The notes under the pieces: generated by a model | The model's database searches: none | What the model was told of the DNA's origin: nothing | The model's input: only the letters and a program-made list of their open reading frames with translations | Shown here: positions 1 to 64,000 of the stretch, piece after piece | Numbering within the stretch: the first letter of the stretch is position 1 | Layout of the letters: every line of letters begins with the position of its first letter | Assembly: GCA_049303575.1 (NCBI GenBank) | Contig: JBAQNH010000002.1 | Location: 247,932-311,931, forward strand | Source of the DNA: Microgenomates group bacterium | GTDB lineage: Bacteria > Patescibacteriota > Microgenomatia > UBA1400 > MFAQ01 | Length of the DNA stretch: 64,000 nt | Reading direction: 5' to 3' | Program-made: the position numbers and the translations under genes

Positions 1-120
1 GCGCGACTCAGCTAAATAAGCTTGAGGAGTAAATAGAGCATATCCATCCAAGGGAAGATTCCTTGGGTATTTTCTGTTTTCTTCTCAAGATCGAGTGGCG
101 CGAAAAAGAAAGGATTCGGG

Positions 121-2295
121 ATGACTCATCCTCAAACCACCATTGTTCTCAATGGTAAAACTATTACAATCGAGACCGGCCGCTTCGGCGCCCAAGCCTC
201 AGGTTCCGTTACCGTCAGATGTGGCGACACCGTCGTCATTGCCTCATGCGTAGCTACCAACAAAGTCAAAGAAGGAATTGATTATTTTCCTCTTTCAATT
301 GATTACCAAGAAAAATTCTATGCTGGCGGAGTTATTAGCTCCAGTCGTTTCATCAAGCGTGAAGGTAGACCATCCGAAGGAGAAATTCTCACCGGTCGTG
401 TCATTGATCGTTCCGTTAGACCTCTTTTTGATCAAGCATCCCGAAATGAAGTTCAACTTCTAGCCTCTCCTCTCTCCATCGATGGAGTTGAAGAACCTGA
501 AATTTTGGCCATCATCGCTGCCTCGGCCGCTATCTCCATGTCCGACTATCCTTGGTCCGGTCCTGTCGGTGCTGTTCGTATTGGTATGACTCCTGAAGGC
601 GAGTACATCGTGAACCCAACCAGTGAACAAAAACTAACCTCCCCTCTAGACTTAGTTGTCTCCGGTCCAAAAGGTGGTATTTGTATGGTTGAAGCCGGTG
701 CCAACGAAGTCAGTGAAGAAAAAATGACTGGTGCTTTAGCTTACGCCCAAGAATTCGTCGACACAGTTGCCGAAGGCATTGATAAATTTGCCAAAGCCAA
801 CGGTAAACCCAAGCGCGTTATTCCCGCCATTGAAATCGATCCCGAAATCCAAAAATTTGTCAAAGCCGAAATCGGTGATGTTGCCGAACTTCTCAAAAAT
901 GAGGCCACCAAAACCGGTACTCAAGCAAGAGAAGTTGTTACCGCCATCTGCGAAAAACATCCGGAATCAAATCCGAGTCATATTGCCGAAGCTGCCGACC
1001 ATATGCTTCGTGACCTAGCCAGAAAAAACATTCTCGAGACAAAAATCCGTCCCGATGGTCGAGGTACCGAAGACATTCGCCCTATTAATATTGAAATAGG
1101 ACTTCTTCCTCGTACTCATGGTTCTGCTTTCTTCCAGCGCGGACTAACCCACGTTCTTTCGGTCGTTACCCTTGCTTCTCCCGCGAGAGAACAGTTGATC
1201 GATGGTATGAAAGGTGAGTCCACCAAACGCTACATGCATCACTACAACATGCCCGGCTATGCCGCCGGAGAAGTTGGTCGTCCCGGTACCGGTCGTCGTG
1301 AAATTGGACACGGTGCTTTGGCCGAAAGAGCCCTTATTCCTGTTCTTCCTGATCAATCAGAGTTCCCTTACGCCATTCGCGTTGTTTCTGAAGTCATGTC
1401 TAGTAATGGTTCCACTTCCCAGGCTTCCATTTGTGGTTCCACTCTTTCGTTAATGGACGCTGGAGTACCAATCAAGAAAGCCGTCGCCGGCACCGCCATG
1501 GGACTAATTACCGAAGGCAATCAATTTGTGACCCTTACCGACATCTGTGGACTCGAAGATCACCTTGGTGATATGGACTTCAAAGTCGCCGGTACTATTG
1601 ATGGTATTACTGCACTTCAGATGGACGTTAAAGTCACTGGCATCAAAGCCGAAGTCTTAACTCAGGCAGTCGATCAAGCAAAAAGAGCCAGACTAAAAAT
1701 TTTGGAACTCATGACGGAAGCCATTACCTCTCCCCGTTCCAAAATTTCTCAGTACGCTCCTAAAATTGTTTCTACCAAAGTTCCTGTCGCCAAAATTGGT
1801 GACGTTATTGGATCAGGCGGTAAAATTATCCACCAAATTCAGGATGACTTCCTCGTTGAAGTCAACATCGAAGATGACGGTACGGTTACTGTTACGGGTA
1901 GCGATCAAGCAAAAGTTGACGGCGCCGTCGCCTATATCGACTCTATCGTTGCCGAAGCCGAAGTGGGTAGAACATATCAAGGCACTGTAGCCAGAATTGA
2001 AGCTTTTGGCGCCTTCGTTAATATTCTTCCTGGTAAAGATGGACTAGTTCATATTTCTCAAGTTCAACCAGAAGTATTTAAAGCAATGAAGATTGGTGAC
2101 AAAGTTGAAGTCAGATGTTACGAAGTCGACTCCATGGGTCGTGTTAATCTCACCATGCTCAAAGAAGGCGAAACTCCCATAAGAGCTGAACGCCCAATGG
2201 GTGGCGGTGGAGACCGACCAAGATTTGGTGGAGACCATGGTGGCCAAAGAAGTGGTGGCCGACCCAATTTCCGTAACTTTAGAGACAGTCGTTAA
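121..2295 (+). CDS. pnp: polynucleotide phosphorylase (PNPase) with KH and S1 domains and a Gly/Arg-rich C-terminal tail
   Basis: 724 aa; N-terminal RNase PH-like motifs, FFQRG and GSSM-type motifs, S1 domain, RGG-like tail GGGGDRPRFGGDHGGQRSGGRP. Confidence 0.95.
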   Translation: MTHPQTTIVLNGKTITIETGRFGAQASGSVTVRCGDTVVIASCVATNKVKEGIDYFPLSIDYQEKFYAGGVISSSRFIKREGRPSEGEILTGRVIDRSVRPLFDQASRNEVQLLASPLSIDGVEEPEILAIIAASAAISMSDYPWSGPVGAVRIGMTPEGEYIVNPTSEQKLTSPLDLVVSGPKGGICMVEAGANEVSEEKMTGALAYAQEFVDTVAEGIDKFAKANGKPKRVIPAIEIDPEIQKFVKAEIGDVAELLKNEATKTGTQAREVVTAICEKHPESNPSHIAEAADHMLRDLARKNILETKIRPDGRGTEDIRPINIEIGLLPRTHGSAFFQRGLTHVLSVVTLASPAREQLIDGMKGESTKRYMHHYNMPGYAAGEVGRPGTGRREIGHGALAERALIPVLPDQSEFPYAIRVVSEVMSSNGSTSQASICGSTLSLMDAGVPIKKAVAGTAMGLITEGNQFVTLTDICGLEDHLGDMDFKVAGTIDGITALQMDVKVTGIKAEVLTQAVDQAKRARLKILELMTEAITSPRSKISQYAPKIVSTKVPVAKIGDVIGSGGKIIHQIQDDFLVEVNIEDDGTVTVTGSDQAKVDGAVAYIDSIVAEAEVGRTYQGTVARIEAFGAFVNILPGKDGLVHISQVQPEVFKAMKIGDKVEVRCYEVDSMGRVNLTMLKEGETPIRAERPMGGGGDRPRFGGDHGGQRSGGRPNFRNFRDSR

Positions 2296-2327
2296 TGTAG
2301 AATATTTATTAAGGCCTTAGCCCGAGA

Positions 2328-2356
2328 AGCCCCGAGGAATCGGGGCTTTTTGTTTT
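2328..2356 (+). terminator. rho-independent terminator after pnp
   Basis: stem AGCCCCG/CGGGGCT with loop AGGAAT, followed by a T-tract. Confidence 0.6.
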
Positions 2357-2382
2357 CAACTTATTCGTCATATAATGAATTT

Positions 2383-3447
2383 ATGGAACCCTCTGCCCCA
2401 GTCCCAACACCACCTGCTTCTATGCTCGACGATCTTCGTCACAAGATTGAAGGTATCGTAATTCCTCCCGAGCTTAAGCAAAATACTCTGGAAATGATTG
2501 CTCGTCTTGAGCGCCTTTCTAGCCAGGGTTTTTTCTCGGAAGAATACGAAAAACTTAGTCATTACATTACTTGGGTCTCCAAGGTTCCCTGGACCAATAG
2601 GGTCGAACGACCCATCGACCTCACGGCTATCAAAGCGACCCTCGATAAAAATCATTACGGTATGGCCGAGGTGAAGGAACGTATTCTTGAATATATGTCC
2701 GTCCTCAAGCTTCGTTCCTCCAAAAATCTTGGTGTAGCTAGAGCACCAATTGTTTGTTTGGTTGGTCTTGTTGGTACCGGTAAAACTACCTTTGCTTACT
2801 CGCTTTCCGAAGCTCTCGGTCGTCCCATTGCCCGTATTCCCTTTGGGGGTTTAGGTTCAGCTAAAGATCTTCGTGGAGAGTCCCGTCTTCATCTTGAAGC
2901 CGAACCTGGTTATATCGTCAGAGCTCTTTGTGAAACCGGCGTCAAAAACCCCATTATCCTTCTTGATGAAATTGACAGAGTCACTGAAGAATCCAGAGCC
3001 GATCTCATGGGTGTCTTAGTCGAAATTCTTGATCCAACTCAAAACAATCGTTACCTCGATCACTTTATTGACTACCCGGTTGATCTTTCTGAGGTTATGT
3101 TTATTGCTACCGCCAACAACACCGGCAATCTAGCCACGGCTGTTATGGATCGTTTGGAACCTATTCAAATGCCTTCATACTCCGACGACGAAAAAACCCA
3201 TATCGCCCAAAACTATCTCTTTCCCAAGGCCTTGGAAGCCGCCGGTATGGACCCTGGCCTCATTACGGTAGATCCTGCCCTCTGGCCCACTATAATCCGC
3301 CCCTTAGGTTATGACGCAGGTATTCGTACCCTCAACCGTACCATCGAGGGTATTGTTCGCAAAGTAGCCTTGTTACTTGTCACTGGACAGGCTAAATCCA
3401 TTGCTCTAAACTCGGAAAACATCAAGTCCTTCCTCCCCAAGTGGTAG
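2383..3447 (+). CDS. Lon-like AAA+ ATPase module with no N-domain and no S16 protease domain
   Basis: Walker A GLVGTGKTT; aligns along its length to the Lon AAA+ region (ILLDEIDRV, VLDPTQNNRY, FIATANN, DRLE); the track start at 2350 is a TTG inside the terminator T-tract, the ATG at 2383 lies 8 nt after a TATAAT box. Confidence 0.6.
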   Translation: MEPSAPVPTPPASMLDDLRHKIEGIVIPPELKQNTLEMIARLERLSSQGFFSEEYEKLSHYITWVSKVPWTNRVERPIDLTAIKATLDKNHYGMAEVKERILEYMSVLKLRSSKNLGVARAPIVCLVGLVGTGKTTFAYSLSEALGRPIARIPFGGLGSAKDLRGESRLHLEAEPGYIVRALCETGVKNPIILLDEIDRVTEESRADLMGVLVEILDPTQNNRYLDHFIDYPVDLSEVMFIATANNTGNLATAVMDRLEPIQMPSYSDDEKTHIAQNYLFPKALEAAGMDPGLITVDPALWPTIIRPLGYDAGIRTLNRTIEGIVRKVALLLVTGQAKSIALNSENIKSFLPKW

Positions 3448-3644
3448 TTAGTGTATAATAAACCCATATTGAGTTTAGACTTGACTAAGACAAGTTACCT
3501 TTGATTCCGAAAGTTTATTGCAGCTTTGGTTCCCAAACAATTTCCTTAGTAAGTGTAAAATAAATTAAGTTAAGCTGGCCTTTTGCCGGCGCGTTCAAAC
3601 AGTGTATCTGCTTTGATCGGTTTAGTAATTAAATAAATATAAAT

Positions 3645-5303
3645 ATGGATTTTAAAAAAACTCCTCTAAAAATTATTCCTTTGGGTGGCGTCGGTGACGT
3701 TACCAAGAATATGTACGTTTACGAATATGGCAACGAACAAATCGTGGTCGACTGTGGCATGGGCTTTCCCAAAGACGATGCCCTCGGTGTCGATGCTGTT
3801 ATTCCGGATATCAGTTATCTCGAGCATAGCGACAAAAAGCTTCATGGCATTGTCCTAACTCATGCTCACCAAGACCACGTTGGTGGTTTACCATACATTC
3901 TTCCCCGCCTTCAAGGCATCGAAGTTTTTGGCAGCAAACTAGCAATCGCCATCGCCGAGATCAAGGTCCGCGAGTTTGGCATTACCAATAAAATGACTCC
4001 GGTTGAAGGCAAGCTAGATCTTGGACCTTTTCATCTGGAATTCATTCACATTACCCATTCCGTCCCCAACTGTTTCCATGTTTTGATCAAAACCCCAGCC
4101 GGTACCGTTTATCATGGTGCTGACTTTAAGTTTGATCTCACTCCCATCGACAATCTTCCTCCAGACATGGGTGCTATGGCTGTTGCCGGAAACAATGGTG
4201 TTGATTTAATGCTTACCGACTGTCTCCGTGTGGAAAAAAATGGCTTCTGCCCTTCAGAACGTTCTCTTCTTACAGCAATTGATAATGAAGTTAGATCCGC
4301 CGAAGGCAAACTCATCTTTACCACTATGTCTTCTTCAATCTCTCGTATTCAGATGGCTATCGATGCTTCAGCTAAATATCATCGTCGTGTTGCTATTGTT
4401 GGGCGTAGTGTAGAACAAAACGTTGAAGCCGCCGCCAAAAATGGCTTTATCAAGATTCCTAAAGGTATCTTCATTAAAAGCCAACAAGTCAGCAGTCTTC
4501 CTGCCAATCAAGTAACCGTGATTGTCTCTGGTTCACAGGGTCAAGTCGGCTCTGCAATGCACAGGCTTGCCAACGATGAACACACCCAGATCAAGCTTAA
4601 AAAAGGCGACAAAGTGGTCATTAGTTCCGATGCTATTCCTGGCAACGAAGGTGATATTTTCGACTTACTAGATACTCTCTATAAGAGAGGTATTGATGTT
4701 AAGTACTCCGGAACCTCCGAGAACCTTCACGTCTCCGGACATGGCTATCGTGGCGACATGATTCTTCTTGCGCGTTTAGTAAGACCAAAAAATATCATCC
4801 CTATCGGCGGTAACCTTCGCCACATGATGATTTATAAGGATCTCGCCAAAGAAATGAACTTTAATCCCGAAAAAGTCTTTGTCCTTTCAGACGGACAATC
4901 AATTCTGCTTGAAAACGGTGTTGTAAAAGAAGGTCCCAAAATCGAAACCAGAAACGTTTATGTCGATGGTTTAGGTATCGGTGACGTTGGCACTGTTGTT
5001 CTCCGTGACCGCCAAGTTATGTCTGCCGATGGAGTTCTCCTCGCAATTGTTCCTATGCGACGCGATAACTCCCAAGTCACTGGTGACATTGAAATCATTT
5101 CCCGTGGTTTTGTTTATCAAAAAGAGTCCCAAGAACTCATTAATGACGCCAGAAAACACGTTTATAGTTGTCTCAAGGATCTCAAAGGTCAAGCCACCGA
5201 CTGGGGATTCATTAGAAAAAAGATAGAAGGGGAATTAGAAAAATTTGCTTTCGAACATACCCAGAGACGTCCTCTCGTTATAGCCATCCTTTTGGAAGTA
5301 TAA
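3645..5303 (+). CDS. rnj: ribonuclease J (metallo-beta-lactamase / beta-CASP)
   Basis: 552 aa; HAHQDHVGG motif, IIPLGGVGDV N-terminus typical of RNase J. Confidence 0.9.
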   Translation: MDFKKTPLKIIPLGGVGDVTKNMYVYEYGNEQIVVDCGMGFPKDDALGVDAVIPDISYLEHSDKKLHGIVLTHAHQDHVGGLPYILPRLQGIEVFGSKLAIAIAEIKVREFGITNKMTPVEGKLDLGPFHLEFIHITHSVPNCFHVLIKTPAGTVYHGADFKFDLTPIDNLPPDMGAMAVAGNNGVDLMLTDCLRVEKNGFCPSERSLLTAIDNEVRSAEGKLIFTTMSSSISRIQMAIDASAKYHRRVAIVGRSVEQNVEAAAKNGFIKIPKGIFIKSQQVSSLPANQVTVIVSGSQGQVGSAMHRLANDEHTQIKLKKGDKVVISSDAIPGNEGDIFDLLDTLYKRGIDVKYSGTSENLHVSGHGYRGDMILLARLVRPKNIIPIGGNLRHMMIYKDLAKEMNFNPEKVFVLSDGQSILLENGVVKEGPKIETRNVYVDGLGIGDVGTVVLRDRQVMSADGVLLAIVPMRRDNSQVTGDIEIISRGFVYQKESQELINDARKHVYSCLKDLKGQATDWGFIRKKIEGELEKFAFEHTQRRPLVIAILLEV

Positions 5304-5304
5304 G

Positions 5305-5889
5305 CTAGTTAAACTTCCGGTCGATTGCCGAAAAAAGATCACTAAATCTATTAAAATTATCTTCGGAAATTGCAAAATCCACAGCAATTTTCGGGATAAT
5401 TGCTTGATGGTCATTAATTTGTCTATCTAAATCAGACAAATATGGGGCAGCCTCTCTTTCTGTTCTTCTTAATATATTTTTTATAATTATTTCTCTGGGT
5501 AAGTCTATCCTTATGGTGAATAACTTGAAATTATTTTTTATGGCAAAGTCTTGTACAAATTCAAATTTTCTATCAATGCTACTATCTAAAATAATAAACC
5601 CGTTACTCTTTGGAAGTTTCTCAAGAAGATATGCCAGGTAACTCAATAATATTTTTTGTTTATTATCATTATTATCAGGAGAAACAAGATTTTCGATAAT
5701 ATCGCGAATATCATCATTATTTATCCTAATTCCCTCATATTTCTCCTCTAATTTCTTGGCAATATAACTTTTTCCTGACCCTGTAATCCCGGAAAATAAC
5801 ACCAGAAACTTTTGATTTTTTTTATCTAAATTCCTTATCTGCTTAACGTGAATATTAAAAATTTGTTCGAGTATAGCTTGTGGGTCCAT
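5305..5889 (-). CDS. P-loop NTPase / predicted kinase (AAA_33 or zeta-toxin-like fold)
   Basis: Walker A GITGSGKS, hhhhD Walker B-like ILDSS; AT-rich; the only minus-strand gene in the first 50 kb. Confidence 0.5.
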   Translation of the reverse strand: MDPQAILEQIFNIHVKQIRNLDKKNQKFLVLFSGITGSGKSYIAKKLEEKYEGIRINNDDIRDIIENLVSPDNNDNKQKILLSYLAYLLEKLPKSNGFIILDSSIDRKFEFVQDFAIKNNFKLFTIRIDLPREIIIKNILRRTEREAAPYLSDLDRQINDHQAIIPKIAVDFAISEDNFNRFSDLFSAIDRKFN

Positions 5890-5929
5890 ATTTACATTAT
5901 AATGATACTCATCATAATAGAACTTATCT

Positions 5930-8041
5930 ATGGCTCGTAAAAAAGGTCGTCGCTCAAAGCCCTACAAACTGAATCTAAAAAAAGACACTGCCAACTCTGT
6001 TATGGCGCTGTTGATTATGGGTACCGGTGGTTTAATTGCTATTTCTTTTTCTCAGCAAGGGGCCTTTCTCACCCAAGTCAATGAAATTGGTCGCAATCTT
6101 TTGGGTTGGCCACTACTTTTAGTCCCCTTTATCTTTGTTGTTGGTGGTCTGCTTCTTACCCATGTCAAACTCGCCATCGCTTCAGCCCACGTTCTTCTTG
6201 GTAGTGTCGTCACCATGATTTCTTTAAGTGGACTTACCGGTTCAGGCAGTATCGGTTCAGGTATTAGAGAATCGATTATTTCTCTTATCTCCACTCCTGG
6301 AGCAATCCTTTTTTTCTTGGTCGGTACAGCCATCGGACTTTTCATTCTTTTTGAAACCTCTATCGAGGATCTCGTTGTCTTTATCCAAGAAAATCTCAAA
6401 AGAGTTGGTGACGCCAGTAGTAAACTCCAAACACTCGGTAAAAAGAACGGCACTGTTTTCGTCAGTAAGCCCGGCTCAGTCAAGATCACTGGCGGGGAAG
6501 ACAATTATGCACCTCCCATCATTCACCAGGAAGACACCAAAAAACCTCCCGTGGTTGGTCAACTGCCCCCCAAGCCCATGCTCGAAGGTGCCACGGCTAC
6601 AATCTGGCAGTATCCTCCAATTAGTCTTCTTTCGGATCAAAAACTCGGCAAAGCCGACCGTGGAGATATCAACAAAAATATTGAGGTCATCCAAAATACT
6701 CTTGAGTCATTTGGTATTCAAGCACACGTTTCTGAGGTTCATAAAGGCCCCGCCGTTACCCAGTATGCTCTGACTATTGCCATGGGTACCAAGTTGTCCA
6801 AAATTAATGCCCTTCAATCTGATTTGGCCCTCGCTCTTTCCGCACCACAAGGGCAAATCCGTATCGAGTCTCCAATCCCTGGTCGAGACTTGGTGGGTAT
6901 CGAAATCCCCAACCGCTCACTGGAATTTGTTTCTCTGAGAGATATGCTCAGTTCGCCTGCCATGCAAAACAACAAGTCAAAAACCATGGTCTCGCTTGGT
7001 TTAGATGTTTCCGGTACTGCTTGTGTTGTGGATATCGCCAAAATGCCTCACATTCTCATCGCTGGTACTACCGGTTCCGGAAAATCGGTTCTTATTAATG
7101 CTTTTATTGCCTCAATTCTTTTTCGAGCTTCCCCCGAAGAAGTCAAATTTATTATGGTTGATCCGAAACGTGTCGAGCTTACTCCTTATAGTGGTATTCC
7201 TCATCTACTTACCGATGTTATCGTCGATGTCGACAAAGTCGTCAACGCTTTGGGTTGGGCTGTAGCCGAAATGGAAAGACGTTATAAAATTTTTCAAGAG
7301 GTTGGTGTCAAAAATATTGCCGGTTACAACGAAAGTAAGGCCTTTCAATCCATGCCTTACATCATCATTGTCATTGACGAGATCGCCGACATTATGATGA
7401 ACAAAAACGCCGGCGAAGTTGAAAATCATATTGTCCGTTTGGCCCAAATGGCTCGTGCTGTTGGTATTCACTTGGTTCTTGCCACCCAACGACCATCCGT
7501 CAACGTCATCACCGGTATTATTAAAGCCAACATTCCCGCCCGTATTGCTTTTCAAGTCACTTCAATGATTGATTCTCGCGTTATTATTGACACCCCGGGT
7601 GCCGAAAAACTACTAGGTAAAGGAGATATGCTTTTTATTCCTCCGGATGTGGCCAAGCCCAAACGTATCCAGGGAGCATTTGTTTCCGAAAAAGAAATTG
7701 CCGATCTTCTCAGGTTTATTCAAAGCATTGGTGTTGAAGCCAAAAGAGATGACACAATTACAAAAAATGTTTCCAAAGGAAGAATTGGAACTAGTGGTCA
7801 GGACATGGGTAATGTAGATGAAAAATTTGAAGAAGCCGCCAGACTCTGTATCGCTGAAGGCAAAGGCTCTGCCTCCCTTCTCCAGCGTCGCCTTGAGGTT
7901 GGCTACGCCAGAGCCGCAAGAATCCTAGATCAACTGGAAAATGCTGGTATTCTTGCCCACGCCGAAGGTAATAAGCCTCGCGAAGTTATTGTTAATAGTT
8001 TTGATGAATACCTGCCCCAAAACGAAGAGCAGGAACAATAA
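5930..8041 (+). CDS. ftsK: DNA translocase FtsK/SpoIIIE
   Basis: N-terminal TM helices, motor domain Walker A GTTGSGKSV, C-terminal gamma wHTH. Confidence 0.9.
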   Translation: MARKKGRRSKPYKLNLKKDTANSVMALLIMGTGGLIAISFSQQGAFLTQVNEIGRNLLGWPLLLVPFIFVVGGLLLTHVKLAIASAHVLLGSVVTMISLSGLTGSGSIGSGIRESIISLISTPGAILFFLVGTAIGLFILFETSIEDLVVFIQENLKRVGDASSKLQTLGKKNGTVFVSKPGSVKITGGEDNYAPPIIHQEDTKKPPVVGQLPPKPMLEGATATIWQYPPISLLSDQKLGKADRGDINKNIEVIQNTLESFGIQAHVSEVHKGPAVTQYALTIAMGTKLSKINALQSDLALALSAPQGQIRIESPIPGRDLVGIEIPNRSLEFVSLRDMLSSPAMQNNKSKTMVSLGLDVSGTACVVDIAKMPHILIAGTTGSGKSVLINAFIASILFRASPEEVKFIMVDPKRVELTPYSGIPHLLTDVIVDVDKVVNALGWAVAEMERRYKIFQEVGVKNIAGYNESKAFQSMPYIIIVIDEIADIMMNKNAGEVENHIVRLAQMARAVGIHLVLATQRPSVNVITGIIKANIPARIAFQVTSMIDSRVIIDTPGAEKLLGKGDMLFIPPDVAKPKRIQGAFVSEKEIADLLRFIQSIGVEAKRDDTITKNVSKGRIGTSGQDMGNVDEKFEEAARLCIAEGKGSASLLQRRLEVGYARAARILDQLENAGILAHAEGNKPREVIVNSFDEYLPQNEEQEQ

Positions 8042-8046
8042 CTGTT

Positions 8047-8676
8047 ATGAAAACAGTTGGACAACTTCTCCACTCTGAAAGAAATAGGAAAAATATTTCT
8101 ATTTCAGAACTTTCTTTGGCTACCAAAATTGATGGCAAATATATCGAAGCCCTAGAAGCAGATCGTTATGATCTTCTTCCCTCCGAAACTTTTGCCAAGG
8201 GCTTTATCAGAAACTTATCGTTGAGTCTTGGTAGCGATCCGGAAGATTTTATCGCTGTTTTTAGGAGGGATTATCGTAATCCAGAACTCAAAAAAAATAT
8301 TGTCAAACAACACAAAAAACAAAGGCTTAATCTTCCTCATATATCTTCACAACTTCTACCAATAGTTCTGGGTGTAATTGTTTTTCTTGTTTACCTTATT
8401 TTTCAGTTTAGAGTTATTCTCACTCCTCCTCCTCTCACGGTGAATCGTCCTCTTGTAGGCGCCGTTCTCTCCTCTCCGGTTGAAATTCAAGGCTCAACTT
8501 CAACAGACTCCTTGGTCACCATAAATGAAGATAATGTCGTCAAACCGGATCAAAACGGTGTTTTTCAGGTAAGCATCAGTCTTCCTGTTGGTGAAATCTT
8601 GGTAAAGATAAAAGCCACCAATCGTTTTGGGAGAGTCACCTCTACCGATCTTCCCCTCACCATCATCTCCAACTAA
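8047..8676 (+). CDS. RodZ-like HTH (XRE) membrane protein
   Basis: N-terminal HTH ISISELSLATKIDGKYIEALE, central TM helix, C-terminal beta domain. Confidence 0.55.
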   Translation: MKTVGQLLHSERNRKNISISELSLATKIDGKYIEALEADRYDLLPSETFAKGFIRNLSLSLGSDPEDFIAVFRRDYRNPELKKNIVKQHKKQRLNLPHISSQLLPIVLGVIVFLVYLIFQFRVILTPPPLTVNRPLVGAVLSSPVEIQGSTSTDSLVTINEDNVVKPDQNGVFQVSISLPVGEILVKIKATNRFGRVTSTDLPLTIISN

Positions 8677-8709
8677 CCGAGAAAGCAAAAAATTTGCTAT
8701 GATGAATAT

Positions 8710-9009
8710 ATGACTTTGTCACAGATTATTTCGCTCATATCTGTCTCGGTTCTCACCGTCGTTGCTGTTATTGTCGGTATTGAGTTGATTTTGGTTCTCA
8801 AAGAACTAAAAAGCTCTCTAACAAGAGTCAATCACACACTTGATACCGCCGATGAAACTCTCCAAAAACTTTCCCAGCCAGCAGTAGGTCTCTTTGCTAT
8901 CATCGAGGGTTTTCGTCAGTCCGGAAAAATTGTCGAAATGGTCCAGCACTTACTTGGCAAAGACAAACCGTCAGCCCCGGTAAATCTTGAAGAAGATGAG
9001 CCTCAATAA
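8710..9009 (+). CDS. small membrane protein, DUF948-like
   Basis: N-terminal TM helix followed by a helical region; paired with a YtxH-like ORF as in Firmicutes. Confidence 0.35.
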   Translation: MTLSQIISLISVSVLTVVAVIVGIELILVLKELKSSLTRVNHTLDTADETLQKLSQPAVGLFAIIEGFRQSGKIVEMVQHLLGKDKPSAPVNLEEDEPQ

Positions 9010-9295
9010 TAACCAAGACCACCACTTTTCCTCCTTTGCCATGGGAGCAACCATCGGCGTCATCGCCGCTTTACTTTTTGGCACCGAAGAGGGTCGAAAA
9101 GTCGTTAAGGAAGTCTTGAATACCATTCCTGAAAAATACAAAAAGATCCCAGGGAATCTTCTTCCTCACGAGAAACCTGAAGAAGTTCCCCAGACTCCGA
9201 TAATTACTCCCCAAGAAACTCCTCACCACGCTACCTATGATTTTGAAGCACCACCACCTCCCCCTCCGTCAGTGCATCCTTTCCATCCAGAGTAG
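8987..9295 (+). CDS. YtxH-like small protein with Pro-rich C-terminus
   Basis: GATIGVIAALLFGTEEGRK motif typical of the YtxH family. Confidence 0.35.
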   Translation: MKKMSLNNNQDHHFSSFAMGATIGVIAALLFGTEEGRKVVKEVLNTIPEKYKKIPGNLLPHEKPEEVPQTPIITPQETPHHATYDFEAPPPPPPSVHPFHPE

Positions 9296-9307
9296 ATATC
9301 CTATAGC

Positions 9308-9336
9308 TTGACATTTAGCCCGTTTTGGAGTATACT
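9308..9336 (+). promoter_or_regulatory. consensus sigma70-type promoter (TTGACA, 17 nt spacer, TATACT)
   Basis: exact TTGACA and TATACT hexamers, 17 nt spacer, then RBS AAGGAGAG and ATG at 9381. Confidence 0.55.
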
Positions 9337-9380
9337 ACGCACAGTAATTCAAACTTACACTTTGACACAAGGAGAGTGCA

Positions 9381-9650
9381 ATGGGTTATTATTTCAACCC
9401 CCCCCAGTTACTTCCGCAAAAAGGTCGAAAATTAACTACCCGTAGTAATTTATACGGCGAACTCGTCGCTCAGCTTCAGCCAGGTGAAAAACTCATGGGG
9501 CACTATGATCGCGGCATGTTTCAAAATGCTGTCCACCTGTATTCCCAGAGCGAGTTCGATGGTTTTGAAGATCAGGTTAAGCGGGGAATAATTATCCGCC
9601 TGGGATTTTATGCCCTCAATGAAGAAGATTTCGCTCAGTATGTCGGGTAA
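9381..9650 (+). CDS. hypothetical protein (89 aa), monocistronic
   Basis: own consensus promoter, strong RBS, own terminator; no recognisable domain. Confidence 0.45.
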   Translation: MGYYFNPPQLLPQKGRKLTTRSNLYGELVAQLQPGEKLMGHYDRGMFQNAVHLYSQSEFDGFEDQVKRGIIIRLGFYALNEEDFAQYVG

Positions 9651-9661
9651 ATTTTGTACAA

Positions 9662-9696
9662 AATACCTCTTTTTTAAATAAGAGGTATTTTTTTTA
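9662..9696 (+). terminator. rho-independent terminator
   Basis: AATACCTCTT / AAGAGGTATT stem followed by T8. Confidence 0.6.
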
Positions 9697-9715
9697 GGCT
9701 ATAATTTGTATTCAA

Positions 9716-11554
9716 ATGACCATTAACGACATCAGGAGCAAATTCCTCTCTTTTATGGAAAAAAGAGGACATGCCATTATCCCTTCTGCATCACTAGTCC
9801 CCGAAGGTGACGCCACCACTCTTTTTACTTCTGCTGGTATGCAACCAATGATGCCCTATCTCCTTGGTCAAAAACATCCTTTAGGTACCCGTCTTGTTGA
9901 TTCTCAAAAATGTTTTCGTTCCGGAGATATTGATGAAATAGGAGACAATCGTCACACTACTTTTTTTGAAATGCTTGGTAACTGGTCACTGGGAGATTAC
10001 TTCAAAGACAAACAGCTTGAATGGTTTTTTACCTTTTTGACAAACAAAAACGAAGGTTTGGGTTTGGACCCTAAAAGACTCTTCGTCACCGTTTTTGAAG
10101 GAGGCTCTGGTGTAGGTAAAGATGTAGAAGCTGTCTCCATTTGGCAAGATCTCTTTAAAAAAGTAGGTGTTAGCGCCAAGGAAGGCGAACGTATTTTTGC
10201 TTATCCCGCCAACAAAAACTGGTGGTCCAGATCAGGAACTCCTGAAAATATGCCTGCCGGAGAACCAGGTGGTCCGGACTCCGAGGTCTTTTTTGATTTT
10301 GGTGAAAATCTAAAACTCCATGAAAAATCTAGTTTTAAAAAACAAAAATGTCACCCCAACTGTGACTGCGGTCGTTTTATGGAGATCGGCAACTCTGTTT
10401 TTATGCAGTATCTTAAAAAAGAGGATGGTACTCTTGAAGAACTTCCTCATAAAAACATCGACTTTGGTGGTGGTCTTACCCGTCTGGAGGCTGCCGTCAA
10501 CTCCGACCCGGATATGTTCAGGATCTCAAGTCTCCTCCCTTTGATTTCGGAAATTGAAAAAATTTCTGGAAAATCTTACTCTGATGTTGAAAATCAACCT
10601 CTCATGCGCGTGATTGCCGATCATCTCACCGCCGCTACCTTTCTTATTAAAGATGGTGTTTTCCCAACCAACAAAGCGCAAGGATATGTTCTTAGAAGGA
10701 TACTTCGTCGTGCCGCTGTCAAACTATATTTTCTGACTTCTGATTTCGAAACTCTCGAAAGACTTGCTGAACTTAGTTTCCTGGTCGCTCAGATTTATTC
10801 TCCTCTTTATTTCGATATCAAAAGAGACACACCCGTTCTTCACGAGACCATAAAGACCGAAATTAAAAGATTTAGTGTTTCCCTGGACAAAGGTATTAAA
10901 GAACTCGAAAAAAATCCCAAAATTGATGGTAAGGCCGCCTTTGACCTTTATCAAAATTATGGTTTCCCGCTGGAAATTACCGCTGAAATACTATCCAGAA
11001 TGAATATAAAAATCGACACGAAACAATTTGAAGCTGAATTTGAAAAACACAAACAACTTTCTCGTTCCGCTTCCGCCGGCATGTTTACCGGAGGCCTTGC
11101 TGACCACTCCAAAACCGTCACGGCGTACCACACGGCCACCCATTTGCTTCACGCTGCTCTCCGTCAAATCTTAGGTACTCACGTTGGTCAAAAAGGATCC
11201 AATATCACCTCGGAAAGACTCAGATTTGATTTTTCTCATCCGGAAAAACTCACGGATAATGAGATCAAATTAACTGAAGAATTAATCAATAGAGCAATCT
11301 CCACTAAACTTCCGGTTACTAGGGAAGAGATGAAAAAAGATGACGCTATTGCACAGGGAGCCATGGCTTTCTTTGGCCAAAAATATCCTGACATGGTTAG
11401 TGTTTACACGATTGGCGACAAAGAAAATACCTTTTCCAAGGAAATCTGCGGTGGACCCCATGTGACTAATACCCAAGAACTTGCTAAGATAAAGATAGTC
11501 AAACAAGAGTCACTGGGCGTTGGGACACGTCGCCTTTACTTACAGTTTGTTTGA
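9716..11554 (+). CDS. alaS: alanyl-tRNA synthetase, short form lacking the C-terminal C-Ala domain
   Basis: 612 aa; class II catalytic core (FTSAGMQP, FFEMLGNWSLGDY), editing domain HTATHLLH and CGGPHV motifs. Confidence 0.9.
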   Translation: MTINDIRSKFLSFMEKRGHAIIPSASLVPEGDATTLFTSAGMQPMMPYLLGQKHPLGTRLVDSQKCFRSGDIDEIGDNRHTTFFEMLGNWSLGDYFKDKQLEWFFTFLTNKNEGLGLDPKRLFVTVFEGGSGVGKDVEAVSIWQDLFKKVGVSAKEGERIFAYPANKNWWSRSGTPENMPAGEPGGPDSEVFFDFGENLKLHEKSSFKKQKCHPNCDCGRFMEIGNSVFMQYLKKEDGTLEELPHKNIDFGGGLTRLEAAVNSDPDMFRISSLLPLISEIEKISGKSYSDVENQPLMRVIADHLTAATFLIKDGVFPTNKAQGYVLRRILRRAAVKLYFLTSDFETLERLAELSFLVAQIYSPLYFDIKRDTPVLHETIKTEIKRFSVSLDKGIKELEKNPKIDGKAAFDLYQNYGFPLEITAEILSRMNIKIDTKQFEAEFEKHKQLSRSASAGMFTGGLADHSKTVTAYHTATHLLHAALRQILGTHVGQKGSNITSERLRFDFSHPEKLTDNEIKLTEELINRAISTKLPVTREEMKKDDAIAQGAMAFFGQKYPDMVSVYTIGDKENTFSKEICGGPHVTNTQELAKIKIVKQESLGVGTRRLYLQFV

Positions 11555-13728
11555 CGACTTCTGTCATGAACTTAGTAAATCTATTTGGAAACAAGTCAAA
11601 AACCAAAGAACCGGATTATTTTTTGGCCATCGAGATTCATGAATCTCTCATTAAAACCGCTCTCTGGGAAGTTGCCGAGGGAACTCCCTCTGTCATTAAA
11701 GTAGGATCATTTGAGTCATGGGCTGATGAAGACTCTCTTATAAATGGAGTTGATGCCTCACTCGAGCAAGCCGTCAAAGACATTGATTCCGAACCCCGAA
11801 AAGTTATTTTTGGACTTCCTGATTCCTGGATTGATGACGGCAAAGTTCACCCTTCAAAAACCAAACTAATAAGTCGTTTAGTTAAAGAGTTAGGACTTGA
11901 TCCCATTGGTATGGTTCCCATAAACTCCGCCATTGCTCATTACATGAAAAATCTTGAAGGTATTCCTCCCACGGCCATTCTTCTTGAAATCTATACTACC
12001 AAAGTTGTTGTCTCCGTTATTGAAAAGGGTGAAATAACCTCATCGGAAGAAACTGCCAGGTCAGATGACCTAGCCCAAGATGTTGAGGAAGGACTAACCG
12101 TCATTGGCAAGGAAAAGCTACCAGCTCGTTTTATCCTCACCAACGGCGGAGCACTTGAGGAAGAAGAACAACGCATCACCTCTCATCCTTGGCAGGAAAG
12201 GCTTCCTTTTCAACATATGCCCAAGGTTGAAGCTCTACCCGTAGACTTTAGTATTCGAGCCATTGCTCTCACTGGAGGTACGGAAGCTGTCCAATATCTT
12301 ACTGGAAAGACAAGCGAAGAGCCGCAGGAAGAAAGTTTTCCTCATGAAGAAACTAATATTTATGTTCCGGAAGTCTCACCGACATCCATTGACGAGCTCG
12401 GTTTTTCGTACGAAGAGGCCGATGCTCCCTCATCGGTAGAAAAAGCTCCCCCCGAAACATACGTCGAAACATCCACCGAAATCTCGGAACCGGAATATGC
12501 TCTTAGTCCGGAAGAACCATCCTTTACTCCAAAACCAAAAAATAAACTCGCTTTTTCTCTACCAACTTTTCCAAAATTTAGACTTCCCGATATAAAAGTA
12601 AATAAACTTTCTTGGTTATATTTACTAATCCTACCTTTGTTATTGATTTTGGGTTATGTTCTTTATCTATTTACCGGACAGGCAATTATTTCCATTGCCT
12701 TCAATCCTCAAAAAATCACTGGTCAGTACACCATCTCCATTGCCGAGAGTTCTGTTTCGGCCACACCCACTTTATTGTCCACAAAAAAAACGGTTTCTGG
12801 CTCTGCCAAAGAACAAATTCCTACCACTGGAGACGCGACTGTAGGGGACAAAGCTTCCGGAGCAATTACCATTGCCAACAAATCAACTGCCCCCATTGTT
12901 ATTAAAGCCGGCACCAGCATTCTCTCCGAAAATAGCAAATATGCGTATACCATAAACGATGCAGTGACCGTCGCTTCCAAGAGTGCCGATGTCGGCATTG
13001 TTCAGGGAGCATATGGAATTGCGTCAGGGGTAAAGGTGACAGCAGTCAAGATTGGTGCTGACTACAACCTTCCCAAAAACTCAAATTTCTCCGTTGATAA
13101 CTACTCAAAAAACACCATCATTGCCGTTGCTGATGCAGACTTCTCCGGTGGAACATCCAGAGCAGTTCGTGCAGTTTCCAAAGCCGATCAAGACAAACTT
13201 CTTTTACTGGCTACCGAGAAAATAAAGGCGCAAATTCAAGCCTCAACTCAATCACAAACTCCCGGATTTAAATCTCTGGCACTTTCCGAATTTGCCTTCA
13301 CCAAAAAAACTTTTGATAAGAATGTTGGCGAAGAAGCCACGGTTTTAAATTTGGATCTTGAAGGGTCGGTTGATACTCTCGTTTATTCCGAGGACAATCT
13401 TTATCAACTAATTGCGGTTCAACTCGCCCCCCAAATACCCGCTGGCTCAGAAATTTTTCCTGGAAACACTGCCATCGTACTCGAAGAACCAATTAAAAAA
13501 GACGGCTACTACGAAGCAAAAGTAAACGTGGAGACCAGTCTCTTCCCCAAGATTGATGAAGAAAAATTAAAAGCAGCTATCGGGGGAAAATCTGTCACCG
13601 GAATTCGCCCCTACTTCTCTACTATTCAAGGGTTTAGTCAACTTAGGATTAAAATTGCCCCCAAAATTCCCATTTTCACCAACTTCCTTCCCCTGAAAAA
13701 CATCAAGTTTGAACTAGTGGAGGACTAA
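11551..13728 (+). CDS. hypothetical membrane protein: N-terminal PilM/FtsA-like actin-fold domain, acidic linker, single TM helix, large extracellular domain
   Basis: 725 aa; residues ~20-190 resemble the PilM/FtsA SHS2 and 1A/2A region; TM LSWLYLLILPLLLILGYVLYLF at ~aa 350-375. Confidence 0.5.
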   Translation: MTTSVMNLVNLFGNKSKTKEPDYFLAIEIHESLIKTALWEVAEGTPSVIKVGSFESWADEDSLINGVDASLEQAVKDIDSEPRKVIFGLPDSWIDDGKVHPSKTKLISRLVKELGLDPIGMVPINSAIAHYMKNLEGIPPTAILLEIYTTKVVVSVIEKGEITSSEETARSDDLAQDVEEGLTVIGKEKLPARFILTNGGALEEEEQRITSHPWQERLPFQHMPKVEALPVDFSIRAIALTGGTEAVQYLTGKTSEEPQEESFPHEETNIYVPEVSPTSIDELGFSYEEADAPSSVEKAPPETYVETSTEISEPEYALSPEEPSFTPKPKNKLAFSLPTFPKFRLPDIKVNKLSWLYLLILPLLLILGYVLYLFTGQAIISIAFNPQKITGQYTISIAESSVSATPTLLSTKKTVSGSAKEQIPTTGDATVGDKASGAITIANKSTAPIVIKAGTSILSENSKYAYTINDAVTVASKSADVGIVQGAYGIASGVKVTAVKIGADYNLPKNSNFSVDNYSKNTIIAVADADFSGGTSRAVRAVSKADQDKLLLLATEKIKAQIQASTQSQTPGFKSLALSEFAFTKKTFDKNVGEEATVLNLDLEGSVDTLVYSEDNLYQLIAVQLAPQIPAGSEIFPGNTAIVLEEPIKKDGYYEAKVNVETSLFPKIDEEKLKAAIGGKSVTGIRPYFSTIQGFSQLRIKIAPKIPIFTNFLPLKNIKFELVED

Positions 13729-13729
13729 C

Positions 13730-14482
13730 ATGCTCTACGGATACAAAAAGGCTACGGCGAAAAATCCGCATCCTGGGCGAAAAATCCCCATCTACCTAAA
13801 AACCGTACCAACATTAATTTCTGCCCTTGGCCTTGGAATCCTTGGTGCCGTAGCTTATCCCGTGGTAAGTTATCAGTTAAAAGACTTCAAGCCGTTTAGT
13901 CTGGTAAATACTGGCCTTCTCTCCCCGGTCTATTACGAATCAAAAGCAAGCTCGGATCGTGAACCAAAGGTCCTGAGTGACCTGGACTATACCAAAGCCA
14001 GTAGTTGGTTCCCCGGAGACACTCAAAATAATCCCTTTACTGCCCCCAAGATGGACGATGGCAACATTCCCGAATTTTATTCCATCTCTGTTCCTTCCCT
14101 TGGACTTGCCGATGTTCAGGTAAGTTTATTTGACGAAGATCTGACGAAACACCTGGTCCAGTATCCTCAAACCGCACTTCCTGGGGAACTCGGTTCGCCT
14201 GTAATTTTTGGTCACTCTACCCTCCCACAATTTTATAATCCCTTAAAATACACCACCATTTTTTCCAATTTACCCAAAATAAAACTTGGTTCGGACGTCT
14301 TTGTCAAATACAAAGACGCAGAATATACTTATCGAGTTACCAGTATTATTGAGGTAAAACCATCGGAGCTCTGGGTACTAAAACAAAACTACAACGCTAA
14401 AACTATTAAATTAATTACTTGCGTTCCTCCTGGAACCACTCTTCGTCGTCTAGTGGTGGAAGCAACTCTCATTGAAAATTAA
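13730..14482 (+). CDS. sortase family transpeptidase
   Basis: N-terminal TM anchor, catalytic His (IFGHSTL), TLxTC motif (KLITCVPPG), Arg (RRLVV). Confidence 0.7.
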   Translation: MLYGYKKATAKNPHPGRKIPIYLKTVPTLISALGLGILGAVAYPVVSYQLKDFKPFSLVNTGLLSPVYYESKASSDREPKVLSDLDYTKASSWFPGDTQNNPFTAPKMDDGNIPEFYSISVPSLGLADVQVSLFDEDLTKHLVQYPQTALPGELGSPVIFGHSTLPQFYNPLKYTTIFSNLPKIKLGSDVFVKYKDAEYTYRVTSIIEVKPSELWVLKQNYNAKTIKLITCVPPGTTLRRLVVEATLIEN

Positions 14483-14484
14483 AT

Positions 14485-14883
14485 ATGAAAACAATACTCT
14501 GTCTCGATCTTGGTACCGCTCATACAGGCATTGCCATTTCTCACGAGGGAATTCTTGCCGAACCTTTGGCTACCATTTTTGAGTCCAAAAAAGACAGACT
14601 CCTTGGTAAACTCCTTCCCTTTATAGCCAAAAACGATCCTGAAACCATCGTTATTGGTGTTCCTCGTCATGGTCCGTTGGTTGAAACAGCTTCAGACCTA
14701 AAAAAACAGCTTCAGAAAGTTTTCTCTGGCAAAATTGTTTTGTTTTCGGAAGACTTTTCTTCCCGTTCGGCCAGAAGCCTCCTGAAAGAATCTGGTAAGA
14801 CTTTAATGAGAAGAAAAAAGAGTGAGCATCAAACAGCCGCCGCCATCATTTTGGAGGACTATCTAGACAACGCCGACAATTAA
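14485..14883 (+). CDS. ruvX: Holliday junction resolvase-like YqgF/RuvX
   Basis: ILCLDLGTAHTGIAIS N-terminus; RNase H-like fold family. Confidence 0.85.
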   Translation: MKTILCLDLGTAHTGIAISHEGILAEPLATIFESKKDRLLGKLLPFIAKNDPETIVIGVPRHGPLVETASDLKKQLQKVFSGKIVLFSEDFSSRSARSLLKESGKTLMRRKKSEHQTAAAIILEDYLDNADN

Positions 14884-14903
14884 CACTTTGATACAATAAA
14901 GCT

Positions 14904-15110
14904 ATGTTCAAGAATATTATTGCTCCCGTTCAGGCCTGGCTCCTTTCCAAAGGCTCTTGCGTTGGTTGTGGCACCCCACTCATTGAAGGTGAAAGTATCC
15001 CTTCAAAAAAGGTCAAAGACTGCAATCAGGTCACCTGCAAATGTGGTCGTATCTTTATTTATAATCCCAAGACAAAAACCTACCGCCGCGCCCTTTTAAG
15101 TGAAGTATAA
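14904..15110 (+). CDS. small zinc-ribbon protein
   Basis: CVGCG ... CKCG pairs; 68 aa. Confidence 0.35.
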   Translation: MFKNIIAPVQAWLLSKGSCVGCGTPLIEGESIPSKKVKDCNQVTCKCGRIFIYNPKTKTYRRALLSEV

Positions 15111-16104
15111 ATTCATGTTTAAACGCCTTTTTACTGTCTTTACCATCCTTTTTATTGCCCTTTTTGGTTGGTTTTTTCAAGCTACTAGACCAGTCACTTA
15201 CAAACAAACTTCCACTCAAGAGTTTGAAATTAAACCCGGTTGGGGTATCGACCGCATTGGTCAAGAACTAAGTGCTGCCAAACTAATTAGGTCCAGAGCC
15301 GCGTTCAAAATTACCGTTATAGTTCGTGGTATTTCCAGTCGAGTTCAAGCTGGCTTTTTTAGACTTTCACCCAATATGAGTATCACCGAGATTGCCAACA
15401 GTCTCACTCATGCCAGTACCAAGACAATAAGAGTCACTATCCCCGAAGGTCTTCGTCGTCAAGAAATTGCCCTTATCTTCGAAAGTGCCTTTAAAAATGC
15501 CGAAGGTAAGACTTTTACTACTACCGAGTTTATTTCCAAAACCGCCGACAAAGAGGGGAGACTTTTCCCGGATACTTACGACTTTGATCCCAAAGCCACT
15601 ACTTCCGCTATCATCAGTCGTTTAGAAAAAAGATATTTGGATATCTTAGTTGAAGCAAAAGTTTCGGAAGCAGACATAAACAAGGTAACCATACTTGCCT
15701 CACTTCTGGAAAGAGAAGCTGCCTCCTCTACCGAAATGCCCGAAGTTGCTGGTGTTATTGAAAACAGAATCAATGCCGGCTGGCCACTTCAAATTGACGC
15801 CACTGTTCAGTACGCCTTGTCCACCATCCGTTGCCGAAAGCTTGACTGCGATTGGTGGCCAAAAAGTCTTACCCGGGCAGACCTTCAAGTTAGCTCACCC
15901 TACAACACCTACCTCAATCAAGGTTTACCTCCCAAACCAATCAGTAATCCTGGGAAAGCCGCCCTCCTAGCCGCCGTTTCTCCCAAGAAAACATCCGCTT
16001 GGTTTTATCTTCACGATTTAAATGGAAAAATTCATTTTGCAAACACCATCGAAGAGCACAATCAAAACGTTTGCACCTACCTTCAAAAAGACTGCGGCAA
16101 CTGA
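15100..16104 (+). CDS. mltG: endolytic murein transglycosylase MltG (YceG-like)
   Basis: N-terminal TM helix, YceG domain, conserved alaS-ruvX-mltG neighbourhood. Confidence 0.8.
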   Translation: MKYKFMFKRLFTVFTILFIALFGWFFQATRPVTYKQTSTQEFEIKPGWGIDRIGQELSAAKLIRSRAAFKITVIVRGISSRVQAGFFRLSPNMSITEIANSLTHASTKTIRVTIPEGLRRQEIALIFESAFKNAEGKTFTTTEFISKTADKEGRLFPDTYDFDPKATTSAIISRLEKRYLDILVEAKVSEADINKVTILASLLEREAASSTEMPEVAGVIENRINAGWPLQIDATVQYALSTIRCRKLDCDWWPKSLTRADLQVSSPYNTYLNQGLPPKPISNPGKAALLAAVSPKKTSAWFYLHDLNGKIHFANTIEEHNQNVCTYLQKDCGN

Positions 16105-16237
16105 TGAATCTTTAGGTTGACAACGGCCTCAACATTATGATATCCTAATGGCACTGCTATAAACTTGGCTGGATTTTGTGTCGGTCAGGTTTTCGTATGT
16201 TTCATTGTTATTTACTTTTCCTTAAAATCCAAAACGG

Positions 16238-19200
16238 ATGAATAAACAAACCAATCGTGAAAACTGGGGAACAATAAACCCGGTATTACCAGAATTGAAT
16301 TTGATTCAAATTCAAATCAACTCATACAAGCAATTTCTCCAAGACGGCATAAGTGAGTCTCTCACGGAGCTTAACCCCATCAAGGACTTCACTGGTAAGG
16401 TTTTTGAATTCGAATTTCTTTCAAACCGTATTGGTCTTCCTAAAATCACTCCCAAACAAGCCATTGAAAAAGGCGTTACTTTCGAAGCTCCTCTTTGGGC
16501 AACCGTTAAATTAACCAATCTCCACTCCAAAGCCACCCAGCAACAGGAAATTTTCTTGGGTGACATCCCCATGATGACTTCCACAGGAACCTTTATCATT
16601 AATGGGGTCGAACGTGTCGTTGTCGATCAGTTGGTTCGCTCTCCAGGCGCCTACTTCACTCGTGAAGTTGATCCTCACTCTGGTCGTGCTATTCATCAGG
16701 CTGAAATCCGCCCCATGCGTGGTTCTTGGCTAGAAGTAATTGTTAGTCGCAACGATCATCTCTCTGTCAGAATCGACCGTCATCGCAAAGTATCTGCCAC
16801 CACCCTCCTTCGCGCTCTAGGTTTTAGTACCAACGAAGAAATTCTCGCGCTTTTCAGTGAAGTCGACATTGACAAAGATCACCCCTACATTGCCACCACC
16901 CTTCTCAAGGATCCAACCACCAACACAGAAGAAGCTCTTTTGGAGTTCTATCAAAAGGTTCGCCCCGGTGAACCAGCCGTTCTTGAAAATGCCAAAGCTC
17001 TTCTCCACCAAATGTTTTTTGATTCTCGACGTTATAACTTAGGACTCGTTGGACGTTACAAGATGAGTCGAAAACTTGGTCTATCTACTCCAGTAGACAA
17101 ACAACACGTTACTCTTTCCATCGATGACTTTATTGGTTCCATCAAATACCTTATCGATCTTCAAAATGGCAAAGGTAAAGTTGACGACATTGATCATTTA
17201 GCCAACCGCCGTCTTCGTTGCGTCGGTGAACTTGTCAACCAGACTTCTTTCAAGGCGGGACTCTTGAGGCTTGAGCGTTCCATCAAAGAGAAAATGTCTC
17301 TTGCCAAACCCGACGAACTTCCCACCCCCGCTGCTTTTGTAAATCCCAGACCAATAATTTCCGCCATTACCGAGTTTTTCCGCCGAAACAGACTTTCTTC
17401 CATCCTAGATCAGGTTAACCCTCTTTCAGAAATCGATAACTTAAGACGTATTTCCGTTATGGGACCTGGTGGTATCACTCGTGAACGTGCTAGTTTTTCC
17501 ATGCGTGACATTCACTCTTCTCAATACTCCCGTATCTGTCCAGTAAGATCTCCTGAAGGTCCAAACATTGGTTTGGTTACCTACCTGGCTCTTTACACTC
17601 GTATCAACGACTATGGTTTCCTCGAGTCACCCTATCTTAAAGTTGAAAAAGTAACAAGAGGTGGCAAAACCAAGATGGTTATCGGCAAAGAAATTATTTT
17701 CCTCGCCGCCGATGATGAAGAAGACGTTTATGTTACTCACGCCGGAATCGAACGCGATGGTGATGTCATTACTCAAAAATGGGTTCCTGCTCGCTACCAA
17801 GGCAAATACCTCGAAGTCGACGCCGACTTAATCCAATACATTGATGTTGTTCCTCGTCAGGTTGTTGGTACTTCGGCTTCTCTCATTCCTTTCATTCAGC
17901 AAGATGAAGGTACTCGTGCTCTCATGGGTACTCACCACCTTACTCAGGCCTTACCTCTAGTCAAACCTTCCGCCCCTATTGTCGGTACCGGTATGGAAAG
18001 TGTTGTTGCTCAAAGTATGGGCTGGTCAGTCACTTCTCAGTTTGCCGGCGAAGTTATTTCCGTCGACGCCGACCACATCTCCCTCAAGCTTTCTCCATCT
18101 GACGCTAAAATCGCTGCCTCCGAGGTCTCTCCTTTTGACTACGGTTTTGTCGAAGTCAATCGTGACATCGTTACCTACAACATCAGAAAATATCACAACT
18201 CTTCTCAAGACACCTCCTACAACCAGCATCCCTTGGTCGACATTGGTGACAAAATCAAAAAAGGTGACTGCATCATCAACGGTCCAGCTGCTGAAAATGG
18301 CGAGTTGGCTCTCGGTCAAAACCTTTTAATTGCCTATGCCGCTTTCGAAGGTCTAGGTTATGAAGATGCCATCGTTGTTTCTGATCGTTGCGTTAGTCAG
18401 GATCTTCTTTCTTCCGTCCATATTCATGAACACACCTGTGACGTCATGGATACAAAGCTTGGACCTGAAGAATTAACCCGAGACATCCCCAACGTTGCCG
18501 AAACTGATCTACGAAACCTCGACCACGAAGGTATTATTGCCGTCGGTTCCGTAGTTGGTCCCAACGACATTTTGATTGGAAAAATTGCTCCTAAGGGTGA
18601 AACCGAACTCACTGCCGAAGAAAGATTGCTTCGCGCCATCTTTGGCGAAAAGGCAAGAGAAGTTAGAGATACCTCTCTTCGTATGCCTCACGGTGAACAA
18701 GGTGTCATCATTTCTATCCGCATTTTAAATCGCGATGACGGTGACGAACTTGACGCTGGTGTCATCAAACAGATCAAAGTCAAAGTCGCTCAGCTCAGAA
18801 AAATTACCGTTGGTGACAAAGTCGCTGGACGTCATGGTAATAAAGGAGTCATTAGTAAAATCGTTTCTCAGGCCGACATGCCCCATATGGCTGACGGTAC
18901 CCCTGTTGATATTATTATTTCTCCTCTCTCAGTTCTCGCTCGTATGAACTTAGGTCAGCTCCTGGAAGCCCAACTTGGATTTGCCGGAAGCAAACTTGGT
19001 AAACGTTACTCAGTTCCGGTTTTTGAAAGTGTTTCCGAAGCCAAAATTGCCGCCGCTTTAAAAGAAGCCGATCTTCCTGTTACCGGTAAGATTCAGCTTT
19101 ACGACGGTCGAAGTGGAGAAGCTTTTGAAGAAGAGACCGCTGTTGGTGTTACCTACATCATAAAGCTCAACCACATGGTCGAAGACAAGACTCATGCGCG

Positions 19201-19678
19201 TAGTATTGGACCTTACAGTTTAGTCACTCAGCAGCCATTAGGTGGTAAAGCTCAAATGGGAGGACAGCGTTTGGGAGAAATGGAAGTCTGGGCTCTCGAA
19301 GCACACAAAGCCGCCTATACCCTCCAGGAAATGCTCACCATTAAATCCGATGACGTTGTTGGTCGTTCCAAAGCTTTCGAATCAATTGTTAAAGGTGAAA
19401 CGATCTCCATGTCCTCAGTTCCTGAGTCCTTCAAGGTTCTTATGAAAGAACTTAACTCTCTCGGACTTGCAATCGTTCCAACCGGATCGGTTGAAGTTGT
19501 CGAGGAAGAACCTACCGCCATAAAACCAGAAGTCGCCGCCGAAATTACCGAAGCAACTGCGATGAGTGAAGAACTTCAAGCCGCTACTTTTGAAGATGAA
19601 GAGGAATCTGAAGAAACCGAAGAAGTGTCGGAAGAAGCCGCTGAAGCGGGTATTACCAAAGAAGAAGTAAATCAGTAA
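16238..19678 (+). CDS. rpoB: DNA-directed RNA polymerase beta subunit
   Basis: 1146 aa; conserved beta motifs; acidic C-terminal tail. Confidence 0.97.
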   Translation: MNKQTNRENWGTINPVLPELNLIQIQINSYKQFLQDGISESLTELNPIKDFTGKVFEFEFLSNRIGLPKITPKQAIEKGVTFEAPLWATVKLTNLHSKATQQQEIFLGDIPMMTSTGTFIINGVERVVVDQLVRSPGAYFTREVDPHSGRAIHQAEIRPMRGSWLEVIVSRNDHLSVRIDRHRKVSATTLLRALGFSTNEEILALFSEVDIDKDHPYIATTLLKDPTTNTEEALLEFYQKVRPGEPAVLENAKALLHQMFFDSRRYNLGLVGRYKMSRKLGLSTPVDKQHVTLSIDDFIGSIKYLIDLQNGKGKVDDIDHLANRRLRCVGELVNQTSFKAGLLRLERSIKEKMSLAKPDELPTPAAFVNPRPIISAITEFFRRNRLSSILDQVNPLSEIDNLRRISVMGPGGITRERASFSMRDIHSSQYSRICPVRSPEGPNIGLVTYLALYTRINDYGFLESPYLKVEKVTRGGKTKMVIGKEIIFLAADDEEDVYVTHAGIERDGDVITQKWVPARYQGKYLEVDADLIQYIDVVPRQVVGTSASLIPFIQQDEGTRALMGTHHLTQALPLVKPSAPIVGTGMESVVAQSMGWSVTSQFAGEVISVDADHISLKLSPSDAKIAASEVSPFDYGFVEVNRDIVTYNIRKYHNSSQDTSYNQHPLVDIGDKIKKGDCIINGPAAENGELALGQNLLIAYAAFEGLGYEDAIVVSDRCVSQDLLSSVHIHEHTCDVMDTKLGPEELTRDIPNVAETDLRNLDHEGIIAVGSVVGPNDILIGKIAPKGETELTAEERLLRAIFGEKAREVRDTSLRMPHGEQGVIISIRILNRDDGDELDAGVIKQIKVKVAQLRKITVGDKVAGRHGNKGVISKIVSQADMPHMADGTPVDIIISPLSVLARMNLGQLLEAQLGFAGSKLGKRYSVPVFESVSEAKIAAALKEADLPVTGKIQLYDGRSGEAFEEETAVGVTYIIKLNHMVEDKTHARSIGPYSLVTQQPLGGKAQMGGQRLGEMEVWALEAHKAAYTLQEMLTIKSDDVVGRSKAFESIVKGETISMSSVPESFKVLMKELNSLGLAIVPTGSVEVVEEEPTAIKPEVAAEITEATAMSEELQAATFEDEEESEETEEVSEEAAEAGITKEEVNQ

Positions 19679-19683
19679 AAAAT

Positions 19684-22600
19684 ATGAATAACATTGTCGA
19701 TTTCTCAGGTTTACAAATAAGGCTTGCCAGTCCAGATGACATCAAAAAATGGTCTCATGGTTTAGTTACTAAACCGGAAACCATTAATTATCGTACCCAA
19801 AAACCAGAAAAAGATGGTCTTTTCTGTGAAAGAATCTTTGGTCCGGTAAAAGACTGGGAATGTTACTGTGGTAAGTACAAACGTGTTCGTTTCAAGGGCA
19901 TTGTCTGTGACAAGTGTGGTGTTGAAGTTACCCTTAGTCGTGTTCGCCGTGAACGTATGGGTCACATCAACCTCGCCGCTCCTGTTGCTCACGTATGGTT
20001 CTTCAAAGGAGCTCCTTCAAAACTATCATTACTCTTGGACATTTCCCCCAAAGCTCTTACTTCTGTAATTTACTTTAGTAAATTCCTCATCATGTCTATT
20101 GATGAAGAAAAAAGAGAAACTGCTCTAAAAGACATCATCGCTCAAAAGGAAGCTAAGCTCGAAGAAGTCCACTCCAATTTTGATAAACAGATCGAGGAAA
20201 TCAAGAAAGAAGGTCAAAAAGAACTCGCCGAGGTTAAGAAAAAATCTAAAGCCAAAGACGAACGAGAGTTAAAATCGGAAGATCTAAAAGTTGAAGCCAA
20301 ACAAAAAATAGCCAGTCTCAGAGAGCAAATGGTTGTTGAGTTGGCCTTTACTGAAGAAATTTATAGCAAACTTGCCGTTATTATCGAAAGAATTCAGGTC
20401 AACTCACTTCTTTCCGACTCTGAATACGCCAAACTTGCCGAATACAATCTGGTAGATTGGATGACTGCCGGTATGGGTTCCGAAGCAATTTTGGAAGCTC
20501 TCAAGAAAGTTAATCTTGAGGAAATGGCCACTAAGCTCAAGGAAGAATCTCTATCAAACTCCGAAGCCAAACGTCTTCGTGCTACCAAACGTCTTCAAGT
20601 TGTCAGAGGATTACTAGACTCCAAAGTCAAACCTGAATGGATGGTTCTCGAAGTTCTCCCCGTGATACCTCCAGATCTTCGTCCTATGGTTCAGCTTTCT
20701 GGTGGTCGTTTTGCCGCCTCGGATCTCAATGATCTCTATCGCCGTGTAATAAACCGCAACAATCGTTTGAAACACCTTATTGATCTAGGTGCTCCCGAAA
20801 TCATCTTGAGAAACGAAAAACGCATGCTTCAGGAAGCCGTTGACTCCCTTATCGACTCCTCTCAAGCTCGTTCTACTCGAAGATCAAGAACCGGCAAAAC
20901 CCTTAAATCTCTTTCCGACATGCTTCGTGGAAAACAAGGTCGTTTCCGTCAAAATCTTCTCGGAAAACGTGTCGACTACTCAGGACGTAGTGTTATTATC
21001 GTTGGACCAGAGCTCAAACTTAACCAGTGTGGTCTTCCTAAAGACATGGCTCTTGAAATGTTTAAACCCTTCGTGCTTCACGAGATCATCAAACAGGACT
21101 TGGCTCCAAACGTTAAAGCCGCCAAGGCTTTGATCGAAAAACGCCAACCAGAAGTCTTCGATATCCTGGAAAGAATTACTAAAAAGCACCCGATTCTTCT
21201 AAACCGTGCTCCTACACTCCACAAGCTTTCTATTCTTGCTTTCTTACCGGTACTCGTCGACGGTTCCGCTATTCGTTTACACCCAGTTGTCTGTGAAGGT
21301 TTCAACGCTGACTTCGATGGTGACCAGATGGCCGTTCACGTACCTCTAACTAAGAAAGCCATCCGCGAAGCCAAGAAGTTCATGTTGCCTCAGTTCAACC
21401 TTCTCAAACCTTCCTCAGGACAAAGTGTCAACATTCCTTCTCGTAAAGAAATGGCCGTTGGTGTTTACTACCTTACCTCAGTTGACGAAACACTTACTCC
21501 TTACAAATATCCTTTTGGTAGTAAAGCCGAAGCAATCACCGCCTACCAGAACAAAGTTATTGAAGTTCGTCAGCCAATCGATGTCAGACTCGACCCTGAA
21601 AAAATGGAAATGACCAACACTACCGTTGGCCGTATCATCTTCAATGAGATTCTTCCCAAGGAATGGGAATTCCAAAACAAGAGTCTTACTGGAAAAGAAA
21701 TTTCTGCCTTCTTTACTCGCGCTATCAAGACCGTAGACACCAAACGTGTTGTCAAATTGATCGACGCTGTCAAGAGTATTGGTTTTGAGTACGCCACTAT
21801 CAGTAGTTTCTCTTTTGCTATCTCCGATAACGAAGTTTTCCCTCAAAAGGCCGAACTTATTGCCGCCGGAAACAAAAAAGCCGAAGAAATTGAAGAAAAC
21901 TACAAACTAGGGCTCATCACTAACAGTGAAAGAAGCAAACTCACTATCAATATGTGGCGTGAAACCGCCGCTGACCTTGCCGAAAAAACCTGGCAGACTT
22001 TCTCAAAAACTAACCCAATTCGTCTCGTTATTGATTCGGCTTCAGGACGTGTTACCAAAAACTCCATCGAACAGCTCTCTGCTATGCGTGGACTTATTGC
22101 AGATCCTCTAGGTAATCTCATTGAACTTCCTATCAAAGGTAACTTCCGTGAAGGTCTTTCTATCTTCGAGTACGTTACTTCCATCAGAGGTTCTAGAAAA
22201 GGTCTTACCGATACGGCTCTCCGTACTGCAGATGCAGGTTACTTGACTCGCCGCTTGGTAGATGTCAGTCATGACGCTATTATCCGTGCCGAAGAATGTG
22301 GTACTGAAGAGTTCATCACCATCATCGCCGAGGAAAGAGGCAAGATTTTTGGCAAGCGCATTGTTTATCGTTATGCCGTCAAAAAAGTAATCTCTCCTGT
22401 CACTAAAAAAGTTTTAGTCGACGCTGGTGAGCTAATTACCGAAGAAATTGCCGCCGCTATCGAAGCTGCAGGAGTCAAAGAGGTTGATGTTCGATCTCCC
22501 ATCACCTGTAAACTTCGTTTTGGTCTCTGTGCCAAGTGCTATGGTCACAACACAGCCACCAATACCCTCGCCATCATTGGTGATCCTGTTGGTGTTATTG

Positions 22601-23388
22601 CCGCTCAGTCCATTGGTGAACCTGGTACTCAGTTAACTATGCGTACCAAACACTCTGGAGGTGCTGCTGGTGTCGACGTTACCCAGGGTCTTCCTCGCGT
22701 TACCGAGCTTTTGGAAGTTCGTACTCCTAAACTTGTTGCTCCTATTTCCGAAGTATCCGGAAAAGTCAAAGTTGTTGAAACCGAAAACGGCAATCTTATT
22801 ACCGTCACTCCTGGTGGTAAAAAAGATGATCGTAAAGAATATCTCGTTCCTCTGGCTATGTCTCTCAAGGTGGCCGATGGTGACTTGATCTCTGTTGGTA
22901 CTCAACTGGCTTCTGGTGGTGTAGACATTAAGCAGCTCTTAAAGATCAAAGGTCTCAGAGCTACCCAAAACTACCTCATTGGCGAAATTCAGTCCATTTA
23001 CGAGTCACAGGGTATCAGTATTCACGACAAGCACTTTGAGGTTATCCTTCGCAAGATGTGTGACTATGTTCGCATTGACGCCGTTGGTGACACCGCACTT
23101 GTTGCTGGAGATGTTATTAGTCGTGGATCCTACGAAATGGCCAATGAAGCAATCATTGCTCAAGGTGGAGAACCAGCTACCGCTACGAACTTAATTCTAG
23201 GTGCCATTAGAGCCGCTCTTCACACCGATTCCTGGCTCTCTGCCGCTTCTTTCCAAGACACCACTTCCGTATTAACCGACGCTGCTGTTCAAGGCAAGAT
23301 TGATCACCTTATTGGTATGAAGGAAAACGTTATCATTGGTCGCTTGGTTCCTACGAGCAAGTTGAGAGCAAGAATCGAGAATATCTGA
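19684..23388 (+). CDS. rpoC: DNA-directed RNA polymerase beta-prime subunit
   Basis: 1234 aa; zinc finger CYCGKYKRVRFKGIVCDKCG, NADFDGD catalytic motif. Confidence 0.97.
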   Translation: MNNIVDFSGLQIRLASPDDIKKWSHGLVTKPETINYRTQKPEKDGLFCERIFGPVKDWECYCGKYKRVRFKGIVCDKCGVEVTLSRVRRERMGHINLAAPVAHVWFFKGAPSKLSLLLDISPKALTSVIYFSKFLIMSIDEEKRETALKDIIAQKEAKLEEVHSNFDKQIEEIKKEGQKELAEVKKKSKAKDERELKSEDLKVEAKQKIASLREQMVVELAFTEEIYSKLAVIIERIQVNSLLSDSEYAKLAEYNLVDWMTAGMGSEAILEALKKVNLEEMATKLKEESLSNSEAKRLRATKRLQVVRGLLDSKVKPEWMVLEVLPVIPPDLRPMVQLSGGRFAASDLNDLYRRVINRNNRLKHLIDLGAPEIILRNEKRMLQEAVDSLIDSSQARSTRRSRTGKTLKSLSDMLRGKQGRFRQNLLGKRVDYSGRSVIIVGPELKLNQCGLPKDMALEMFKPFVLHEIIKQDLAPNVKAAKALIEKRQPEVFDILERITKKHPILLNRAPTLHKLSILAFLPVLVDGSAIRLHPVVCEGFNADFDGDQMAVHVPLTKKAIREAKKFMLPQFNLLKPSSGQSVNIPSRKEMAVGVYYLTSVDETLTPYKYPFGSKAEAITAYQNKVIEVRQPIDVRLDPEKMEMTNTTVGRIIFNEILPKEWEFQNKSLTGKEISAFFTRAIKTVDTKRVVKLIDAVKSIGFEYATISSFSFAISDNEVFPQKAELIAAGNKKAEEIEENYKLGLITNSERSKLTINMWRETAADLAEKTWQTFSKTNPIRLVIDSASGRVTKNSIEQLSAMRGLIADPLGNLIELPIKGNFREGLSIFEYVTSIRGSRKGLTDTALRTADAGYLTRRLVDVSHDAIIRAEECGTEEFITIIAEERGKIFGKRIVYRYAVKKVISPVTKKVLVDAGELITEEIAAAIEAAGVKEVDVRSPITCKLRFGLCAKCYGHNTATNTLAIIGDPVGVIAAQSIGEPGTQLTMRTKHSGGAAGVDVTQGLPRVTELLEVRTPKLVAPISEVSGKVKVVETENGNLITVTPGGKKDDRKEYLVPLAMSLKVADGDLISVGTQLASGGVDIKQLLKIKGLRATQNYLIGEIQSIYESQGISIHDKHFEVILRKMCDYVRIDAVGDTALVAGDVISRGSYEMANEAIIAQGGEPATATNLILGAIRAALHTDSWLSAASFQDTTSVLTDAAVQGKIDHLIGMKENVIIGRLVPTSKLRARIENI

Positions 23389-23407
23389 TAAAATACACAT
23401 CTGAAAT

Positions 23408-23824
23408 ATGCCTACAACTAACCAATTAATCAAACACGGCCGCATCACAACTGCGCGCAAAGTGAAAACAACCGCTCTCCGTAAGAGCTTCAACTCTATC
23501 AAACGACGTATGGTCGAGACTCAGTCTCCTCAAAAAGCCGGTGTTTGTCTTCAGGTTAAAACCATGACCCCCAAGAAACCAAACTCTGCTTTGCGTAAGA
23601 TTGCTCGTGTTAGACTATCAAACAAACAAGAAGTCACCGCCTACATCATGGGTGAAGGCCACAACCTAGCCGAACACAGTATCGTTATGATTCGTGGCGG
23701 TCGTGTTCGTGACCTTCCAGGTGTCAAATATCACATCATTCGTGGCAAGCTCGATACCGGTGGTATTGAAAAACGCCGCACCAGTCGTAGTAAATACGGT
23801 ACCAAACGTCCTAGTGCTAAATAA
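23408..23824 (+). CDS. rpsL: 30S ribosomal protein S12
   Basis: [12 protein letters not shown]... [10 protein letters not shown]. Confidence 0.97.
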
Positions 23825-23829
23825 TATAT

Positions 23830-24306
23830 ATGAGATCCAAGAAAACACACGCTAAAAAAATTCAACTTGATCCAATCTATGGAAGCGAGTTGGTTTCTAA
23901 GATTATCAATGGTTGTATGCTCGAAGGTAAAAAATCCGTCGCTGCCAAGCAAATTTATACCGCAATCGATATCATCGGACAGCAAACCGGCAAAAACGGT
24001 CTCGAGTATCTTACCGAAGCAATGGAAAATGTTAAGCCTACTATAGAAGTTCGCTCTCGTCGTGTTGGAGGTGCCTCTTATCAGGTTCCTACCCCCATTC
24101 GCCCCGAACGTCGTGACTCCCTCGCTATTCGTTGGGTATTAAACGCTGCCAAGGCTAGATCAAACAACCCCACGAGAACCTTAGCCGACAAACTCGCCGC
24201 TGAAATTATGGAAGCTCACGAAAACACCGGTTCCGCAATAAAGAAAAAGCTCGACACCCATAAAATGGCTGAGGCTAACAAAGCCTTCGCTCACTTTAGA
24301 TGGTAA
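23830..24306 (+). CDS. rpsG: 30S ribosomal protein S7
   Basis: 158 aa S7 family. Confidence 0.95.
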   Translation: MRSKKTHAKKIQLDPIYGSELVSKIINGCMLEGKKSVAAKQIYTAIDIIGQQTGKNGLEYLTEAMENVKPTIEVRSRRVGGASYQVPTPIRPERRDSLAIRWVLNAAKARSNNPTRTLADKLAAEIMEAHENTGSAIKKKLDTHKMAEANKAFAHFRW

Positions 24307-24330
24307 TAATAAGATTAATAATCTAAAACA

Positions 24331-24357
24331 AAAAAAGCCTCCTCTGGGAGGTTTTTT
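24331..24357 (+). terminator. rho-independent terminator after rpsG
   Basis: A6-GCCTCC-TCT-GGAGGT-T6 hairpin. Confidence 0.6.
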
Positions 24358-24365
24358 GTTGTTTA

Positions 24366-24374
24366 TGGTAGAAT
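24366..24374 (+). promoter_or_regulatory. extended -10 promoter element (TGgTAGAAT) for the small ORF
   Basis: TGnTAGAAT followed by RBS AGGAGG at 24398-24403 and ATG at 24409. Confidence 0.4.
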
Positions 24375-24408
24375 ATTCCAAAATCTTGTACGTTAATAGG
24401 AGGAAAAC

Positions 24409-24669
24409 ATGTGGTGTCCATTTATTGCTGCTGCACTCATCAGCAACGAAGGTAAGAACTCTGTAGAAAGGATTCAAGATACTGCATTTCTCGATTGTCA
24501 GGAAACTAAGTGTCAAATGTGGAATTCACAAACCAAAGACTGTGGTTTAAAACAATCGTCCAACCGAACTCTTGTCGAGATCAAAGACCTTCTTGCTAGT
24601 ATCTCAAGCACCCTTAGTAACATCGGTGATGATGTCACTCGCCAGACAGAAGAATTAAATCATTATTAG
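24409..24669 (+). CDS. hypothetical small Cys-containing protein (86 aa) inserted in the str operon
   Basis: own promoter, RBS and terminator; 4 Cys; no recognisable domain. Confidence 0.45.
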   Translation: MWCPFIAAALISNEGKNSVERIQDTAFLDCQETKCQMWNSQTKDCGLKQSSNRTLVEIKDLLASISSTLSNIGDDVTRQTEELNHY

Positions 24670-24716
24670 AAGGGGAAGGTCCAGTCCACTTCAACCGAAG
24701 ATTGAGTAGTTACGCC

Positions 24717-24744
24717 TAGCGCCCTCACGGGCGCTATTTTATTT
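24717..24744 (+). terminator. rho-independent terminator
   Basis: perfect 8-bp stem TAGCGCCC/GGGCGCTA, loop TCAC, then T-rich tract. Confidence 0.65.
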
Positions 24745-24753
24745 CTTCCTTCT

Positions 24754-26847
24754 GTGTTAATCTACCTCAGCAAAATATTTCTTAAGATGGCCTTAAAAAC
24801 AATCGAAAATATACAATATAACCGTTCGTCTGAGTATGCTCTGGAAAATCTGGATCAACTTCCTGTGGCCAAATTAAGAGAGTACTTAAGAGAAGAAATT
24901 AGACTTCATCCCAATTTTGTTCTCATCGGTGAGACAGGTTCCGGCAAAACCACTTGTCTTCCTCCTTTATTACTCGAGTTAAGAGATGAACTCGGTCTCA
25001 AAGGCAGTATTGCCGTAACCCAGCCCAGAAGAATTGCCACCAAGAGTGTTACTGACCGTGTTGCCGAAATGATGGACTATCCGGTAGGAGACAAGGTTGG
25101 TTACCATATTCGTTTTGAAGATATTACTTCCAAAGACACCGACATCACTTTCATGACCGATGGTGTTCTTCTGCGAAAAATTCAATTTGATCCTCTTCTT
25201 TCTGAGTACTCCATTGTCATGATCGATGAAGCCCATGAGCGTAGTTTAAACATCGACCTCTGTCTTGGTCTTCTAAAAGATGTTAATCAAAGACGTTTTG
25301 AAGCCGGTTTGGACTCTGTCCGCGTTGTTGTCACTTCAGCCACTATCGAAAGAAACCGTTTTGCCGAATACATTGGTTATAAAGACAAAGATAATCTGGT
25401 CGAAATTCCCGGAAAAATGTTTCCAGTAGAGGTTTATTACGAAGATGAAATTCCTTTTAACTACGACTTTACCCAAGGTGCCGCTGAAAAAGTAAAAGCC
25501 ATTGTTGATAGCAATCTTAAAGGCGATATTCTCATTTTTATGCCCGGAAAAAGAGAAATCACCGATACTATTCAAAAAATCGAAGCCAAAATTGGTAATA
25601 ACGGGGTTGAGATTTTTCCACTTCATGCCGAAATGTCTCCCGAAGATCAAGACAAAATATTCACCCCTACCGACAAAAGAAAAATTATTGTCGCCACCAA
25701 CATTGCCGAGACCTCGGTCACAATAGATGGCATTATTCACATTATTGACTCCGGTTATATCAAACAAACCCGTTTTGACCCAAAAACCGGTATTGAACAA
25801 CTGGTTCTCACCGAACACGCCATAAGTGGTCTTGATCAACGCAAGGGTCGTGCCGGTCGCACTGCTCCGGGGTATTGTTATCGATTGTTTACCGAAAGTA
25901 GTCTCAAAAGACGACCTCTTTATCAAACTCCGGAAATTCAGCGTTCTAATTTGTCCCAGATCGTTCTTGCGATGAAGAAAGTCGGTATTGAAAGTATTGA
26001 GAACTTTGATTTTATGGATCACCCAGGTCGCGAAGCAATTACCCAGGCCCTAAACACCCTGTTTACACTAGGTGCCATAGACGGCCACGGCAATATTACC
26101 GAAATCGGTGATTGGTTGGTTGAGCTTGGACTGGAACCACGTTTGGGACGGATGCTCCTCGAGGCCATAAGGCCGGAAATCGACTGTGTCAATGAAATTA
26201 CAATCATTGCCTCTTTCCTCGACGGCAAAAATATCTTCATCAGACCACCGGAAAAAGAGCTGGAACTGGCTGCCGAAAGAGCCCATGCCCAATTTACCCA
26301 TCAAGATGACTCCGATTTCTCCGTCCTTCTTAATATCTGGAAGGCTTACGCGGCTAGTGGTTATAGCGCTGACTGGGCAAAGAAAAATTTTCTAAACGAA
26401 AAAGCTTTGGAAGAAGCCAAAAATGTTCGTTTGGATCTTATCGATGTTCTAGCAACTCATAAAATCATCATTAATCCAAATGCCTCCCCAAAAATAAATA
26501 GAACCGCCATTGGTAAAGCCGTTACCGCCGGTCTTATTGGTAATCTTTTGCAAAAAGTCGATAAATTTACTTTCAAAAAAGTCGATGGCACCAAAGGAAG
26601 TATTTTTATTCATCCCAGTTCTGTTTTGACCTACAACACTTTAAGAAAGGGCTCCTTTATTATTGCCAGTGAAATTTTTATCAACCCCCTTGGTAAAGCC
26701 TTTGCTTGCAACTGTCTGGAAGCAAGACATGAATGGCTCAAAGACTATGCTCCTGAACTTTTGCACCGTCCAGGCAGGCATCATCTAAATCACGAAAATA
26801 AAACCGGTCGATCCAAACACTACTCCCGTCATAATTCGCATCGCTAA
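24754..26847 (+). CDS. DEAH-box ATP-dependent helicase, HrpA/HrpB-like
   Basis: GETGSGKTT Walker A, DEAH box (IDEAHERS), HA2 and OB-like C-terminal region; the start may be the ATG at 24787. Confidence 0.8.
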   Translation: MLIYLSKIFLKMALKTIENIQYNRSSEYALENLDQLPVAKLREYLREEIRLHPNFVLIGETGSGKTTCLPPLLLELRDELGLKGSIAVTQPRRIATKSVTDRVAEMMDYPVGDKVGYHIRFEDITSKDTDITFMTDGVLLRKIQFDPLLSEYSIVMIDEAHERSLNIDLCLGLLKDVNQRRFEAGLDSVRVVVTSATIERNRFAEYIGYKDKDNLVEIPGKMFPVEVYYEDEIPFNYDFTQGAAEKVKAIVDSNLKGDILIFMPGKREITDTIQKIEAKIGNNGVEIFPLHAEMSPEDQDKIFTPTDKRKIIVATNIAETSVTIDGIIHIIDSGYIKQTRFDPKTGIEQLVLTEHAISGLDQRKGRAGRTAPGYCYRLFTESSLKRRPLYQTPEIQRSNLSQIVLAMKKVGIESIENFDFMDHPGREAITQALNTLFTLGAIDGHGNITEIGDWLVELGLEPRLGRMLLEAIRPEIDCVNEITIIASFLDGKNIFIRPPEKELELAAERAHAQFTHQDDSDFSVLLNIWKAYAASGYSADWAKKNFLNEKALEEAKNVRLDLIDVLATHKIIINPNASPKINRTAIGKAVTAGLIGNLLQKVDKFTFKKVDGTKGSIFIHPSSVLTYNTLRKGSFIIASEIFINPLGKAFACNCLEARHEWLKDYAPELLHRPGRHHLNHENKTGRSKHYSRHNSHR

Positions 26848-26967
26848 GCATCATCCTTTTACCCATAACAATCGGATTTATGGTAAAATTAAGCTCGTGA
26901 AATTATGTCCCGAAAAGGATAGGTTTCTTTCGTCTAAATAAATAATTAAACAAAAACAACAAAAAGT

Positions 26968-29091
26968 ATGGCCGCAGCCGTCTCAAAACAAGTTCCTTTA
27001 GAAAATGTTAGAAACATTGGTGTCATTGCTCACATTGACGCCGGTAAAACCACCACCACGGAGCGTATCCTTTTTTACACTGGTAAAACCTACAAGATCG
27101 GTGATATTGACGAAGGAGATACTCAAATGGACTGGATGGACCAAGAGCGCGAACGTGGTATTACCATTGTTTCCGCTGCTACTACCACTTTCTGGACTCC
27201 AGTTTTAAAAGATGCCAATATCAAAGACGACTGTCGTTTTAATATTATCGACACTCCCGGACACGTTGACTTCACCGCCGAAGTTGAGCGCTCTCTCCGC
27301 GTTCTCGATGGAGGTATTATCGTTCTTGATGCTGGTAGCGGTGTTCAATCTCAAACCGAAACCGTCTGGCGCCAAGCCGACAAATACAAAGTTCCTCGTA
27401 TTGCCCTGGTTAACAAAATGGACGTTTTGGGAGCCGATTTTATGGCTACCATTAAAGACGTTCATGAAAAACTCGGTGCCAAAACGGCCATTCTCGCTCT
27501 TCCAATAGGAGTTGAAAATACTTTCAAGGGAATTGCTATGCTTCTCGAGAAAAAAACCATTATCTGGCAGGGCGACGAAACTGGCGCCAAATATGATGTT
27601 ACCGAAGGTTTTTCCGCCGATATGGAAGCAGAATGTGAGAGTGAGAGAGCCAAACTTGTTGAGTCTATCGTTGAAACGGATGAAGCTTTAATGGAAAAAT
27701 ATTTGAATGGTGAAGAACCTTCCATGAAGGATCTTAAAACCGCTCTCCGTAGAGCTACAATTGCCAACGAAATTGTTCCTGTCTTTCCTGGATCATCTTT
27801 AAGAAATAAAGGCGTTCAGCCACTTCTTGATGCCGTTGTTGATTTTCTTCCCTCTCCTCTCGACATTACCGACACTGCCGGAACCAACCCTAAAACTGGT
27901 GAGGTAGAAACCAGAAAACCCAGTCCAGACGAAGCCTTCGTTGGTCTGGCTTTCAAAATTCAAGCCGACCCCCACGTTGGAAAAGTTACTTACGTCCGTC
28001 TCTACTCCGGAAAAATTACTGCTGGTTCCTATGTCTACAACGCCAGTAAATCCGAACGTGAACGCCTCGGTCGTTTAATGCTCATGCACGCCAACACTCG
28101 TGAGGAAATCCAAGAGGCCAGAGCTGGTGAAATTGTCGGTATTGTTGGTCTTAAGGCCACCAAAACAGGGGACACTCTCTGTGAAGAAACCCGACCCATT
28201 GTTCTCGAATCCATTGACTTCCCGGATCCTGTTATCTCACTTGCGATAGAACCAAAAACTAAAGCTGATCAAGAAAAACTCGACATTGCCCTTGGTCGTC
28301 TAGCTGAAGAAGACCCTACTTTTAAGATCAAAACTAATCATGAAACGGGTCAAACCGTCATTGCTGGTATGGGTGAACTTCACTTGGAAATTCTTGTTGA
28401 TCGTCTTCGTCGTGAATTCAAAGTCGATGCTACAACCGGCGCTCCTCAAGTGGCCTATCGAGAAACAATTACCAAAGAAGCTCGTGGTGAAGGTAAATAT
28501 ATTCGTCAGTCAGGTGGCCGTGGTCAGTATGGACACGCTATTTTAGTTGTTACTCCTAAACCTCGTGGTGAAGGATTTACTTTTACCAATAAAATTGTTG
28601 GTGGAACCATTCCTCGCGAGTTCATTAACCCTATTGAAAAAGGTGTTCGTGAAGCTTTAGACAACGGTCTTATCGCTGGTTTCCCTATGGTAGACCTTGA
28701 TGTTGCCGTCGTTGATGGAAGTTTCCACGAAGTCGACTCTTCCGAAATGTCCTTCAAAATTGCCGGAAGTATGGCTCTTCAGGACGCCGTCAAACAAGCT
28801 GGTGCCGTTATTCTCGAACCAATTATGAAAGTCGAAGTTACTACCCCGGAAGCCAACATGGGTGACATTATCGGCGATCTCTCGGCCAGACGTGCCCAAA
28901 TTGGTGGTACTGCTCAGCGTGGCAATGCTCGTGTTATTACCGCTACCGTTCCTCTTTCCGAGCTCTCTGCTTATGCTACGGCCATTCGTTCCCTTACCGC
29001 CGGACGCGCTAGCTACTACATGGAACCAAGTCATTATCAGGACCTTCCAAACAGCATTGCAGCCAAGCTGTTGAAAAATCCCGCACAATAA
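26968..29091 (+). CDS. fusA: elongation factor G
   Basis: AHIDAGKTTTTER, DTPGHVDF; 707 aa. Confidence 0.97.
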   Translation: MAAAVSKQVPLENVRNIGVIAHIDAGKTTTTERILFYTGKTYKIGDIDEGDTQMDWMDQERERGITIVSAATTTFWTPVLKDANIKDDCRFNIIDTPGHVDFTAEVERSLRVLDGGIIVLDAGSGVQSQTETVWRQADKYKVPRIALVNKMDVLGADFMATIKDVHEKLGAKTAILALPIGVENTFKGIAMLLEKKTIIWQGDETGAKYDVTEGFSADMEAECESERAKLVESIVETDEALMEKYLNGEEPSMKDLKTALRRATIANEIVPVFPGSSLRNKGVQPLLDAVVDFLPSPLDITDTAGTNPKTGEVETRKPSPDEAFVGLAFKIQADPHVGKVTYVRLYSGKITAGSYVYNASKSERERLGRLMLMHANTREEIQEARAGEIVGIVGLKATKTGDTLCEETRPIVLESIDFPDPVISLAIEPKTKADQEKLDIALGRLAEEDPTFKIKTNHETGQTVIAGMGELHLEILVDRLRREFKVDATTGAPQVAYRETITKEARGEGKYIRQSGGRGQYGHAILVVTPKPRGEGFTFTNKIVGGTIPREFINPIEKGVREALDNGLIAGFPMVDLDVAVVDGSFHEVDSSEMSFKIAGSMALQDAVKQAGAVILEPIMKVEVTTPEANMGDIIGDLSARRAQIGGTAQRGNARVITATVPLSELSAYATAIRSLTAGRASYYMEPSHYQDLPNSIAAKLLKNPAQ

Positions 29092-29158
29092 GGTAAAATC
29101 TGCTAAAATAAATAGGCTTAAAACGCAAATTATAAATAATTAAAAAAAATTAACAAAA

Positions 29159-30334
29159 ATGGCTACATACCAAAGAACCAAACCTCACGTAAATATCGGC
29201 ACCATCGGTCACGTTGACCACGGCAAGACCACTCTTACCGCTGCCATTACTACCACTCTAGCTGCTCAGGGACTAGCGGAAGCTCTTCCTTTTGATCAGA
29301 TTGATAAATCTCCCGAAGAGAGAGAGCGTGGAGTTACCATTAACATTTCCCACGTCCCTTACGAAACAGCAACCCGTCACTACGCTCACATCGACTGTCC
29401 TGGTCACCGCGACTATATCAAAAACATGATCACTGGTGCCGCTCAGATGGATGGCGCTATTTTAGTTGTCGCTGCTACCGACGGTCCTATGCCTCAAACC
29501 AAAGAGCACTTGCTTTTGGCCCACCAAGTAAACGTTCCTCGTTTAGTCGTTGCTTTAAACAAAATTGATGCCGTTTCCGATCCTGAGCTCCTTGAGCTCG
29601 TCGAGATGGAAATAAAAGAACTCTTGGTTAAATATCACTTCGAAGAGGACACCCCAATCGTTCGTGTTTCTGCTCTTAAAGCTCTCGAAGGCGATAAAGA
29701 AGCCCAAGCCGGTATCATGAAACTCATGGACACCGTCGACACTTGGATTCCTACTCCTGTCCGCGAGCTCGACAAACCTTTCCTTATGCCTGTTGAAGAC
29801 GTTTTCTCAATCAAAGGTCGTGGAACAGTTGTTACCGGACGTATCAGTACTGGTATCGTCAAAATCGGTGATGAAATCGAAATCGTTGGTATCAAAGACA
29901 CCACCAAATCTGTTGTTACTGGAGTCGAAATGTTCCACCAACAGCTTGAACAGGGTCAATCAGGTGACAACGTCGGTCTTCTTCTAAGAGGTATCGAAAA
30001 AGAAGATGTCCAAAGAGGTCAAGTTTTGGCCAAACCTGGTTCCATCACTCCTCACACCAAGTTCGAAGCCGAGGCTTATATCCTAGGCAAAGATGAGGGT
30101 GGTCGCCACACTCCTATGTTCACTGGTTACAAACCCCAGTTCTTTATCCGCACCACCGATGTTACCGGAGAGGTTAAACTTCCTGAAGGTGTCGAGATGA
30201 TCATGCCTGGTGACAACGCCAAAATGAACGTCGAACTTATTCAACCAATTGCCATGTCTGAAGGCCAAAACTTCGCTATCCGCGAAGGAGGTCTTACCGT
30301 TGGCGCTGGAGTTATCACTAAGGTTATCGCTTAA
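29159..30334 (+). CDS. tuf: elongation factor Tu
   Basis: [21 protein letters not shown]; 391 aa. Confidence 0.97.
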
Positions 30335-30369
30335 ACTACGATAATCATCAAATTGCACATTTATTCTTC

Positions 30370-30687
30370 TTGAAAATGACAGACCAACCACGTATCCGCG
30401 TCAAACTAAAATCCTTCGATCATCGTGTTATCGATGAGGCTGCTAAGAAAATCATTCAAGCAGCTTTAGTTTCCGGAGCTCAGGTGGTTGGTCCCGTCCC
30501 TCTGCCCACCAAGAAGAAGGTTATTGTCGTTACCTCTTCACCTCATACCGATAAAGATGCTCGCGAACAGTTCGCCATCCTTACTCACAAGAGACTCATC
30601 GACATCGTAAATCCTACCAACAAGACTATTGATTCACTTCAGCACCTTGACCTTCCTGCCGGTGTTGGAATTGAAATCAAGATGTAA
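30370..30687 (+). CDS. rpsJ: 30S ribosomal protein S10
   Basis: [14 protein letters not shown]. Confidence 0.95.
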
Positions 30688-30740
30688 CCTAAATGTCGCT
30701 ATCTTTAAATAACTAAAACTCCCTTTTCCGTTTTTCGGTT

Positions 30741-30766
30741 TCCCCGAAAATCGGGGGCGTTTTATA
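30741..30766 (+). promoter_or_regulatory. hairpin plus U-tract between rpsJ and rplC (possible attenuator or partial terminator)
   Basis: CCCCGA/TCGGGG stem followed by GCGTTTTAT within a 90-nt intergenic gap inside the S10 operon. Confidence 0.35.
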
Positions 30767-30777
30767 TTAATAAAAAA

Positions 30778-31377
30778 ATGAACAAACAAGTATACGCAAC
30801 CAAGACAGAAATGTCACAGACCTTCGTCGAAGGTAAGCGGATCCCCTTGACCGTCCTCACGGTAGATCCTCACGTGGTTATTTCTCAAAAAACTATTGAT
30901 AAAGACGGATACCAAGCTACAGTCTTGGGTATTGGAAACAAAAAGAGAGCCAACAAGCCTCTTGCTGGTTTCCTTAAAAAAGCCGGCATCGGCACAACTC
31001 CTAAATTAATTAGAGAAGTCTCCGAAGAAGTAACTGATATTAATTTGGCCGAAATTTTAGTTCCTGGTTCCCTGGTCAACGTCACTGCCACTTCCAAAGG
31101 CAAAGGTACCTCCGGTGTTATGAAGCGTTGGGGTATGCACGGTGGTCCTCGTACTCACGGTCAATCCGACAGAGGTCGTGCACCTGGTTCTATTGGTCGA
31201 GGCACTACTCCGGGTAGAGTTGTCAAAGGCAAACACATGGCCGGTCGCATGGGCAACGTCAACGTCACTATCGAAAACCTGAAAATTCACTCATTTGACG
31301 CGCAGACAGGTATTCTTCAAATTACCGGTTCTATTCCCGGTTCCCGCGGCGCTGTTACCAAGATCACTATTTTATAA
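30778..31377 (+). CDS. rplC: 50S ribosomal protein L3
   Basis: 199 aa L3 family. Confidence 0.93.
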   Translation: MNKQVYATKTEMSQTFVEGKRIPLTVLTVDPHVVISQKTIDKDGYQATVLGIGNKKRANKPLAGFLKKAGIGTTPKLIREVSEEVTDINLAEILVPGSLVNVTATSKGKGTSGVMKRWGMHGGPRTHGQSDRGRAPGSIGRGTTPGRVVKGKHMAGRMGNVNVTIENLKIHSFDAQTGILQITGSIPGSRGAVTKITIL

Positions 31378-31380
31378 ACT

Positions 31381-31998
31381 ATGGCTACTAAAAAAATTCT
31401 CACCACCGAGCCCAAGGATCTTTCGATTTTCGACAAGGAAGTCTCACCCTCACTTCTTGCCCAGGCAATCTATGTTTATCAGGAAAACTCCCACATTGGA
31501 GTTTCCAAAGTCAAAACACGTGGAGAAGTTGATTTCACCAAAAAGAAAGTCTACAAACAAAAAGGTACTGGTAATGCCCGTCATGGCGCCAAATCCGCCC
31601 CCATCTTTGTTGGTGGTGGTGTAGTTTTCGGCCCTCGCGGTTTGAAGCTCACTCCTAAATCTCTCAATAAAAAAATGAAGATTAAAGCCCTTCTTGGAGC
31701 TCTTTCTCTCTACAACAGAGAAAAGCGCCTCTCCCTGCTAGACACGGCCGCTATCAAGGACTCCTCGACCAAATCTGCTCTCAGTTTACTAGGTGCAGAG
31801 AAACTCGGACTTGTTCATTTTAACGAAGACCCCAAAACACTTAAATCTATCGGAAATCTGGACAACGTAGTTCTTCTCTCCGCCAATCGTCTAAATGTCT
31901 ATAAAGTAGTTCAAAGCCCTAAGATCGTCCTCACTCCCAGTGCCTACACTCACTTAGTCGAAAGATTGAAATCTGTTTTATTGACTAAATCCAAATAA
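31381..31998 (+). CDS. rplD: 50S ribosomal protein L4
   Basis: 205 aa L4 family. Confidence 0.9.
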   Translation: MATKKILTTEPKDLSIFDKEVSPSLLAQAIYVYQENSHIGVSKVKTRGEVDFTKKKVYKQKGTGNARHGAKSAPIFVGGGVVFGPRGLKLTPKSLNKKMKIKALLGALSLYNREKRLSLLDTAAIKDSSTKSALSLLGAEKLGLVHFNEDPKTLKSIGNLDNVVLLSANRLNVYKVVQSPKIVLTPSAYTHLVERLKSVLLTKSK

Positions 31999-32000
31999 AC

Positions 32001-32309
32001 ATGTCTACACCTTTAATTCACCAAAACACCATTATTAGTCCGGTTGTCACTGAGAAAAGTTATGCTCTTTCGGCTCTCGACAAATACGTTTTTAACGTTG
32101 CCCCAAGTGCCAGTAAATATCAGATCAAAAAAGCCGTTGAAGATCTCTTCAAAGTTAATGTTCTCAGTATTAATACTGTAAAACACGGTTCCAGACCAAT
32201 GAAATCCAGAAAAACAGGTCGCCACATTACCCTTCCTGTGAGTAAAAAAGCCATTGTTAAAATTAAAGCCGGTCAAAAGATCGAACTCTTTAATACTGTT
32301 AAATCATAA
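32001..32309 (+). CDS. rplW: 50S ribosomal protein L23
   Basis: 102 aa, position and family. Confidence 0.9.
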   Translation: MSTPLIHQNTIISPVVTEKSYALSALDKYVFNVAPSASKYQIKKAVEDLFKVNVLSINTVKHGSRPMKSRKTGRHITLPVSKKAIVKIKAGQKIELFNTVKS

Positions 32310-32314
32310 AGATT

Positions 32315-33073
32315 ATGAAGACCCAAGCACCCAAAAAACTAAGAAAATTAAATCCCAAATCGTCAGGCCGTAATTTTTCTGGTAAAATAACAGTTCGCCA
32401 TCAAGGTGGTCGCGAAACACGTTTTCTCCGTCATATTGACTGGAAGCGTAATGTTGCGCTGACTGCTAAAGTGGCTTCTATCGAATACGACCCAAATCGT
32501 ACCGCCGATATTGCTCTTTTAGTCTATGGAAATGGTGTCAAAGATTATATTCTTGCCCCGCAAGGACTTAAAATCGGAGACGTCATCGTTTCTTCCGAAA
32601 CCGCTGAAATTAAAATCGGTAACTGTTTACCTTTAAAAAATATCCCGATTGGTATCCAGATTCATAATCTGGAAATCACTCCTGGAAAAGGCGCCCAAAT
32701 GGTAAGATCGGCCGGAAACTCCGCTACGGTCCAATCCAAAGAAGGCGAGCTAGTTTCCGTCAAACTTCCTTCAGGTGAAATCCGCGTTTTCAAAGGTGAC
32801 TGTAAGGCCACCATTGGAAGTCTCACCAACGAACACCACAAAGAAGAAATCATTGGCAGCGCTGGTCGTGCCCGCCACATGGGTCGTCGCCCCTCAGTTC
32901 GTGGTGTTGCTCAAGATCCAAGATCTCACCCTCACGGTGGTGGAGAAGGTCGTTCCGGAGTTGGTATGAAATCTCCTAAATCCCCCTGGGGTAAGAGAAC
33001 CATGGGTAAGAGAACCAGAGACAAAAAGAAATACAGTAATAAATCAATTATTAAACATCGCTACAACCATTAA
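32315..33073 (+). CDS. rplB: 50S ribosomal protein L2
   Basis: HPHGGGEGR motif; Lys-rich C-terminus. Confidence 0.95.
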
Positions 33074-33075
33074 TT

Positions 33076-33360
33076 ATGTCTAGAAGTTCGGTAAAAGGAC
33101 CATACGTTGATGAGAAGCTCATCATTAAAATAGAGCGACTCAAAAACTCGGGCAAAAAAGAGCCTATCAAAACCTGGGCAAGATCCTCACAGATCCCCCC
33201 GGAATTTGTTGGCTACACTTTTTCAGTCCACAACGGTAAAGTCTTCAAGGACGTTTTCATCACCGAAGACATGGTTGGTCACCGTTTGGGAGAGTTTTCT
33301 CTAACCAGAACTTTCCGTGGTCACGGACGCATCGTCAAGAGACTCTTAACCAAAACCTAA
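33076..33360 (+). CDS. rpsS: 30S ribosomal protein S19
   Basis: [12 protein letters not shown]... GHRLGEF. Confidence 0.95.
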
Positions 33361-33366
33361 AATACT

Positions 33367-33840
33367 ATGGCTACTCTTAATAATAAAGAAAACTCCAACA
33401 TCATTACTGCACGTGCCAGTCACGTGTTGTCTTCGCCTCGTAAAACCAATCTTATTCTTAAGGCTCTAGTTGGTCGTCCGGCTCTTCTCGCCATAAAACA
33501 GCTCGCCGTCATCCAAAAAAGAGCTTCAGATCCTGTAGCTAAACTCATCAAACAGGCTATTGGTAATGCTGTCTCGCTTAAACAGGCTTCCCCAGACTCC
33601 CTAATAATTGCCTCCGCTTTTGCTACTAAAGGCCGCACTATCAAACGCGCCCACATCGGTGGCCGTGGTCGTACTAAACCTTACGAGAGAATTTCTTCCC
33701 ATTTAACCCTAAGTCTTAGAGTTGCTACCCCCAAAGTCATTACCCCCAAAGTTGAAGCCGCTCCTAAGGTCGAGGTCAAAGAGGTCAAAAAAGAAGCAAT
33801 CAAAAAAGTAAAAGCAGCCACCACTAAAAAAACTAAATAA
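33367..33840 (+). CDS. rplV: 50S ribosomal protein L22 with Lys/Ala/Pro-rich C-terminal extension
   Basis: L22 core plus PKVITPKVEAAPKVEVKEVKK tail. Confidence 0.9.
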   Translation: MATLNNKENSNIITARASHVLSSPRKTNLILKALVGRPALLAIKQLAVIQKRASDPVAKLIKQAIGNAVSLKQASPDSLIIASAFATKGRTIKRAHIGGRGRTKPYERISSHLTLSLRVATPKVITPKVEAAPKVEVKEVKKEAIKKVKAATTKKTK

Positions 33841-33841
33841 C

Positions 33842-34495
33842 ATGGGTAAAAAAGTCAATCCAACCATTTTTAGAACCGGATACATCTTTCCAACTAAGTC
33901 CGTTTGGTACAGTAACTTCAAAAACTACGCTAAGTTTGTTCTCGAAGACAACAGTATTCGACGTTACCTGGAAGAAAAATTGAAACTTGCTGGCATCACC
34001 AACATCGAAATCAAACGTAGTATCAACACCGTTGATATCTTTATGTATGTTTCTCGTCCCGGTGTGGTCATTGGTAGAGGTGGATCTTCCCTAGAACAAC
34101 TCAAAAAAGACGTTGAAAAACTTCTCAAGATCGATCTCAAAGCCAAAAACGCCATCAAGATCAATCTTCACCCCATGGAGATCAAAAATCCCGAACTCTC
34201 CGCCGGTATCATTGTCGACAGACTAGCCAATCAACTTGAACACCGCTATCCTTTCCGTCGTGCCGCTAACCAAGCCATCGAAAAAGTTATGGCTGCCGGT
34301 GCCAAGGGTGTCAAAATCGTTTTTGCTGGCCGTATTGATGGAGCTGAAATTGCCCGTACCGAAAAATTCAAACAGGGCCGTATCCCTACTCAAACTCTTC
34401 GTGCCAATATCGACTATGTTGAAAAACCAGCTCTAACCCGTTCTGGCTACGTTGGTATTAAAGTCTGGATTTATACCGGAGACATCATCATCTAA
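33842..34495 (+). CDS. rpsC: 30S ribosomal protein S3
   Basis: KH domain and S3 C-terminal domain. Confidence 0.95.
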   Translation: MGKKVNPTIFRTGYIFPTKSVWYSNFKNYAKFVLEDNSIRRYLEEKLKLAGITNIEIKRSINTVDIFMYVSRPGVVIGRGGSSLEQLKKDVEKLLKIDLKAKNAIKINLHPMEIKNPELSAGIIVDRLANQLEHRYPFRRAANQAIEKVMAAGAKGVKIVFAGRIDGAEIARTEKFKQGRIPTQTLRANIDYVEKPALTRSGYVGIKVWIYTGDIII

Positions 34496-34509
34496 AAACC
34501 TAAAAGACT

Positions 34510-34923
34510 ATGCTACAACCATCAAGACGAAAATACAGAAAAGAATTTAGAGGTTCTATGGGTGGAGTCGCCACCAGAAGTAACTTCTTAGCTTACGGTG
34601 ACTTCGGTATTAAAGCCGAGGGTTGTGGTTGGCTTACTGCCGCCGAGATTGAGTCTGCTCGTCGCACCATCACTCACCACACCAAACGTGTTGGTAAATT
34701 CTTCCTTCGTGTTTTCCCTCACAAACCAATTGGTTGGAAAACCCCAGGCGCCCGTATGGGTTCCGGAAAATCTGATGTTTCAGCCTATGTCGCCGTCGTC
34801 AAACCTGGTCAGATCCTTATGGAACTTTCCGGTGTTAGTCGAGAAGTCGCCGCTGAGGCTATTCGTCTTGCCGGTCACAAAATCTCCGTTAAAACCAAAT
34901 TTATAGAAAAAGACAATGCCTAA
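34510..34923 (+). CDS. rplP: 50S ribosomal protein L16
   Basis: 137 aa L16 family. Confidence 0.95.
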   Translation: MLQPSRRKYRKEFRGSMGGVATRSNFLAYGDFGIKAEGCGWLTAAEIESARRTITHHTKRVGKFFLRVFPHKPIGWKTPGARMGSGKSDVSAYVAVVKPGQILMELSGVSREVAAEAIRLAGHKISVKTKFIEKDNA

Positions 34924-35077
34924 AACCAAGATCGAAACTCCCATGGAAACCTTAGACGAGCTAAAAATTAAATTGGCCGATATCAAACTGAAAATTAAAG
35001 CCGGTCAGGAAAAAAACACCAACGCTCACAAGAAAACCAAAGTTCAAATTGCTCAATTGCTATCAAGATCAAAATAA
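34916..35077 (+). CDS. rpmC: 50S ribosomal protein L29 (53 aa, below the ORF-track cutoff)
   Basis: ATG at 34916 overlaps the rplP stop; MPKTKIETPMETLDELKIKLADIKLKIKAGQ...; expected position between rplP and rpsQ. Confidence 0.8.
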   Translation: MPKTKIETPMETLDELKIKLADIKLKIKAGQEKNTNAHKKTKVQIAQLLSRSK

Positions 35078-35078
35078 T

Positions 35079-35306
35079 ATGAAAAAACACTTAATCGGAA
35101 CCGTCAAAAGCGCCAAGATGATCAAAACTGCTGTTGTTGACGTGGTTCATTTCCAAGTTCACCCCAAATACCTCAAACGTATCAAGGTCAACAAATCCTA
35201 CACCGCTCACAATGAAATCGGAGCCAAAGAAGGCGACAGTGTCCGTCTCGAAGAAACCCGACCTATTAGTAAAAACAAACACTGGCAAATAACTAAAGTT
35301 CTATGA
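35079..35306 (+). CDS. rpsQ: 30S ribosomal protein S17
   Basis: [20 protein letters not shown]; the track start at 35049 is an upstream TTG. Confidence 0.92.
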
Positions 35307-35677
35307 TTCAACTAAGATCAGTTCTCAATGTTGCCGATAACTCCGGTGCCAAACTAGTCAAGGTCATCCTTGTTCATGGTGGTTCTCATCGCAGATTTGG
35401 TTTCGTGGGTGACATCGTCACTGCCGCAGTTGAAGGTGCAGACGCGAGCGGCACCGTTAAAGACAAACAAGTTGTTAAGGCCGTCATCGTCCGTTGCCGC
35501 AAGGAAACTGGTCGTTCGGATGGTACTTACGTTCGTTTTGATGACAATGCCGTCGTTATTATTGACTCGATTGCCGGTAAGCTACCTCTCGGAACCCGTA
35601 TCTTTGGCCCCATTGCCAGAGAAGTCAAGGACAGAGGATTCGCCAAAATTGCTTCCTTAGCACCCGAAGTCGTCTAA
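35303..35677 (+). CDS. rplN: 50S ribosomal protein L14
   Basis: [17 protein letters not shown]. Confidence 0.97.
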
Positions 35678-35683
35678 AAGTAT

Positions 35684-36010
35684 ATGTTTAAATTTAAAAT
35701 CAACGACACCATAAAAATCACCGCCGGCAAAGACAAAGGTCGCACAGGTAAGATCCTCAAAGTTCTTCCTCAAGATCAAAAAGTTTTAGTCGAAGGTCTT
35801 AATGTTTACAAAAAACATCTCAAACCCAAGGGTAATGAAGCAGGTTCAATCGTGACTCTTCCCAGAGCCATTTCTACCGCCTCGGTCGCTCTTGTCTGTC
35901 CTAGTTGTGGCAAAGCCACCAGAGTTGGTTTTGATGCCAGCCAGACACCCAAAGTCAGAGTCTGCCACTTATGTCGTCAAGTTATTACCGGTGAAACCAA
36001 GAAAAAATGA
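35684..36010 (+). CDS. rplX: 50S ribosomal protein L24 carrying CxxC...CxxC in its C-terminal half
   Basis: KOW motif ITAGKDKGRTGKILKV; CPSCGKATRVGF...VRVCHLCRQ. Confidence 0.9.
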   Translation: MFKFKINDTIKITAGKDKGRTGKILKVLPQDQKVLVEGLNVYKKHLKPKGNEAGSIVTLPRAISTASVALVCPSCGKATRVGFDASQTPKVRVCHLCRQVITGETKKK

Positions 36011-36558
36011 CACAAACTCTTAAAGAAAACTATTTAAAGACCATAAGACCGGCTCTGCAAAAAGAACTCGGACTCTCTTCTGTTGAAGCTACTCCAAAAT
36101 TGGAGAAGATCACTCTCAACACCAGTTCCCGTGACTTCAAAACCGACAAAGAACTTCTTACCAAAACAAAAGCCTGGATTGCCACCATTACCGGTCAGAC
36201 TCCAGTCGAAACCAAGGCCAAGCACAGTATCGCTGCCTTCAATCTTCGTGAAGGTGAAGTCGTTGGTGTCAAGGTTACTCTAAGAGGTAATCGCATGTAT
36301 GACTTTTTCCAAAAGTTGACCTCCATCGTACTTCCCCGTATTAAAGACTTCCAAGGTGTTTCCAAGACTACGGTCGACAAAAGTGGTAACTACACTCTCG
36401 GTCTTTCCGAGCAGATTGTGTTCCCCGAGGTCGAATATGATAAAATAGGCAGGATTCAAGGCTTGGAAATTACTATTTCAACGAGTGCCAAAGACGCCGC
36501 CTCCTCCTTAATGCTTCTCACCGCTCTCGGCATGCCTTTTACCAAAGAAGCAAAATAA
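36007..36558 (+). CDS. rplE: 50S ribosomal protein L5
   Basis: 183 aa L5 family. Confidence 0.95.
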
Positions 36559-36565
36559 GCTAAAC

Positions 36566-36751
36566 ATGGCTAAAACAAGTAAAATCGAAAAATCAAAAAG
36601 ACTGAAAGGTCACTCGACCAGAGATCATCGTCGCTGTCAGCTTTGTGGTAGACCTCGTGGTGTTATCCGTATCTTCGGATTATGCCGCTTGTGCTTCCGC
36701 GAGTTAGCTCACAAAGGTGAACTTCCGGGCGTCTACAAAATGTCAAAATAA
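36566..36751 (+). CDS. rpsN: 30S ribosomal protein S14 type Z (zinc-binding)
   Basis: 61 aa; CQLCGRP...CRLCFR. Confidence 0.95.
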
Positions 36752-36752
36752 T

Positions 36753-37142
36753 ATGGATACAATCGCAGACTTCATCACCATTATCAGAAACGGCTATCTC
36801 GCAAAAAAAGATACTGTTGTGGCTAAACACACCATTATCAGCGAGGGAATAGCTAAGCTTCTTAAAGCCGACGGTTTCATCGTCGACTACTCAGTCGAAA
36901 ACACCAAACCTTCGAAGAAAATTATCATAACCCTTCGTTATTTCGACAAGAACCTTCCCGCCATTACCGGCATCAAACGCATCAGTAAGGGAAGTGTTCG
37001 TATCTACTCCGGCTTCAACGAAATTCCTCAAGCCCTCTCTGGCGCCGGCACCACTATTATCTCCACATCAGCTGGTCTTATGACCGGTAAAACCGCCCAC
37101 GAAAAACATCTCGGCGGTGAAGTTATCTGTCAAATTTGGTAA
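36753..37142 (+). CDS. rpsH: 30S ribosomal protein S8
   Basis: MDTIADFITIIRNG start; the track start at 36717 overlaps rpsN. Confidence 0.93.
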   Translation: MDTIADFITIIRNGYLAKKDTVVAKHTIISEGIAKLLKADGFIVDYSVENTKPSKKIIITLRYFDKNLPAITGIKRISKGSVRIYSGFNEIPQALSGAGTTIISTSAGLMTGKTAHEKHLGGEVICQIW

Positions 37143-37148
37143 AAAAAT

Positions 37149-37697
37149 ATGAGCCGCATTGGACGCAAACCACTATATCTTCCTGAAACTGTCAAAGTTG
37201 AAAAACTAGACGGTCTACTTAGATTCACCGGTCCCAAAGGGACACTCGAGTCTGTAGTTCCCAAGGAAATAAATGTTGAACAAAAAGAAAATGTTCTAAA
37301 CTTCACCCGCGAAAACGACATTCCTGCCGTTCGTGCACTTCATGGTCTCGCTCGTCGTTTGGCTCAAAACTGTGTCACTGGAGTTACCGAAGGTTTTGAA
37401 AAACATCTTCAACTCTTAGGTACCGGTTACCGTGTTGCCAACTCTGGTGAAGGTATTTCTCTATCTCTCGGTTTTAGTCACCCCGTCATCTTCAAAAAAG
37501 TTCCTGGAGTAAATATTGTTGTCGAAGGTCAAGACAAAATTCATATTTCCGGAATTGACAAACAACTAGTCGGTCAAGTCGCTGCAAACATTAGAGAGCT
37601 CAAGAAACCTGAACCCTACAAGGGTAAAGGAATCCGCTACTCCGATGAAGTCGTCATCAAGAAACAAGGTAAGACCGCTACCAAAACAGCCGCTTAA
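37149..37697 (+). CDS. rplF: 50S ribosomal protein L6
   Basis: MSRIGRKPLYLPETVKV. Confidence 0.95.
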   Translation: MSRIGRKPLYLPETVKVEKLDGLLRFTGPKGTLESVVPKEINVEQKENVLNFTRENDIPAVRALHGLARRLAQNCVTGVTEGFEKHLQLLGTGYRVANSGEGISLSLGFSHPVIFKKVPGVNIVVEGQDKIHISGIDKQLVGQVAANIRELKKPEPYKGKGIRYSDEVVIKKQGKTATKTAA

Positions 37698-37714
37698 TTA
37701 ATTTATTAACAAAA

Positions 37715-38062
37715 ATGATTCAAAACACCTTAACCTCTAAGGCCAGAAGACAGCACCGCGTACGTGCCAAGCTTTTAGCCGGAACCAACCTTCCCCGACT
37801 CACTGTTCTTCGTTCAAACCAGAACATCGGGGCCCAAATTATTAGAAAAGACGGACATGTTCTAGCAGCCGTTACTTCTCAGTCCCTCAAGTCCTTCAAG
37901 GGAACCAAGTTGGCCCAAGCTACCGAAGTTGGAACTCTTTTGGGTAAAATAGCCAAAGAAAACAAAATCGACAGTATCGTTTTCGATCGTGGTGCTTACC
38001 GTTTTCATGGTCGAGTCAAGGCATTGGCCGAGGCAGTTAGAGAGTCAGGAATTAAATTCTAA
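37715..38062 (+). CDS. rplR: 50S ribosomal protein L18
   Basis: 115 aa L18 family. Confidence 0.93.
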   Translation: MIQNTLTSKARRQHRVRAKLLAGTNLPRLTVLRSNQNIGAQIIRKDGHVLAAVTSQSLKSFKGTKLAQATEVGTLLGKIAKENKIDSIVFDRGAYRFHGRVKALAEAVRESGIKF

Positions 38063-38068
38063 AATCAT

Positions 38069-38596
38069 ATGAATCCTTCAAATAACTCAAACAACAATCG
38101 TGGCAGAGGAGGAGATCGTCCTCAACAAGACGGTTTCGAACAAGTTCTTCAAATCCGCCGCGTTAGTAAAAAGACCCAAGGTGGTAGTAACGTTTCTTTC
38201 TCCGCCTTAGTCGTTACCGGAGACAAAAAAGGCAAGGTTGGTCTAGGACTCGCCAAAGCCCCAAACGTTGCCGATGCTATCAAAAAAGCCGTTCGTCTTA
38301 GTAATCGTGACCTCGTCCAAGTTCCTTTGGTAAATGGAACCATTCCTTACGAAACCATTTCCAAGTTTGGTGCTTCCAAAGTACTCTTCCGCCCAGCACC
38401 CAAAGGTACCGGTATTATTGCTGGTTCCTCCATTCGTGCTGTCGTAGAAGCTGCTGGTGTCACCGACATCGTCTGTAAAGCTCTAGGTAGTAACAACAAA
38501 ACAACGAACGCCCGAGCTACCTTCAAAGCTTTAAAACAAGTCGAGTCTCTCGCCAAAAAGTACGCCCTCTTAAAAGAACTTAAAGTTAAAGCCTAA
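38069..38596 (+). CDS. rpsE: 30S ribosomal protein S5
   Basis: dsRBD-like domain and S5 C-terminal domain. Confidence 0.95.
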   Translation: MNPSNNSNNNRGRGGDRPQQDGFEQVLQIRRVSKKTQGGSNVSFSALVVTGDKKGKVGLGLAKAPNVADAIKKAVRLSNRDLVQVPLVNGTIPYETISKFGASKVLFRPAPKGTGIIAGSSIRAVVEAAGVTDIVCKALGSNNKTTNARATFKALKQVESLAKKYALLKELKVKA

Positions 38597-38601
38597 ATCC
38601 T

Positions 38602-39051
38602 ATGAACTTATCTAATCTCCCTCAATCAGTCAAAACAGGAAAAAAACGCCTTGGTCGTGGATATGGTTCTGGAGTTGGCGGTCACACTGTTGGTCGTGGA
38701 CAAAAAGGTCAAAAAACTCGTGGAGTTATCCCTTTATGGTTTGAAGGTGGTCAGCTTCCAATTGTCAGACGTACCCCTTTCATTAAAGGTAAACACCGTT
38801 TCCAGGTAATTAATCTTCAACCAATCACCGTCAACTTTGACATTCTTACTAGCTACTTCGAAGACAAAGCCGTTGTTGATGCCACCTCTTTAGTCAAGAC
38901 TCTCAAAGTCAGTGACAAAGAAGCCAAGCGTGGATTCAAGATCATTGCTACGGGCAAGCTCGAAAAAGCTCTTGAGGTAAACGTTCCCGCTTCTGCCGGA
39001 GCCATCAAAGCCATCGAAAAAGCTGGTGGCAAGTATACTTTTTCTAAGTAA
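38602..39051 (+). CDS. rplO: 50S ribosomal protein L15 (follows rpsE directly; no L30 gene)
   Basis: GRGYGSGVGGHTVGRGQKG motif. Confidence 0.95.
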   Translation: MNLSNLPQSVKTGKKRLGRGYGSGVGGHTVGRGQKGQKTRGVIPLWFEGGQLPIVRRTPFIKGKHRFQVINLQPITVNFDILTSYFEDKAVVDATSLVKTLKVSDKEAKRGFKIIATGKLEKALEVNVPASAGAIKAIEKAGGKYTFSK

Positions 39052-39074
39052 CCTAAAAATTGTACCCCTATTTA

Positions 39075-39100
39075 AAAAGGCCCTTGCTTGGGGCCTTTTT
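39075..39100 (+). terminator. rho-independent terminator after rplO
   Basis: A5-GGCCC-TTGCTT-GGGCC-T5. Confidence 0.6.
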
Positions 39101-39109
39101 GATATAATA
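39101..39109 (+). promoter_or_regulatory. extended -10 promoter (TGaTATAAT) for the first island ORF
   Basis: TGnTATAAT immediately after the terminator T-tract; RBS AGGAGG at 39139-39144, ATG at 39149. Confidence 0.5.
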
Positions 39110-39148
39110 CCGTCAAGCAACTTAAAATGACCTATTCCAGGAGGAAAA

Positions 39149-39526
39149 ATGGACAGAAAATATGTGAAATGTGTCTTGGATAAGGGCTTTGCTATTGTTC
39201 GGGAAAAGGAAAACATTGCCGATGGATGGTTCCCCAATATCACTTTTTTTGGGACCGACGGCAACTTTCTCTTTACTCTTCTCGGTGACTCCAAAAAAAA
39301 ATTCTACGATGCACTTACAAAGCTGGGCGACCCAGAGGCAAATCAAGAAGATCGTCAAGAATTTGACTACTCCACACTTTCCAAAAGTTATACCTTTGAG
39401 TGGAAGTTAGGCTGGCTTTGTGTCTTCGAAACAAATGTCGTAAAAGACAAGACTAAAGACAGTTTGGTTATCATCGACAAAACTTCTGCCAAGAAAATCC
39501 TTGAGGGAATTAAAAATCTAGTCTAG
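39149..39526 (+). CDS. hypothetical protein (125 aa), island ORF 1
   Basis: own promoter, RBS and terminator; no recognisable domain. Confidence 0.5.
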   Translation: MDRKYVKCVLDKGFAIVREKENIADGWFPNITFFGTDGNFLFTLLGDSKKKFYDALTKLGDPEANQEDRQEFDYSTLSKSYTFEWKLGWLCVFETNVVKDKTKDSLVIIDKTSAKKILEGIKNLV

Positions 39527-39532
39527 TCTCTC

Positions 39533-39558
39533 TCCACCCCACCCGGGGTGGTTTTTTG
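39533..39558 (+). terminator. repeated terminator hairpin, copy 1 (CCACCCCACCCGGGGTGG + T6)
   Basis: CCACCCC/GGGGTGG stem; near-identical copies at 40132 and 41321. Confidence 0.65.
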
Positions 39559-39615
39559 TAATATAATATCCCCCAAGCAACTTAAAATTCGATAATTCAA
39601 GAGAAGGAGCCTTAC

Positions 39616-40125
39616 ATGCAGAAAAAACTTGAACTAAGAAGCCAATTTGTTCGCCCGCACTTAATTCAAAGACTGAATAAACCAATCGGTCATGTAAACC
39701 CCTGGTCCTTCGGAGGGGGATTAGAAGACGGTGGTATTAGTCAAGAAGGTATGGATATCTTGAAAGACATCTTTTCTTTTGACTATATGGGATCATCGGA
39801 GTTCGAATGGGGAGCCGTTCCCGCGGCTTTAAACTTTATTGCCCAGCAATCAAGTCTCAAAACGGTCACATCCGGGGAGATTATGGGAGTTTATTACATC
39901 TGTCCGGTTAGTTATGAAGAGGGTGTGAAAGACACAATCAAGGTATTGCTTGAAGATGAACACACCCTTCGATTGAAAGAAGGCTGCGGCCTCAAGGACA
40001 GAGTCAAAAATCTGAATGAGTGGGACGAACGCAACGTTGGTTGGCTCGAACTGGACAACGGTTTCTTCTTCTTCACCGATAAAGAAATGTTTGAGAAAAC
40101 CAAACTTCTTTTTGAAGTTCCCTAA
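39616..40125 (+). CDS. hypothetical protein (169 aa), island ORF 2
   Basis: preceded by a TATAAT box, the shared 5'-UTR motif CAAGCAACTTAAAAT and RBS AAGGAG; no recognisable domain. Confidence 0.5.
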   Translation: MQKKLELRSQFVRPHLIQRLNKPIGHVNPWSFGGGLEDGGISQEGMDILKDIFSFDYMGSSEFEWGAVPAALNFIAQQSSLKTVTSGEIMGVYYICPVSYEEGVKDTIKVLLEDEHTLRLKEGCGLKDRVKNLNEWDERNVGWLELDNGFFFFTDKEMFEKTKLLFEVP

Positions 40126-40131
40126 ATACAT

Positions 40132-40157
40132 CACCACCCCCTACGGGGTGGTTTTTA
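40132..40157 (+). terminator. repeated terminator hairpin, copy 2 (loop variant CCCTACGGGG)
   Basis: CCACCCC-CTAC-GGGGTGG + T5. Confidence 0.6.
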
Positions 40158-40740
40158 GTGCCAAGGAAACCCCGCACAAGCGAGGTCTGTGCGGGGATGA
40201 ATTGGAAAAACAGGTTACCATCGTAAGATGGTATCCTGTTGGTAGTGTGAGAAGACTGAAACTAAACCATGTTACATATCAACAGGAGTTCCATATTGTT
40301 TGGGGTACTCGATACAGAAGAAAGTTTCTTAAAAAGTACGTTAAGCCCGAGTTTGTGAGATTGTTACAGCAAGTCGAGAAGAAGTATCCTACACTCCATG
40401 TGGTTGAGGTAAATACTAATGAAGATCATGTTCACCTACAGATTGAGATACCACCGAACCTTTCTTCTGCCGTCGTGGTAAAAAGGGTGAAGTGGTATCT
40501 GAGTAAGGGGTTAAAGAAGAAATTCAAGTTCATCCGTGAGATGTATCTCGACGGCAGTATATGGAGTGTGGGTTACTTCTCTTCAACCATTGGGCTTAAC
40601 GAAGAAACCATACGAGAGTACATTGTTAAACAAGGTCAAGAAGACCTGCCGAGGGAAGAGTAGTCTTCGAACAGAATACCACCAGGAAACCCCGGACCAA
40701 TGCGAGGCAAATGCCGAGTCTGTCCGGGGAGGACGTCATT
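40150..40740 (+). mobile_element. IS200/IS605-family insertion sequence (TnpA only), bounded by subterminal hairpins
   Basis: left-end hairpin CCCCGCACA...TGTGCGGGG (40170-40196) and right-end hairpin CCCCGGAC...GTCCGGGG (40690-40729), both preceded by GGAAACC; single HUH-Y1 transposase gene between them. Confidence 0.7.
40202..40663 (+). CDS. tnpA: IS200/IS605 family transposase TnpA (HUH Y1); start uncertain
   Basis: FHIVWGTRYRRKFL motif, HVHLQIEIPP (HxH), catalytic Tyr in SVGYFSSTIG; the track start at 40016 overlaps the upstream ORF and is an artefact; candidate starts are TTG 40202 or GTG 40247. Confidence 0.75.
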   Translation: MEKQVTIVRWYPVGSVRRLKLNHVTYQQEFHIVWGTRYRRKFLKKYVKPEFVRLLQQVEKKYPTLHVVEVNTNEDHVHLQIEIPPNLSSAVVVKRVKWYLSKGLKKKFKFIREMYLDGSIWSVGYFSSTIGLNEETIREYIVKQGQEDLPREE

Positions 40741-40820
40741 TTCATGCTATTAGCTTGACAAATATACAATTATAGGATAGTGTATAGATACTTTAAAATT
40801 CTATATTCCTGGAGGTTAAT

Positions 40821-41312
40821 ATGCCCTACGTTTTTCTTAGAAACTTACCTGAACACTTTATGGGTCTAGTCAATACTCCGCGTGAAATTTTCAGTCCAGC
40901 AACATCTACCGCCGATATGTATGCGAAAATCGCGGAAGCTGCCAGTTGTGAAGTCGATGGGGTAGAAATTCACTTATCAAGTGAAACTTACACCCTTCTT
41001 AATCTGGATGGTTCAGCGCGTAAGTGTCCGAATGTTCATGGTGAAGTAGAGTGGCACGGAAGTGAAAACCGAGATCTTAAGGTAAAACAAACAATCGCCG
41101 ATGCGATTCAGCAGTTTCTGAATTTGCATCTGGCCGGTGAAGGGTTTGATCTTACTTTCCACGACTCACCTGCTGGCACGTTCTTTGTTGAAAAGGGCGG
41201 CAAATCAGTTTTGATCCAAGGAGGGGAAGCCATTCCTCCAAACAAGGTTCTCGCTCAAGTTGCCTACGAAGTCCTGGGGCACGAAACCCCAGGTGTAATA
41301 ACCAACGACTAA
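40821..41312 (+). CDS. hypothetical protein (163 aa), island ORF 3
   Basis: TTGACA-like and TATAAT-like promoter elements upstream, RBS GGAGG, followed by terminator repeat copy 3. Confidence 0.5.
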   Translation: MPYVFLRNLPEHFMGLVNTPREIFSPATSTADMYAKIAEAASCEVDGVEIHLSSETYTLLNLDGSARKCPNVHGEVEWHGSENRDLKVKQTIADAIQQFLNLHLAGEGFDLTFHDSPAGTFFVEKGGKSVLIQGGEAIPPNKVLAQVAYEVLGHETPGVITND

Positions 41313-41320
41313 CCAAGATG

Positions 41321-41346
41321 TTCTAACTAACCACCCCACCCGGGGT
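41321..41346 (+). terminator. repeated terminator hairpin, copy 3
   Basis: ACCACCCCACCCGGGGTGG + T5, then TGTAAAAT -10-like box ahead of secY. Confidence 0.65.
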
Positions 41347-41414
41347 GGTTTTTCTTTGGTGTAAAATACCTTCTGACTCACCCAAGTTTCAAGCCAACTG
41401 TTAAAATAAAAACA

Positions 41415-42701
41415 ATGAATAATTTATTAGCCCCCCTGCGTGCCTTACTGAAGATTCCCGAACTTCGTCGTCGTTTAGTCTTCACCGCCATCGTTATTGC
41501 CATTTTCCGACTCGTTGCTCATGTCCCCGCCCCGGGCATTAATCTGGCTGCTCTTAAAGAAATGTTCAACTCGTCTGCCTTTTTATCTCTTCTCGACGTC
41601 TTTTCTGGCGGTACTCTCGGGAACTTCTCTATTATGGCTCTTGGTCTTAACCCTTACATCAACGCCTCTATTATTTTCCAAATGCTCGGCATGGTCATTC
41701 CCAAGCTTGAAGCACTTCAAAAGGAAGGGGACTACGGTCGTCAAAAAATTAATCAATACACTCGTCTCCTCACCATTCCTCTCTGTTTTCTTCAAGGCAT
41801 CGCTCTAATTTTTCTTCTCCAAAAACAAGGTCTTACTACTACGGCCGATCCACTTCAGCTTGCTTCTGTTGTCTTTACTCTCGCCGCCGGCACCTCTCTT
41901 CTCATCTGGCTTGGAGAGCAACTAAACGACTACGGCCTGGGAAATGGTATCAGTCTTATCATTTTTGTTGGCATCGTTACTCGTATTCCCATAAGTCTGA
42001 TGCAGACTATCTCCACTATTGACCAAACAAGGATATTTACCTACCTTATCTTTCTTATCTTCGTCATCGCCGCCATCTATGCCATCGTGCGGACAGGTGA
42101 AGCTGTTCGTGAAATTCCCATTCAGTCTGCTCGTCGTGGCGGGGGGGCCTCTTACGGCGCCGTCGCCAGTAGCCATCTTCCCCTCCGTTTAAACCAGGCT
42201 GGTGTTATCCCAATTATCTTTGCCGTGTCCTTTATGCTCATTCCTGGGATGCTCAGTCAAATTTTGGGTCGCGTTAATCAACCGGCACTTGCTAGCTTTG
42301 CTACTACCTTGAGTATTTTGTTATCTCCGAGCTCTGTTCTTTATAATGTCCTCTACTTTGTTTTGGTGGTCGCTTTTACCTACTTTTATACCGCCGTTGT
42401 TTTCAATCCCGAAAAAATTGCCAAAGATCTTCGCTCCTCTGGATCATTCATTCCTGGTATAAGACCCGGTCCTGACACCGTTAATTATCTAAATTTTATC
42501 CTCGGTCGTATCACTCTGGTCGGAGCCAGTTTCCTTGGTCTTGTCGCCGTTCTTCCTTCAATTATGTCCGGTTTTACCGGTATTTCCTCACTAGCTATTG
42601 GTGGTACCAGTGTTCTTATCGTCGTCTCGGTTGTTCTCGAGATCTTGAAGACCATCAACTCCCAGCTCTATATGCACAGTTACGACAAATTCCTGGATTA
42701 G
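41415..42701 (+). CDS. secY: preprotein translocase subunit SecY
   Basis: 428 aa, 10 TM helices, SecY signature regions. Confidence 0.95.
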   Translation: MNNLLAPLRALLKIPELRRRLVFTAIVIAIFRLVAHVPAPGINLAALKEMFNSSAFLSLLDVFSGGTLGNFSIMALGLNPYINASIIFQMLGMVIPKLEALQKEGDYGRQKINQYTRLLTIPLCFLQGIALIFLLQKQGLTTTADPLQLASVVFTLAAGTSLLIWLGEQLNDYGLGNGISLIIFVGIVTRIPISLMQTISTIDQTRIFTYLIFLIFVIAAIYAIVRTGEAVREIPIQSARRGGGASYGAVASSHLPLRLNQAGVIPIIFAVSFMLIPGMLSQILGRVNQPALASFATTLSILLSPSSVLYNVLYFVLVVAFTYFYTAVVFNPEKIAKDLRSSGSFIPGIRPGPDTVNYLNFILGRITLVGASFLGLVAVLPSIMSGFTGISSLAIGGTSVLIVVSVVLEILKTINSQLYMHSYDKFLD

Positions 42702-42702
42702 T

Positions 42703-43269
42703 ATGAATTTAATTATTTTAGGTCCCCAAGGGTCGGGAAAAGGCACTCAAGCAAAACTCCTGGCGGAAAAATTTGGTCTCAAGCATATCTCTACTGGTGA
42801 ACTTCTTCGCGCCGAAGCCGAAAGTGGCACGGAAAAAGGCAAAATCATTAGTAAAATTCTCGAAAGTGGAGAACTAATCCCTTTTGAAACCGTCACTCAA
42901 GTTCTCGAACCAGCACTCCTTTCCGCCAAGTCCGGCTTCATTCTTGATGGCACTCCTCGCGATATCAAACAGCTTGAGTATCTCGACTGGCTATTGAAAG
43001 AAAAAGGTCTTAACCTCGACAAGATAATTTTGTTGGACATTCCCCGCGAAATAAGTCTTTCTCGATTATCCAAGAGAGCCGAGATCGAACATCGTTCCGA
43101 CGATACCCCCGAAGTTATCAACGCCAGGCTCGATATTTACGAAAAAAACACTCTTCCCGTTGTCGAAACTTATCGTGAGCAAGGAAAACTCCTCGTTATC
43201 GACGGTACCCCGGACATACAAACCATCTTCGAAAGCTTAGTTACCAAACTAGAACCACTCGCCAAATGA
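42703..43269 (+). CDS. adk: adenylate kinase (short LID, no zinc)
   Basis: ILGPQGSGKGTQA P-loop. Confidence 0.93.
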   Translation: MNLIILGPQGSGKGTQAKLLAEKFGLKHISTGELLRAEAESGTEKGKIISKILESGELIPFETVTQVLEPALLSAKSGFILDGTPRDIKQLEYLDWLLKEKGLNLDKIILLDIPREISLSRLSKRAEIEHRSDDTPEVINARLDIYEKNTLPVVETYREQGKLLVIDGTPDIQTIFESLVTKLEPLAK

Positions 43270-44012
43270 CCAAACTCGAAATCATGACCGAAGGGGGTGC
43301 CCGTTTGGGTTGGATCAAAGGCCAACTAATAAACTCCGTTCAAGCCGGCGTTACCCCTCTCGAAATAGAAGCCTTGGCAGACAAATTAATTAAAGAAGGT
43401 GGAGACAAAGCTTCATTCAAGATGGAGCCGGGCTATCGCCATGCCACCTGCATCAACATCAATGAAGGTATGGTTCACGGCGTTCCCAACGCCATCCCTT
43501 TCAAACCGGGAGACGTTGTCAAAATCGACATGGGCCTTTTTCATCATGGTTATCATCTCGATACCGCCGTTACCGTACAAATTCCTCCCCTTAACGAAAA
43601 GATTTCCCAGTTTCTGGAAATCGGTCAAAAAGCTCTCCAAGCCTCCATCGCCATTGCCCTTCCAGGAAACTCGGTTTTTGATATCGGGCAGACTATGCAG
43701 CAAATCATTGAAGGAGCCGGATTTAACGTAGTTAGAGACCTCACAGGCCACGGAATTGGCCGTAAACTGCACATGGATCCCTATATTCCTTGCTTTGGAG
43801 ACAAGCAAAACAAGAAGGATATCCTTTTCGTCGACCAAACTATAGCCGTCGAGGCTATGTATACGATGGGAGATTGGCATCTCGTCGAAGATCCCGATGG
43901 CTGGACACTGTCCACCCAAGACCACTCGATTACAGGCTATTTTGAAGAAACTGTCTACCTTACCTCAGACGGTCCTATCGTGCTTACAAAACTAAAAGAC
44001 ACGCTTGACTAG
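43266..44012 (+). CDS. map: methionine aminopeptidase type I
   Basis: 248 aa pita-bread fold motifs; conserved position after adk. Confidence 0.9.
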   Translation: MTKLEIMTEGGARLGWIKGQLINSVQAGVTPLEIEALADKLIKEGGDKASFKMEPGYRHATCININEGMVHGVPNAIPFKPGDVVKIDMGLFHHGYHLDTAVTVQIPPLNEKISQFLEIGQKALQASIAIALPGNSVFDIGQTMQQIIEGAGFNVVRDLTGHGIGRKLHMDPYIPCFGDKQNKKDILFVDQTIAVEAMYTMGDWHLVEDPDGWTLSTQDHSITGYFEETVYLTSDGPIVLTKLKDTLD

Positions 44013-44058
44013 CGCTTTTTATTATTATCTGTTAAAATAACGCTCGTACAACTTAAAT

Positions 44059-44277
44059 ATGGCTAAAAACCAGATGACTGAGGTAAACGGAGTCGTTTCC
44101 GAGGCTTTACCCAATACACAATTTCGGGTAACTCTCGAAGACGGCAGAGAAATCTTGGCTCATCTTGCAGGTAAAATGCGACTATATCGCATCCGCGTGA
44201 TGCCCGGTGACAAAGTCAAGCTCGAAATGAGCCCCTACGACACCGACAAAGGCAGAATCACTTACAGGCAAGGTTGA
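44059..44277 (+). CDS. infA: translation initiation factor IF-1
   Basis: 72 aa S1-like OB fold. Confidence 0.95.
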
Positions 44278-44341
44278 TCCTTTTCGACTCCCCGTTTGCT
44301 TTATAATACAAAAATATTTATTAACTAAAAACTAAACACGC

Positions 44342-44455
44342 ATGCGCGTTCAATCGTCAGTCAGACCCAGATGCAAAAACTGCAAAATTATTAAACGCCA
44401 CGGTAAGGTGTTCATTATTTGCACCACCCCACGCCATAAACAGCGTCAGGGATAA
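44342..44455 (+). CDS. rpmJ: 50S ribosomal protein L36 (zinc ribbon)
   Basis: [37 protein letters not shown]; below the ORF-track size cutoff. Confidence 0.85.
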
Positions 44456-44471
44456 TTAAACATATAAAAAC

Positions 44472-44876
44472 ATGCCTAGAATAGCCGGTATCGACATCCC
44501 AAACGAAAAAAGAATTGACATCGCTCTAACATATATCTTTGGAATTGGTGACAAAGTCGCCAAAGACATTCTTAAGATAGCTAAAGTTGAACCAAATATT
44601 CGTACCAAAAACCTGACCTCAGACGAGTTCAAAGCCATCCAAGCCGCCATCGAGACTCTTCCCACGGAAGGTGAACTCAGAAAAATTAATCGCGATAATA
44701 TTGAAACTTTAAAAAGAATTCAATCCTACCGCGGCTCCCGTCACTCCATGGGGCTCCCCGTTCGTGGCCAAAGAACCCGTACCAACGCTCGTACTCGTAA
44801 GGGAAAGAGAAAGACCATCGGTGCAATCTCCAAAGAAGCCGCTACCCAAACAGAAACTCCAGCCGTAAAAAAATAA
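44472..44876 (+). CDS. rpsM: 30S ribosomal protein S13
   Basis: MPRIAGIDIPNEKRIDIALTYIFGIG. Confidence 0.95.
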   Translation: MPRIAGIDIPNEKRIDIALTYIFGIGDKVAKDILKIAKVEPNIRTKNLTSDEFKAIQAAIETLPTEGELRKINRDNIETLKRIQSYRGSRHSMGLPVRGQRTRTNARTRKGKRKTIGAISKEAATQTETPAVKK

Positions 44877-44885
44877 TCTAACAAA

Positions 44886-45335
44886 ATGCCAGAAACAAAA
44901 CCAGAAATCACTACTCCCGAAACAGTCGCTCCGGTGACCTCACCTAAAATAGCTACTAAAGGGAAAAAAGCTTCAGCCGTTCACTTCAAAGGCGGTCAGG
45001 GAAAGATGTACGTCAAGTCTACTTTCAATACTACCTATGTTTCCTTCACCAACATGAACGGTGATGTTATTTGTTGGAGTGCTGCCGGTACCTGCGGATT
45101 CAAAGGTGCTAAGCGCTCTACTCCTTTCGCTGCGACCACCATTATTGAAGAAGGTACCAGAAAAGCCAAATCCCTAGGACTTACCGCCGTTGAAGTTTTT
45201 CTCAAAGGACCTGGTCCTGGGAAAGACGCCGCCCTTCGTGTGTTAAAAACCTCTGGAGTTGAAATCAACTTACTCGCCGACACTACCCCTATTCCTCACA
45301 ATGGTTGCCGCCCTAAGAAAACTAGAAGAGTCTAA
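44886..45335 (+). CDS. rpsK: 30S ribosomal protein S11
   Basis: 149 aa S11 family with N-terminal extension. Confidence 0.93.
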   Translation: MPETKPEITTPETVAPVTSPKIATKGKKASAVHFKGGQGKMYVKSTFNTTYVSFTNMNGDVICWSAAGTCGFKGAKRSTPFAATTIIEEGTRKAKSLGLTAVEVFLKGPGPGKDAALRVLKTSGVEINLLADTTPIPHNGCRPKKTRRV

Positions 45336-45357
45336 TAAATAAACAAGAAAACACAAC

Positions 45358-45981
45358 ATGGCTAAATACATCGACCCCAAATGCAGACTCTGTCGCCGCG
45401 AAGGCGTCAAGCTCTATCTCAAAGGAGAACGCTGTTTCTCCCCTAAATGTCCTATCGAAAAAACTGGTGCCCAGATTCCTGGTCAGCACGGAAAAAAGAG
45501 ATCTCATGGTCGTATCTCTGGTTATGGCATTCAGCTTCGCGAGAAGCAAAAAGCCAAGCGTTCATACGGTATTCTTGAAAATCAATTCCACGGCTACTAC
45601 GAAACTGCCATGAAATCATCTCAAAACACCGGTGAGGTTCTCATGCAACTTCTTGAATCTCGTCTAGACAACATTGTCTTCCGCTTGGGATTTGTTACTT
45701 CCAGATCTTTAGCTCGCCAACTAGTCACCCACGGCAATATCTCTGTTGATGGTAAAAAAGTCGACATCGCTTCCTACATCACCAAACCTGGTCAAACAGT
45801 TTCTCTTACCGAGAAAGCTACCAAATTTATTTTCGTCGCCCCTAACTTGACCGAAAAGAACGTCCCCGCCAAATGGCTATCCAAAAAAGATGCCGAAGGA
45901 AAAATCGATCGTCTTCCTACTCGTGAAGAAATCGGTAGTGACATTAAAGAAAATCTTATTATCGAGTACTACTCAAGGTAA
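45358..45981 (+). CDS. rpsD: 30S ribosomal protein S4
   Basis: N-terminal zinc-ribbon-like CRLCRREG...CFSPKCP, S4 domain. Confidence 0.95.
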   Translation: MAKYIDPKCRLCRREGVKLYLKGERCFSPKCPIEKTGAQIPGQHGKKRSHGRISGYGIQLREKQKAKRSYGILENQFHGYYETAMKSSQNTGEVLMQLLESRLDNIVFRLGFVTSRSLARQLVTHGNISVDGKKVDIASYITKPGQTVSLTEKATKFIFVAPNLTEKNVPAKWLSKKDAEGKIDRLPTREEIGSDIKENLIIEYYSR

Positions 45982-46009
45982 TTAATTTAGTAATTAAAAA
46001 ACAAAGAAA

Positions 46010-46912
46010 ATGTTAGAACCAAATTTCAAAGTTTCCGTCAAGAATATCGCTGTTAACTCCGCTGAAGTCATTATCGAACCACTTCCTCAGAATTTTGGAC
46101 ACACTCTTGGCAATGCGCTTCGTCGTGTTTTATTAACCTCCCTTGAAGGTGGTGCCGCTACCCGTGTCAAAATTGATGGCGTTACTCACCAGTTCTCTAC
46201 CTTGGCCGGCATGAAGGAAGACGTTCTTGAGTTGATTCTAAATCTCAAAACCCTAAACTTTACTGTTGACTCGGATGAACCAGTTGAAATCAAACTCAAA
46301 GCTTCAGGTGCCTCCGTTGTTAAAGCTTCTGACCTTGATCTTCCCGCCAACGTTACTCTAGCTAACCCTGATGTTGTTCTTTGTCATCTAACTTCCGCCA
46401 AAGCTAAGCTTTCGGCTACTGTTACCGTCGCCAAAGGAATGGGCTATATCTCTGCCGAGGAAAATGCTACCGATGAAATAGGTGTTATTCCTCTAGACTC
46501 TTCTTTCTCACCTGTCATCAAAGCCAACTACACCATCGAAGCCGCTCGTGTCGGACGATCCAGTAACTACGACAAAGTTCGTTTAGTCGTCACCACCAAC
46601 GGAACCACTTCTCCTGAAGAGGCCGTTAAGAGTGCCGCTCGTATCACTACCGGATTCTTTGACTACGTTAACTCCGCCGAAGCCTACATTCAGGAAGTAA
46701 AATCCAAGTCTGTCATCGAAACCGCCGGTTTCGTCGACGATCTTGATCTTCCTACCCGCGTTCTCAATGCCTTGAAAAAAGCCGATATCAACAAGTTATC
46801 AGATCTTAAAGCTCTTACCCTCGCTGACCTTAAAAAAGTCAAAAACCTTGGCGAAAAATCTGCCATGCAGGTTATCGAAAAAGCAGGCGAGAAGGGCATT
46901 ACTATTGAATAA
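46010..46912 (+). CDS. rpoA: DNA-directed RNA polymerase alpha subunit
   Basis: 300 aa; NTD and HhH-containing CTD. Confidence 0.93.
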   Translation: MLEPNFKVSVKNIAVNSAEVIIEPLPQNFGHTLGNALRRVLLTSLEGGAATRVKIDGVTHQFSTLAGMKEDVLELILNLKTLNFTVDSDEPVEIKLKASGASVVKASDLDLPANVTLANPDVVLCHLTSAKAKLSATVTVAKGMGYISAEENATDEIGVIPLDSSFSPVIKANYTIEAARVGRSSNYDKVRLVVTTNGTTSPEEAVKSAARITTGFFDYVNSAEAYIQEVKSKSVIETAGFVDDLDLPTRVLNALKKADINKLSDLKALTLADLKKVKNLGEKSAMQVIEKAGEKGITIE

Positions 46913-46914
46913 AT

Positions 46915-47352
46915 ATGGGACGACGTCATCAATCAAAACTTCCAAAGCTCAACCGCGACTCAAACTCGCGTAAATCCTTATTTAGGGTTCAGTTAAAGTC
47001 ACTCATTGAGTATGGCAAGCTTACTACTACCGTATCCAAGGCTAAAATAATCAAACGTTTGTTTGACAAGCTTGCAGCCAAGGCCACCGAAGGCACCCTA
47101 GCTTCTCGTCGCAATGTTGCTGCTACTCTCGGTTCACCTAAGTCGGCTAACAGACTGGTTGACTCCATCATTCCAGTCATGGGAGGACGCAAAAGTGGTT
47201 TTACTACCATTCAAAAAGTCTCTGTCCAAAAAGGTGACGCCACTTCTATCGCTACACTTTCTCTAATGGCCATGCCTCCTGTTGTCGAGAAAAAAGTTGT
47301 CGAGAAAAAAGTCAAAGCCGCTCCCGTTAAAGAGACTAAAAAAGCCAAATAA
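46915..47352 (+). CDS. rplQ: 50S ribosomal protein L17 with Lys-rich C-terminal extension
   Basis: L17 core plus VVEKKVVEKKVKAAPVKETKKAK tail. Confidence 0.9.
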   Translation: MGRRHQSKLPKLNRDSNSRKSLFRVQLKSLIEYGKLTTTVSKAKIIKRLFDKLAAKATEGTLASRRNVAATLGSPKSANRLVDSIIPVMGGRKSGFTTIQKVSVQKGDATSIATLSLMAMPPVVEKKVVEKKVKAAPVKETKKAK

Positions 47353-47357
47353 ATCCT

Positions 47358-47792
47358 ATGAAAACAACTACTTTAAAACCAACCGACCTCAAACGAAACT
47401 GGCACTTAATTGATCTTGATGGCCAAATTTTAGGACGAGTTTCCACAGAAATAGCCAAGCTTCTCATGGGTAAAGGTAAAGCTCTTACTGGTGCTCATCT
47501 CGACAACGGCGACTACGTTGTTGCTATAAACTCCGACAAAATTAAAGTTACCGGTAAAAAACTCTCCGACAAAATCTACTACTCTCACTCTGGTTTCCCT
47601 GGTGGTCTAAAAGATATTACTCTTCAAGAGTTACTTACTAAAGACTCGCGCAAGGTCATTGAAAAATCAGTCAAAGGTATGCTTCCCAAAAACAAACATC
47701 AACAGGATAGACAACGTCGTCTCAAAATCTTCGCTGATGATAAACACCCTTACTCTCAGGAGTTGGGTCTTAACAAAAAAACCGAAAAATAA
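47358..47792 (+). CDS. rplM: 50S ribosomal protein L13
   Basis: 144 aa L13 family. Confidence 0.93.
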   Translation: MKTTTLKPTDLKRNWHLIDLDGQILGRVSTEIAKLLMGKGKALTGAHLDNGDYVVAINSDKIKVTGKKLSDKIYYSHSGFPGGLKDITLQELLTKDSRKVIEKSVKGMLPKNKHQQDRQRRLKIFADDKHPYSQELGLNKKTEK

Positions 47793-47794
47793 AT

Positions 47795-48274
47795 ATGGCA
47801 CAAAAACTAACCAAAAAATCTAAAGTCGCTGTCAAGCCGGTTAAAACCGTCCCTGTCAAAAAAGGCGTTTTGGCTATGCCTAAAGAATATTTCTCAGCTG
47901 TTGGCCGTCGTAAAACTGCCATTGCTCGAGTTCGTATCTGGCCAGGAAAACAAGAGCTCGTCATTAATGGCAAGCCCTTATCCGTCTACTTCAAAGGTGA
48001 AACCATAAAGAAAATGATTCTCTCTCCTTTTGTTGTGGCCGACGTTTCAGGTCAATACACTGGTAGTATCAAAGTCGCCGGCAGCGGCATCATGGGTCAA
48101 GCCGAAGCCATTATGCATGGCATTGGCCGCGCTCTCATGAAAGCCGACTCCGAAAAATTCAAAAAACTCATGCGCGATGGCGGTTTTCTTACTAGAGATC
48201 CACGTATGAAAGAAACCAGAAAATCCGGTCAGGGTGGTCGTGCACGTGCCAAGAAACAATCTCCAAAACGTTAA
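47795..48274 (+). CDS. rpsI: 30S ribosomal protein S9 (Lys-rich N-terminal extension, or a later start at ATG 47876)
   Basis: GRRKTAIARV... C-terminal GGRARAKKQSPKR. Confidence 0.9.
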   Translation: MAQKLTKKSKVAVKPVKTVPVKKGVLAMPKEYFSAVGRRKTAIARVRIWPGKQELVINGKPLSVYFKGETIKKMILSPFVVADVSGQYTGSIKVAGSGIMGQAEAIMHGIGRALMKADSEKFKKLMRDGGFLTRDPRMKETRKSGQGGRARAKKQSPKR

Positions 48275-48280
48275 GCAACC

Positions 48281-49228
48281 TTGCTAAACAAACATATGAA
48301 CTTCGTCATCCCGGAAACTTATTTGGGAGACGGTCGTATTTCTCTTTCTAATTTACTGGAAAAATATCGCGAACTTGAAAAATCTGGCTGGCAGATGGAT
48401 GTGGTTGCAATTCAAGAGGGTCTTCCTATCATCGCTCTCACCACTCCTTTAAAAGACAATAATCCTGTCAAATCATTATGGATCTTGGGTGGTATTCACG
48501 GTGAAGAACCCGCCGGTCCCAACGCCTTTTTTACTCGAATCGAAGTCATCAACAACTTGGCCAAAGAGGGGGTTCCTACAGTCTTTATTCCATTACTTAA
48601 CCCCCTTGGTTACTCCAAGGACTGGCGTTATGAAAATGAAAAACGGGATTTTCGTTTAGGTCACAGTGTCACAGATGCCGAACACCTCTTACTAAACTCA
48701 AAAGGAAATCCGAGAATAGACTCACCCAATAGCCAAACCGCCAAACAAATCCTTAACTGGGTAACCAAAACAATGCTTCAATATCAGCCGGAACTGGTTT
48801 TTGATCATCATGAAGACGTTGTCGACGAAATCTATCCCCCAGGCGACTCCCGGAATCTAACTTCTTGTTATGTCTATCTTTCAGGAAATGATAATAATGG
48901 CATTGATATCGCCAAAAGTATCGACCAAATCTTCAAAGATACTTCGCTTCCTGTTGTCGACAACGGCACCACCAGATTTGGTGAGAAGATTCAAGATGGT
49001 ATTGTCCCCAACACTCAAGACGGCTCAATCGACGAATTTTTTGTCTCGGAAAAATATTTCGATATCAATACTCAAAAAATTGTAACCAAGCGTCCGACAC
49101 CGGTAGTATTAGTTGTGGAAACCACCGTTCCTTTTGATAACCCGATTCCTCTTGCTAAAAGACAAACAGCTCACGAAAAAATCATCAACGCCTACAGTGA
49201 TTTTTGGAAAAAGATTATATTAGACTAA
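48281..49228 (+). CDS. M14-like zinc carboxypeptidase / succinylglutamate desuccinylase-aspartoacylase family protein
   Basis: GGIHGEE zinc-binding motif early in the sequence; 315 aa. Confidence 0.45.
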   Translation: MLNKHMNFVIPETYLGDGRISLSNLLEKYRELEKSGWQMDVVAIQEGLPIIALTTPLKDNNPVKSLWILGGIHGEEPAGPNAFFTRIEVINNLAKEGVPTVFIPLLNPLGYSKDWRYENEKRDFRLGHSVTDAEHLLLNSKGNPRIDSPNSQTAKQILNWVTKTMLQYQPELVFDHHEDVVDEIYPPGDSRNLTSCYVYLSGNDNNGIDIAKSIDQIFKDTSLPVVDNGTTRFGEKIQDGIVPNTQDGSIDEFFVSEKYFDINTQKIVTKRPTPVVLVVETTVPFDNPIPLAKRQTAHEKIINAYSDFWKKIILD

Positions 49229-49229
49229 T

Positions 49230-50159
49230 ATGGGCACTCCATTCAAATGGATCGCACTCTTTGCCATCGGGCTATTTCTCGGCATATTTTTATTTACTTC
49301 CAAGCCACTACCGATAACTGGTCGACTTCCGGAATTAATTTTTCCCAAAGACTCATCTCCTCTTACCCTTATTTTCACCGGTGATGTTATGCTTGGTCGT
49401 TCCGTCAATACTCGAATTCAAAAATATACCGACCCCACCTGGCCATTCAAAAATATTTCCTCCTTTTTATCTGCTGGAGACTTAACTATCATTAATCTGG
49501 AATCTCCCTTTATCACCGGTTGTCGTCCAACAGATACAGGAATGATTTTTTGTGCCGACCCTAAAAATGTTTTTGGACTCGTCTCTGCCGGTGTGGATAT
49601 TGCCACACTTGTCAACAATCACATCAACAATCAGGGGCGAGAGGGGAAAGATGAAACGGTTTCAATTTTAAAAACAAATGGCATTCTTCCTGTGGTTTCC
49701 GAAAAGACGGAGTTTAATACGGTAAAGAACACCAAACTAGCAATACTATCCTTTTCCGATTTTCCCCAAGTAGATGAAAAAGAGGTCGAGAAACAAATAT
49801 CCACCGCTTCTAAGTCTGCCGACCTCGTCATAACTACTTTTCACTGGGGGGCAGAGTATCAAAGATATCCAACCTCAAGACAGGTATTTCTTGCTCATCT
49901 CGCCATCGATTCCGGTGCTGATATCGTCGTTGGACATCATCCTCACTGGGTTCAAACCGAAGAAATTTATCTTGGCAAACCAATTTACTACTCCCTTGGT
50001 AATCTTATTTTTGATCAAATGTGGTCGGAGGAAACACGTCTCGGTGAAATCTTAAGAGTTACTTACCAAGACGGCAAACTGGTAAAAAAAGAAGTTTTCC
50101 CGATAAAAATTTTTGACTACGGCCAACCCAATTTTTATCCTACTTCGGATCTGAAATAA
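49230..50159 (+). CDS. CapA/PgsA-family (poly-gamma-glutamate synthesis-like) metallophosphatase
   Basis: N-terminal TM helix; TFHWGAEY and GHHPHW motifs. Confidence 0.65.
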
Positions 50160-51076
50160 GCAATCGTCTGAACGAGTCCTTTTTCCAAAGGAATCAAAGG
50201 TTCCCAGGATAGTTTTTCTTTTGCCAAAGTAATATCCGGTTTTCGGATCTTTGGGTCATCTTTAGGAATATCTTCAAAAACAATCTTGCTTTTTGACTCG
50301 GGAATCATTTTAAGGACAATCTCAGCCAACTCTTTAATCGTAAATTCCCCGGGATTTCCGATATTTACCGGCCCGATAAATCCAAGATTATTTTCCATCA
50401 TTTTCAACATGCCGCTAATTAGATCATCTACATACTGGAAGCTTCTTGTTTGTGAACCATCGCCATAGATCGTGATGTCCTGATTGGAAAGTGCTTGCAC
50501 AATAAAGTTTGAAACCACCCTTCCATCATTTGGATCCATGTTTGGACCATAGGTGTTAAAAATTCTGATTATTCTTACGGGAAGTTCAAATTTTCGAAAA
50601 TAATCGACAATCAATGTCTCTGCCGCTCTTTTCCCTTCGTCATAGCAAGATCGAATTCCAACCGGGTTTACATTACCCCAGTAACTCTCTTTTTGAGGGT
50701 GTTCTAGTGGGTCTCCGTAGACTTCTGACGTCGATGTTTGCAGTAGTCGGCAATTGTTATTTTTTCTAGCCAAATCCAGCATATTCATCACCCCGATCAC
50801 AGAAGTTTTCCAGGTAAAGATAGGGTCTTTTTGATATGCGGGAGGGGAAGCTGGACAAGCTAAGTTATAAATTCTATCTAATCCGGTAATTTCCAAGGGA
50901 TTTACGATATCATGTTCAATTACTGAAAACTTCTCCGACTCCAAGAGTTTCTCAATATTCTTTTTTCTTCCGGTATAAAAATTATCTACACAGATAACCT
51001 CATTACCTTCATCAATAAGCCTTTTACAAAGGTGTGAACCAATAAATCCCGCCCCTCCTGTTACTAGTATTTTCAT
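50135..51076 (-). CDS. UDP-glucuronate decarboxylase (UDP-xylose synthase), NAD-dependent SDR
   Basis: [14 protein letters not shown] Rossmann motif; strong UXS-like similarity throughout. Confidence 0.8.
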
Positions 51077-51133
51077 TATGTAATTCTACCCCAGCTTGAC
51101 AACCTTTCTCTTCCGCCTTATAGATTAATCAGT

Positions 51134-52303
51134 ATGAAAAAAATTATTCAACTCTTTTCCTCGTTGGTTCCCGCCTTTTTATTCATTTCTATTTTTGCTT
51201 CCTCCGCCGGAGCAGTTTTTTTTCAAACCGGTGACAGTCTTGTAATACCCAAAGAAAAAATAATCAATGAAACAGCCGTCATTTCCGGTTCTTCGCTTAC
51301 CATTAATTCAAATATCAACGGAGACCTTTTGTGTGCTGGTCAAAATGTTGTAATTAATGGGAACATCAAAGGTGATGTTATTTGTTTTGGTCAAAATATT
51401 AAAATAAACGGCACTGTTGATGGCAATGTTCGTGCTGCAGGCCAGACAATCGAGATCTTTGGCCAAGTTACCAGGAATCTTTCAATTGCCTCACAACAAC
51501 TGGTTCTTGATTCAAAGTCGCAAATAAAAGGTGATGTTTTTTTTGGAGTTCAGAATGTCGAACTGGGTGGTGTCATGGGACGTGACCTAGCCGGAGCCGG
51601 TGACTCAATCACTATTACAGGGTCTCTTTTAAGAAACGCCGTCGTTACGGGAACAAAGCTGTCCATAATTGAAACTGGAAAAATTGGCGGCAACCTTGAC
51701 TACTATATGGAAAAAACAGCCACGGCTTCAATTGGTGAAAAAACTGTCAAAGGAAATATACTAAGACACGATATTGTTACTCCCTCAAAACCTGCATTAG
51801 ACAAAAAAATGGCCGGCATTGCCAACACAGCCATTATCCTCAAAACCATATTTGGAATCCTCTCCTTTGGTCTTCTTGGTTTGGCTATTGTTTTCTTCGA
51901 CAAAAAAGACACCAAAAAGAAAATTTCCGCAATCATCAATAAACCCCTGGTCAGCGGACTTATTGGTTTAGCGATCTTAATCACTGCCCCCTTAGTCTTC
52001 ATTATTATTCTGGCTACGGTTATTGGTATGCCTTTGGCCTTTGTTGTTATGTTTGTTTATATCATTGCTCTAATTACCGCCTCACTCTATCCTTCAGCCA
52101 TATACGGAAAACTCTTTTTTGAAAAAGTGCTTCAAAAAACAAACACCTCTCTTTATTCTCAAATGTTTATGGGAGTAATCCTACTCGGGCTTGTTTCAAT
52201 TATTCCGGTTATTGGTTGGATAATTGCTTTTGTATCATTCTGCATGGGACTTGGAGCCTCTCTCGTTTCAATGTTCCCCGAAAAAGCCGAAACTAAAAAT
52301 TAA
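51134..52303 (+). CDS. membrane-anchored beta-helix repeat protein (bactofilin / polymer-forming-like repeats) with C-terminal multi-TM domain
   Basis: signal/TM N-terminus, repeated INGxIKGDV / GQNVxINGxV units, 4 predicted C-terminal TM helices. Confidence 0.4.
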   Translation: MKKIIQLFSSLVPAFLFISIFASSAGAVFFQTGDSLVIPKEKIINETAVISGSSLTINSNINGDLLCAGQNVVINGNIKGDVICFGQNIKINGTVDGNVRAAGQTIEIFGQVTRNLSIASQQLVLDSKSQIKGDVFFGVQNVELGGVMGRDLAGAGDSITITGSLLRNAVVTGTKLSIIETGKIGGNLDYYMEKTATASIGEKTVKGNILRHDIVTPSKPALDKKMAGIANTAIILKTIFGILSFGLLGLAIVFFDKKDTKKKISAIINKPLVSGLIGLAILITAPLVFIIILATVIGMPLAFVVMFVYIIALITASLYPSAIYGKLFFEKVLQKTNTSLYSQMFMGVILLGLVSIIPVIGWIIAFVSFCMGLGASLVSMFPEKAETKN

Positions 52304-52309
52304 TATCGC

Positions 52310-52690
52310 TCAATAACCCCTTTTTCCTCTGGGTCTTAACATGTTCCTACGTTGCTTTCGACGTTTTTCCTTCTTTCTCTTCGGAAGTTTTTCGTTATGA
52401 ATGAAATTTGGATCTTCCACTGTCAGATAATACTCAAGGCTAACATAAGCACCCTTTAGCTGCTTTCTTACTAAAAGAAGTCTCGCCTCTGTCGTCCGAT
52501 CTTTATCTTTGTGACATGGCTCGGAAAGATGTTGAATATTTTCCTTCGCATTTATTTGCTCATAACTCCACCCCCAGAGCTTCCCAATACATTGGGGAGT
52601 AAAGTGATCTACCGTGTTTCCAACACCGTCACATGACTCGTTATGAACAGGAGCTTCACACGGAGGGTAACAATTAACCTCTTTATTCAT
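52310..52690 (-). CDS. HNH endonuclease with basic C-terminal tail
   Basis: CxxxC ... DHFTPQC ... N ... EPCHKDKD arrangement; KRKKEKRRKQRR tail. Confidence 0.55.
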   Translation of the reverse strand: MNKEVNCYPPCEAPVHNESCDGVGNTVDHFTPQCIGKLWGWSYEQINAKENIQHLSEPCHKDKDRTTEARLLLVRKQLKGAYVSLEYYLTVEDPNFIHNEKLPKRKKEKRRKQRRNMLRPRGKRGY

Positions 52691-52763
52691 TTAGAGAAAA
52701 TATATCACCACAAACTCAAATTACTAGAGGCAAAATATGATACCGGAAGTACAGATCCTTTGT

Positions 52764-53375
52764 TTACATTGACACGCTGTCGGCAAAAACCACCAGACGT
52801 TTGCTATAACTTTTTTTGTTCAAATCCCAAACCCCATCACAAGTAACCAGATTTAAATGAACACCGTCATTCAGATCAAATACTTCTTTTGCATAATCAG
52901 GATTTAAAATACGTTTTTCTCGAACAATAAAAACAAACGACTCTCCCTTATCATCCTCAACATATATCAAACTATTTTCTTTTAATTTATACAAATCGAC
53001 AAACACCCCTGCTTCATCATTCTTTCCATCTAAATGTCCGGCAATAACGGCACTTCCGATCTCCCCGGGGATTGGTCCAATTTTAAACCATCCGGCTTCA
53101 AGAATACTGTTCGGAACCTCCATTTCCCCTTCTGAATTAACGCCAACTTGCTGAATAGCGGTATCGACGTTGATTGCTGGTATTATTAGGCGTACCGGAA
53201 TTCCCGGTCTCTTACTCTGTTCTTCGACCCCCAAAACTTTGATTTTCTCGTTTGGTAAAGTTTGTCGATCATGAACCTGAATTTTGTATAGTCCAATCGA
53301 AGATATTAAAAACAACACAAAAGAAAATGTCATTAACACAACACGTTCTCTTAGTCTTGTCCAGTGAATAAACAT
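52764..53375 (-). CDS. sortase family transpeptidase (second copy)
   Basis: N-terminal TM helix, IAGH, LNLVTC (TLxTC), RLVV motifs. Confidence 0.7.
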   Translation of the reverse strand: MFIHWTRLRERVVLMTFSFVLFLISSIGLYKIQVHDRQTLPNEKIKVLGVEEQSKRPGIPVRLIIPAINVDTAIQQVGVNSEGEMEVPNSILEAGWFKIGPIPGEIGSAVIAGHLDGKNDEAGVFVDLYKLKENSLIYVEDDKGESFVFIVREKRILNPDYAKEVFDLNDGVHLNLVTCDGVWDLNKKSYSKRLVVFADSVSM

Positions 53376-53403
53376 ACTATTACTTTCAACAATCTCATTT
53401 CTA

Positions 53404-54579
53404 TCAGACTCTCTTTCGCTCTCCCCTGGAAATGAAGTAAATGCCCAAACCTAAAAGCGTTCCCACTAGAACACTCCAATAATTATTATTACTCTCTCCA
53501 CCAGTCCCCGCATTAGGTAATCTTGGTCCTCCCACAAGAACTGCGGCTTCAAAAGTTCCAATCTGACACTCATTTCTGGCGGCCACTTGCACCCAGATTG
53601 GTTGGTTTGCCGGGAGGGCATTAATCGTCGTTGAAAATCCCGTCACATCCACGTTGTAAATCAAATTATCCTTTGTCGTTCCATAACGGACAATAAAATC
53701 ATTCGTTCCAGAGTAAGGTCCCCAGCTAATATAAATACTATCCGCATCCACTCTTCTTGAATCAATTATGTTTGGTGCAATAACTCCGAGATCTATAGTT
53801 GGACAAAATGGATTTGGAGCGCTATTGTCACCGATTGATGATCCAACTGAAGATGTCGTTGTGGTTGAAGCGGTACAGGTTGGTCCACTTATTGTATTGC
53901 CGTCCAGTGTCACTGTACCTGCATCTTGGACTAAGAGACGACCATTCAGAGTCGCACCTGTATTCATAGCATTTACGCCGTTAAGAGCCAATATATTTCC
54001 TATAAACGAAGTGGTTGTGCCAAGGGTTACTGAGCTACCAACTCTCCACCATACATTGCAAGGGTCACCACCGGTAACAGACGAACCGGACGAGGTGATC
54101 AGCGTCGATACTGTTTTAAAAATCCAAACCCCCGACCCTGCAAGAGTTAGATTTCCGGAAAGTGAGAAACTACTTGTTGAACAATAAACGCCTGGACTAA
54201 GTGGAGAAATCAAGGTTAAATCTTGAGCCCCATATGTTTGATCACATGTTTGGTCTAATGTACCGAAAGCTGTGAGATTGTCTGCTTGTGCCGCTATTGC
54301 GCTTGCATCATTGTTGTGCAGATAAACTGCATTATTTCCACCGGCTATTCCCGGAGGGAAGCCTGTTAATGACGTTCCTGAGCTGACTCCAACATTTCCG
54401 GTTGTTGTTGTCGAACCGGTATTCGTCACCGCCTGTCCTCCAAGAACGGAATAGCTTGATGCACCCACTAGTATTGGTGAGGTTGCTGCATACACCGGTG
54501 TCGCCAAGAAAAAAAATAAAGCAGGGATAAAAATCTGCACCAAACTCAACCCAAAAGAAAAAACTCTACCTTTTTTCAT
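53404..54579 (-). CDS. secreted surface protein: signal peptide, DUF3494 ice-binding-like domain, FN3-like domain, C-terminal LPNAG sorting signal
   Basis: signal peptide ending VYA; TGxT/GxS-rich DUF3494-like N-terminal region (VTGFPPGI); C-terminus LPNAG + hydrophobic stretch + RGERKRV. Confidence 0.6.
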   Translation of the reverse strand: MKKGRVFSFGLSLVQIFIPALFFFLATPVYAATSPILVGASSYSVLGGQAVTNTGSTTTTGNVGVSSGTSLTGFPPGIAGGNNAVYLHNNDASAIAAQADNLTAFGTLDQTCDQTYGAQDLTLISPLSPGVYCSTSSFSLSGNLTLAGSGVWIFKTVSTLITSSGSSVTGGDPCNVWWRVGSSVTLGTTTSFIGNILALNGVNAMNTGATLNGRLLVQDAGTVTLDGNTISGPTCTASTTTTSSVGSSIGDNSAPNPFCPTIDLGVIAPNIIDSRRVDADSIYISWGPYSGTNDFIVRYGTTKDNLIYNVDVTGFSTTINALPANQPIWVQVAARNECQIGTFEAAVLVGGPRLPNAGTGGESNNNYWSVLVGTLLGLGIYFISRGERKRV

Positions 54580-54685
54580 AATTTTTTATACTAATACTAC
54601 ATCCAATGTATCCAAAAATTATTAAAAAGTCAAACTTAAGTTGTAAAGAAGCTTACAAGTTATTTATCCTCAGTCTAGTCCCAAA

Positions 54686-54759
54686 TGGTCGGGGTGTGGA
54701 GAGTTGAACTCCAGCCGTGCGGCCCCCAGCCGCAAATACTACCGTTATACTACACCCCG
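54686..54759 (-). tRNA. tRNA-Pro (anticodon GGG)
   Basis: manual fold: acceptor CGGGGTG/CACCCCG, anticodon stem TGCGG/CCGCA, loop CTGGGGG, T-arm TGGAG-TTCAACT-CTCCA, encoded CCA. Confidence 0.8.
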
Positions 54760-54831
54760 AATGTGAAAATTATATCATGTAGAAGCCAAAACAGGCTTGA
54801 AGTTTCGGTAAAACTTTGGTTTAATTAATAT

Positions 54832-55611
54832 ATGACCCGTATTTTAATAATTTGTTCCTTCTGTAAGGGAAAAATATATCGAAATCCGAGCAGTATAAAT
54901 AGTAAACATAATTTTTGTAATCATCACTGTTCAGCTTCGTTTACCAACAGAAAAAGAACTACAAAACTATCGGTTTTAAGAAAAACTCGGGTAATTCTAT
55001 CTCCGCTTTGCAAGCAGTTTGGCTGTTCCAATCACATTGGTCTAGAAAATAAAATATTTTGTTCATATCAATGTAAAAAAGCCTTCTATCAAAGCGGACA
55101 CTCACAATTCAAAGAAGAAAGTATAAAAAGGGTCAGTTCCTTCATGAAAGAATATGGCAGATTACCTGTTAAACGAGAGTTTTCTCAAGGATACAAAAGA
55201 ATTCTTCACGTCTTTGGTTCCTGGAATAATCTGATCAAATCTGCGGGTTTCGAACCCAATCCGGTATTATTTTCTCGGAAATATATCGCCAACGACGGAC
55301 ACGGATGTGACTCTTTATCTGAAAAAATTATTGATGATTGGATGTTTGCACGGAAGATTCCACACCTGATAAAAGAAAAATATCCTTGGAATAACGGCAT
55401 GACAGCTGATTTTAAAGTTGGTGAATATTGGATTGAATTATTTGGACTTGTTGGTCAATTGAAGTCATATGATTGTTTAATGAAAATAAAACTTCAAAAA
55501 GTCAAAGAACACAATTTAAACTTAATTAGTTTATTTTTAAGTGATTTGTTTCCACATAATCATCTTCAAGATAAATTAGACATCTTGCGAAAACGGTCAA
55601 CTTATCTATAA
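54832..55611 (+). CDS. hypothetical Cys-rich (zinc-ribbon) protein, strongly AT-rich gene
   Basis: several CxxC/CxxxC pairs in the N-terminal 90 aa; composition far below the window average. Confidence 0.4.
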   Translation: MTRILIICSFCKGKIYRNPSSINSKHNFCNHHCSASFTNRKRTTKLSVLRKTRVILSPLCKQFGCSNHIGLENKIFCSYQCKKAFYQSGHSQFKEESIKRVSSFMKEYGRLPVKREFSQGYKRILHVFGSWNNLIKSAGFEPNPVLFSRKYIANDGHGCDSLSEKIIDDWMFARKIPHLIKEKYPWNNGMTADFKVGEYWIELFGLVGQLKSYDCLMKIKLQKVKEHNLNLISLFLSDLFPHNHLQDKLDILRKRSTYL

Positions 55612-55644
55612 TGACTAGTAGATTAGCAAAAAACCCGAAAGTTT

Positions 55645-56700
55645 ATGCCCAAAAAAGCAAAAGAAGAGAAAGCCAAAGTTGTCCAAGTAAGTAACAATGA
55701 CGACCGTTTAACTGCTGTCAAAATTGCTATGCAACAAATCACCAAGCAGTATGGTGAAGGCGCCATCATGCGTATGGGGTCAGACAAAATCAACGAAAAA
55801 ATCCCCGTCATTTCTTCCGGTTCAATCAGTCTTGATCTTGCTCTCGGTGTTGGTGGCTTTCCTAAAGGCAGAATTATCGAAATCTACGGTCCAGAAGCCT
55901 CGGGTAAAACCACACTTGCCCTCCACGTCATATCCGAAGCCCAAAAAGCGGGTGGAGTCGCTGCCTTCATCGACGCCGAACACGCTGTCGACCCAACCAG
56001 AGCCAAGTCTATTGGCGTTGACCTGGATAGTCTCTTACTTTCCCAGCCGGACAACGGTGAACAAGCTCTTGAAATAGCCGAAACCCTCATTCGTTCAGGT
56101 GGTGTTGATGTTGTCGTCATTGACTCAGTCGCCGCCCTTGTCCCCAAAGCCGAAATTGAAGGCGAGATGGGGGATGCTTCTATGGGCATGCAAGCCAGAC
56201 TCATGAGTCAAGCCCTAAGAAAGATTACCGGCGCCATTTCCAAGAGCAAATGTATCGTCATTTTTACCAATCAACTTCGCGATAAAATCGGTGTCATGTT
56301 TGGTAACCCGGAAGTGACCACCGGAGGAAAAGCTCTCAAATTTTATGCTTCGATTCGTATTGACATGCGTAAAATTGGCAACATCCAAGAAGGTGAAGAA
56401 ATTGTTGGTTCTCGTCACCGTGCCAAAATCGTCAAAAATAAAGTGGCCTCTCCTTTCAGATCAGCGGAATTCGACATTCTCAATATTGGTGGCATTAGTA
56501 AGCTGGGGGATCTTTTAGACACTGCCATCGCTTACGAAATTATCGAAAAGGCCGGTGCTTTCCTGAAATACAATGGCGAAACCATTGCCCAGGGAAGAGA
56601 GGCTGCCAAAGCCATTCTGGCCGAAAAACCGGAAATGATCGAAAAAATCAAGAAAGAAGTCGTTGCTAAAGTCAATGCCGGAGCAACTATCACCAAGTGA
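55645..56700 (+). CDS. recA: recombinase RecA
   Basis: GPEASGKTT Walker A, full RecA core. Confidence 0.97.
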
Positions 56701-57151
56701 GATCAGAGCTAGCCTCGTAAAATACGCCGCCTTTTGTCTCAGTCGAAGACCGTATTTTGAGGAAACAATTCGTCAAAAGCTTGTTTTAAGGTCCAAAAAG
56801 CTCAATATTAAAAACGCTATCAAGGTAATTGCAGACATTCTAAAAGATCTTAAAAAGAGCGGTTATCTCGACGATCCCTACCTGGCTCAGGCTTTCGCCA
56901 GGCGTCAGCTTGATAAGTGTTATGGCCCTAGGATAATTAGCCTCAAACTAGGCAGAATGAAGCTAAACAGGGAGGTAATAGATCTCGCTTTAGAGGAAGC
57001 AAGCGTCGACAAACAGGTTGCCGCCATCAGAAAATATGCCCTCAAGTACCCCAAACTAGACAAATATCGGATTACCTCCAAGCTATATTCAAGAGGGTTT
57101 AGCTCCTCCGCCATAAATAAACTATTTGACTCAGAGTACATTGGAGACTAA
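56663..57151 (+). CDS. recX: RecA regulator RecX
   Basis: three-helix repeat pattern; immediately downstream of and overlapping recA. Confidence 0.7.
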
Positions 57152-57304
57152 AATATGGTTACTAATCTAAGAAGTCACTCTTAAAATTACGCAATGTTCG
57201 ATATAAGCAATACCAATATAAAAACAATTCAGTCGCTCCGCGGCTGAGTTTGCGTGGTTTCCCTGGGTTTCTCTTAGACTAGGTTTAATATTTTTTATAA
57301 ACCG

Positions 57305-58861
57305 ATGTCATTACTATCAATTTTCAAAACCAATCTTTTTAAGGCTTCCGCCGTTCCTTCTTCGCCTGCCAAAAAAATAACCTCTCCGGAGACAGTCACT
57401 GTCAAAAAAGAGGAAACCAAAGTTTCCGCTCCTTCCGTCGATACCGCCGCCATTATTGCCCAAGCTCAAGCCCAAGCTCAAAACCAGGCCAGAGAGATTA
57501 TTCTCGCTGCCAAAGACGAAGCTTTCAAGCTCAAAGATCAAGCTCTCAAAGATACCCGAATTCAGCTTGAAGATATTGAAATTAGAGTCAAGGCCTTAGC
57601 TCAAAAACAGCAAGGTCTGCAAACTCTAGAGGACGAGGTTAGAAAAGAAAAACTCACTCTGGAAGCCCAGCAAAAGCAAGCCGAAGAAATGAAAGCCAAG
57701 ATTGCTGAAGAAGAAACTGCTATGGCCAAAAAACTGGAGAAAATTGCCTCTCTAACCACAGAACAAGCCAAGAAAGAGCTACTGGCCCAAGTAGAAAAGG
57801 GCTCTTCACAAGAAATAGCCAGAATTATTAAAGAAACCGAAGAAAAAGCCAAAATTGAGGCCGAAGATGTCGCCAGAGAAATACTTGTTGACTCTATGCG
57901 CGCCGGAGCTACCGACTATGTTGCCGAGTACACCATTTCTACCGTTCCAATCCCGGACGAAGAAACCAAAGGCCGCATCATTGGTAAGGACGGACGAAAC
58001 ATTCGTATCTTTGAAAAAGTGTCTGGCTGTGATGTTTCTATGGATGACGCCCCTGATGAGGTAAAACTCAGTAGTTTTGATCCAGTAAGACGCGAAATCG
58101 CTCGTGTAACCCTAATTCGCTTAATTAAAGACGGTCGTATTCACCCCGCTCGCATTGAAGAGTACTTCGACAGAGCCCGTCGTGACGTCGAACAGCTAAT
58201 GTTCCAGGAAGGTCAGAAACTTTGTCACGCCGTTGGTGTTTACAACATGCCCCGTGACGTCATCGCCGTACTTGGTCGTTTTAAATTCCGTACTTCCTAT
58301 GGCCAGAACATGATTAGTCACACCCTCGAGGAAACCAGAATAGGTATCAAACTCGGAAACGAAGTAGGCGCCAACATCGACACTATTCGACTTGGCTGTC
58401 TTCTCCATGACATTGGTAAGGTTATCGAAGGAGAAGGTAATCATGTAGAGTTAGGTGTCAATTATCTTAAAAAATATAACCTTCCTCAGGCAGCTATAGA
58501 CTGTGTCGCCCAACATCACGAGGACGAGGAGTTTAGCTCCGTCGAGTCCATGCTTGTTTATATCTCGGATGCCATCTCAGGTAGTCGCCCTGGTGCTCGC
58601 CATGAAAACACCGAAGAGTATGGCAAGAGAATTAAGCAACTTGAAGAAATAGCTAAAAAACATCCTGAAGTAGAAGATGCTTACGCTATCTCGGCCGGTC
58701 GTGAAATTCGTGTCATTGTTAATCCTGGCAAAGCTGGTGATGATCAGTTGTCGATTCTGGCTCAAGCCATTCGCGACGAGATTCGCTCAACCATGACCTT
58801 CCCTGGTACCGTCAAGGTCAACGTCATTCGCGAGACCAGAGCTGCCGAGATTGCAAGTTAG
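57305..58861 (+). CDS. rny: ribonuclease Y
   Basis: long coiled-coil N-terminus, KH domain (GRIIGKDGRNIR), HD domain. Confidence 0.9.
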   Translation: MSLLSIFKTNLFKASAVPSSPAKKITSPETVTVKKEETKVSAPSVDTAAIIAQAQAQAQNQAREIILAAKDEAFKLKDQALKDTRIQLEDIEIRVKALAQKQQGLQTLEDEVRKEKLTLEAQQKQAEEMKAKIAEEETAMAKKLEKIASLTTEQAKKELLAQVEKGSSQEIARIIKETEEKAKIEAEDVAREILVDSMRAGATDYVAEYTISTVPIPDEETKGRIIGKDGRNIRIFEKVSGCDVSMDDAPDEVKLSSFDPVRREIARVTLIRLIKDGRIHPARIEEYFDRARRDVEQLMFQEGQKLCHAVGVYNMPRDVIAVLGRFKFRTSYGQNMISHTLEETRIGIKLGNEVGANIDTIRLGCLLHDIGKVIEGEGNHVELGVNYLKKYNLPQAAIDCVAQHHEDEEFSSVESMLVYISDAISGSRPGARHENTEEYGKRIKQLEEIAKKHPEVEDAYAISAGREIRVIVNPGKAGDDQLSILAQAIRDEIRSTMTFPGTVKVNVIRETRAAEIAS

Positions 58862-58863
58862 AC

Positions 58864-58893
58864 TTGCACAAACCGCTCTTTTGGTGGTAACAT
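58864..58893 (+). promoter_or_regulatory. putative promoter for hup (TTGCAC, 18 nt spacer, TGgTAACAT)
   Basis: hexamers with extended -10 TG; RBS AAGGGGG before ATG 58948. Confidence 0.4.
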
Positions 58894-58947
58894 CAGCTAA
58901 ATTAATTAACACTTTGCTGCCCAATCACCTTAAGGGGGTGAAAAAAT

Positions 58948-59223
58948 ATGACCAAACAAACACTCATCGGCATAGTGTCCAAAAAGGTACACTTGACCAA
59001 GAAGGCAGTTAAAGAAACTGTAGACACATTTTTCGAAGAATCTATTGTCGCGCTCGGTAAAGGAGAAAAAGTAGTTATTTCCGGTTTTGGTACTTTTTAT
59101 GTAGGAAAAGTTGATGACAAACAAGTTGTTCCTTTCGGTAATGAAGGTAAAAGACAAGTTGTTAAAGGTCACAAAGTCATTAATTTCCACGTCGGTAAGC
59201 CATTAAAAAAGAAGGTTTGGTAA
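58948..59223 (+). CDS. hup: DNA-binding protein HU/IHF family
   Basis: 91 aa; GFGTF motif. Confidence 0.9.
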   Translation: MTKQTLIGIVSKKVHLTKKAVKETVDTFFEESIVALGKGEKVVISGFGTFYVGKVDDKQVVPFGNEGKRQVVKGHKVINFHVGKPLKKKVW

Positions 59224-60374
59224 TGCCGTCCGTTTTCATCAAAACTTTCGGTTGTCAGGCAAACAAATCCGACTCCGAAAGAATTCTTGGTGATTACTCC
59301 TCCAGAGGTTATCAAGAGACCTCGGATTGGAAAGAAGCGGATGAAATTGTTCTCAATACCTGTTCTGTTCGTCAATCGGCCGAAGACAGAGTTCGTGGCT
59401 TTCTTCTCAATTTGACGAAACATGTTGGCGAAATTGGCAAGCCCAAACCAAAAGTAATTCTCACCGGCTGCATGCTCCACTTCAATGAAAGAGAAATTAA
59501 AGATCTTCTTCCGGAAGTTGACGAAATTCTTCCCATCGCCGAAGTCGGTTTCAATCAAAAAGCAATAAGAAAAGACAAAGATAATGCCTGGGTTCCCATT
59601 TCTACCGGCTGCAACTCATTTTGCACTTACTGCATTGTTCCGTTTTCTCGAGGTAGAGAAAGATCACGCCCTCTAGATGACATCCTCAAAGAGGTTGAGA
59701 GTCTCGCTAAAGATGGTTACAAAACAATCAACCTCCTGGGTCAAAACGTCAACTCATATGGTTTGGAAAAATCAGGAATAAATCTTCGCAAACTTTATAT
59801 GGATAAAGAAAATTTTTCGGCGAATTCAATTCCCAGTAATCAATCTCAATATCAAAAACCAACGACCACACCACCCTTTGTTTTGCTACTCCAAAAAATT
59901 AGTCAAATTTCCGGGGTCGAAAAAATTACTTTCTTCACCAGCAACCCTTGGGATTTTTGGGACGAGTTAATTGCTGAAATTGCTGCTAATCCCAAAATTG
60001 ATCGTTTTATTCACCTTCCTGTTCAATCTGGAAGCAACCGAATTTTAAAACTAATGAATCGGGGATACACGAGGGAGTCGTATCTATCTCTAGTTGAAAG
60101 AATTAGGGCAAAAGTCCCCGAGGCAGTTTTTGGTACGGACATTATTGTTGGCTTTCCTGGTGAAACTGATGCGGATTTTCAGGATACTTTGGATCTGGTC
60201 AAGAAGGTCGGTTTCAAAGTCGCTTTTGTTGCCAGATACTCTCCTCGTCCAGGAACTGCTTCCTTCAGACTCTACCCAGACGATGTTCCAGCCAAAGTAA
60301 AAAAAGAAAGATGGGAAATTCTCGATCAAATAGCCAACAAAGACAACTTGGCAGACCGACCGCTAATTCCCTAA
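59223..60374 (+). CDS. miaB: radical SAM methylthiotransferase MiaB-like (no TRAM domain)
   Basis: MTTase N-domain FGCQANxxDSE, radical SAM CxxxCxxC (CNSFCTYC); 384 aa from ATG 59223. Confidence 0.8.
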   Translation: MPSVFIKTFGCQANKSDSERILGDYSSRGYQETSDWKEADEIVLNTCSVRQSAEDRVRGFLLNLTKHVGEIGKPKPKVILTGCMLHFNEREIKDLLPEVDEILPIAEVGFNQKAIRKDKDNAWVPISTGCNSFCTYCIVPFSRGRERSRPLDDILKEVESLAKDGYKTINLLGQNVNSYGLEKSGINLRKLYMDKENFSANSIPSNQSQYQKPTTTPPFVLLLQKISQISGVEKITFFTSNPWDFWDELIAEIAANPKIDRFIHLPVQSGSNRILKLMNRGYTRESYLSLVERIRAKVPEAVFGTDIIVGFPGETDADFQDTLDLVKKVGFKVAFVARYSPRPGTASFRLYPDDVPAKVKKERWEILDQIANKDNLADRPLIP

Positions 60375-60375
60375 C

Positions 60376-61302
60376 ATGAGGAACCATAAACAAAAAATCA
60401 TTGTCATCTGCGGACCGACCGCCTCGGGCAAAACAGGTTTAGCTCTTCAATTAGCTAAAGAGTTAAAAAACGCCAACATTCTCTCTGCTGACTCAAGACA
60501 GGTATACCAAGACCTTGATCTAATTACCGGCAAAGACATTCCTAAAAATCTTCCCCCGGAAATAAAAGTTTTTGGTCACGACATATTTACTCCAAATGAA
60601 AGAGCCAACCTCGCCGACTTTGTTCGTTACTCACAGGCAATAATTAAAGAATCAAGAGTATCAAATACCCCCTTAATTATTGTTGGCGGTACCGGGCTCT
60701 ATTTAAAAGCTCTCACTCAAAATCTCTCCGACATCTCTATTCCGCCCAACCCTCTTCTTCGTCAAGAGTTGGAAAAACTATCCGTCGAAAAACTCCAAGA
60801 ATTACTCCAAAAAGAAAATCCTCAAAAACTGTCATCGCTCAACCGATCTGATTTTATGAATCCACGGCGACTAATTCGGTATCTAGAAATATCACGGTCA
60901 AAGGCTAGCTCGTCTGATATTAATATTTCCACAAAAGATATCTCTTTTTACTGGGTCGGACTTCTTCCGGACAAAGACACCCTAAAAACCAGTATCCACC
61001 ACCGTGTTCTGGAAAGAATTAAGGGGGGAGCTGTTGCCGAAGTCAGGGCTTTACTAAAGAAATATCCTGATAGAAGTCTGGCTATTTACACTAGTCTGGG
61101 AGTTCCCCAGATAATTGCTTTCCTGGAAGGAAAACTCTCCGAAAAACAGTTGGTTGAGGTGTGGGCGAATGCCGAAACAGACTACTCCCGTAGGCAAATT
61201 GTTTGGTTTAAAAAACAACCGGGTATTGTTTGGTATGATAAAAGTACTGACAGATCTTTGCTTGTTAGTCAGCTGAAAAAAATATACCAACAAAATGCTT
61301 AA
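60376..61302 (+). CDS. miaA: tRNA dimethylallyltransferase
   Basis: ICGPTASGKT P-loop. Confidence 0.9.
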   Translation: MRNHKQKIIVICGPTASGKTGLALQLAKELKNANILSADSRQVYQDLDLITGKDIPKNLPPEIKVFGHDIFTPNERANLADFVRYSQAIIKESRVSNTPLIIVGGTGLYLKALTQNLSDISIPPNPLLRQELEKLSVEKLQELLQKENPQKLSSLNRSDFMNPRRLIRYLEISRSKASSSDINISTKDISFYWVGLLPDKDTLKTSIHHRVLERIKGGAVAEVRALLKKYPDRSLAIYTSLGVPQIIAFLEGKLSEKQLVEVWANAETDYSRRQIVWFKKQPGIVWYDKSTDRSLLVSQLKKIYQQNA

Positions 61303-62290
61303 AAAAAGACGCATCACCTTCGACCTTTCCATCGCCAGTATTATCTGGGTTTTATTTTCTCTTGCTATTGTTTTTAGTATCGTCCAGCTTCTGGATATTG
61401 TTGTCTTGATTTTTTCGGCAATTTTGATTACTTTGGCTATTTGTCCGCTTGTTGATTGGTTCGAAAAATTCAAGATCAAGAGGGGACTCTCCGCAGTAGT
61501 CATCCTACTTACCTTTTTTGGTTTAATTATCACTCTAGCGGTTTCCGTAGCCACACCTTTATTCAATCAGACGGAACAATTCCTTCAGAAACTTCCCACT
61601 CTTATTGAAAAGGTCAGCCCGATAAAATTTGATGTCAATTCCTTTTCAACTCAAATTTCTCAAGTCCCCAACCAAGTTTTTAAGATTGCCCTAGACACCT
61701 TTTCCGGATTTCTCACCGTTTTTGCCGTCATCGTTCTCAGTTATTACATGATTCAGGAGATGCATAAACTAAGAGACTACTTTACCTTTTGGTGGTCCGA
61801 GAAAGGCAATCAGTATTATCAAATCGTCGAAAAGCTTGAAGTCGAAATTGGACGTTGGATTCGAGGGGAAATTCTCTTAATGCTTATTGTTGGTATTTTA
61901 AGTTATCTAGGTTACATGATTGTTGGCCTTCCCTACGCCATTGCTCTTGGTGTTATCGCCGGTATTTTGGAGCTGGTTCCCAATGTTGGCCCCACGATTG
62001 CGACTGTCCCCGCAGTTCTTGTTGGTTTTTCGATCTCTCCCGCTCATGGAATTGGTGCCCTGGTTGTCTCGATCATTGTCCAGCAGTTGGAAAACAACTT
62101 CATTGTTCCCAAGGTAATGCAAAAAGCCACCGGTCTAAACCCGATTATTACTCTTCTTGCCATCATGATTGGTTTAAAACTTGGCGGACCAATACTTGCC
62201 GTTCTTTCACTTCCTGTTGTCTTATCTGCCAGAGTGATTCTCGCCCACATTAGGGTAAACAAAACTACCAACATTCCTGAGATTCACTAA
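61295..62290 (+). CDS. AI-2E family transporter (UPF0118/PerM-like)
   Basis: 331 aa, 7-8 TM helices, characteristic C-terminal GxxxG-rich region. Confidence 0.75.
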   Translation: MLKKRRITFDLSIASIIWVLFSLAIVFSIVQLLDIVVLIFSAILITLAICPLVDWFEKFKIKRGLSAVVILLTFFGLIITLAVSVATPLFNQTEQFLQKLPTLIEKVSPIKFDVNSFSTQISQVPNQVFKIALDTFSGFLTVFAVIVLSYYMIQEMHKLRDYFTFWWSEKGNQYYQIVEKLEVEIGRWIRGEILLMLIVGILSYLGYMIVGLPYAIALGVIAGILELVPNVGPTIATVPAVLVGFSISPAHGIGALVVSIIVQQLENNFIVPKVMQKATGLNPIITLLAIMIGLKLGGPILAVLSLPVVLSARVILAHIRVNKTTNIPEIH

Positions 62291-62294
62291 CCCT

Positions 62295-62620
62295 TTCGGG
62301 ACTCCCGGGTCATAGTAAGCCGGATTCTGTCTAGGAGGAACATCTATCTAATGCTCGAGACTTCTGGGATGGAAAAGATACCTTAATCCCAATTCGTCGA
62401 TTGCAGCGGGGCGGGTTACCACTTTCCAAAAATTACTTCTTGGAAATCTCTTGTAACCAAGAGCGTTTCACCTTTATTCGTCTCTGTGGCCCTATCGCGC
62501 CTCTCGAGTCGCCTCGAGAAGAACCAGGTTTCCCTGGCCACCCTATCTTTTAGCTGTCCGGACTTTCCTCCCTACCTTGCGGCAGGGCGTTCCTCACCAG
62601 CACCCGGGAGTACTACTATT
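62295..62620 (-). ncRNA. rnpB: RNase P RNA, bacterial type A (compact)
   Basis: on the minus strand: P4 5' strand GGAGGAAAGUCCGG (complement of 62558-62571), 3' ACAGAAUCCGGCUUAC (complement of ~62312-62327), P1 pairing GUACUCCCGGG / CCCGGGAGUC at both ends, GGUGAAA in the P10-P11 region. Confidence 0.85.
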
Positions 62621-62640
62621 ATATAGTAAAACCCATAATG

Positions 62641-62670
62641 TTGCATTTATTTGGCTATATATCGTATAAT
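62641..62670 (+). promoter_or_regulatory. near-consensus promoter (TTGCAT, 18 nt spacer, TATAAT)
   Basis: followed by AGGAG and GTG at 62711. Confidence 0.5.
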
Positions 62671-62710
62671 ATGCAGGCACATTAATCATGTTAGTGAACA
62701 GGAGTCCAAA

Positions 62711-63013
62711 GTGATCAAGCTCAAAAAATCCTCAGATATGACCAAAGAACATCGTTTTCTCTTGATTGTCTTCAAAACGACCAAATACTTTGTCGAAGGA
62801 GATGAAAGGTCCAGGACAAACCCCGGTCATGGTTATCCGGCACACACCGACGAAATCGATGCGACCGAAATCTATGCTTTTGAAAACCAACAGGAACTCG
62901 AATTAGAATTAATCAGATTGTTTGATGAAGATAAAAAGCGCAAAGATTTGTTGGTGATAAATGTCGCTAGCATCATTCCTATCAAGGTGACTCTCGGCAT
63001 TCAATTCAATTGA
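62711..63013 (+). CDS. hypothetical protein (~100 aa from GTG), monocistronic
   Basis: RBS AGGAG 6 nt before GTG; the track start TTG 62651 lies inside the promoter; own terminator. Confidence 0.45.
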   Translation: MIKLKKSSDMTKEHRFLLIVFKTTKYFVEGDERSRTNPGHGYPAHTDEIDATEIYAFENQQELELELIRLFDEDKKRKDLLVINVASIIPIKVTLGIQFN

Positions 63014-63033
63014 TTTAATCAAAGAAACCAACC

Positions 63034-63059
63034 GTCCCAACTTATGTTGGGACTTTTTT
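63034..63059 (+). terminator. rho-independent terminator
   Basis: GTCCCAAC-TTAT-GTTGGGAC + T6. Confidence 0.7.
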
Positions 63060-63095
63060 GTTGACTAAAACGAAAATTCTCTATAAGATAGATAT

Positions 63096-63788
63096 ATGAA
63101 CACAAGTGTTTTTTACTCTTTTGAAACCTCTCTCTCTTACGCCTTCAACCAAATGCTGGTTGGTATAGTAAGTTTTATTCCCAGTCTCCTGGGAGCCATC
63201 GTCCTGTTTTTGCTGGGTCTCATTCTCGCCGGTTGGCTAAAAACTCTAACAGTCAAACTGGTTAATCTCACCAAGCTTGGCGGGATCATCAAAAACTCCG
63301 CTTTCAAAGAGTTCCTTAAAAATGCCCAGATGACCCAAAAGATTGAGATTATTATCGGCGAGATTGTTCGCTGGATAATCATCATTCTCTTCTTCATTGC
63401 CAGCATTAATGTTCTTGGGCTGACCTCCGTCAGCGAGTTCCTCAACAACATCATTCTGGGAATTCCTACCCTTATTGCTGCCATTATTATTCTCGCTGTT
63501 GGTGTTTTTATTGCCGGTTTCTTGGAAAAGATGGTCAAGGGCTCACTTGGTTCTCAGGATCCCGCTTTTTCCCGCCTGGTTGGCAAGGTAGTTAGCTACG
63601 CTACCCTAACCCTCTTTATTCTGGCCGCCATCTCTCAGCTTGGTATCGCTCGTTTTTTCATCGAGACCACCTTCACCGGCTTTATCGCCGCTCTATCTTT
63701 GGGCATTGGTATTAGTCTTGGACTTGGATCAAAAGACCTGATTAAGTCCCTCCTTGAAGGTTGGTACAAAAATCTTAAAAAGAAATAA
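63096..63788 (+). CDS. membrane protein with conserved TM-helix repeats (mechanosensitive-channel-associated TM_helix-like)
   Basis: 230 aa; repeated amphipathic/TM segments. Confidence 0.45.
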   Translation: MNTSVFYSFETSLSYAFNQMLVGIVSFIPSLLGAIVLFLLGLILAGWLKTLTVKLVNLTKLGGIIKNSAFKEFLKNAQMTQKIEIIIGEIVRWIIIILFFIASINVLGLTSVSEFLNNIILGIPTLIAAIIILAVGVFIAGFLEKMVKGSLGSQDPAFSRLVGKVVSYATLTLFILAAISQLGIARFFIETTFTGFIAALSLGIGISLGLGSKDLIKSLLEGWYKNLKKK

Positions 63789-63803
63789 ACTTCTTTTTCC
63801 AAC

Positions 63804-63840
63804 AAAAAACCCAAGGTAGATTTCTCTCTCTTGGGTTTTA
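63804..63840. terminator. bidirectional rho-independent terminator between convergent genes
   Basis: A6-CCCAAG...CTTGGG-T4 hairpin flanked by A-tract and T-tract. Confidence 0.6.
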
Positions 63841-63849
63841 AGACGGCTT

Positions 63850-63990
63850 TTACTTAGCGCCGATTTTGAACATTTTGGTGCCACATACTGGACAAACAGC
63901 CTTAACGGCTGGTTTACCATTTTTCATAGTAACTCTTTCGAATTCGGTAACGTCTCTTTTGGCTCTACATTTTACACAATAGATCTGCAT
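63850..63990 (-). CDS. small zinc-ribbon protein (46 aa)
   Basis: MQIYCVKCRAKRDV...CPVCGTKMFKIGAK; CxxC...CxxC. Confidence 0.45.
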   Translation of the reverse strand: MQIYCVKCRAKRDVTEFERVTMKNGKPAVKAVCPVCGTKMFKIGAK

Positions 63991-64000
63991 TTTCTTGGTT

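Follow-up and report, generated by a model that had tools for sequence, protein, structure and literature searches.

A predicted actin-fold membrane protein encoded beside a sortase at a conserved Microgenomates locus

Results

We analyzed a window of 64,000 nucleotides from a Microgenomates group bacterium; coordinates are positions in this window, and the genes and protein features of the alaS-mltG block are on the + strand. The alaS gene (9716-11554) encodes a short alanyl-tRNA synthetase of 612 amino acids (Pfam tRNA-synt_2c, 2.4e-107, and tRNA_SAD). Its stop codon is overlapped by the TTG of the next ORF (11551-13728; 725 amino acids from TTG), whose product we call protein X. The ORF of a sortase (13730-14482; 250 amino acids) begins 1 nt past the protein X ORF and is followed by ruvX (YqgF; 14485-14883; Pfam RuvX, 5.8e-25), by an ORF for a Cys-rich, zinc-ribbon-like protein of 68 amino acids (14904-15110), and by mltG (YceG; 15100-16104; Pfam YceG, 1.1e-73; TIGR00247, 1.4e-59), which encodes an endolytic transglycosylase and closes the gene block. 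The rpoB gene comes next; on the upstream side of the block are ftsK and a gene of the RodZ-like type. The initial annotation had placed protein X and the sortase as an insertion between alaS and ruvX-mltG, and the ORFs and the Pfam matches on both flanks bore this out. The 68-amino-acid Cys-rich protein had no match in Pfam and is conserved, with 63-97% identity by tblastn in the loci where it was found. Base composition of the protein X region is the same as that of its flanks. The operon contains 14 promoter-like sites (shuffle mean 11.6, sd 3.7) and 14 terminator-like sites (shuffle mean 8.0, sd 3.4); both counts are within ~2 sd of the shuffle mean and are not informative. A promoter-like site scoring 11/12 was seen at 9308-9336, and a hairpin of the terminator type was seen 3' of mltG.

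Nearly all homologues of protein X begin with MNLVNLFG in the alignment, which corresponds to M6 of the ORF, so the true start is probably the ATG at 11566, giving a protein of 720 rather than 725 amino acids. We found 198 full-length homologues. At E<=1e-30, the family comprises 1,736 clusters (50% identity), and at E<=1e-3 the number of representative clusters rises to 8,445. Of the 145 new clusters among the best 150, 142 measure 650-830 amino acids. Protein X is present in several Microgenomates lineages, and every named relative comes from Microgenomates or "Patescibacteria group" and is annotated "hypothetical." Literature searches covering sortases, pili, and FtsA of CPR bacteria as well as baseplate J yielded no account of this family, and the recently described Pam pilus of CPR bacteria is unrelated to it. 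Column conservation was counted over 143 diverse members (~30% identity).

Structure prediction gave protein X a minimal ASKHA/actin-fold domain on its cytoplasmic side, spanning residues ~22-251 (11614-12303; ~230 amino acids). The predicted N-domain consists of two RNase-H-like beta-beta-beta-alpha-beta-alpha-beta-alpha lobes that form a complete minimal 1A+2A core, and neither the 1C/SHS2 nor the 2B subdomain is present in it. FtsA and PilM are the nearest solved structures to this predicted fold. The initial annotation had likened the first ~190 residues to the SHS2/1A-2A half of PilM/FtsA-type proteins. The actin-like 1A/2A part of this assignment stood in the model, whereas SHS2 is absent and the domain has the longer boundaries given above. 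Likewise, the PilM/FtsA likeness held for the predicted fold, but not for sequence-level membership, and the nucleotide motifs are degenerate. Protein X and 21 family members did not match the Pfam models FtsA, SHS2_FTSA, PilM, PilM_2, T2SSL, GspL, or GspL_C, and protein X matched no FtsA-type family in NCBIfam. An N-domain profile searched against PDB sequences returned nothing genuine, only spurious gp41 matches, and hhalign aligned the N-domain with Escherichia coli FtsA in the expected register at a probability of just 1.8%.

Among the nucleotide-binding motifs, only the adenosine GG is conserved in the 143 members. It lies in LTGGTEA (residues 240-246; 12268-12288), where G242, G243, and E245 are conserved at 95-99%. 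The phosphate-1 loop position is occupied by EIHES (residues 28-32; 11632-11646) in place of the canonical DxG, and the site varies across the family (position 28, E95/Q22/V13; position 30, T/S/G/E/Q/N). The phosphate-2 loop position, LLEIYTTK (residues 144-151; 11980-12003), lacks the canonical DxGGG and also varies (position 146, G37/E23/Q23/R17). F220, H222, and P224 of the family signature FxHxPKVE (residues 220-227; 12208-12231) are invariant in the 143 members, as is W93, another non-catalytic signature residue. Because the family as a whole does not keep the phosphate-binding Asp and Gly residues, the N-domain is most likely a nucleotide-independent protein-binding or oligomerising platform, and not an ATPase. 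In the alignment, however, E28, H30, E146, and K151 do not vary among members of the Collierbacteria/Woesebacteria subfamily, so a ligand may still occupy the old nucleotide site in these proteins.

The N-domain is followed by an acidic linker that is rich in Pro, Ser, and Thr and varies in length (residues 252-351; 12304-12603; 21 D/E, 15 P, and 20 S/T in 100 residues), and by a single transmembrane helix (residues ~352-376; 12604-12678) in the hydropathy scan; the initial annotation had noted an acidic Pro/Glu-rich linker and one such helix. Within the linker lies a short linear motif, ELGFSYEE (residues 282-289; 12394-12417), whose core across the 143 members is [DE]-[LF]-G-F (G284, 94%; F285, 97%). 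The 100-residue linker carries 8 K/R, mostly just before the helix, whereas the 24 residues that follow the helix include a single K. This positive-inside distribution implies that protein X is bitopic with its N-terminus in the cytoplasm.

The extracellular region (residues 377-725; 12679-13725) is predicted to start with long beta-strands and to continue with a beta-barrel, a long helix, and alpha/beta modules, and looks non-enzymatic. It had been described as belonging to no recognizable family, and this description has to be revised: residues 433-535 (12847-13155) are predicted to form a Baseplate_J/GlxA-type beta-barrel. The Pfam Baseplate_J model (PF04865) scored 19.1 bits on the full protein (E 8.9e-4) and 21.4 bits on the isolated ectodomain, against a cutoff of 21.1, and matched 15 of 21 members at E<=0.1 (best, 2.3e-5); the part of the model covered is positions 21-110 of 255 alone. 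The predicted ectodomain fold is similar to solved baseplate wedge proteins; an ectodomain profile searched against PDB sequences gave no match.

The paired sortase consists of a cytoplasmic tail, a transmembrane segment (residues ~25-47), a linker, and a catalytic domain (residues ~120-247; Pfam Sortase, PF04203, 2.8e-20). Its catalytic His (FGH162), Cys (ITC231), and Arg (R239/R240) are kept in an alignment of 45 orthologues. All NCBIfam class models scored far under their cutoffs (best, class C, 52.4 bits compared to 160), and the top-scoring PDB entry was also of class C (9.9e-9). The tail carries the motif LYGYKKA (13733-13753; family pattern LY-x-Y-x-K-[AS]). In the 45 paired sortases, the tail is as conserved as the catalytic core, with Y5 and K7 at >=95%, whereas the extracellular linker is poorly conserved. 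The tail is kept in most lineages, and it is absent from the second sortase of the window and from the paired sortases of loci L050 and L052. A single protein with a sorting signal (LPNAG; 53404-54579) is encoded in the 64-kb window, where it adjoins the second sortase; no LPXTG-type substrate was found beside the paired sortase in this window.

The pairing of protein X with the sortase proved to be conserved when related loci were compared. Neither outcome that would have refuted the initial annotation was therefore seen, be it an N-domain that lacks an actin-like fold or a pair that is not co-conserved. Among the 49 informative non-redundant loci, 47 have the sortase gene directly downstream of protein X, and the pairing persists to ~28% identity; the gap separating the two ORFs is <=108 nt. 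The genes stay joined where the downstream genes differ (NUDIX in L054 and L058) and where alaS has been lost or has changed orientation (L050-L052). By contrast, inserted genes separate the sortase from ruvX in at least 10 of 40 loci. Two distant loci (L048 and L049) have a PMT_2/GT-C glycosyltransferase after protein X in place of the sortase, and these enzymes lack the LYxYxKA tail. However, 44 of 47 informative loci have alaS next to protein X, an adjacency as tight as that of the sortase, so adjacency alone is no proof of functional coupling and partly reflects a compact, conserved operon.

Discussion

The domain plan and gene order suggest that protein X acts as a bitopic transenvelope scaffold coupled to the downstream sortase and to cell-wall growth, a tentative reading to which we assign a probability of about 0.4. 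The initial annotation had proposed a module for transenvelope assembly or anchoring, which likewise stays an inference. The scaffold would share its layout with GspL or with PilM fused to PilN and would work together with the sortase encoded immediately 3' to it. The N-domain might dock the LYxYxKA tail of the sortase, by analogy to the docking of the PilN N-terminal peptide by PilM, and protein X might thereby position or gate the sortase-mediated wall anchoring of surface proteins, paced with wall growth. The link to wall growth is drawn from the presence of mltG in the operon and of ftsK and the RodZ-like gene upstream. The 1C subdomain of PilM is part of the PilN-binding groove in PilM:PilN structures. 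Since protein X lacks 1C, the docking analogy cannot be a structural copy, and the absence of the tail from the L048/L049 glycosyltransferases and the L050/L052 sortases makes docking less general. A more ambitious proposal is that protein X and its dedicated sortase constitute a new transenvelope machine, known to date from Microgenomates and other genomes labelled Patescibacteria alone, in which a pseudo-ATPase would recruit the sortase by its tail and the ectodomain would serve as an external hub. At such a hub, the sortase might build or anchor a surface structure, such as a host-attachment organelle; alternatively, the hub might couple the anchoring of surface proteins to the place where the wall grows. 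We regard this machine as unlikely; if it exists, it would be the first sortase controlled by an actin-fold cytoplasmic platform.

Protein X could instead be a membrane anchor of the divisome or elongasome, similar to FtsA or to RodZ/MreC, with the sortase as a mere syntenic neighbor. The actin-fold domain would then bind FtsZ, MreB, or another cytoskeletal partner, and the ectodomain would organize MltG-type wall enzymes. The 2B subdomain of FtsA binds the FtsZ C-terminal peptide, and protein X is missing both 2B and 1C. This absence, together with the 1.8% hhalign probability, the lack of Pfam FtsA and SHS2_FTSA matches in the 21 members, and the lack of ftsZ or ftsA nearby, makes an anchor of this type doubtful. 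A role as a pilus or secretion assembly platform, in which a fused PilM-PilN/GspL analogue carries an ectodomain that nucleates a fibre polymerised or anchored by the sortase, seems improbable to us. Genes for pilins, the PilB/PilT ATPase, PilC, or LPXTG pilins were absent from all loci examined, the class C sortase score of 52 bits is far under the cutoff of 160, the Pfam PilM and GspL models went unmatched, and a PilM of their own is reported for the type IV pilus loci of CPR bacteria (PMC6744442; PMC7143001).

There are two further explanations. Protein X might be a client of the neighboring envelope enzyme: the sortase would cleave it or link it to the wall, or the GT-C enzyme of L048 and L049 would glycosylate it. 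It might also be a surface receptor that sends signals into the cytoplasm. In favor of these roles, the next gene codes either for a sortase or for a PMT_2 protein-mannosyltransferase-like enzyme, and exported proteins are the targets of both; the ectodomain has a high S/T content; a conserved LP motif (P714, 98%) lies close to the C-terminus; and the residues TTG at 425-427 are invariant within the close subfamily. However, a canonical sorting signal (LPXTG, hydrophobic segment, and basic tail) is absent, the Pro preceding TTG is not conserved, and the AF2 model places TTG in a turn between two predicted strands and the LP motif in a confidently predicted region just ahead of the final strand. 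We consider the client or receptor role highly improbable, and we rejected protein X as a classical sortase substrate, given the missing signal and the position of TTG at a predicted turn. The match of the ectodomain to baseplate protein J could also mean that the region is a remnant of a prophage or contractile injection system. This explanation has almost no chance of being correct: ~90 of the 255 Baseplate_J model positions are matched, composition equals that of the flanks, other phage genes are absent, the gene has a fixed place in a housekeeping operon in 50-odd genomes, and full-length orthologous clusters number in the thousands. Context and composition thus effectively refute a prophage or injection-system origin of the Baseplate_J-like domain.

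If the preferred coupling of the protein X scaffold to the sortase and wall growth is real, the locus would provide a testable handle on how monoderm-like ultra-small cells organize surface-protein anchoring or envelope growth from the cytoplasmic side, and the bitopic actin-fold platform design of GspL and PilM-PilN would extend to processes other than pili and secretion. Should there be no such coupling, a large orphan family still gains a structural annotation. Within the CPR, Microgenomates make up a very large and uncultured branch, and next to nothing is known of their cell biology.

Comparison with known systems places protein X and its sortase near several families. It shares the predicted two-lobe ASKHA/actin-like fold of FtsA. 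However, FtsA has 1C/SHS2 and 2B subdomains, which protein X lacks; FtsA carries DxG/DxGGG motifs that are not conserved in the protein X family; FtsA ends in an amphipathic helix, whereas protein X has a true transmembrane helix and a 350-amino-acid ectodomain; and ftsA sits with ftsZ, whereas the protein X gene adjoins alaS and the sortase gene. As in PilM/GspL, an actin-like cytoplasmic domain is linked to a bitopic membrane segment, but protein X lacks both sequence membership in the PilM/PilN/GspL families and a 1C-like subdomain. The PilN/GspL_C ectodomain is ferredoxin-like, whereas protein X has a Baseplate_J-type barrel and alpha/beta modules. The partner genes of PilM/GspL belong to pilus or secretion systems, whereas that of protein X encodes a sortase, and neither the block in this window nor any of the 50-odd related loci carries pilN, pilO, pilB, pilC, or gsp genes. 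The baseplate protein J family comprises wedge proteins like phage P2 gpJ, Mu gp47, and T4 gp6, and the GlxA barrel is also alike. Protein X matches the N-terminal part of the family model alone and, in contrast to these proteins, is membrane-anchored, cellular, and encoded in a housekeeping operon; no sheath, tube, other wedge partner, or contractile-tail gene set was found at any of the protein X loci compared. The paired sortase shares with sortases A-F the fold signature, the His-Cys-Arg residues, and the N-terminal transmembrane anchor, but it falls below every NCBIfam class cutoff and has no adjacent LPXTG substrate. It also has a conserved cytoplasmic tail of ~24 residues (LYxYxKA...PG), a feature that we do not know from any description of classical sortases. 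The protein X locus joins a minimal FtsA/PilM-like fold, a baseplate-J-type ectodomain, and a tailed, dedicated sortase in a combination not seen before.

A tightly packed block encoding X and a sortase

The genes from ftsK to rpoB are all on the same strand and tightly packed. The block opens with ftsK (5930-8041, +), followed directly by a gene for a RodZ-like HTH_25 membrane protein (8047-8676, +), genes for two small membrane proteins (8710-9295, +), an 89-aa ORF, alaS (9716-11554, +), the 725-aa ORF for X (11551-13728, +), the gene for a 250-aa sortase (13730-14482, +), ruvX (14485-14883, +), a 68-aa Cys-rich ORF (14904-15110, +), and mltG (15100-16104, +), with rpoB next. Gene identities were confirmed by Pfam and NCBIfam, and GC over the X and sortase genes is 0.41-0.47, no different from that of the flanking DNA. 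In the alignment, almost every X homologue starts at the position of M6 (MNLVNLFG), and the ATG at 11566 lies 11 nt past the alaS stop, which implies that the true X product is probably 720 aa. We rejected the interpretation of this region as a phage remnant.

Several features of the surrounding genes were also recorded. The RodZ-like protein has an HTH_25 domain and a TM helix and ends in a domain with weak resemblance to Glucodextran_B; the small membrane proteins show weak similarity to DUF948 and YtxH; and the order ftsK-RodZ-like-small membrane proteins is kept upstream of alaS-X in many related loci. The alaS product is just 612 aa (catalytic domain and tRNA_SAD; 611-645 aa in homologue loci), much shorter than the ~870 aa of a typical bacterial AlaRS, and so the C-Ala/DHHA1 C-terminal region appears to be missing. 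The 68-aa ORF product (CxxC...CxC, zinc-ribbon-like) has no Pfam family, and its gene overlaps the mltG start and takes the place of yrzB in the B. subtilis alaS-ruvX-mltG cluster. In related loci where tblastn found it, its identity was 63-97%, and it is better conserved than ruvX or mltG. A sigma-70-like promoter match (11/12) at 9308-9336 (+), upstream of the 89-aa ORF, and a terminator-like hairpin (12-bp stem) at 16161-16192 (+), just past mltG, would bound one operon at ~9381-16104; both are consensus matches only, and overall counts lay no more than about two standard deviations from the shuffle mean.

X joins an actin-like domain with degenerate nucleotide motifs to an ectodomain

The initial annotation had likened the first ~190 residues of X to the SHS2/1A-2A half of PilM/FtsA-type proteins. 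Our AlphaFold2 model of residues 6-262, built on an alignment of 21 sequences (pLDDT 86.7, pTM 0.82), contains two copies of a beta-beta-beta-alpha-beta-alpha-beta-alpha unit, which is the bare ASKHA/actin-like core. The top Foldseek match was PilM (E 2.7e-9, TMq 0.61), followed by EutJ, FtsA, and sugar kinases. Thus, the actin-like fold was correctly recognized, but it extends over ~230 residues rather than 190, and the model has both lobes and lacks an SHS2/1C or 2B insert. By sequence, membership of FtsA or PilM is undetectable: Pfam gave no FtsA/PilM match for the N-domains of 21 family members, comparison with PDB sequences found nothing real, and hhalign placed residues 19-86 on E. coli FtsA 10-85 with a probability of 1.8%.

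The nucleotide-binding motifs have degenerated across the family. In an alignment of X with 142 diverse representatives (median 30% identity to X), the acidic/glycine positions of phosphate-1 and phosphate-2 vary (E/Q/V/L at position 28; G/E/Q/R/N at 146), and W93, G120, P191, F220-x-H222-x-P224-K-V-E, and G242-G243-x-E245 are invariant or nearly so. From this pattern, we infer a non-catalytic, protein-binding pseudo-ATPase, as GspL-type domains are known to be.

The N-domain is followed by an acidic, Pro/Ser/Thr-rich linker (residues 252-351), whose length differs among homologues. Its one conserved island, ELGFSYEE, in which G284 and F285 are 94-97% conserved family-wide, is typical of a short docking motif. 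The K/R-rich stretch ahead of the single hydrophobic helix (residues ~352-376) indicates an N-in topology. In the ectodomain model (residues 373-725; pLDDT 86.0, pTM 0.56), the subdomains are confident and their relative orientation is not. Baseplate_J was matched by 15 of 21 family members (best 2.3e-5), with the isolated X ectodomain scoring 21.4 bits where the cutoff is 21.1, and the GlxA barrel by 8 of 21 in Pfam; the ectodomain barrel is a borderline match to Baseplate_J/GlxA in sequence but a clear one in its modelled fold. Positions at least 90% conserved in the ectodomain are Gly, Ala, Pro, and aliphatics plus only S476, N443, N506, and D546. The absence of His, Cys, Glu, Lys, and Arg from this set in the family alignment suggests a structural or binding role rather than an enzymatic one.

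X belongs to a large family co-conserved with a sortase

Searching 1.84 billion cluster representatives with a profile gave 8,445 proteins at E<=1e-3, of which 1,736 reached E<=1e-30. The best 150 include 145 new representatives, 142 of them 650-830 aa long, which implies the full-length architecture in nearly all of them. Conservation in distant members is highest in the N-domain. The named homologues, all annotated as hypothetical, come from Collierbacteria, Woesebacteria, Daviesbacteria, and Beckwithbacteria or carry the label Patescibacteria group, and the window proteins are 94-96% identical to those of a Collierbacteria MAG (loci L005 and L011). The same clearly Patescibacteria-type block also occurs in many MAG records titled uncultured Pseudomonadales bacterium, Gammaproteobacteria, Spirochaetia, and Pseudomonadota (L005, L006, L014-L017, and others), titles that are probably mislabels from bulk MAG submissions.

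We mapped the window genes onto 48 genome loci and the contigs of nine further homologues. The pairing of X with a sortase, proposed in the initial annotation, was borne out: the two genes are adjacent in 47 of 49 informative, non-redundant loci, on the same strand with ORF gaps of at most 108 nt, down to ~28% identity. The pair is kept in L054 and L058, where NUDIX and other genes come after the sortase, and extra genes separate sortase and ruvX in at least 10 of 40 loci (gaps of 347-2120 nt). Since alaS sits just as close to X (44 of 47 loci; lost or inverted in L050-L052), gene adjacency by itself does not prove that X and the sortase are functionally coupled. The exceptions to the pairing are L048 and L049 (27-28% identity). 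In these loci, the latter titled Daviesbacteria, the next gene encodes a ~670-aa PMT_2/PMT-type GT-C glycosyltransferase with a MecA_N NTF2-like domain (L048 6168-8195; L049 8148-10145), so the same slot is taken by another extracytoplasmic protein- or envelope-modifying enzyme.

The paired sortase has a Pfam Sortase domain with His162, Cys231, and Arg239/240 and falls outside every defined NCBIfam class (the best, class C, scores 52 bits where 160 are required). In an alignment of 45 X-paired sortases, the ~24-residue cytoplasmic tail ahead of the TM helix bears M-LY-x-Y-x-K-[AS]...P-G, which is conserved as well as the catalytic core; the extracellular linker is not conserved. This LYxYxKA motif is absent from the sortases of L050 and L052, whose tails are short, from the GT-C enzymes that follow X in L048 and L049, and from the window's second sortase (52764-53375, minus; 203 aa; Pfam 1e-21). 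This second sortase lies directly downstream of a secreted Ice_binding-like surface protein (53404-54579, minus; 391 aa; PF11999, 1.3e-37) whose sorting signal is of textbook form, with LPNAG followed by a hydrophobic stretch and RGERKRV. The genome therefore holds at least two sortases, the second with its own adjacent putative substrate. Adjoining this pair is a 389-aa protein (51134-52303, +) with a domain of the bactofilin cytoskeletal polymer family (PF04519, 1.7e-8), and a 259-aa homing-endonuclease-associated HNH_repeat protein (PF18780, 5e-9; 54832-55611, +) is encoded immediately upstream of recA.

A proposed platform and its relation to known systems

We propose that X acts as a bitopic scaffold of GspL or PilM-PilN design, which would link a platform in the cytoplasm to a hub outside the cell and work with the paired sortase, possibly by docking its tail. 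This cooperation may belong to wall growth, because mltG is in the operon and ftsK and the RodZ-like gene lie upstream. Rival explanations are that X is an FtsA-like division or elongation anchor unrelated to the sortase, a platform for a pilus or for secretion, or a client of the neighbouring enzyme. FtsA and PilM are nearest to X in fold, and GspL and PilM-PilN are alike in architecture. X fails the tests that define the FtsA, PilM, and GspL families, whether by subdomains, by sequence models, by nucleotide motifs, or by gene context.

Our literature search found no paper on the X family or on any actin-fold partner of a sortase. X represents a large orphan family that spans its lineage; its architecture is unusual and testable, and its function is only proposed. 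Compared with known systems, we classify the scaffold proposed here as a bitopic actin-fold platform, an already-known design in which the partner and the ectodomain are new.

Follow-up and report, generated by a model that had tools for sequence, protein, structure and literature searches.

An accessory small-protein gene and a core-only HrpA-type helicase gene between rpsG and fusA in Collierbacteria-like Microgenomates

In E. coli and most bacteria, the canonical str operon has the gene order rpsL-rpsG-fusA-tufA. In a tiny-genome CPR bacterium of a Collierbacteria-like clade of Microgenomates, rpsG and fusA are separated by a gap of 2.66 kb that holds two genes, two predicted terminators, and three promoter-like motifs. 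Genomes of CPR bacteria are minimal and their ribosomes unusual, and few of the translation-associated factors specific to their lineages have been characterized. The locus raises the question of what these two extra units are, how they are expressed, and whether their position has anything to do with the ribosome. Here, we address this question using the 64-kb stretch of DNA that contains the locus (hereafter, the window) and homologous loci of related lineages.

Gene order and expression signals

All genes of the locus lie on the + strand, namely rpoC (19684–23388), rpsL (23408–23824), rpsG (23830–24306), an open reading frame (ORF) for an 86-aa protein (24409–24669), a DEAH helicase gene (24787–26847), fusA (26968–29091), tuf (29159–30334), and rpsJ (30370–30687). 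The genes rpoC and rpsJ are taken from the ORF list, and the upstream (rpsL and rpsG) and downstream (fusA and tuf) halves of the str cluster were assigned from their ORFs and from Pfam matches of orthologues (S12 and S7, respectively, at related loci for the upstream pair); the rpsL and rpsG products share 97–100% amino-acid identity with those of relatives. As in the canonical operon, the four genes have the same order and orientation within the rpoBC-str-S10-spc supercluster. Unlike in that operon, in which they are contiguous and co-transcribed, two extra units split the cluster, a terminator appears to follow rpsG, and fusA seems to have a dedicated promoter and leader. The order is therefore rpsL-rpsG, terminator, a promoter/RBS/86-aa ORF/terminator unit, helicase, and fusA-tuf, and the ORF coordinates bear out the interruption that a first-pass annotation of this DNA had described.

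A 391-aa ORF (53404–54579, − strand) considered as a second tuf copy proved unrelated, and the antisense ORFs at 24181–24516 and 25336–26022 (− strand), which overlap coding regions and the terminator, were dismissed as shadow ORFs. There is no strong foreign-DNA signal, because the GC content of the helicase gene is only slightly lower (~42% vs 45%). Rfam models at gathering thresholds matched RNase P alone in the entire window, and at E ≤ 5 gave chance-level matches only in the region 24250–27050, with no known riboswitch, leader, or sRNA.

We infer the promoters, terminators, and read-through described here from sequence. The intrinsic terminator that the first-pass annotation had placed 3′ of rpsG is recovered at 24332–24357 (GCCTCC-TCTG-GGAGG, then a T run; 11 pairs; −17.8 kcal/mol, z = −4.9), and a hairpin and T run, with differing stem sequences, are kept after rpsG in L001, L005, L006, L007, L008, and L087. 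The separate signals claimed for the small ORF are likewise found. They consist of an extended −10 promoter-like motif detected by pattern search (TATGGTAGAAT, 24364–24374; TATGGTAGAAT, TATGATATAAT, or TATGTTATAAT in relatives), a strong Shine–Dalgarno sequence AGGAGG 5 nt before the ATG (24398–24403; invariant in the alignment of relatives and persisting in L089 despite deletion of the ORF there), and a putative terminator at 24717–24736 (TAGCGCCC-TCAC-GGGCGCTA, then TTTTATTT), whose 8-bp stem with six G-C pairs and T run (−15.3 kcal/mol, z = −3.5) is conserved in L001, L005, L006, L008, L087, and L095. The extended −10 pattern search returned two matches compared with 0.1 expected, and a generic sigma-70 scan yielded no enrichment over shuffles.

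Upstream of the helicase, a third motif (TGTGTTAATCT, 24753–24763) shares the pattern TRTGnTAnnnT with the other two promoter-like motifs and is the likely helicase promoter; its core columns are the sole invariant block upstream of the helicase in eight aligned loci. This motif contains GTG 24754, the start codon that would yield a 697-aa protein, as first annotated. That start was rejected in favour of ATG 24787, supported by an NCBI protein match (100% identity and coverage) and by the N-termini of all relatives, and the protein has 686 aa. The helicase leader is short and lacks a Shine–Dalgarno sequence.

The terminator upstream and the helicase's own promoter-like motif appear to insulate the helicase from rpsL-rpsG. 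Downstream, a terminator scan and folding from the helicase stop to fusA identified no terminator-like site, and, because the helicase has no terminator of its own, its transcripts should continue into fusA-tuf. The latter would also be transcribed from a dedicated promoter, for which the candidate is an extended −10 motif found by pattern search (TATGGTAAAAT, 26879–26889), conserved as TRTGGTAnAAT in all seven aligned loci. It is followed by a fusA 5′-leader hairpin and then TTTCTTTCGTC (26899–26935), conserved in the alignment; the hairpin folds weakly (−7.9 kcal/mol, z = −0.8), and its stem has compensatory changes (TGTCC/GGATA, GGTCC/GGACT, and CTGCCC/GGGCAG). The initial description of the helicase as embedded in the operon therefore survives on its downstream side, where read-through into fusA-tuf is probable, but the enzyme is not simply operon-embedded because of the upstream terminator and its own conserved extended −10 motif.

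A core-only helicase and its neighbourhoods

The helicase matches the Pfam domains DEAD, Helicase_C, HA2_N, HA2_C, and OB_NTP_bind, of which the last three (PF04408, PF21010, and PF07717) score above gathering cut-offs, and has the architecture RecA1, RecA2, winged helix, ratchet, and OB, ending in a 25-aa basic His/Arg-rich tail. Its motifs (GETGSGKT, DEAH, SAT, TNIAETS, and QRKGRAGR) are those of DEAH/RHA (SF2) helicases, and the defining residues of motifs I, II, III, V, and VI (including QRxGRAGR) are invariant or nearly so in 20 homologues. A dN/dS of 0.14 indicates purifying selection.

The first-pass designation ‘HrpA/HrpB-like’ holds for the DEAH/RHA core, which aligns with positions 49–690 of the 1284 of the HrpA model TIGR01967 (E = 9e-145). 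It does not extend to either equivalog: scores are 484 vs a cut-off of 722.75 bits (TIGR01967) and 421.7 vs 1400 (PRK11131) for HrpA, and 364 vs 546.15 bits for HrpB (TIGR01970, positions 1–468 of 825), and PDB HrpB chains match helicase residues 23–462 only. No Pfam match occurs beyond the OB fold, the DUF3418 region (alpha+beta domains and Hook) is absent, and the protein ends at residue 686. Judged by its domains and motifs, the protein is a catalytically intact-looking, core-only HrpA-type DEAH/RHA enzyme, neither HrpA nor HrpB proper.

Compared with E. coli HrpA (PDB 6ZWW, 9GGR), this helicase shares the RecA1-RecA2-WH-ratchet-OB core and keeps the ATPase/helicase motifs intact, but it is about half as long, has no counterpart of residues ~700–1300 (second helical bundle and DUF3418 region with Hook), and is encoded inside the str cluster rather than by a stand-alone gene. 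E. coli HrpA splits collided ribosomes, its C-terminal region is required for ribosome binding and splitting, and residues 1–783 keep helicase activity while binding and splitting are lost (PMC11419001). Ribosome rescue is not assumable for a core-only enzyme because HrpA 1–783 cannot bind or split ribosomes; because the collision-sensing C-terminal region is missing here, the helicase would have to be targeted by other means.

The best PDB matches of the helicase are DHX8 (414 bits) and DHX15 (405 bits), compared with 342 bits for E. coli HrpA. Indeed, the eukaryotic helicases DHX8/Prp22, DHX15/Prp43, Prp16, and Prp2 are the best sequence matches in the structure set (383–414 bits), and DHX8/DHX15/Prp43-type cores, of similar size (~650–690 aa), align end to end (residues 17–675), including the OB fold. 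Unlike these enzymes, the present one is bacterial, lacks an N-terminal extension, and adjoins no recognizable G-patch protein, and the similarity of core sequence is uninformative as to substrate. Other Patescibacteria encode members of the same family (40–56% identity) that either carry a C-terminal extension (1000–1200 aa in total) or are split, with the extension as a separate downstream gene of ~700 aa (cluster c27); a conserved uncharacterized gene of ~200 aa (cluster c3) usually comes before these longer or split helicases. No homologue of c3 or c27 is present in the 64-kb window, and the helicase clade described here has neither.

At least 11 related lineages have the helicase gene in the interval from rpsG to fusA, with helicase identities of 61–100%. 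Besides the window, the rpsG-(slot)-helicase-fusA arrangement is found in L001–L004/L093, L005, L006, L007, L008/L094, L009, L087, L089, L092, L095, and the P0024 locus; a metagenome scan with the helicase as query returned only two loci. The possibility, raised at the outset, that the insertion might be absent in all relatives can thus be set aside, and the two extra units represent a conserved, if modest, novelty in gene order. In a neighbour-joining tree (no support values), the str-context helicases form one clade plus L092. Together, these comparisons indicate that the placement of extra units between rpsG and fusA is long-standing in the Collierbacteria-like clade. In sister lineages, rplS precedes the helicase gene in L088 (with a gap of 3 nt) and in L010. 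In L091, the neighbours are instead unrelated genes, for ABC transporters and for an M50-like peptidase, and L011 has other unrelated neighbours. A ribosomal-protein neighbourhood is therefore not obligatory.

These unrelated contexts suit a reading in which the placement is incidental. The boundary of rpsG and fusA would be a permissive gap between transcription units, with highly conserved DNA on either side that favours recombination, the enzyme a general RNA-metabolism helicase (mRNA decay or processing, structured RNA) lacking any particular ribosome connection, and the small gene an unrelated accessory cassette. The terminators and separate promoter-like motifs that bracket the units point the same way, as does the lack of the ribosome-binding C-terminal region, and both junctions take other insertions: a gene for a DUF559 protein plus two small ORFs occupy the slot of the P0024 locus, and a 142-aa ORF separates the helicase from fusA in L095. 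Such a reading leaves unexplained, however, why ribosomal-protein genes adjoin the helicase twice independently, once at rpsG/fusA and once at rplS, why the str position is kept down to 61% helicase identity, and why no terminator separates the helicase from fusA-tuf. Ribosomes or pre-ribosomes are also the targets of characterized relatives, namely HrpA, Prp43, and Dhr1. We regard an incidental location as unlikely, albeit deserving of serious attention. A ribosome-linked or RNA-remodelling role of the helicase, as proposed at first, is plausible from its neighbourhood and relatives.

The small protein and its family

The 86-aa protein has four Cys residues, at positions 3, 30, 35, and 45. 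They lie in its N-terminal domain, which is Cys-rich (C3-P4 ... C30-x4-C35-Q-M-W38 ... D-C45-G-L-K), and a long helix (residues ~51–84) makes up the C-terminal part. In agreement with the first-pass annotation, no recognizable domain was found: searches of the ORF and its family against Pfam, NCBIfam, PHROGs, PADLOC, and PDB sequences gave nothing significant. The matches to PADLOC models of anti-phage defence were only weak ones through P-loop/helicase motifs (E ≥ 0.0015), which does not amount to a defence system. An AlphaFold2 model built from 36 sequences has a pLDDT of 83, and fold comparison of the predicted structure matched no known fold. Cys4 zinc ribbons and zinc knuckles are defined by a pair of CxxC (or CxxH) knuckles together with the corresponding fold, and by this definition the protein is not one of them. 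The N-terminal four-Cys domain probably binds metal.

The protein is not the orphan it was taken to be. A profile search returned 34 clusters and led to an unannotated family of ~33 clusters, which we consider undescribed, with the invariants C-x4-C-x2-W-x6-CG plus an N-terminal CP (commonly CQ[ML]W-x7-DCGLK); in the 86-aa numbering, the invariant residues are C30, C35, W38, C45, and G46. Selection on the ORF (dN/dS = 0.18 vs L001) and the four invariant Cys residues also dispose of the suggestion that it might lack conservation. That the ORF is a small non-coding RNA unit or a remnant, rather than a gene, would accord with its failure to match annotated families and its deletion in a near-identical strain (L089), but is scarcely credible given the strong conserved RBS, this dN/dS, ~33 related protein clusters with invariant Cys, Trp, and Gly, the confident structural model, and the absence of Rfam matches in the region.

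The small gene is accessory: close strains may carry it truncated or split, have it replaced, or lack it through deletion. L089 (96% helicase identity) has the deletion and L006 the replacement, with DNA identity of 49–73% in the slot vs 97–100% elsewhere, and the gene is absent from L007 and L009. The unit resembles phage ‘moron’-type cassettes in being a compact, autonomous promoter-ORF-terminator unit, in its presence or absence among near-identical strains, and in having a distant homologue on a viral contig (P0161, viral per IMG/VR prediction; no helicase nearby). Unlike morons, it occupies a fixed chromosomal slot in many lineages rather than a prophage, and its family has no match in GenBank phages (tblastn) or PHROGs. 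A degenerate CQMW...DCG pattern matched twice in IMG/VR, both times by chance inside tail genes, and a stricter pattern had no match there.

G-patch proteins act as partners of eukaryotic DEAH helicases; DHX8, DHX15, and Prp43 are cofactor-dependent, and in the Prp43/DHX15 type the G-patch tethers the winged helix to RecA2. The small protein could similarly be a partner (adaptor, activator, or inhibitor) of the core-only helicase, replacing the missing C-terminal region. The sequence of the helicase is closest to these cofactor-dependent cores; all family members with readable cellular-genome context lie immediately upstream of the helicase, although most are on short contigs and context is readable for a minority; and members join a small folded domain, through a linker that is disordered, to a short motif conserved at the C-terminus. 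However, the adjoining small protein has no glycine-rich motif and its family no G-patch-like one, close strains keep the helicase intact although their small gene is truncated or missing, the two genes are apparently transcribed separately, and the distant member on the predicted phage contig has no helicase nearby. We judge such a partnership improbable.

The C-terminal short motif suggests yet another reading. The end [SDC][ED]PE-stop occurs in 10 of the 36 aligned family members, and the SEPE-stop codons vary only synonymously, while the peptides outside this conserved end are divergent and Pro-, Glu-, and Ser-rich. In seven loci, the terminator stem starts 5–10 nt after the stop. A ribosome pausing at P-S-E-P-E-stop might therefore cover the 5′ arm of the terminator and permit read-through into the helicase gene, making the ORF a regulatory leader or arrest peptide that ties production of the helicase to the stalling of ribosomes; stalled, collided ribosomes are what E. 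coli HrpA acts on (PMC11419001). The relatives have the spacing expected of such an attenuator, but the window copy lacks the SEPE-type motif and its stop lies 47 nt before the terminator. Moreover, the invariant helicase promoter motif is downstream of the small-ORF terminator, strains without the small ORF keep the helicase, a folded and conserved Cys domain is unexpected for a mere leader, and a terminator near the stop codon is common for ordinary genes. A leader peptide is accordingly quite improbable.

Exchange at the junction and a joint explanation

In the flanking genes, the pairwise distances among the window, L089, and L001 are all alike (rpoC pS 0.28–0.31; fusA pS 0.27–0.34). In the helicase gene, pS is 0.27 between the window and L089 but 0.62 and 0.66 vs L001, DNA identity falls and then recovers sharply at the gene ends, and the helicase and its flanks give discordant identities. 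Codon bias was rejected as the cause of the high helicase dS because, between the window and L089, pS is the same in the helicase (0.27) as in the flanks. These patterns indicate that the helicase allele has been exchanged between lineages and that the interval bounded by the ultra-conserved genes rpsG and fusA acts as an exchangeable cassette.

In our view, the best joint explanation, which we hold to be probable, is that the str junction contains an accessory small-gene unit and a core-only helicase unit with a ribosome-linked RNA role, subject to cassette exchange. The first would be a compact promoter-RBS-ORF-terminator cassette encoding a small four-Cys protein, whose window copy has the Cys domain and helix and has lost the [SDC][ED]PE-COOH tail. 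The second would be transcribed from its own weak extended −10 promoter, with transcripts running on into fusA-tuf. Its product would most likely be, as its relatives are, an ATP-driven 3′-to-5′ RNA translocase, acting on ribosome-associated RNA and targeted by means other than the collision-sensing region of HrpA. Homologous recombination between lineages has swapped helicase and small-ORF alleles.

A tighter connection, which we think rather doubtful, is that the small protein and the core-only helicase form one module, the former targeting or regulating the latter in place of the missing C-terminal region, or pausing at PSEPE-stop serving as a stall sensor that tunes helicase expression. 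If this were true, conflict over the module would account for the homologue carried by a phage and for helicase alleles that are deeply divergent and exchanged.

The exchange of DNA between ultra-conserved genes calls for caution where the region is to serve as a block of phylogenetic markers, and the adjoining small Cys-rich protein defines a family without Pfam, NCBIfam, or PHROG annotation. Should the helicase not be linked to translation, the finding would shrink to a clade-specific variant of gene order. The conserved core-only HrpA-type helicase between the genes for S7 and EF-G, and behind that for L19 in sister lineages, amounts to a natural truncation experiment: E. coli HrpA without its C-terminal region fails in ribosome rescue, and core-only helicases would thus act otherwise or be targeted differently.

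An interrupted str cluster and its predicted transcription signals

The interruption of the str cluster is genuine, conserved and clade-specific, and consists of two inserted units. The plus strand of the window carries an rpoB-rpoC-str-S10-spc supercluster in the usual order, the insertion being bordered by rpsG (23830-24306) on its 5' side and fusA (26968-29091) on its 3' side. Between these genes, on the same strand, lie a strong intrinsic terminator (24332-24357; -17.8 kcal/mol, z = -4.9), an extended -10 motif (TATGGTAGAAT, 24364-24374), an AGGAGG ribosome-binding site (RBS; 24398-24403), an 86-aa ORF for a small Cys protein (24409-24669), a second terminator with an 8-bp stem (24717-24736; -15.3 kcal/mol, z = -3.5), a conserved promoter-like motif (24753-24763) and the helicase ORF (24787-26847). 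ORFs, terminator scan and folds bear out the order of genes and terminators proposed in the first-pass annotation. The helicase length of 697 aa given there has to be revised: the GTG at 24754 falls within the promoter-like motif, and a start at ATG 24787 (686 aa) agrees with the NCBI annotation of an identical protein and with the starts of all homologues. The database proteins nearest to those of the window come from a ‘Microgenomates group bacterium’ MAG, and the relatives are labelled Candidatus Collierbacteria.

The promoters and terminators of the three units (small ORF, helicase and fusA) are predictions from sequence. The pattern TRTGnTAnnnT is common to all three; TGTGTTAATCT precedes the helicase gene, its core columns forming the sole invariant block upstream of that gene in eight aligned loci, and TATGGTAAAAT precedes fusA and is kept in seven loci. 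A terminator just 3' of rpsG is present in all relatives, with differing stem sequences. Scanning and folding found no terminator-like structure between the helicase stop and fusA, so helicase transcripts should read on into fusA-tuf.

A third, and the sole other, exact match to TRTGnTAnAAT in the window (TATGATAAAAT, 36436-36446, plus strand) sits within a run of ribosomal-protein genes. Directly downstream of the conserved fusA promoter, the fusA 5' leader contains a hairpin (26899-26935), also found in L001, L006-L009 and L087 (loci of related genomes), whose stem shows compensatory changes between lineages (TGTCC/GGATA, GGTCC/GGACT, CTGCCC/GGGCAG) and which is followed by a conserved TTTnTTTCGTC. 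Its fold energy by itself is non-significant (z = -0.8); the hairpin may act in attenuation or bind a protein. Elsewhere in the 64 kb, only two RNA genes were detected, both on the minus strand: an RNase P RNA of bacterial class A (62300-62608; 110 bits, barely over the gathering score of 100) and one tRNA-Pro(GGG) (54686-54759). GC content dips to 34.5% at 5001-6000 against a background of ~44%, at the site of a 194-aa ORF (5305-5889) on the minus strand, the rest of that region being plus-strand.

Conservation and exchange among relatives

The order rpsG-(slot)-helicase-fusA-tuf, where the slot is the DNA between rpsG and the helicase gene, recurs in every readable locus with a helicase at least 67% identical, and additionally in L092 at 61%. 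These loci (L001-L009, L087, L089, L092-L095 and the P0024 locus of another relative) derive from independent assemblies and samples, and a neighbour-joining tree resolves their helicases into one clade plus L092. A strain-specific acquisition, the outcome that would have counted against the first reading, is therefore not what the relatives show; the insertion is old and clade-specific rather than strain-level. Within the wider helicase clade, the gene lies directly 3' of rplS in L088 (3-nt gap) and L010, and has unrelated neighbours in L011 and L091. In more distant Patescibacteria, helicases are longer or split, with an upstream same-strand gene whose conserved ~200-aa product matches nothing in Pfam (cluster c3, 11 loci); the c3 or c27 contexts are on genome contigs among L012-L019, L021, L023 and L030. 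In L012-L014 the gene 3' of the helicase encodes a ~700-aa protein (c27) that shares homology with the extension at the C-terminus of CPR helicases of 1000-1200 aa, an arrangement that looks like a split-gene version of the long helicase. Homologues of c3 and c27 are not encoded in the window.

Slot content is highly variable between loci. The window and L001 carry a Cys domain plus helix, L005 a Cys-domain ORF and a separate tail ORF, L006 and L095 a tail fused to the Cys domain, and L008/L094, L087 and L092 the tail module alone, while L007, L009 and L089 have no ORF. The slot of L006 is 49-73% identical to that of the window in DNA, against 97-100% everywhere else. In L089, whose helicase is 96% identical, the coding part of the small ORF has been cleanly deleted, leaving the RBS and a decaying terminator. 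Both junctions flanking the helicase accept other insertions: the P0024 locus (JGI 3300075153) has a DUF559/MTES_1575 endonuclease-like gene and two small ORFs between rpsG and the helicase, and L095 has an unannotated 142-aa ORF (7613-8041) between the helicase and fusA. Separately, the helicase of L005 (2695-4761) is split into ORFs of 378 and 294 aa, and L092 has a truncated rpsG (3242-3631) and a split fusA (6186-8310); these may be assembly-error frameshifts or real pseudogenes.

The helicase allele itself has been replaced by recombination in one lineage. In rpoC (pS, synonymous divergence, 0.28-0.31; 99% amino-acid identity) and in fusA (pS 0.27-0.34), the three lineages of the window, L089 and L001 lie at equal distances from one another. 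For the helicase (window 24787-26847, L001 6386-8449, L089 2711-4762), window and L089 differ by a pS of 0.27 at 96% identity, whereas both are far from L001 (pS 0.62 and 0.66, respectively; identity 73-74%), values that match lineages with rpoC pS of 0.55-0.66. DNA identity changes sharply at the gene ends: it is ~93% ahead of the helicase gene, 68-80% within it and 94% again just past its stop (block from 26906). More broadly, how similar the helicases of two lineages are does not follow from the similarity of their flanks. Synonymous divergence between the window and L089 equals that of the flanks, which rules out codon bias as the source of the difference. Since rpsG and fusA DNA is 82-93% identical across these lineages, the two genes would serve as homology arms for the intervening DNA, and the cause of cassette exchange is likely mechanical.

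A family of small Cys-rich proteins

The 86-aa ORF is a real gene. Its RBS is conserved, its dN/dS against L001 is 0.18, and all four direct homologues (4/4) occupy the same slot. Given these homologues, this selection and the loss in close strains, it is thus a bona fide yet dispensable accessory gene. Nor is the protein the orphan it was taken for: searching 1.84 billion cluster representatives with a profile returned 34 clusters, one of them a false hit to a eukaryotic zinc finger. For the ~30 clusters other than those placed here, most contigs known are shorter than 2 kb. In the alignment, C30, C35, W38, C45 and G46 are invariant and C3-P4 near-invariant, most members reading CP-x~25-C-x4-CQ[ML]W-x7-DCGLK. 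The family has zero matches in Pfam, PHROGs and PDB. An AlphaFold2 model (36 sequences, pLDDT 83) predicts a long helix at the C-terminus together with two short helices and a small hairpin; no fold match to this model was found. One distant member, P0161 (66 aa; L097/L101 = IMGVR_UViG_3300001533_000754, 2934-3134), is encoded on a 32-kb contig classed as viral by IMG/VR, within a series of small genes of one orientation that includes SSB, Cpn10, DnaA_C, YopX and PAPS reductase.

A second module, present in 10 of the 36 aligned members, comprises a Pro-, Glu- and Ser-rich linker followed by [SDC][ED]PE-stop. In the loci that could be read, differences among the S-E-P-E codons are all synonymous, and 5-10 nt separate the SEPE stop from the start of the terminator stem. 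The small protein might be a partner of the helicase, or the PSEPE-stop ORF a stalling-sensitive leader, but the window offers little in favour of either reading: its small ORF lacks the PSEPE tail and stops 47 nt upstream of the terminator.

The helicase and its possible role

The helicase contains the Pfam domains DEAD, Helicase_C, HA2_N, HA2_C and OB_NTP_bind, its catalytic motifs are all invariant across 20 homologues, and it is under purifying selection (dN/dS 0.14). Among NCBIfam models, it aligns to positions 49-690 of 1284 of HrpA, at 484 bits and under the cut-off of 722.75, and its match to HrpB is confined to positions 1-468. Its top matches among solved structures are eukaryotic cores aligned end to end, DHX8/Prp22 (414 bits) and DHX15/Prp43 (405 bits), followed by Escherichia coli HrpA (342 bits, helicase residues 22-607) and HrpB (234 bits). 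By its domains, model matches and structural matches, the protein is a complete DEAH/RHA core to which only a short basic tail is added.

HrpA acts on collided ribosomes, and its C-terminal region (residues 784-1300) is required for ribosome binding and splitting; HrpA(1-783) retains helicase activity, leaves collided ribosomes unsplit and does not complement the deletion strain (PMC11419001). The window helicase shares the engine of E. coli HrpA but not this collision-sensing, ribosome-binding region; it is therefore HrpA-like in its engine and falls outside HrpA by the defining membership tests. The missing region speaks against a simple HrpA-like mechanism, as do the unrelated neighbours of the gene in some lineages and its apparent transcriptional insulation from rpsL-rpsG.

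The arrangement was not found described in the searchable literature; it and the small-protein family are new, the parts being of known kinds. An intact DEAH/RHA engine has long been kept next to translation genes, and in two distinct arrangements. Prp43 and Dhr1 act on pre-ribosomes, and by analogy with these and with HrpA, we infer that the helicase may act on ribosome-associated RNA.

Follow-up and report, generated by a model that had tools for sequence, protein, structure and literature searches.

The rplO–secY spacer of a Microgenomates genome as a probable recombination hotspot for moron-like single-gene units

The spacer between rplO and secY in the 64-kb stretch of Microgenomates DNA analysed here (the window) is probably a strain-variable recombination hotspot, situated at a natural break in the operon and filled with moron-like units of a single gene each. 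The two genes are adjacent in almost all bacteria and belong to the ribosomal cluster, the most conserved in bacteria. A first-pass annotation had reported that about 2.35 kb with ORFs of 125, 169 and 163 aa and an intact IS200 element splits them here, and we confirmed an interval of 2,363 nt (39052-41414) containing ORF1, ORF2, ORF3 and one IS200 (Table 1). The interval had also been called accessory, and it is not core. Its content differs among relatives: seven related contigs, several of them short, on which our comparison rests, hold different mixes of about eight gene families between rplO and secY. Searches of the literature on the locus, the ORF2 motif, and SD usage and ribosomal operons in Patescibacteria returned nothing relevant.

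Table 1. Features of the rplO–secY spacer and its flanks, numbered as in the window
Feature	Position	Strand	Remarks
rplO (L15)	38602..39051	+	Upstream conserved flank; Pfam Ribosomal_L27A 5e-11
rplO terminator-like hairpin, AAAAAGGCCC-loop-GGGGCCTTTTT	39074..39100	+	Putative natural operon break
ORF1 signals, TTGATA-18-TAAAAT / extended -10 TGATATAAT	39096..39144	+	Promoter scan, 10/12 matches
ORF1 leader motif, CAAGCAACTTAAAAT	39114-39128	+	Repeat families D2 and D4, common to ORF2 upstream region
ORF1 SD, AGGAGG	39139-39144	+	Duplex energy -10.3 kcal/mol
ORF1, 125 aa	39149..39526	+	Small family of ~120-130 aa proteins, conserved ends, variable centre
Cassette hairpin 1, CCACCCC-ACCC-GGGGTGG + T6	39534..39557	+	After ORF1; same 23 nt as hairpin 3
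ORF2 signals, TAATATAAT	39555..39609	+	Repeat families D2 and D4
ORF2 leader motif, CAAGCAACTTAAAAT	39574-39588	+	
ORF2 SD, AAGGAG	39604-39609	+	
ORF2, 169 aa	39616..40125	+	Large unnamed family in Microgenomates and phages
Cassette hairpin 2, ACCACCCC-CTAC-GGGGTGGT + T5	40133..40157	+	After ORF2
IS200-type insertion sequence	40162..40752	+	Ends approximate, from uninterrupted junctions in L005, L007, L011
IS200 left-end hairpin	40170-40196	+	Folds with z = -7.0
IS200 RBS-masking hairpin	40216-40233	+	
tnpA, 138 aa, GTG start 40247 (most likely)	40247-40663	+	Pfam Y1_Tnp 6.5e-26; NCBIfam transpos_IS200 1.2e-27
IS200 right-end hairpin	40690-40729	+	
ORF3 signals, TTGACA (40755-40760), 17 nt, TAGTGT; CTTTAAAAT	40755..40815	+	Sequence reading
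ORF3 SD, GGAGG	40811-40815	+	Duplex energy -10.5 kcal/mol
ORF3, 163 aa	40821..41312	+	N-terminal ~110 aa DUF1904-like, ~50-aa C-terminal extension
Cassette hairpin 3, AACCACCCC-ACCC-GGGGTGGTT + T-run	41329..41355	+	After ORF3
secY upstream region, promoter-like TTTGGTGTAAAAT; TAAAAT 41362-41367	41356..41414	+	Intergenic comparison; conserved
Remnant of deleted DUF2284 gene's 3' end, CCAACTGTTAAAATAA	about 41390-41414	+	Intergenic comparison; DUF2284 match 5.9e-6
secY	41415..42701	+	Downstream conserved flank; Pfam SecY 2.9e-100

The operon break and the anatomy of the units

The rplO protein was 90-100% identical across relatives L004-L012. The hairpin behind its gene folded at -10.2 kcal/mol, as well as none of 200 shuffles did, and intergenic comparison placed the same element 3' of rplO in L005, L011 and L012. 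At the other end of the spacer, the promoter-like box that had been ascribed to secY is conserved in related genomes, and the DUF2284 gene of which the window retains a remnant is intact 5 nt upstream of secY in L004, L007 and L011. The spc cluster would be naturally broken at this point in this clade of Microgenomates, with rplO having its own terminator and secY (ancestrally DUF2284-secY) its own promoter, so that insertions between them would disturb neither neighbour. Plus-strand GC skew was negative across 34-46 kb but positive at 39400-41200, and an Rfam search of 38500-41600 gave no family.

Each unit would consist of a near-consensus σ70 or extended -10 promoter, a short CTTAAAAT leader, an AGGAGG SD, the ORF and a closing hairpin of the form CCACC(C/T)C-loop-G(G/A)GGTGG with a T-run. 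The initial description of a promoter-like box, strong SD and hairpin for each ORF is borne out both by the window and by relatives, in which the promoter boxes and AGGAGG upstream of cassettes are conserved; L011, for instance, has a homologous TTGACA-17-TACAAT upstream of its ORF3 homolog. Support for the promoters comes from this conservation upstream of cassettes and secY, not from a generic scan, which found 17 against 14.7 expected in shuffles and hence no enrichment. Most genes of the window lack an SD, in line with the earlier remark that theirs is weak or absent: the median anti-SD duplex energy over its 71 ORFs was -0.7 kcal/mol, and only seven reached -8 or lower. Since the HU gene is likewise strong-SD, a strong SD here appears to mark highly expressed stand-alone genes, and its combination with a consensus promoter in a largely SD-less genome predicts high, autonomous expression of the units, as for HU. 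Read from these signals, the three genes may be monocistronic and insulated. Similar stand-alone units are found elsewhere in the window at 9381-9650 and, between rpsG and fusA, at 24409-24669.

The closing hairpins are perfect stems of 18-22 nt followed by a T-run. CACCCC-N4-GGGGTGG-TTTT occurred three times in the 64-kb window, directly 3' of ORF1, ORF2 and ORF3, where 0.05 copies would be expected by chance, and throughout L004-L013 the hairpin followed essentially every cassette and was found nowhere else in these loci. A stem variant, CCACCTC/GAGGTGG, is compensatory, which supports structural constraint on the stem. The hairpin terminator is confined to the clade of the window, and we rejected it as a trait of the ORF2 family at large.

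The IS200 is intact, as first reported, with its end hairpins present and a nearly full-length transposase match (the Y1_Tnp match spans positions 3-121 of a 121-position profile, and transpos_IS200 scores 96.6 bits where 55 is the cut-off). The mechanically listed ORF of 215 aa overlaps ORF2. Both end hairpins share the motif AGGAAACCCCG (repeat D3). The element was present in a single copy in the window, with ends placed within about 10 nt only; a related copy was not found in plasmids and it was absent from all related loci, contrary to the suggestion that it is tied to the three genes. It would have inserted later and independently, between the terminator of ORF2 and the promoter of ORF3, and be neutral for both.

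Three unrelated protein families

ORF1, ORF2 and ORF3 are unrelated soluble proteins: kinship of their families was rejected after hhalign showed three unrelated ones, and their dN/dS values support real genes. That function could not be read from sequence databases, as had been anticipated, held for Pfam, PHROGs, NCBIfam and PADLOC-DB (no match at E<=1 in the last), and the structure and profile comparison that had been proposed gave no PDB match for any of the three families in sequence-profile searches. The term 'orphan' does not fit, with 807 clusters homologous to ORF2, about 17 relatives of ORF1 and four of ORF3. Our guess, and the weakest step of this account, is that the three serve phage-host or symbiont-host conflict, or niche adaptation.

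The ORF2 family carries the motifs LIQR, DYMGSxEFEWGAxP, LKE and GWLELDNG, and its homologous clusters (90% identity, E<=0.01) were found in Microgenomates. Homologs were located at 421 metagenome loci and 108 viral-contig loci, with the proviso that some of the IMG/VR 'viral' contigs bearing the closest homologs double as long metagenome contigs and may come from CPR chromosomes rather than phages. A scan of 93 family members and five phage members gave nothing significant. The AF2 model was confident and had no fold match in the PDB, and the fold matched two phage proteins. Neighbour clustering found no conserved neighbour in 80 metagenome or 79 viral loci, and homologs adjoined rplO/secY in the clade of the window only; phage copies lay among helicase, DnaB, clamp-loader, thymidylate-synthase, integrase and HNH genes. 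ORF2 was not found in plasmids or cultured-phage records, the only phage record being a metagenomic one of 485 kb. A dN/dS of 0.07-0.14 indicates strong purifying selection, unlike typical arms-race proteins. ORF2 probably acts on a conserved target, either as an enzyme or through specific binding. Its large family, confident model without a solved-structure match, purifying selection and occurrence in phages recommend it for studies of structure and function.

ORF1, a small protein whose centre is variable, evolves fast (dN/dS 0.41-0.57). Its homologs were P0127 (74% identical), L005 (67%) and L004/L011 (27-29%), and a full HMMER search raised the true, distant relatives to about 17. The gene is a recombination mosaic: in L012, nt 1-102 are 97% identical to L005 and nt 103-182 are 98.8% identical to the window, and beyond nt 182 all three differ. 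Between the window and L012, dS was 0.069 for rplO and 0.33 for ORF1. A diversity-generating retroelement was rejected as the source of this variability, there being no reverse transcriptase and no A-specific bias in the three-way alignment.

ORF3 may be akin to DUF1904 and the tautomerase superfamily. One of its four relatives, P0124 (60% identical), scored 27.4 bits against the PF08921 cut-off of 24.1; P0125 reached 18 bits, and ORF3 of the window itself had no match to PF08921 at E<=10. The family has an invariant Pro2 (after Met) and an apparent topology beta-alpha-beta-beta-alpha; dN/dS of ORF3 is 0.16. DUF1904 (PF08921) is a tautomerase/MIF-superfamily family (e.g. PDB 4m1a, VC0714) that is not known to have an activity. 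The N-terminal proline, the apparent topology and the one member above the Pfam threshold would speak for the likeness; a window protein below that threshold, with a C-terminal extension of about 50 aa, departs from it.

Turnover of the spacer and its possible causes

The rplO–secY interval measured 0.5-2.7 kb in all relatives. L012, a near-identical strain, shares about 99% of its sequence with the window over 31912-39100; in it ORF1 is followed directly by secY-upstream sequence, and L012 appears to carry only ORF1, without ORF2-IS200-ORF3. Its contig ends 84 nt past ORF1, and these 84 nt agree throughout with the L005 spacer between ORF1 and secY, and at 89% with the sequence upstream of secY in the window. 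The segment in which L012 and the window differ lies between two identical copies of a 23-nt hairpin repeat, at 39534-39556 and 41331-41353. Elsewhere we found ORF2 then ORF1 (L005), ORF2 with two other genes (L007), ORF3 with an ORF1-like gene and two ORF2 copies (L011), and ORF3 alone, adjoining secY (L013). L004 and L011 differ by a 107-aa gene placed exactly at the ORF2 start codon, a breakpoint that is not at a hairpin. Promoter types were shuffled relative to ORFs, with homology beginning near the CTTAAAAT motif. Between the window and L005, dS was about 0.4 in the flanks and saturated in ORF2, which argues for allele replacement rather than vertical descent. Units would be gained, lost, reordered and replaced by homologous recombination, which probably acts on the flanking genes, highly conserved as they are, and on the hairpin/promoter junctions that recur from unit to unit. 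Uniform presence of homologs in the gap had been named as evidence against an accessory island: ORF2 is indeed there in every covered close relative (L004, L005/6, L007/8, L011 and L179) except L012, and content varies, so that the interval is better described as a lineage-conserved variable site than as a one-off island.

The first-pass annotation saw the three genes as one accessory module. That they and the IS200 cooperate and were acquired together, possibly with the IS, would accord with their adjacency on one strand, their common regulatory repeats, the lack of database annotation for all three and a GC skew that differs from the surroundings, but we hold it to be very unlikely: checked for co-occurrence, the genes were separate or in other mixes and orders in L005, L007, L011, L012 and L013, the families are unrelated, no neighbour of ORF2 was conserved across about 160 loci, only this genome has the IS200, and every gene comes with a promoter-like box and a terminator hairpin of its own. 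It is also highly improbable that the interval is a decayed phage end with the ORFs as leftover morons. No integrase, att site, tRNA, structural or replication gene was found in any of the seven loci, there were no PHROG matches, the interval is small in all relatives and the same site is reused with different content, even though the unit anatomy is moron-like, the composition atypical, and the ORF2 family present on viral contigs with a fold matching phage proteins. Since it occupies the gap in all close relatives other than L012, ORF2 could be semi-fixed in the lineage and have a role that depends on its location, and ORF2, perhaps with ORF1, might be a new translation- or secretion-associated factor kept by a functional link to rplO/secY. 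The strong purifying selection and a DUF2284 gene translationally coupled to secY in three relatives would agree with this; we think it unlikely given that homologs outside the clade lie elsewhere, without a conserved neighbour and also in phages, that near-identical L012 lacks ORF2 at the site (as far as its contig runs, 84 nt past ORF1), that the saturated dS implies replacement, and that ORF2 has a predicted promoter and terminator of its own.

Alternatively, recombination might take place at the hairpin itself, with units excised and inserted there as cassettes; the hairpin would then resemble attC or be a REP-like target for a Y1/HUH enzyme, for example IS200 TnpA. In favour of this, every cassette in the seven genomes closes with nearly the same 18-nt hairpin although genes and loops vary, the stem has a compensatory variant, two hairpin copies mark the exact limits of the window/L012 indel, promoter types are shuffled against ORFs with homology starting near CTTAAAAT, and an HUH transposase gene lies inside the array. 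Such site-specific exchange nevertheless seems quite unlikely. A hairpin with a T-run is a textbook intrinsic terminator, and deletion by RecA or by slippage needs no more than a 23-nt direct repeat; no gene for an integrase or recombinase stood in or beside the array at any locus; the IS200 end hairpins (CCCCGCACA.., CCCCGGAC..) differ from those of the cassettes, and the IS is absent from all relatives; attC traits (a length of 57-141 nt, extrahelical bases, R/L boxes) are missing; and some breakpoints fall inside genes or at start codons. The same hairpin pattern is also common in unrelated bacteria, Collinsella and many unrelated taxa being among the matches listed in a genome-collection scan for which the pattern proved too generic. 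A bolder proposal, which we consider a long shot, is that the hairpins, together with the CTTAAAAT motif, are more than terminators and serve as junction sites in an undescribed, integrase-less exchange of phage-derived gene cassettes in CPR bacteria, with ORF2 as a new fold family in phage-host conflict or nucleic-acid metabolism, shared with (jumbo) phages. If true, CPR bacteria would swap phage-derived genes at a safe harbour inside a ribosomal gene cluster.

The preferred reading, a recombination hotspot at a natural operon break, would mean that even the most conserved cluster can be a safe harbour for accessory genes. Phylogenomics and binning of CPR genomes use the rplO–secY junction as a fixed point of reference, and the site could serve as a convenient, easily amplified marker with which to follow gene flow and diversity at strain level in Microgenomates that are not in culture. 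Unknown proteins abound in CPR genomes, and this locus singles out definite ones among them. The presence of strong-SD genes where most others have no SD also touches on the way CPR divide up their signals for starting translation.

Comparison with known systems

The IS200 agrees with the TnpA-only type of IS200/IS605 elements in its Y1/HUH transposase of about 138 aa with HxH (HVH) and a C-terminal tyrosine (..REYIVKQ), in its subterminal hairpins at both ends and RBS-covering hairpin, and in its length of about 0.6 kb; it has no tnpB, and its exact ends and target rest on a single copy. The array as a whole recalls an integron in its tandem single-gene units, hairpin-ended on one strand, whose content and order vary between strains. 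Integron cassettes are mostly promoterless, and attC sites are imperfect palindromes of 57-141 nt with R/L boxes. Here there was no IntI or attI, the ORFs from rpsE to map in the window and L004-L013 being only ribosomal, housekeeping or small cassette genes; no attC sites were found, the hairpins are not attC, and each unit bears a promoter-like box and SD of its own.

In the concept of Hendrix and Juhala, a phage moron is a gene added between two that adjoin in related genomes, and it brings a promoter and a terminator of its own. Our comparison with it covers the anatomy: promoter-like box, ORF and hairpin terminator are read here from sequence, the units lie between usually adjacent genes, their presence varies among close relatives, their composition is atypical and their expression is presumably autonomous. 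Unlike morons, they sit in a ribosomal-protein gene cluster and not in a phage or prophage, in tandem, with near-identical terminators and no lysogen context; no phage genes were found in the window region and related loci. The hotspots of horizontal gene transfer described in pangenomes likewise hold a variable gene set between conserved core genes, with flank recombination, mosaic alleles, discordant dS and no mobility gene. This spacer differs from them in lying inside the most conserved cluster, in being very small (0.5-2.7 kb) and in that unit repeats would double as recombination junctions; it shares with them different content at the same core junction together with signatures of recombination.

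Gene content of the rplO-secY interval

In the window, rplO and secY lie 2363 nt apart, and the first-pass annotation's observation that they are split by three ORFs and an IS200 element was confirmed from the Pfam-identified flanks. Its interpretation was partly supported. Contigs encoding homologs of the ORFs differed in what they carry at this junction, which makes the interval a variable site conserved in the lineage rather than a module or a one-off island.

Coordinates of features in the window and in related contigs (prefix L)
Sequence	Feature	Position	Remark
Window	ORF of markedly low GC	5305-5889 (-)	GC 0.30
Window	Self-contained unit	9305-9700	ORF 9381-9650 (89 aa); terminator hairpin ~9663-9695
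Window	rpsG-fusA unit	24334-24740	ORF 24409-24669 (86 aa, Cys-rich)
Window	rplO	38602-39051	identified by Pfam
Window	rplO terminator-like hairpin	39074-39100	separate from cassette hairpins
Window	ORF1	39149-39526	125 aa
Window	Hairpin copies, identical, 23 nt	39534-39556 and 41331-41353	bound the difference from L012
Window	ORF2	39616-40125	169 aa
Window	IS200 subterminal hairpins	40170-40196 and 40690-40729	bracket the element
Window	ORF3	40821-41312	163 aa
Window	DUF2284 3' remnant	41390-41414	~20 nt, CCAACTGTTAAAATAA
Window	secY	41415-42701	identified by Pfam
Window	ORF of markedly low GC	54832-55611 (+)	GC 0.33
Window	HU gene	58948-59223	PF00216, 6e-18
L004	DUF2284 gene	5570-6084	missed by gene caller
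L007	DUF2284 gene	3847-4359	
L011	DUF2284 gene	2388-2900	
L011	Tandem ORF2-family paralogs	1288-2328	57% identical, 12 nt apart
L004	Palindromic repeats	3341-3673	
L007	Palindromic repeats	2299-2350	
L011	Palindromic repeats	2-40	
L179	Palindromic repeats	~2080-2380	

Gene order at the interval in the window and related contigs
Locus	Order
Window	rplO, ORF1, ORF2, IS200, ORF3, secY
L005/L006	rplO, ORF2, ORF1, secY
L007/L008	rplO, ORF2, 246-aa gene (weak DnaJ zinc-finger), DUF2284, secY
L004	rplO, ORF1-like (131 aa), 106-aa gene, 107-aa gene, ORF2, DUF2284 (uncalled but intact), secY
L011	(contig start), ORF3, ORF1-like, ORF2, ORF2 paralog, DUF2284, secY
L013	(contig start), ORF3, secY
L012	rplO, ORF1, secY-upstream sequence, contig end
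L179 (more distant; secY 81%)	ORF2 homolog, another SD-led cassette, secY

In L004, L007 and L011, a DUF2284 gene (predicted metal-binding, Cys-rich) carries a conserved TTTGGTGTAAAAT box and ends 5 nt before secY. The window retains both this box and a remnant of the 3' end, from which deletion of the gene there follows. It is likewise deleted in L005, L012 and L013; in these and in the window only its last ~20 nt remain, as the translation-initiation region of secY. Short palindromic repeats (GTCATTGCGA..GCAATCTCACA and CATTCCCGC..GCGGGAATC) that look like small REP/MITE-like elements recur 3' of rplO or 5' of secY in relatives; none occurred in the window's island.

The IS200-type tnpA (Pfam Y1_Tnp, 6.5e-26; NCBIfam transpos_IS200, 96.6 bits) appeared in a mechanical ORF listing as a 215-aa frame overlapping ORF2, and the family-typical N-terminus most likely starts with the GTG at 40247, giving 138 aa; a hairpin spanning the ribosome-binding site lies just before it. 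Flanked by the terminator of ORF2 and the promoter of ORF3, the element is the only copy in the window and was absent from all related loci compared; we regard it as a secondary insertion, probably a neutral one.

Between 34000 and 46000 the + strand carries nearly every gene and still has more C than G (GC skew -0.05 to -0.25), an uncommon composition if it is the leading strand, as presumed. Skew was negative across 34-46 kb with the exception of 39.4-41.2 kb, and by per-gene values G exceeded C on the coding strand only in the island and a few minus-strand genes. Within the ribosomal cluster, rplO comes straight after rpsE without an intervening rpmD (L30) (38069-39051), in keeping with CPR bacteria, which are not known to have L30; rpmJ (37 aa) lies between infA and rpsM (44342-44455).

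Anatomy and expression signals of the units

A near-identical hairpin, CACCCC-N4-GGGGTGG-T5, follows each of the three ORFs; its three occurrences in 64 kb, against 0.05 expected, all fall in the island. Comparison of loci gave the same three-part cassette (a single ORF with its own signals) in all relatives: a start, TTGACA-17-TAnnnT or TTTGATATAAT; a leader, usually with (A)CTTAAAAT and then AGGAGG; and an end, CCACC(C/T)C-loop-G(G/A)GGTGG plus T5-7. The loop is variable, one stem variant is compensatory, and the hairpin is confined to the island within each ~10-kb locus. A consensus promoter scan of the sequence showed no enrichment over shuffles, so promoter assignments rest on conservation in relatives. 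The contrast previously drawn between strong Shine-Dalgarno (SD) sequences here and weak or absent ones in most other genes held quantitatively: median anti-SD duplex energy was -0.7 kcal/mol, and just 7 of 71 window ORFs reached -8 or lower, including ORF1 (-10.3), ORF3 (-10.5) and the HU gene. Consensus promoters, together with strong SDs in a genome mostly devoid of them, lead us to infer that the cassettes are expressed autonomously and strongly. The HU gene (-14.5 kcal/mol) is among the few other SD-led genes, and a strong SD seems to be reserved for highly expressed stand-alone genes.

Similar units were found elsewhere in the window. One, at the normally tight rpsG-fusA junction, is flanked by a terminator upstream (AAAAAAGCCTCC..GGAGGTTTTTT) and one of its own downstream, and carries a TGGTAGAAT box and an AGGAGG SD; another, at 9305-9700, has TTGACA-17-TATACT, an AAGGAG SD and its own terminator. 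Neither ORF had a Pfam match. As the cassette format recurs at these two sites, it is how this organism generally arranges small genes that stand alone, three of which are clustered at a hotspot to make up the island. Two further ORFs of markedly low GC (window, ~0.44) may be foreign genes.

Protein families encoded at the site

The three families are mutually unrelated, and their description as orphans did not survive database searches. ORF2 had 807 homologous clusters at E<=0.01, with available source names of Microgenomates, Woesebacteria and Collierbacteria, and was encoded at 421 loci in a metagenome scan, 108 in an IMG/VR scan and in one 485-kb metagenomic phage record; it was not found on the plasmids searched. 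Distant viral copies (~145 aa; motifs YLIQR, DYMGSxEFE[WF]GALP, LKE and WWDIENDY) neighbour genes for a DNA helicase, DnaB-like helicase, clamp loader, thymidylate synthase, integrase and HNH endonuclease. Outside the window's clade, homologs sit elsewhere than rplO-secY, and no neighbouring family was common to 80 metagenome or 79 viral loci. Searches against Pfam, PHROG, NCBIfam and PADLOC models gave no match for the family. The island brings to light a large unannotated protein family, shared with phages and apparently of a new fold. Strong purifying selection (dN/dS 0.07-0.14), polar and acidic invariant residues and the replication-module genes beside its phage copies point to an enzyme or specific binding factor, possibly in nucleic-acid metabolism. 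Q18, R19, Y57, E64 and W143 are among the residues that do not vary. The tandem paralogs in L011 share one promoter and one terminator, so the family can duplicate or stack within the hotspot.

For ORF1, a word-indexed search gave one close homolog and an exhaustive profile search ~17 true relatives (118-134 aa) with conserved termini and a variable centre, and no Pfam or PDB match. With its variable centre and relaxed dN/dS (0.41-0.57, still purifying), ORF1 looks like a protein of binding or inhibitor type. ORF3 (dN/dS 0.16, purifying) had four homologs, all beginning MP[CY][VI]FL. One of the four, P0124 (60% identical), matched Pfam DUF1904 over residues 25-111 (27.4 bits, threshold 24.1), making a DUF1904/tautomerase-like N-domain plausible in ORF3, possibly an enzyme of the tautomerase-like kind. 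A role for the three proteins in phage-host or symbiont-host conflict is our best guess, and a tentative one.

Turnover and origin of the content

Between the window and the near-identical strain L012, identity is ~99% from 31912 to ~39100 and then drops, reaching 76% over the 3' half of ORF1, with dS of 0.069 for rplO and 0.33 for ORF1. In a three-way comparison that includes L005, ORF1 is a mosaic combining window-like with L005-like segments. The two strains differ by 1.8 kb (ORF2, IS200 and ORF3) bounded by the identical hairpin copies, as read to the end of the L012 contig, 84 nt past ORF1. Against L005, ORF2 dS is saturated while flanks are at ~0.4, and ORF2 alleles have therefore been exchanged rather than inherited in place. 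These patterns fit turnover by homologous or illegitimate recombination via conserved flanks and repeated junctions, and do not fit a precise site-specific mechanism. An integron-like or HUH-mediated cassette system would account for the conserved hairpin bounding one indel, but we consider it improbable: the loci compared have neither a recombinase nor attC features, the hairpin pattern is generic across bacteria among the matches listed, and one breakpoint is not at a hairpin (in L004 relative to L011, the 107-aa gene lies exactly at the ORF2 start codon).

The co-occurrence data contradict a single functional module of ORF1-3 and IS200. That the ORFs are lineage-specific translation or secretion factors, as their location might imply, is weakened by the lack of ORF2 at the site in L012 (to its contig end), by discordant dS, by the phage copies of ORF2 and by its lack of synteny elsewhere. 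A prophage remnant is very unlikely, with no phage genes in any locus compared. The interval is instead probably a horizontal gene transfer hotspot, made notable by its position inside a ribosomal gene cluster. The spc cluster would be naturally broken here by a terminator on rplO and a promoter on secY, so that the gap could take self-contained units without polar effects. Those that fill it match the anatomy of phage morons, extra genes with their own promoter and terminator set between two genes adjacent in related genomes.
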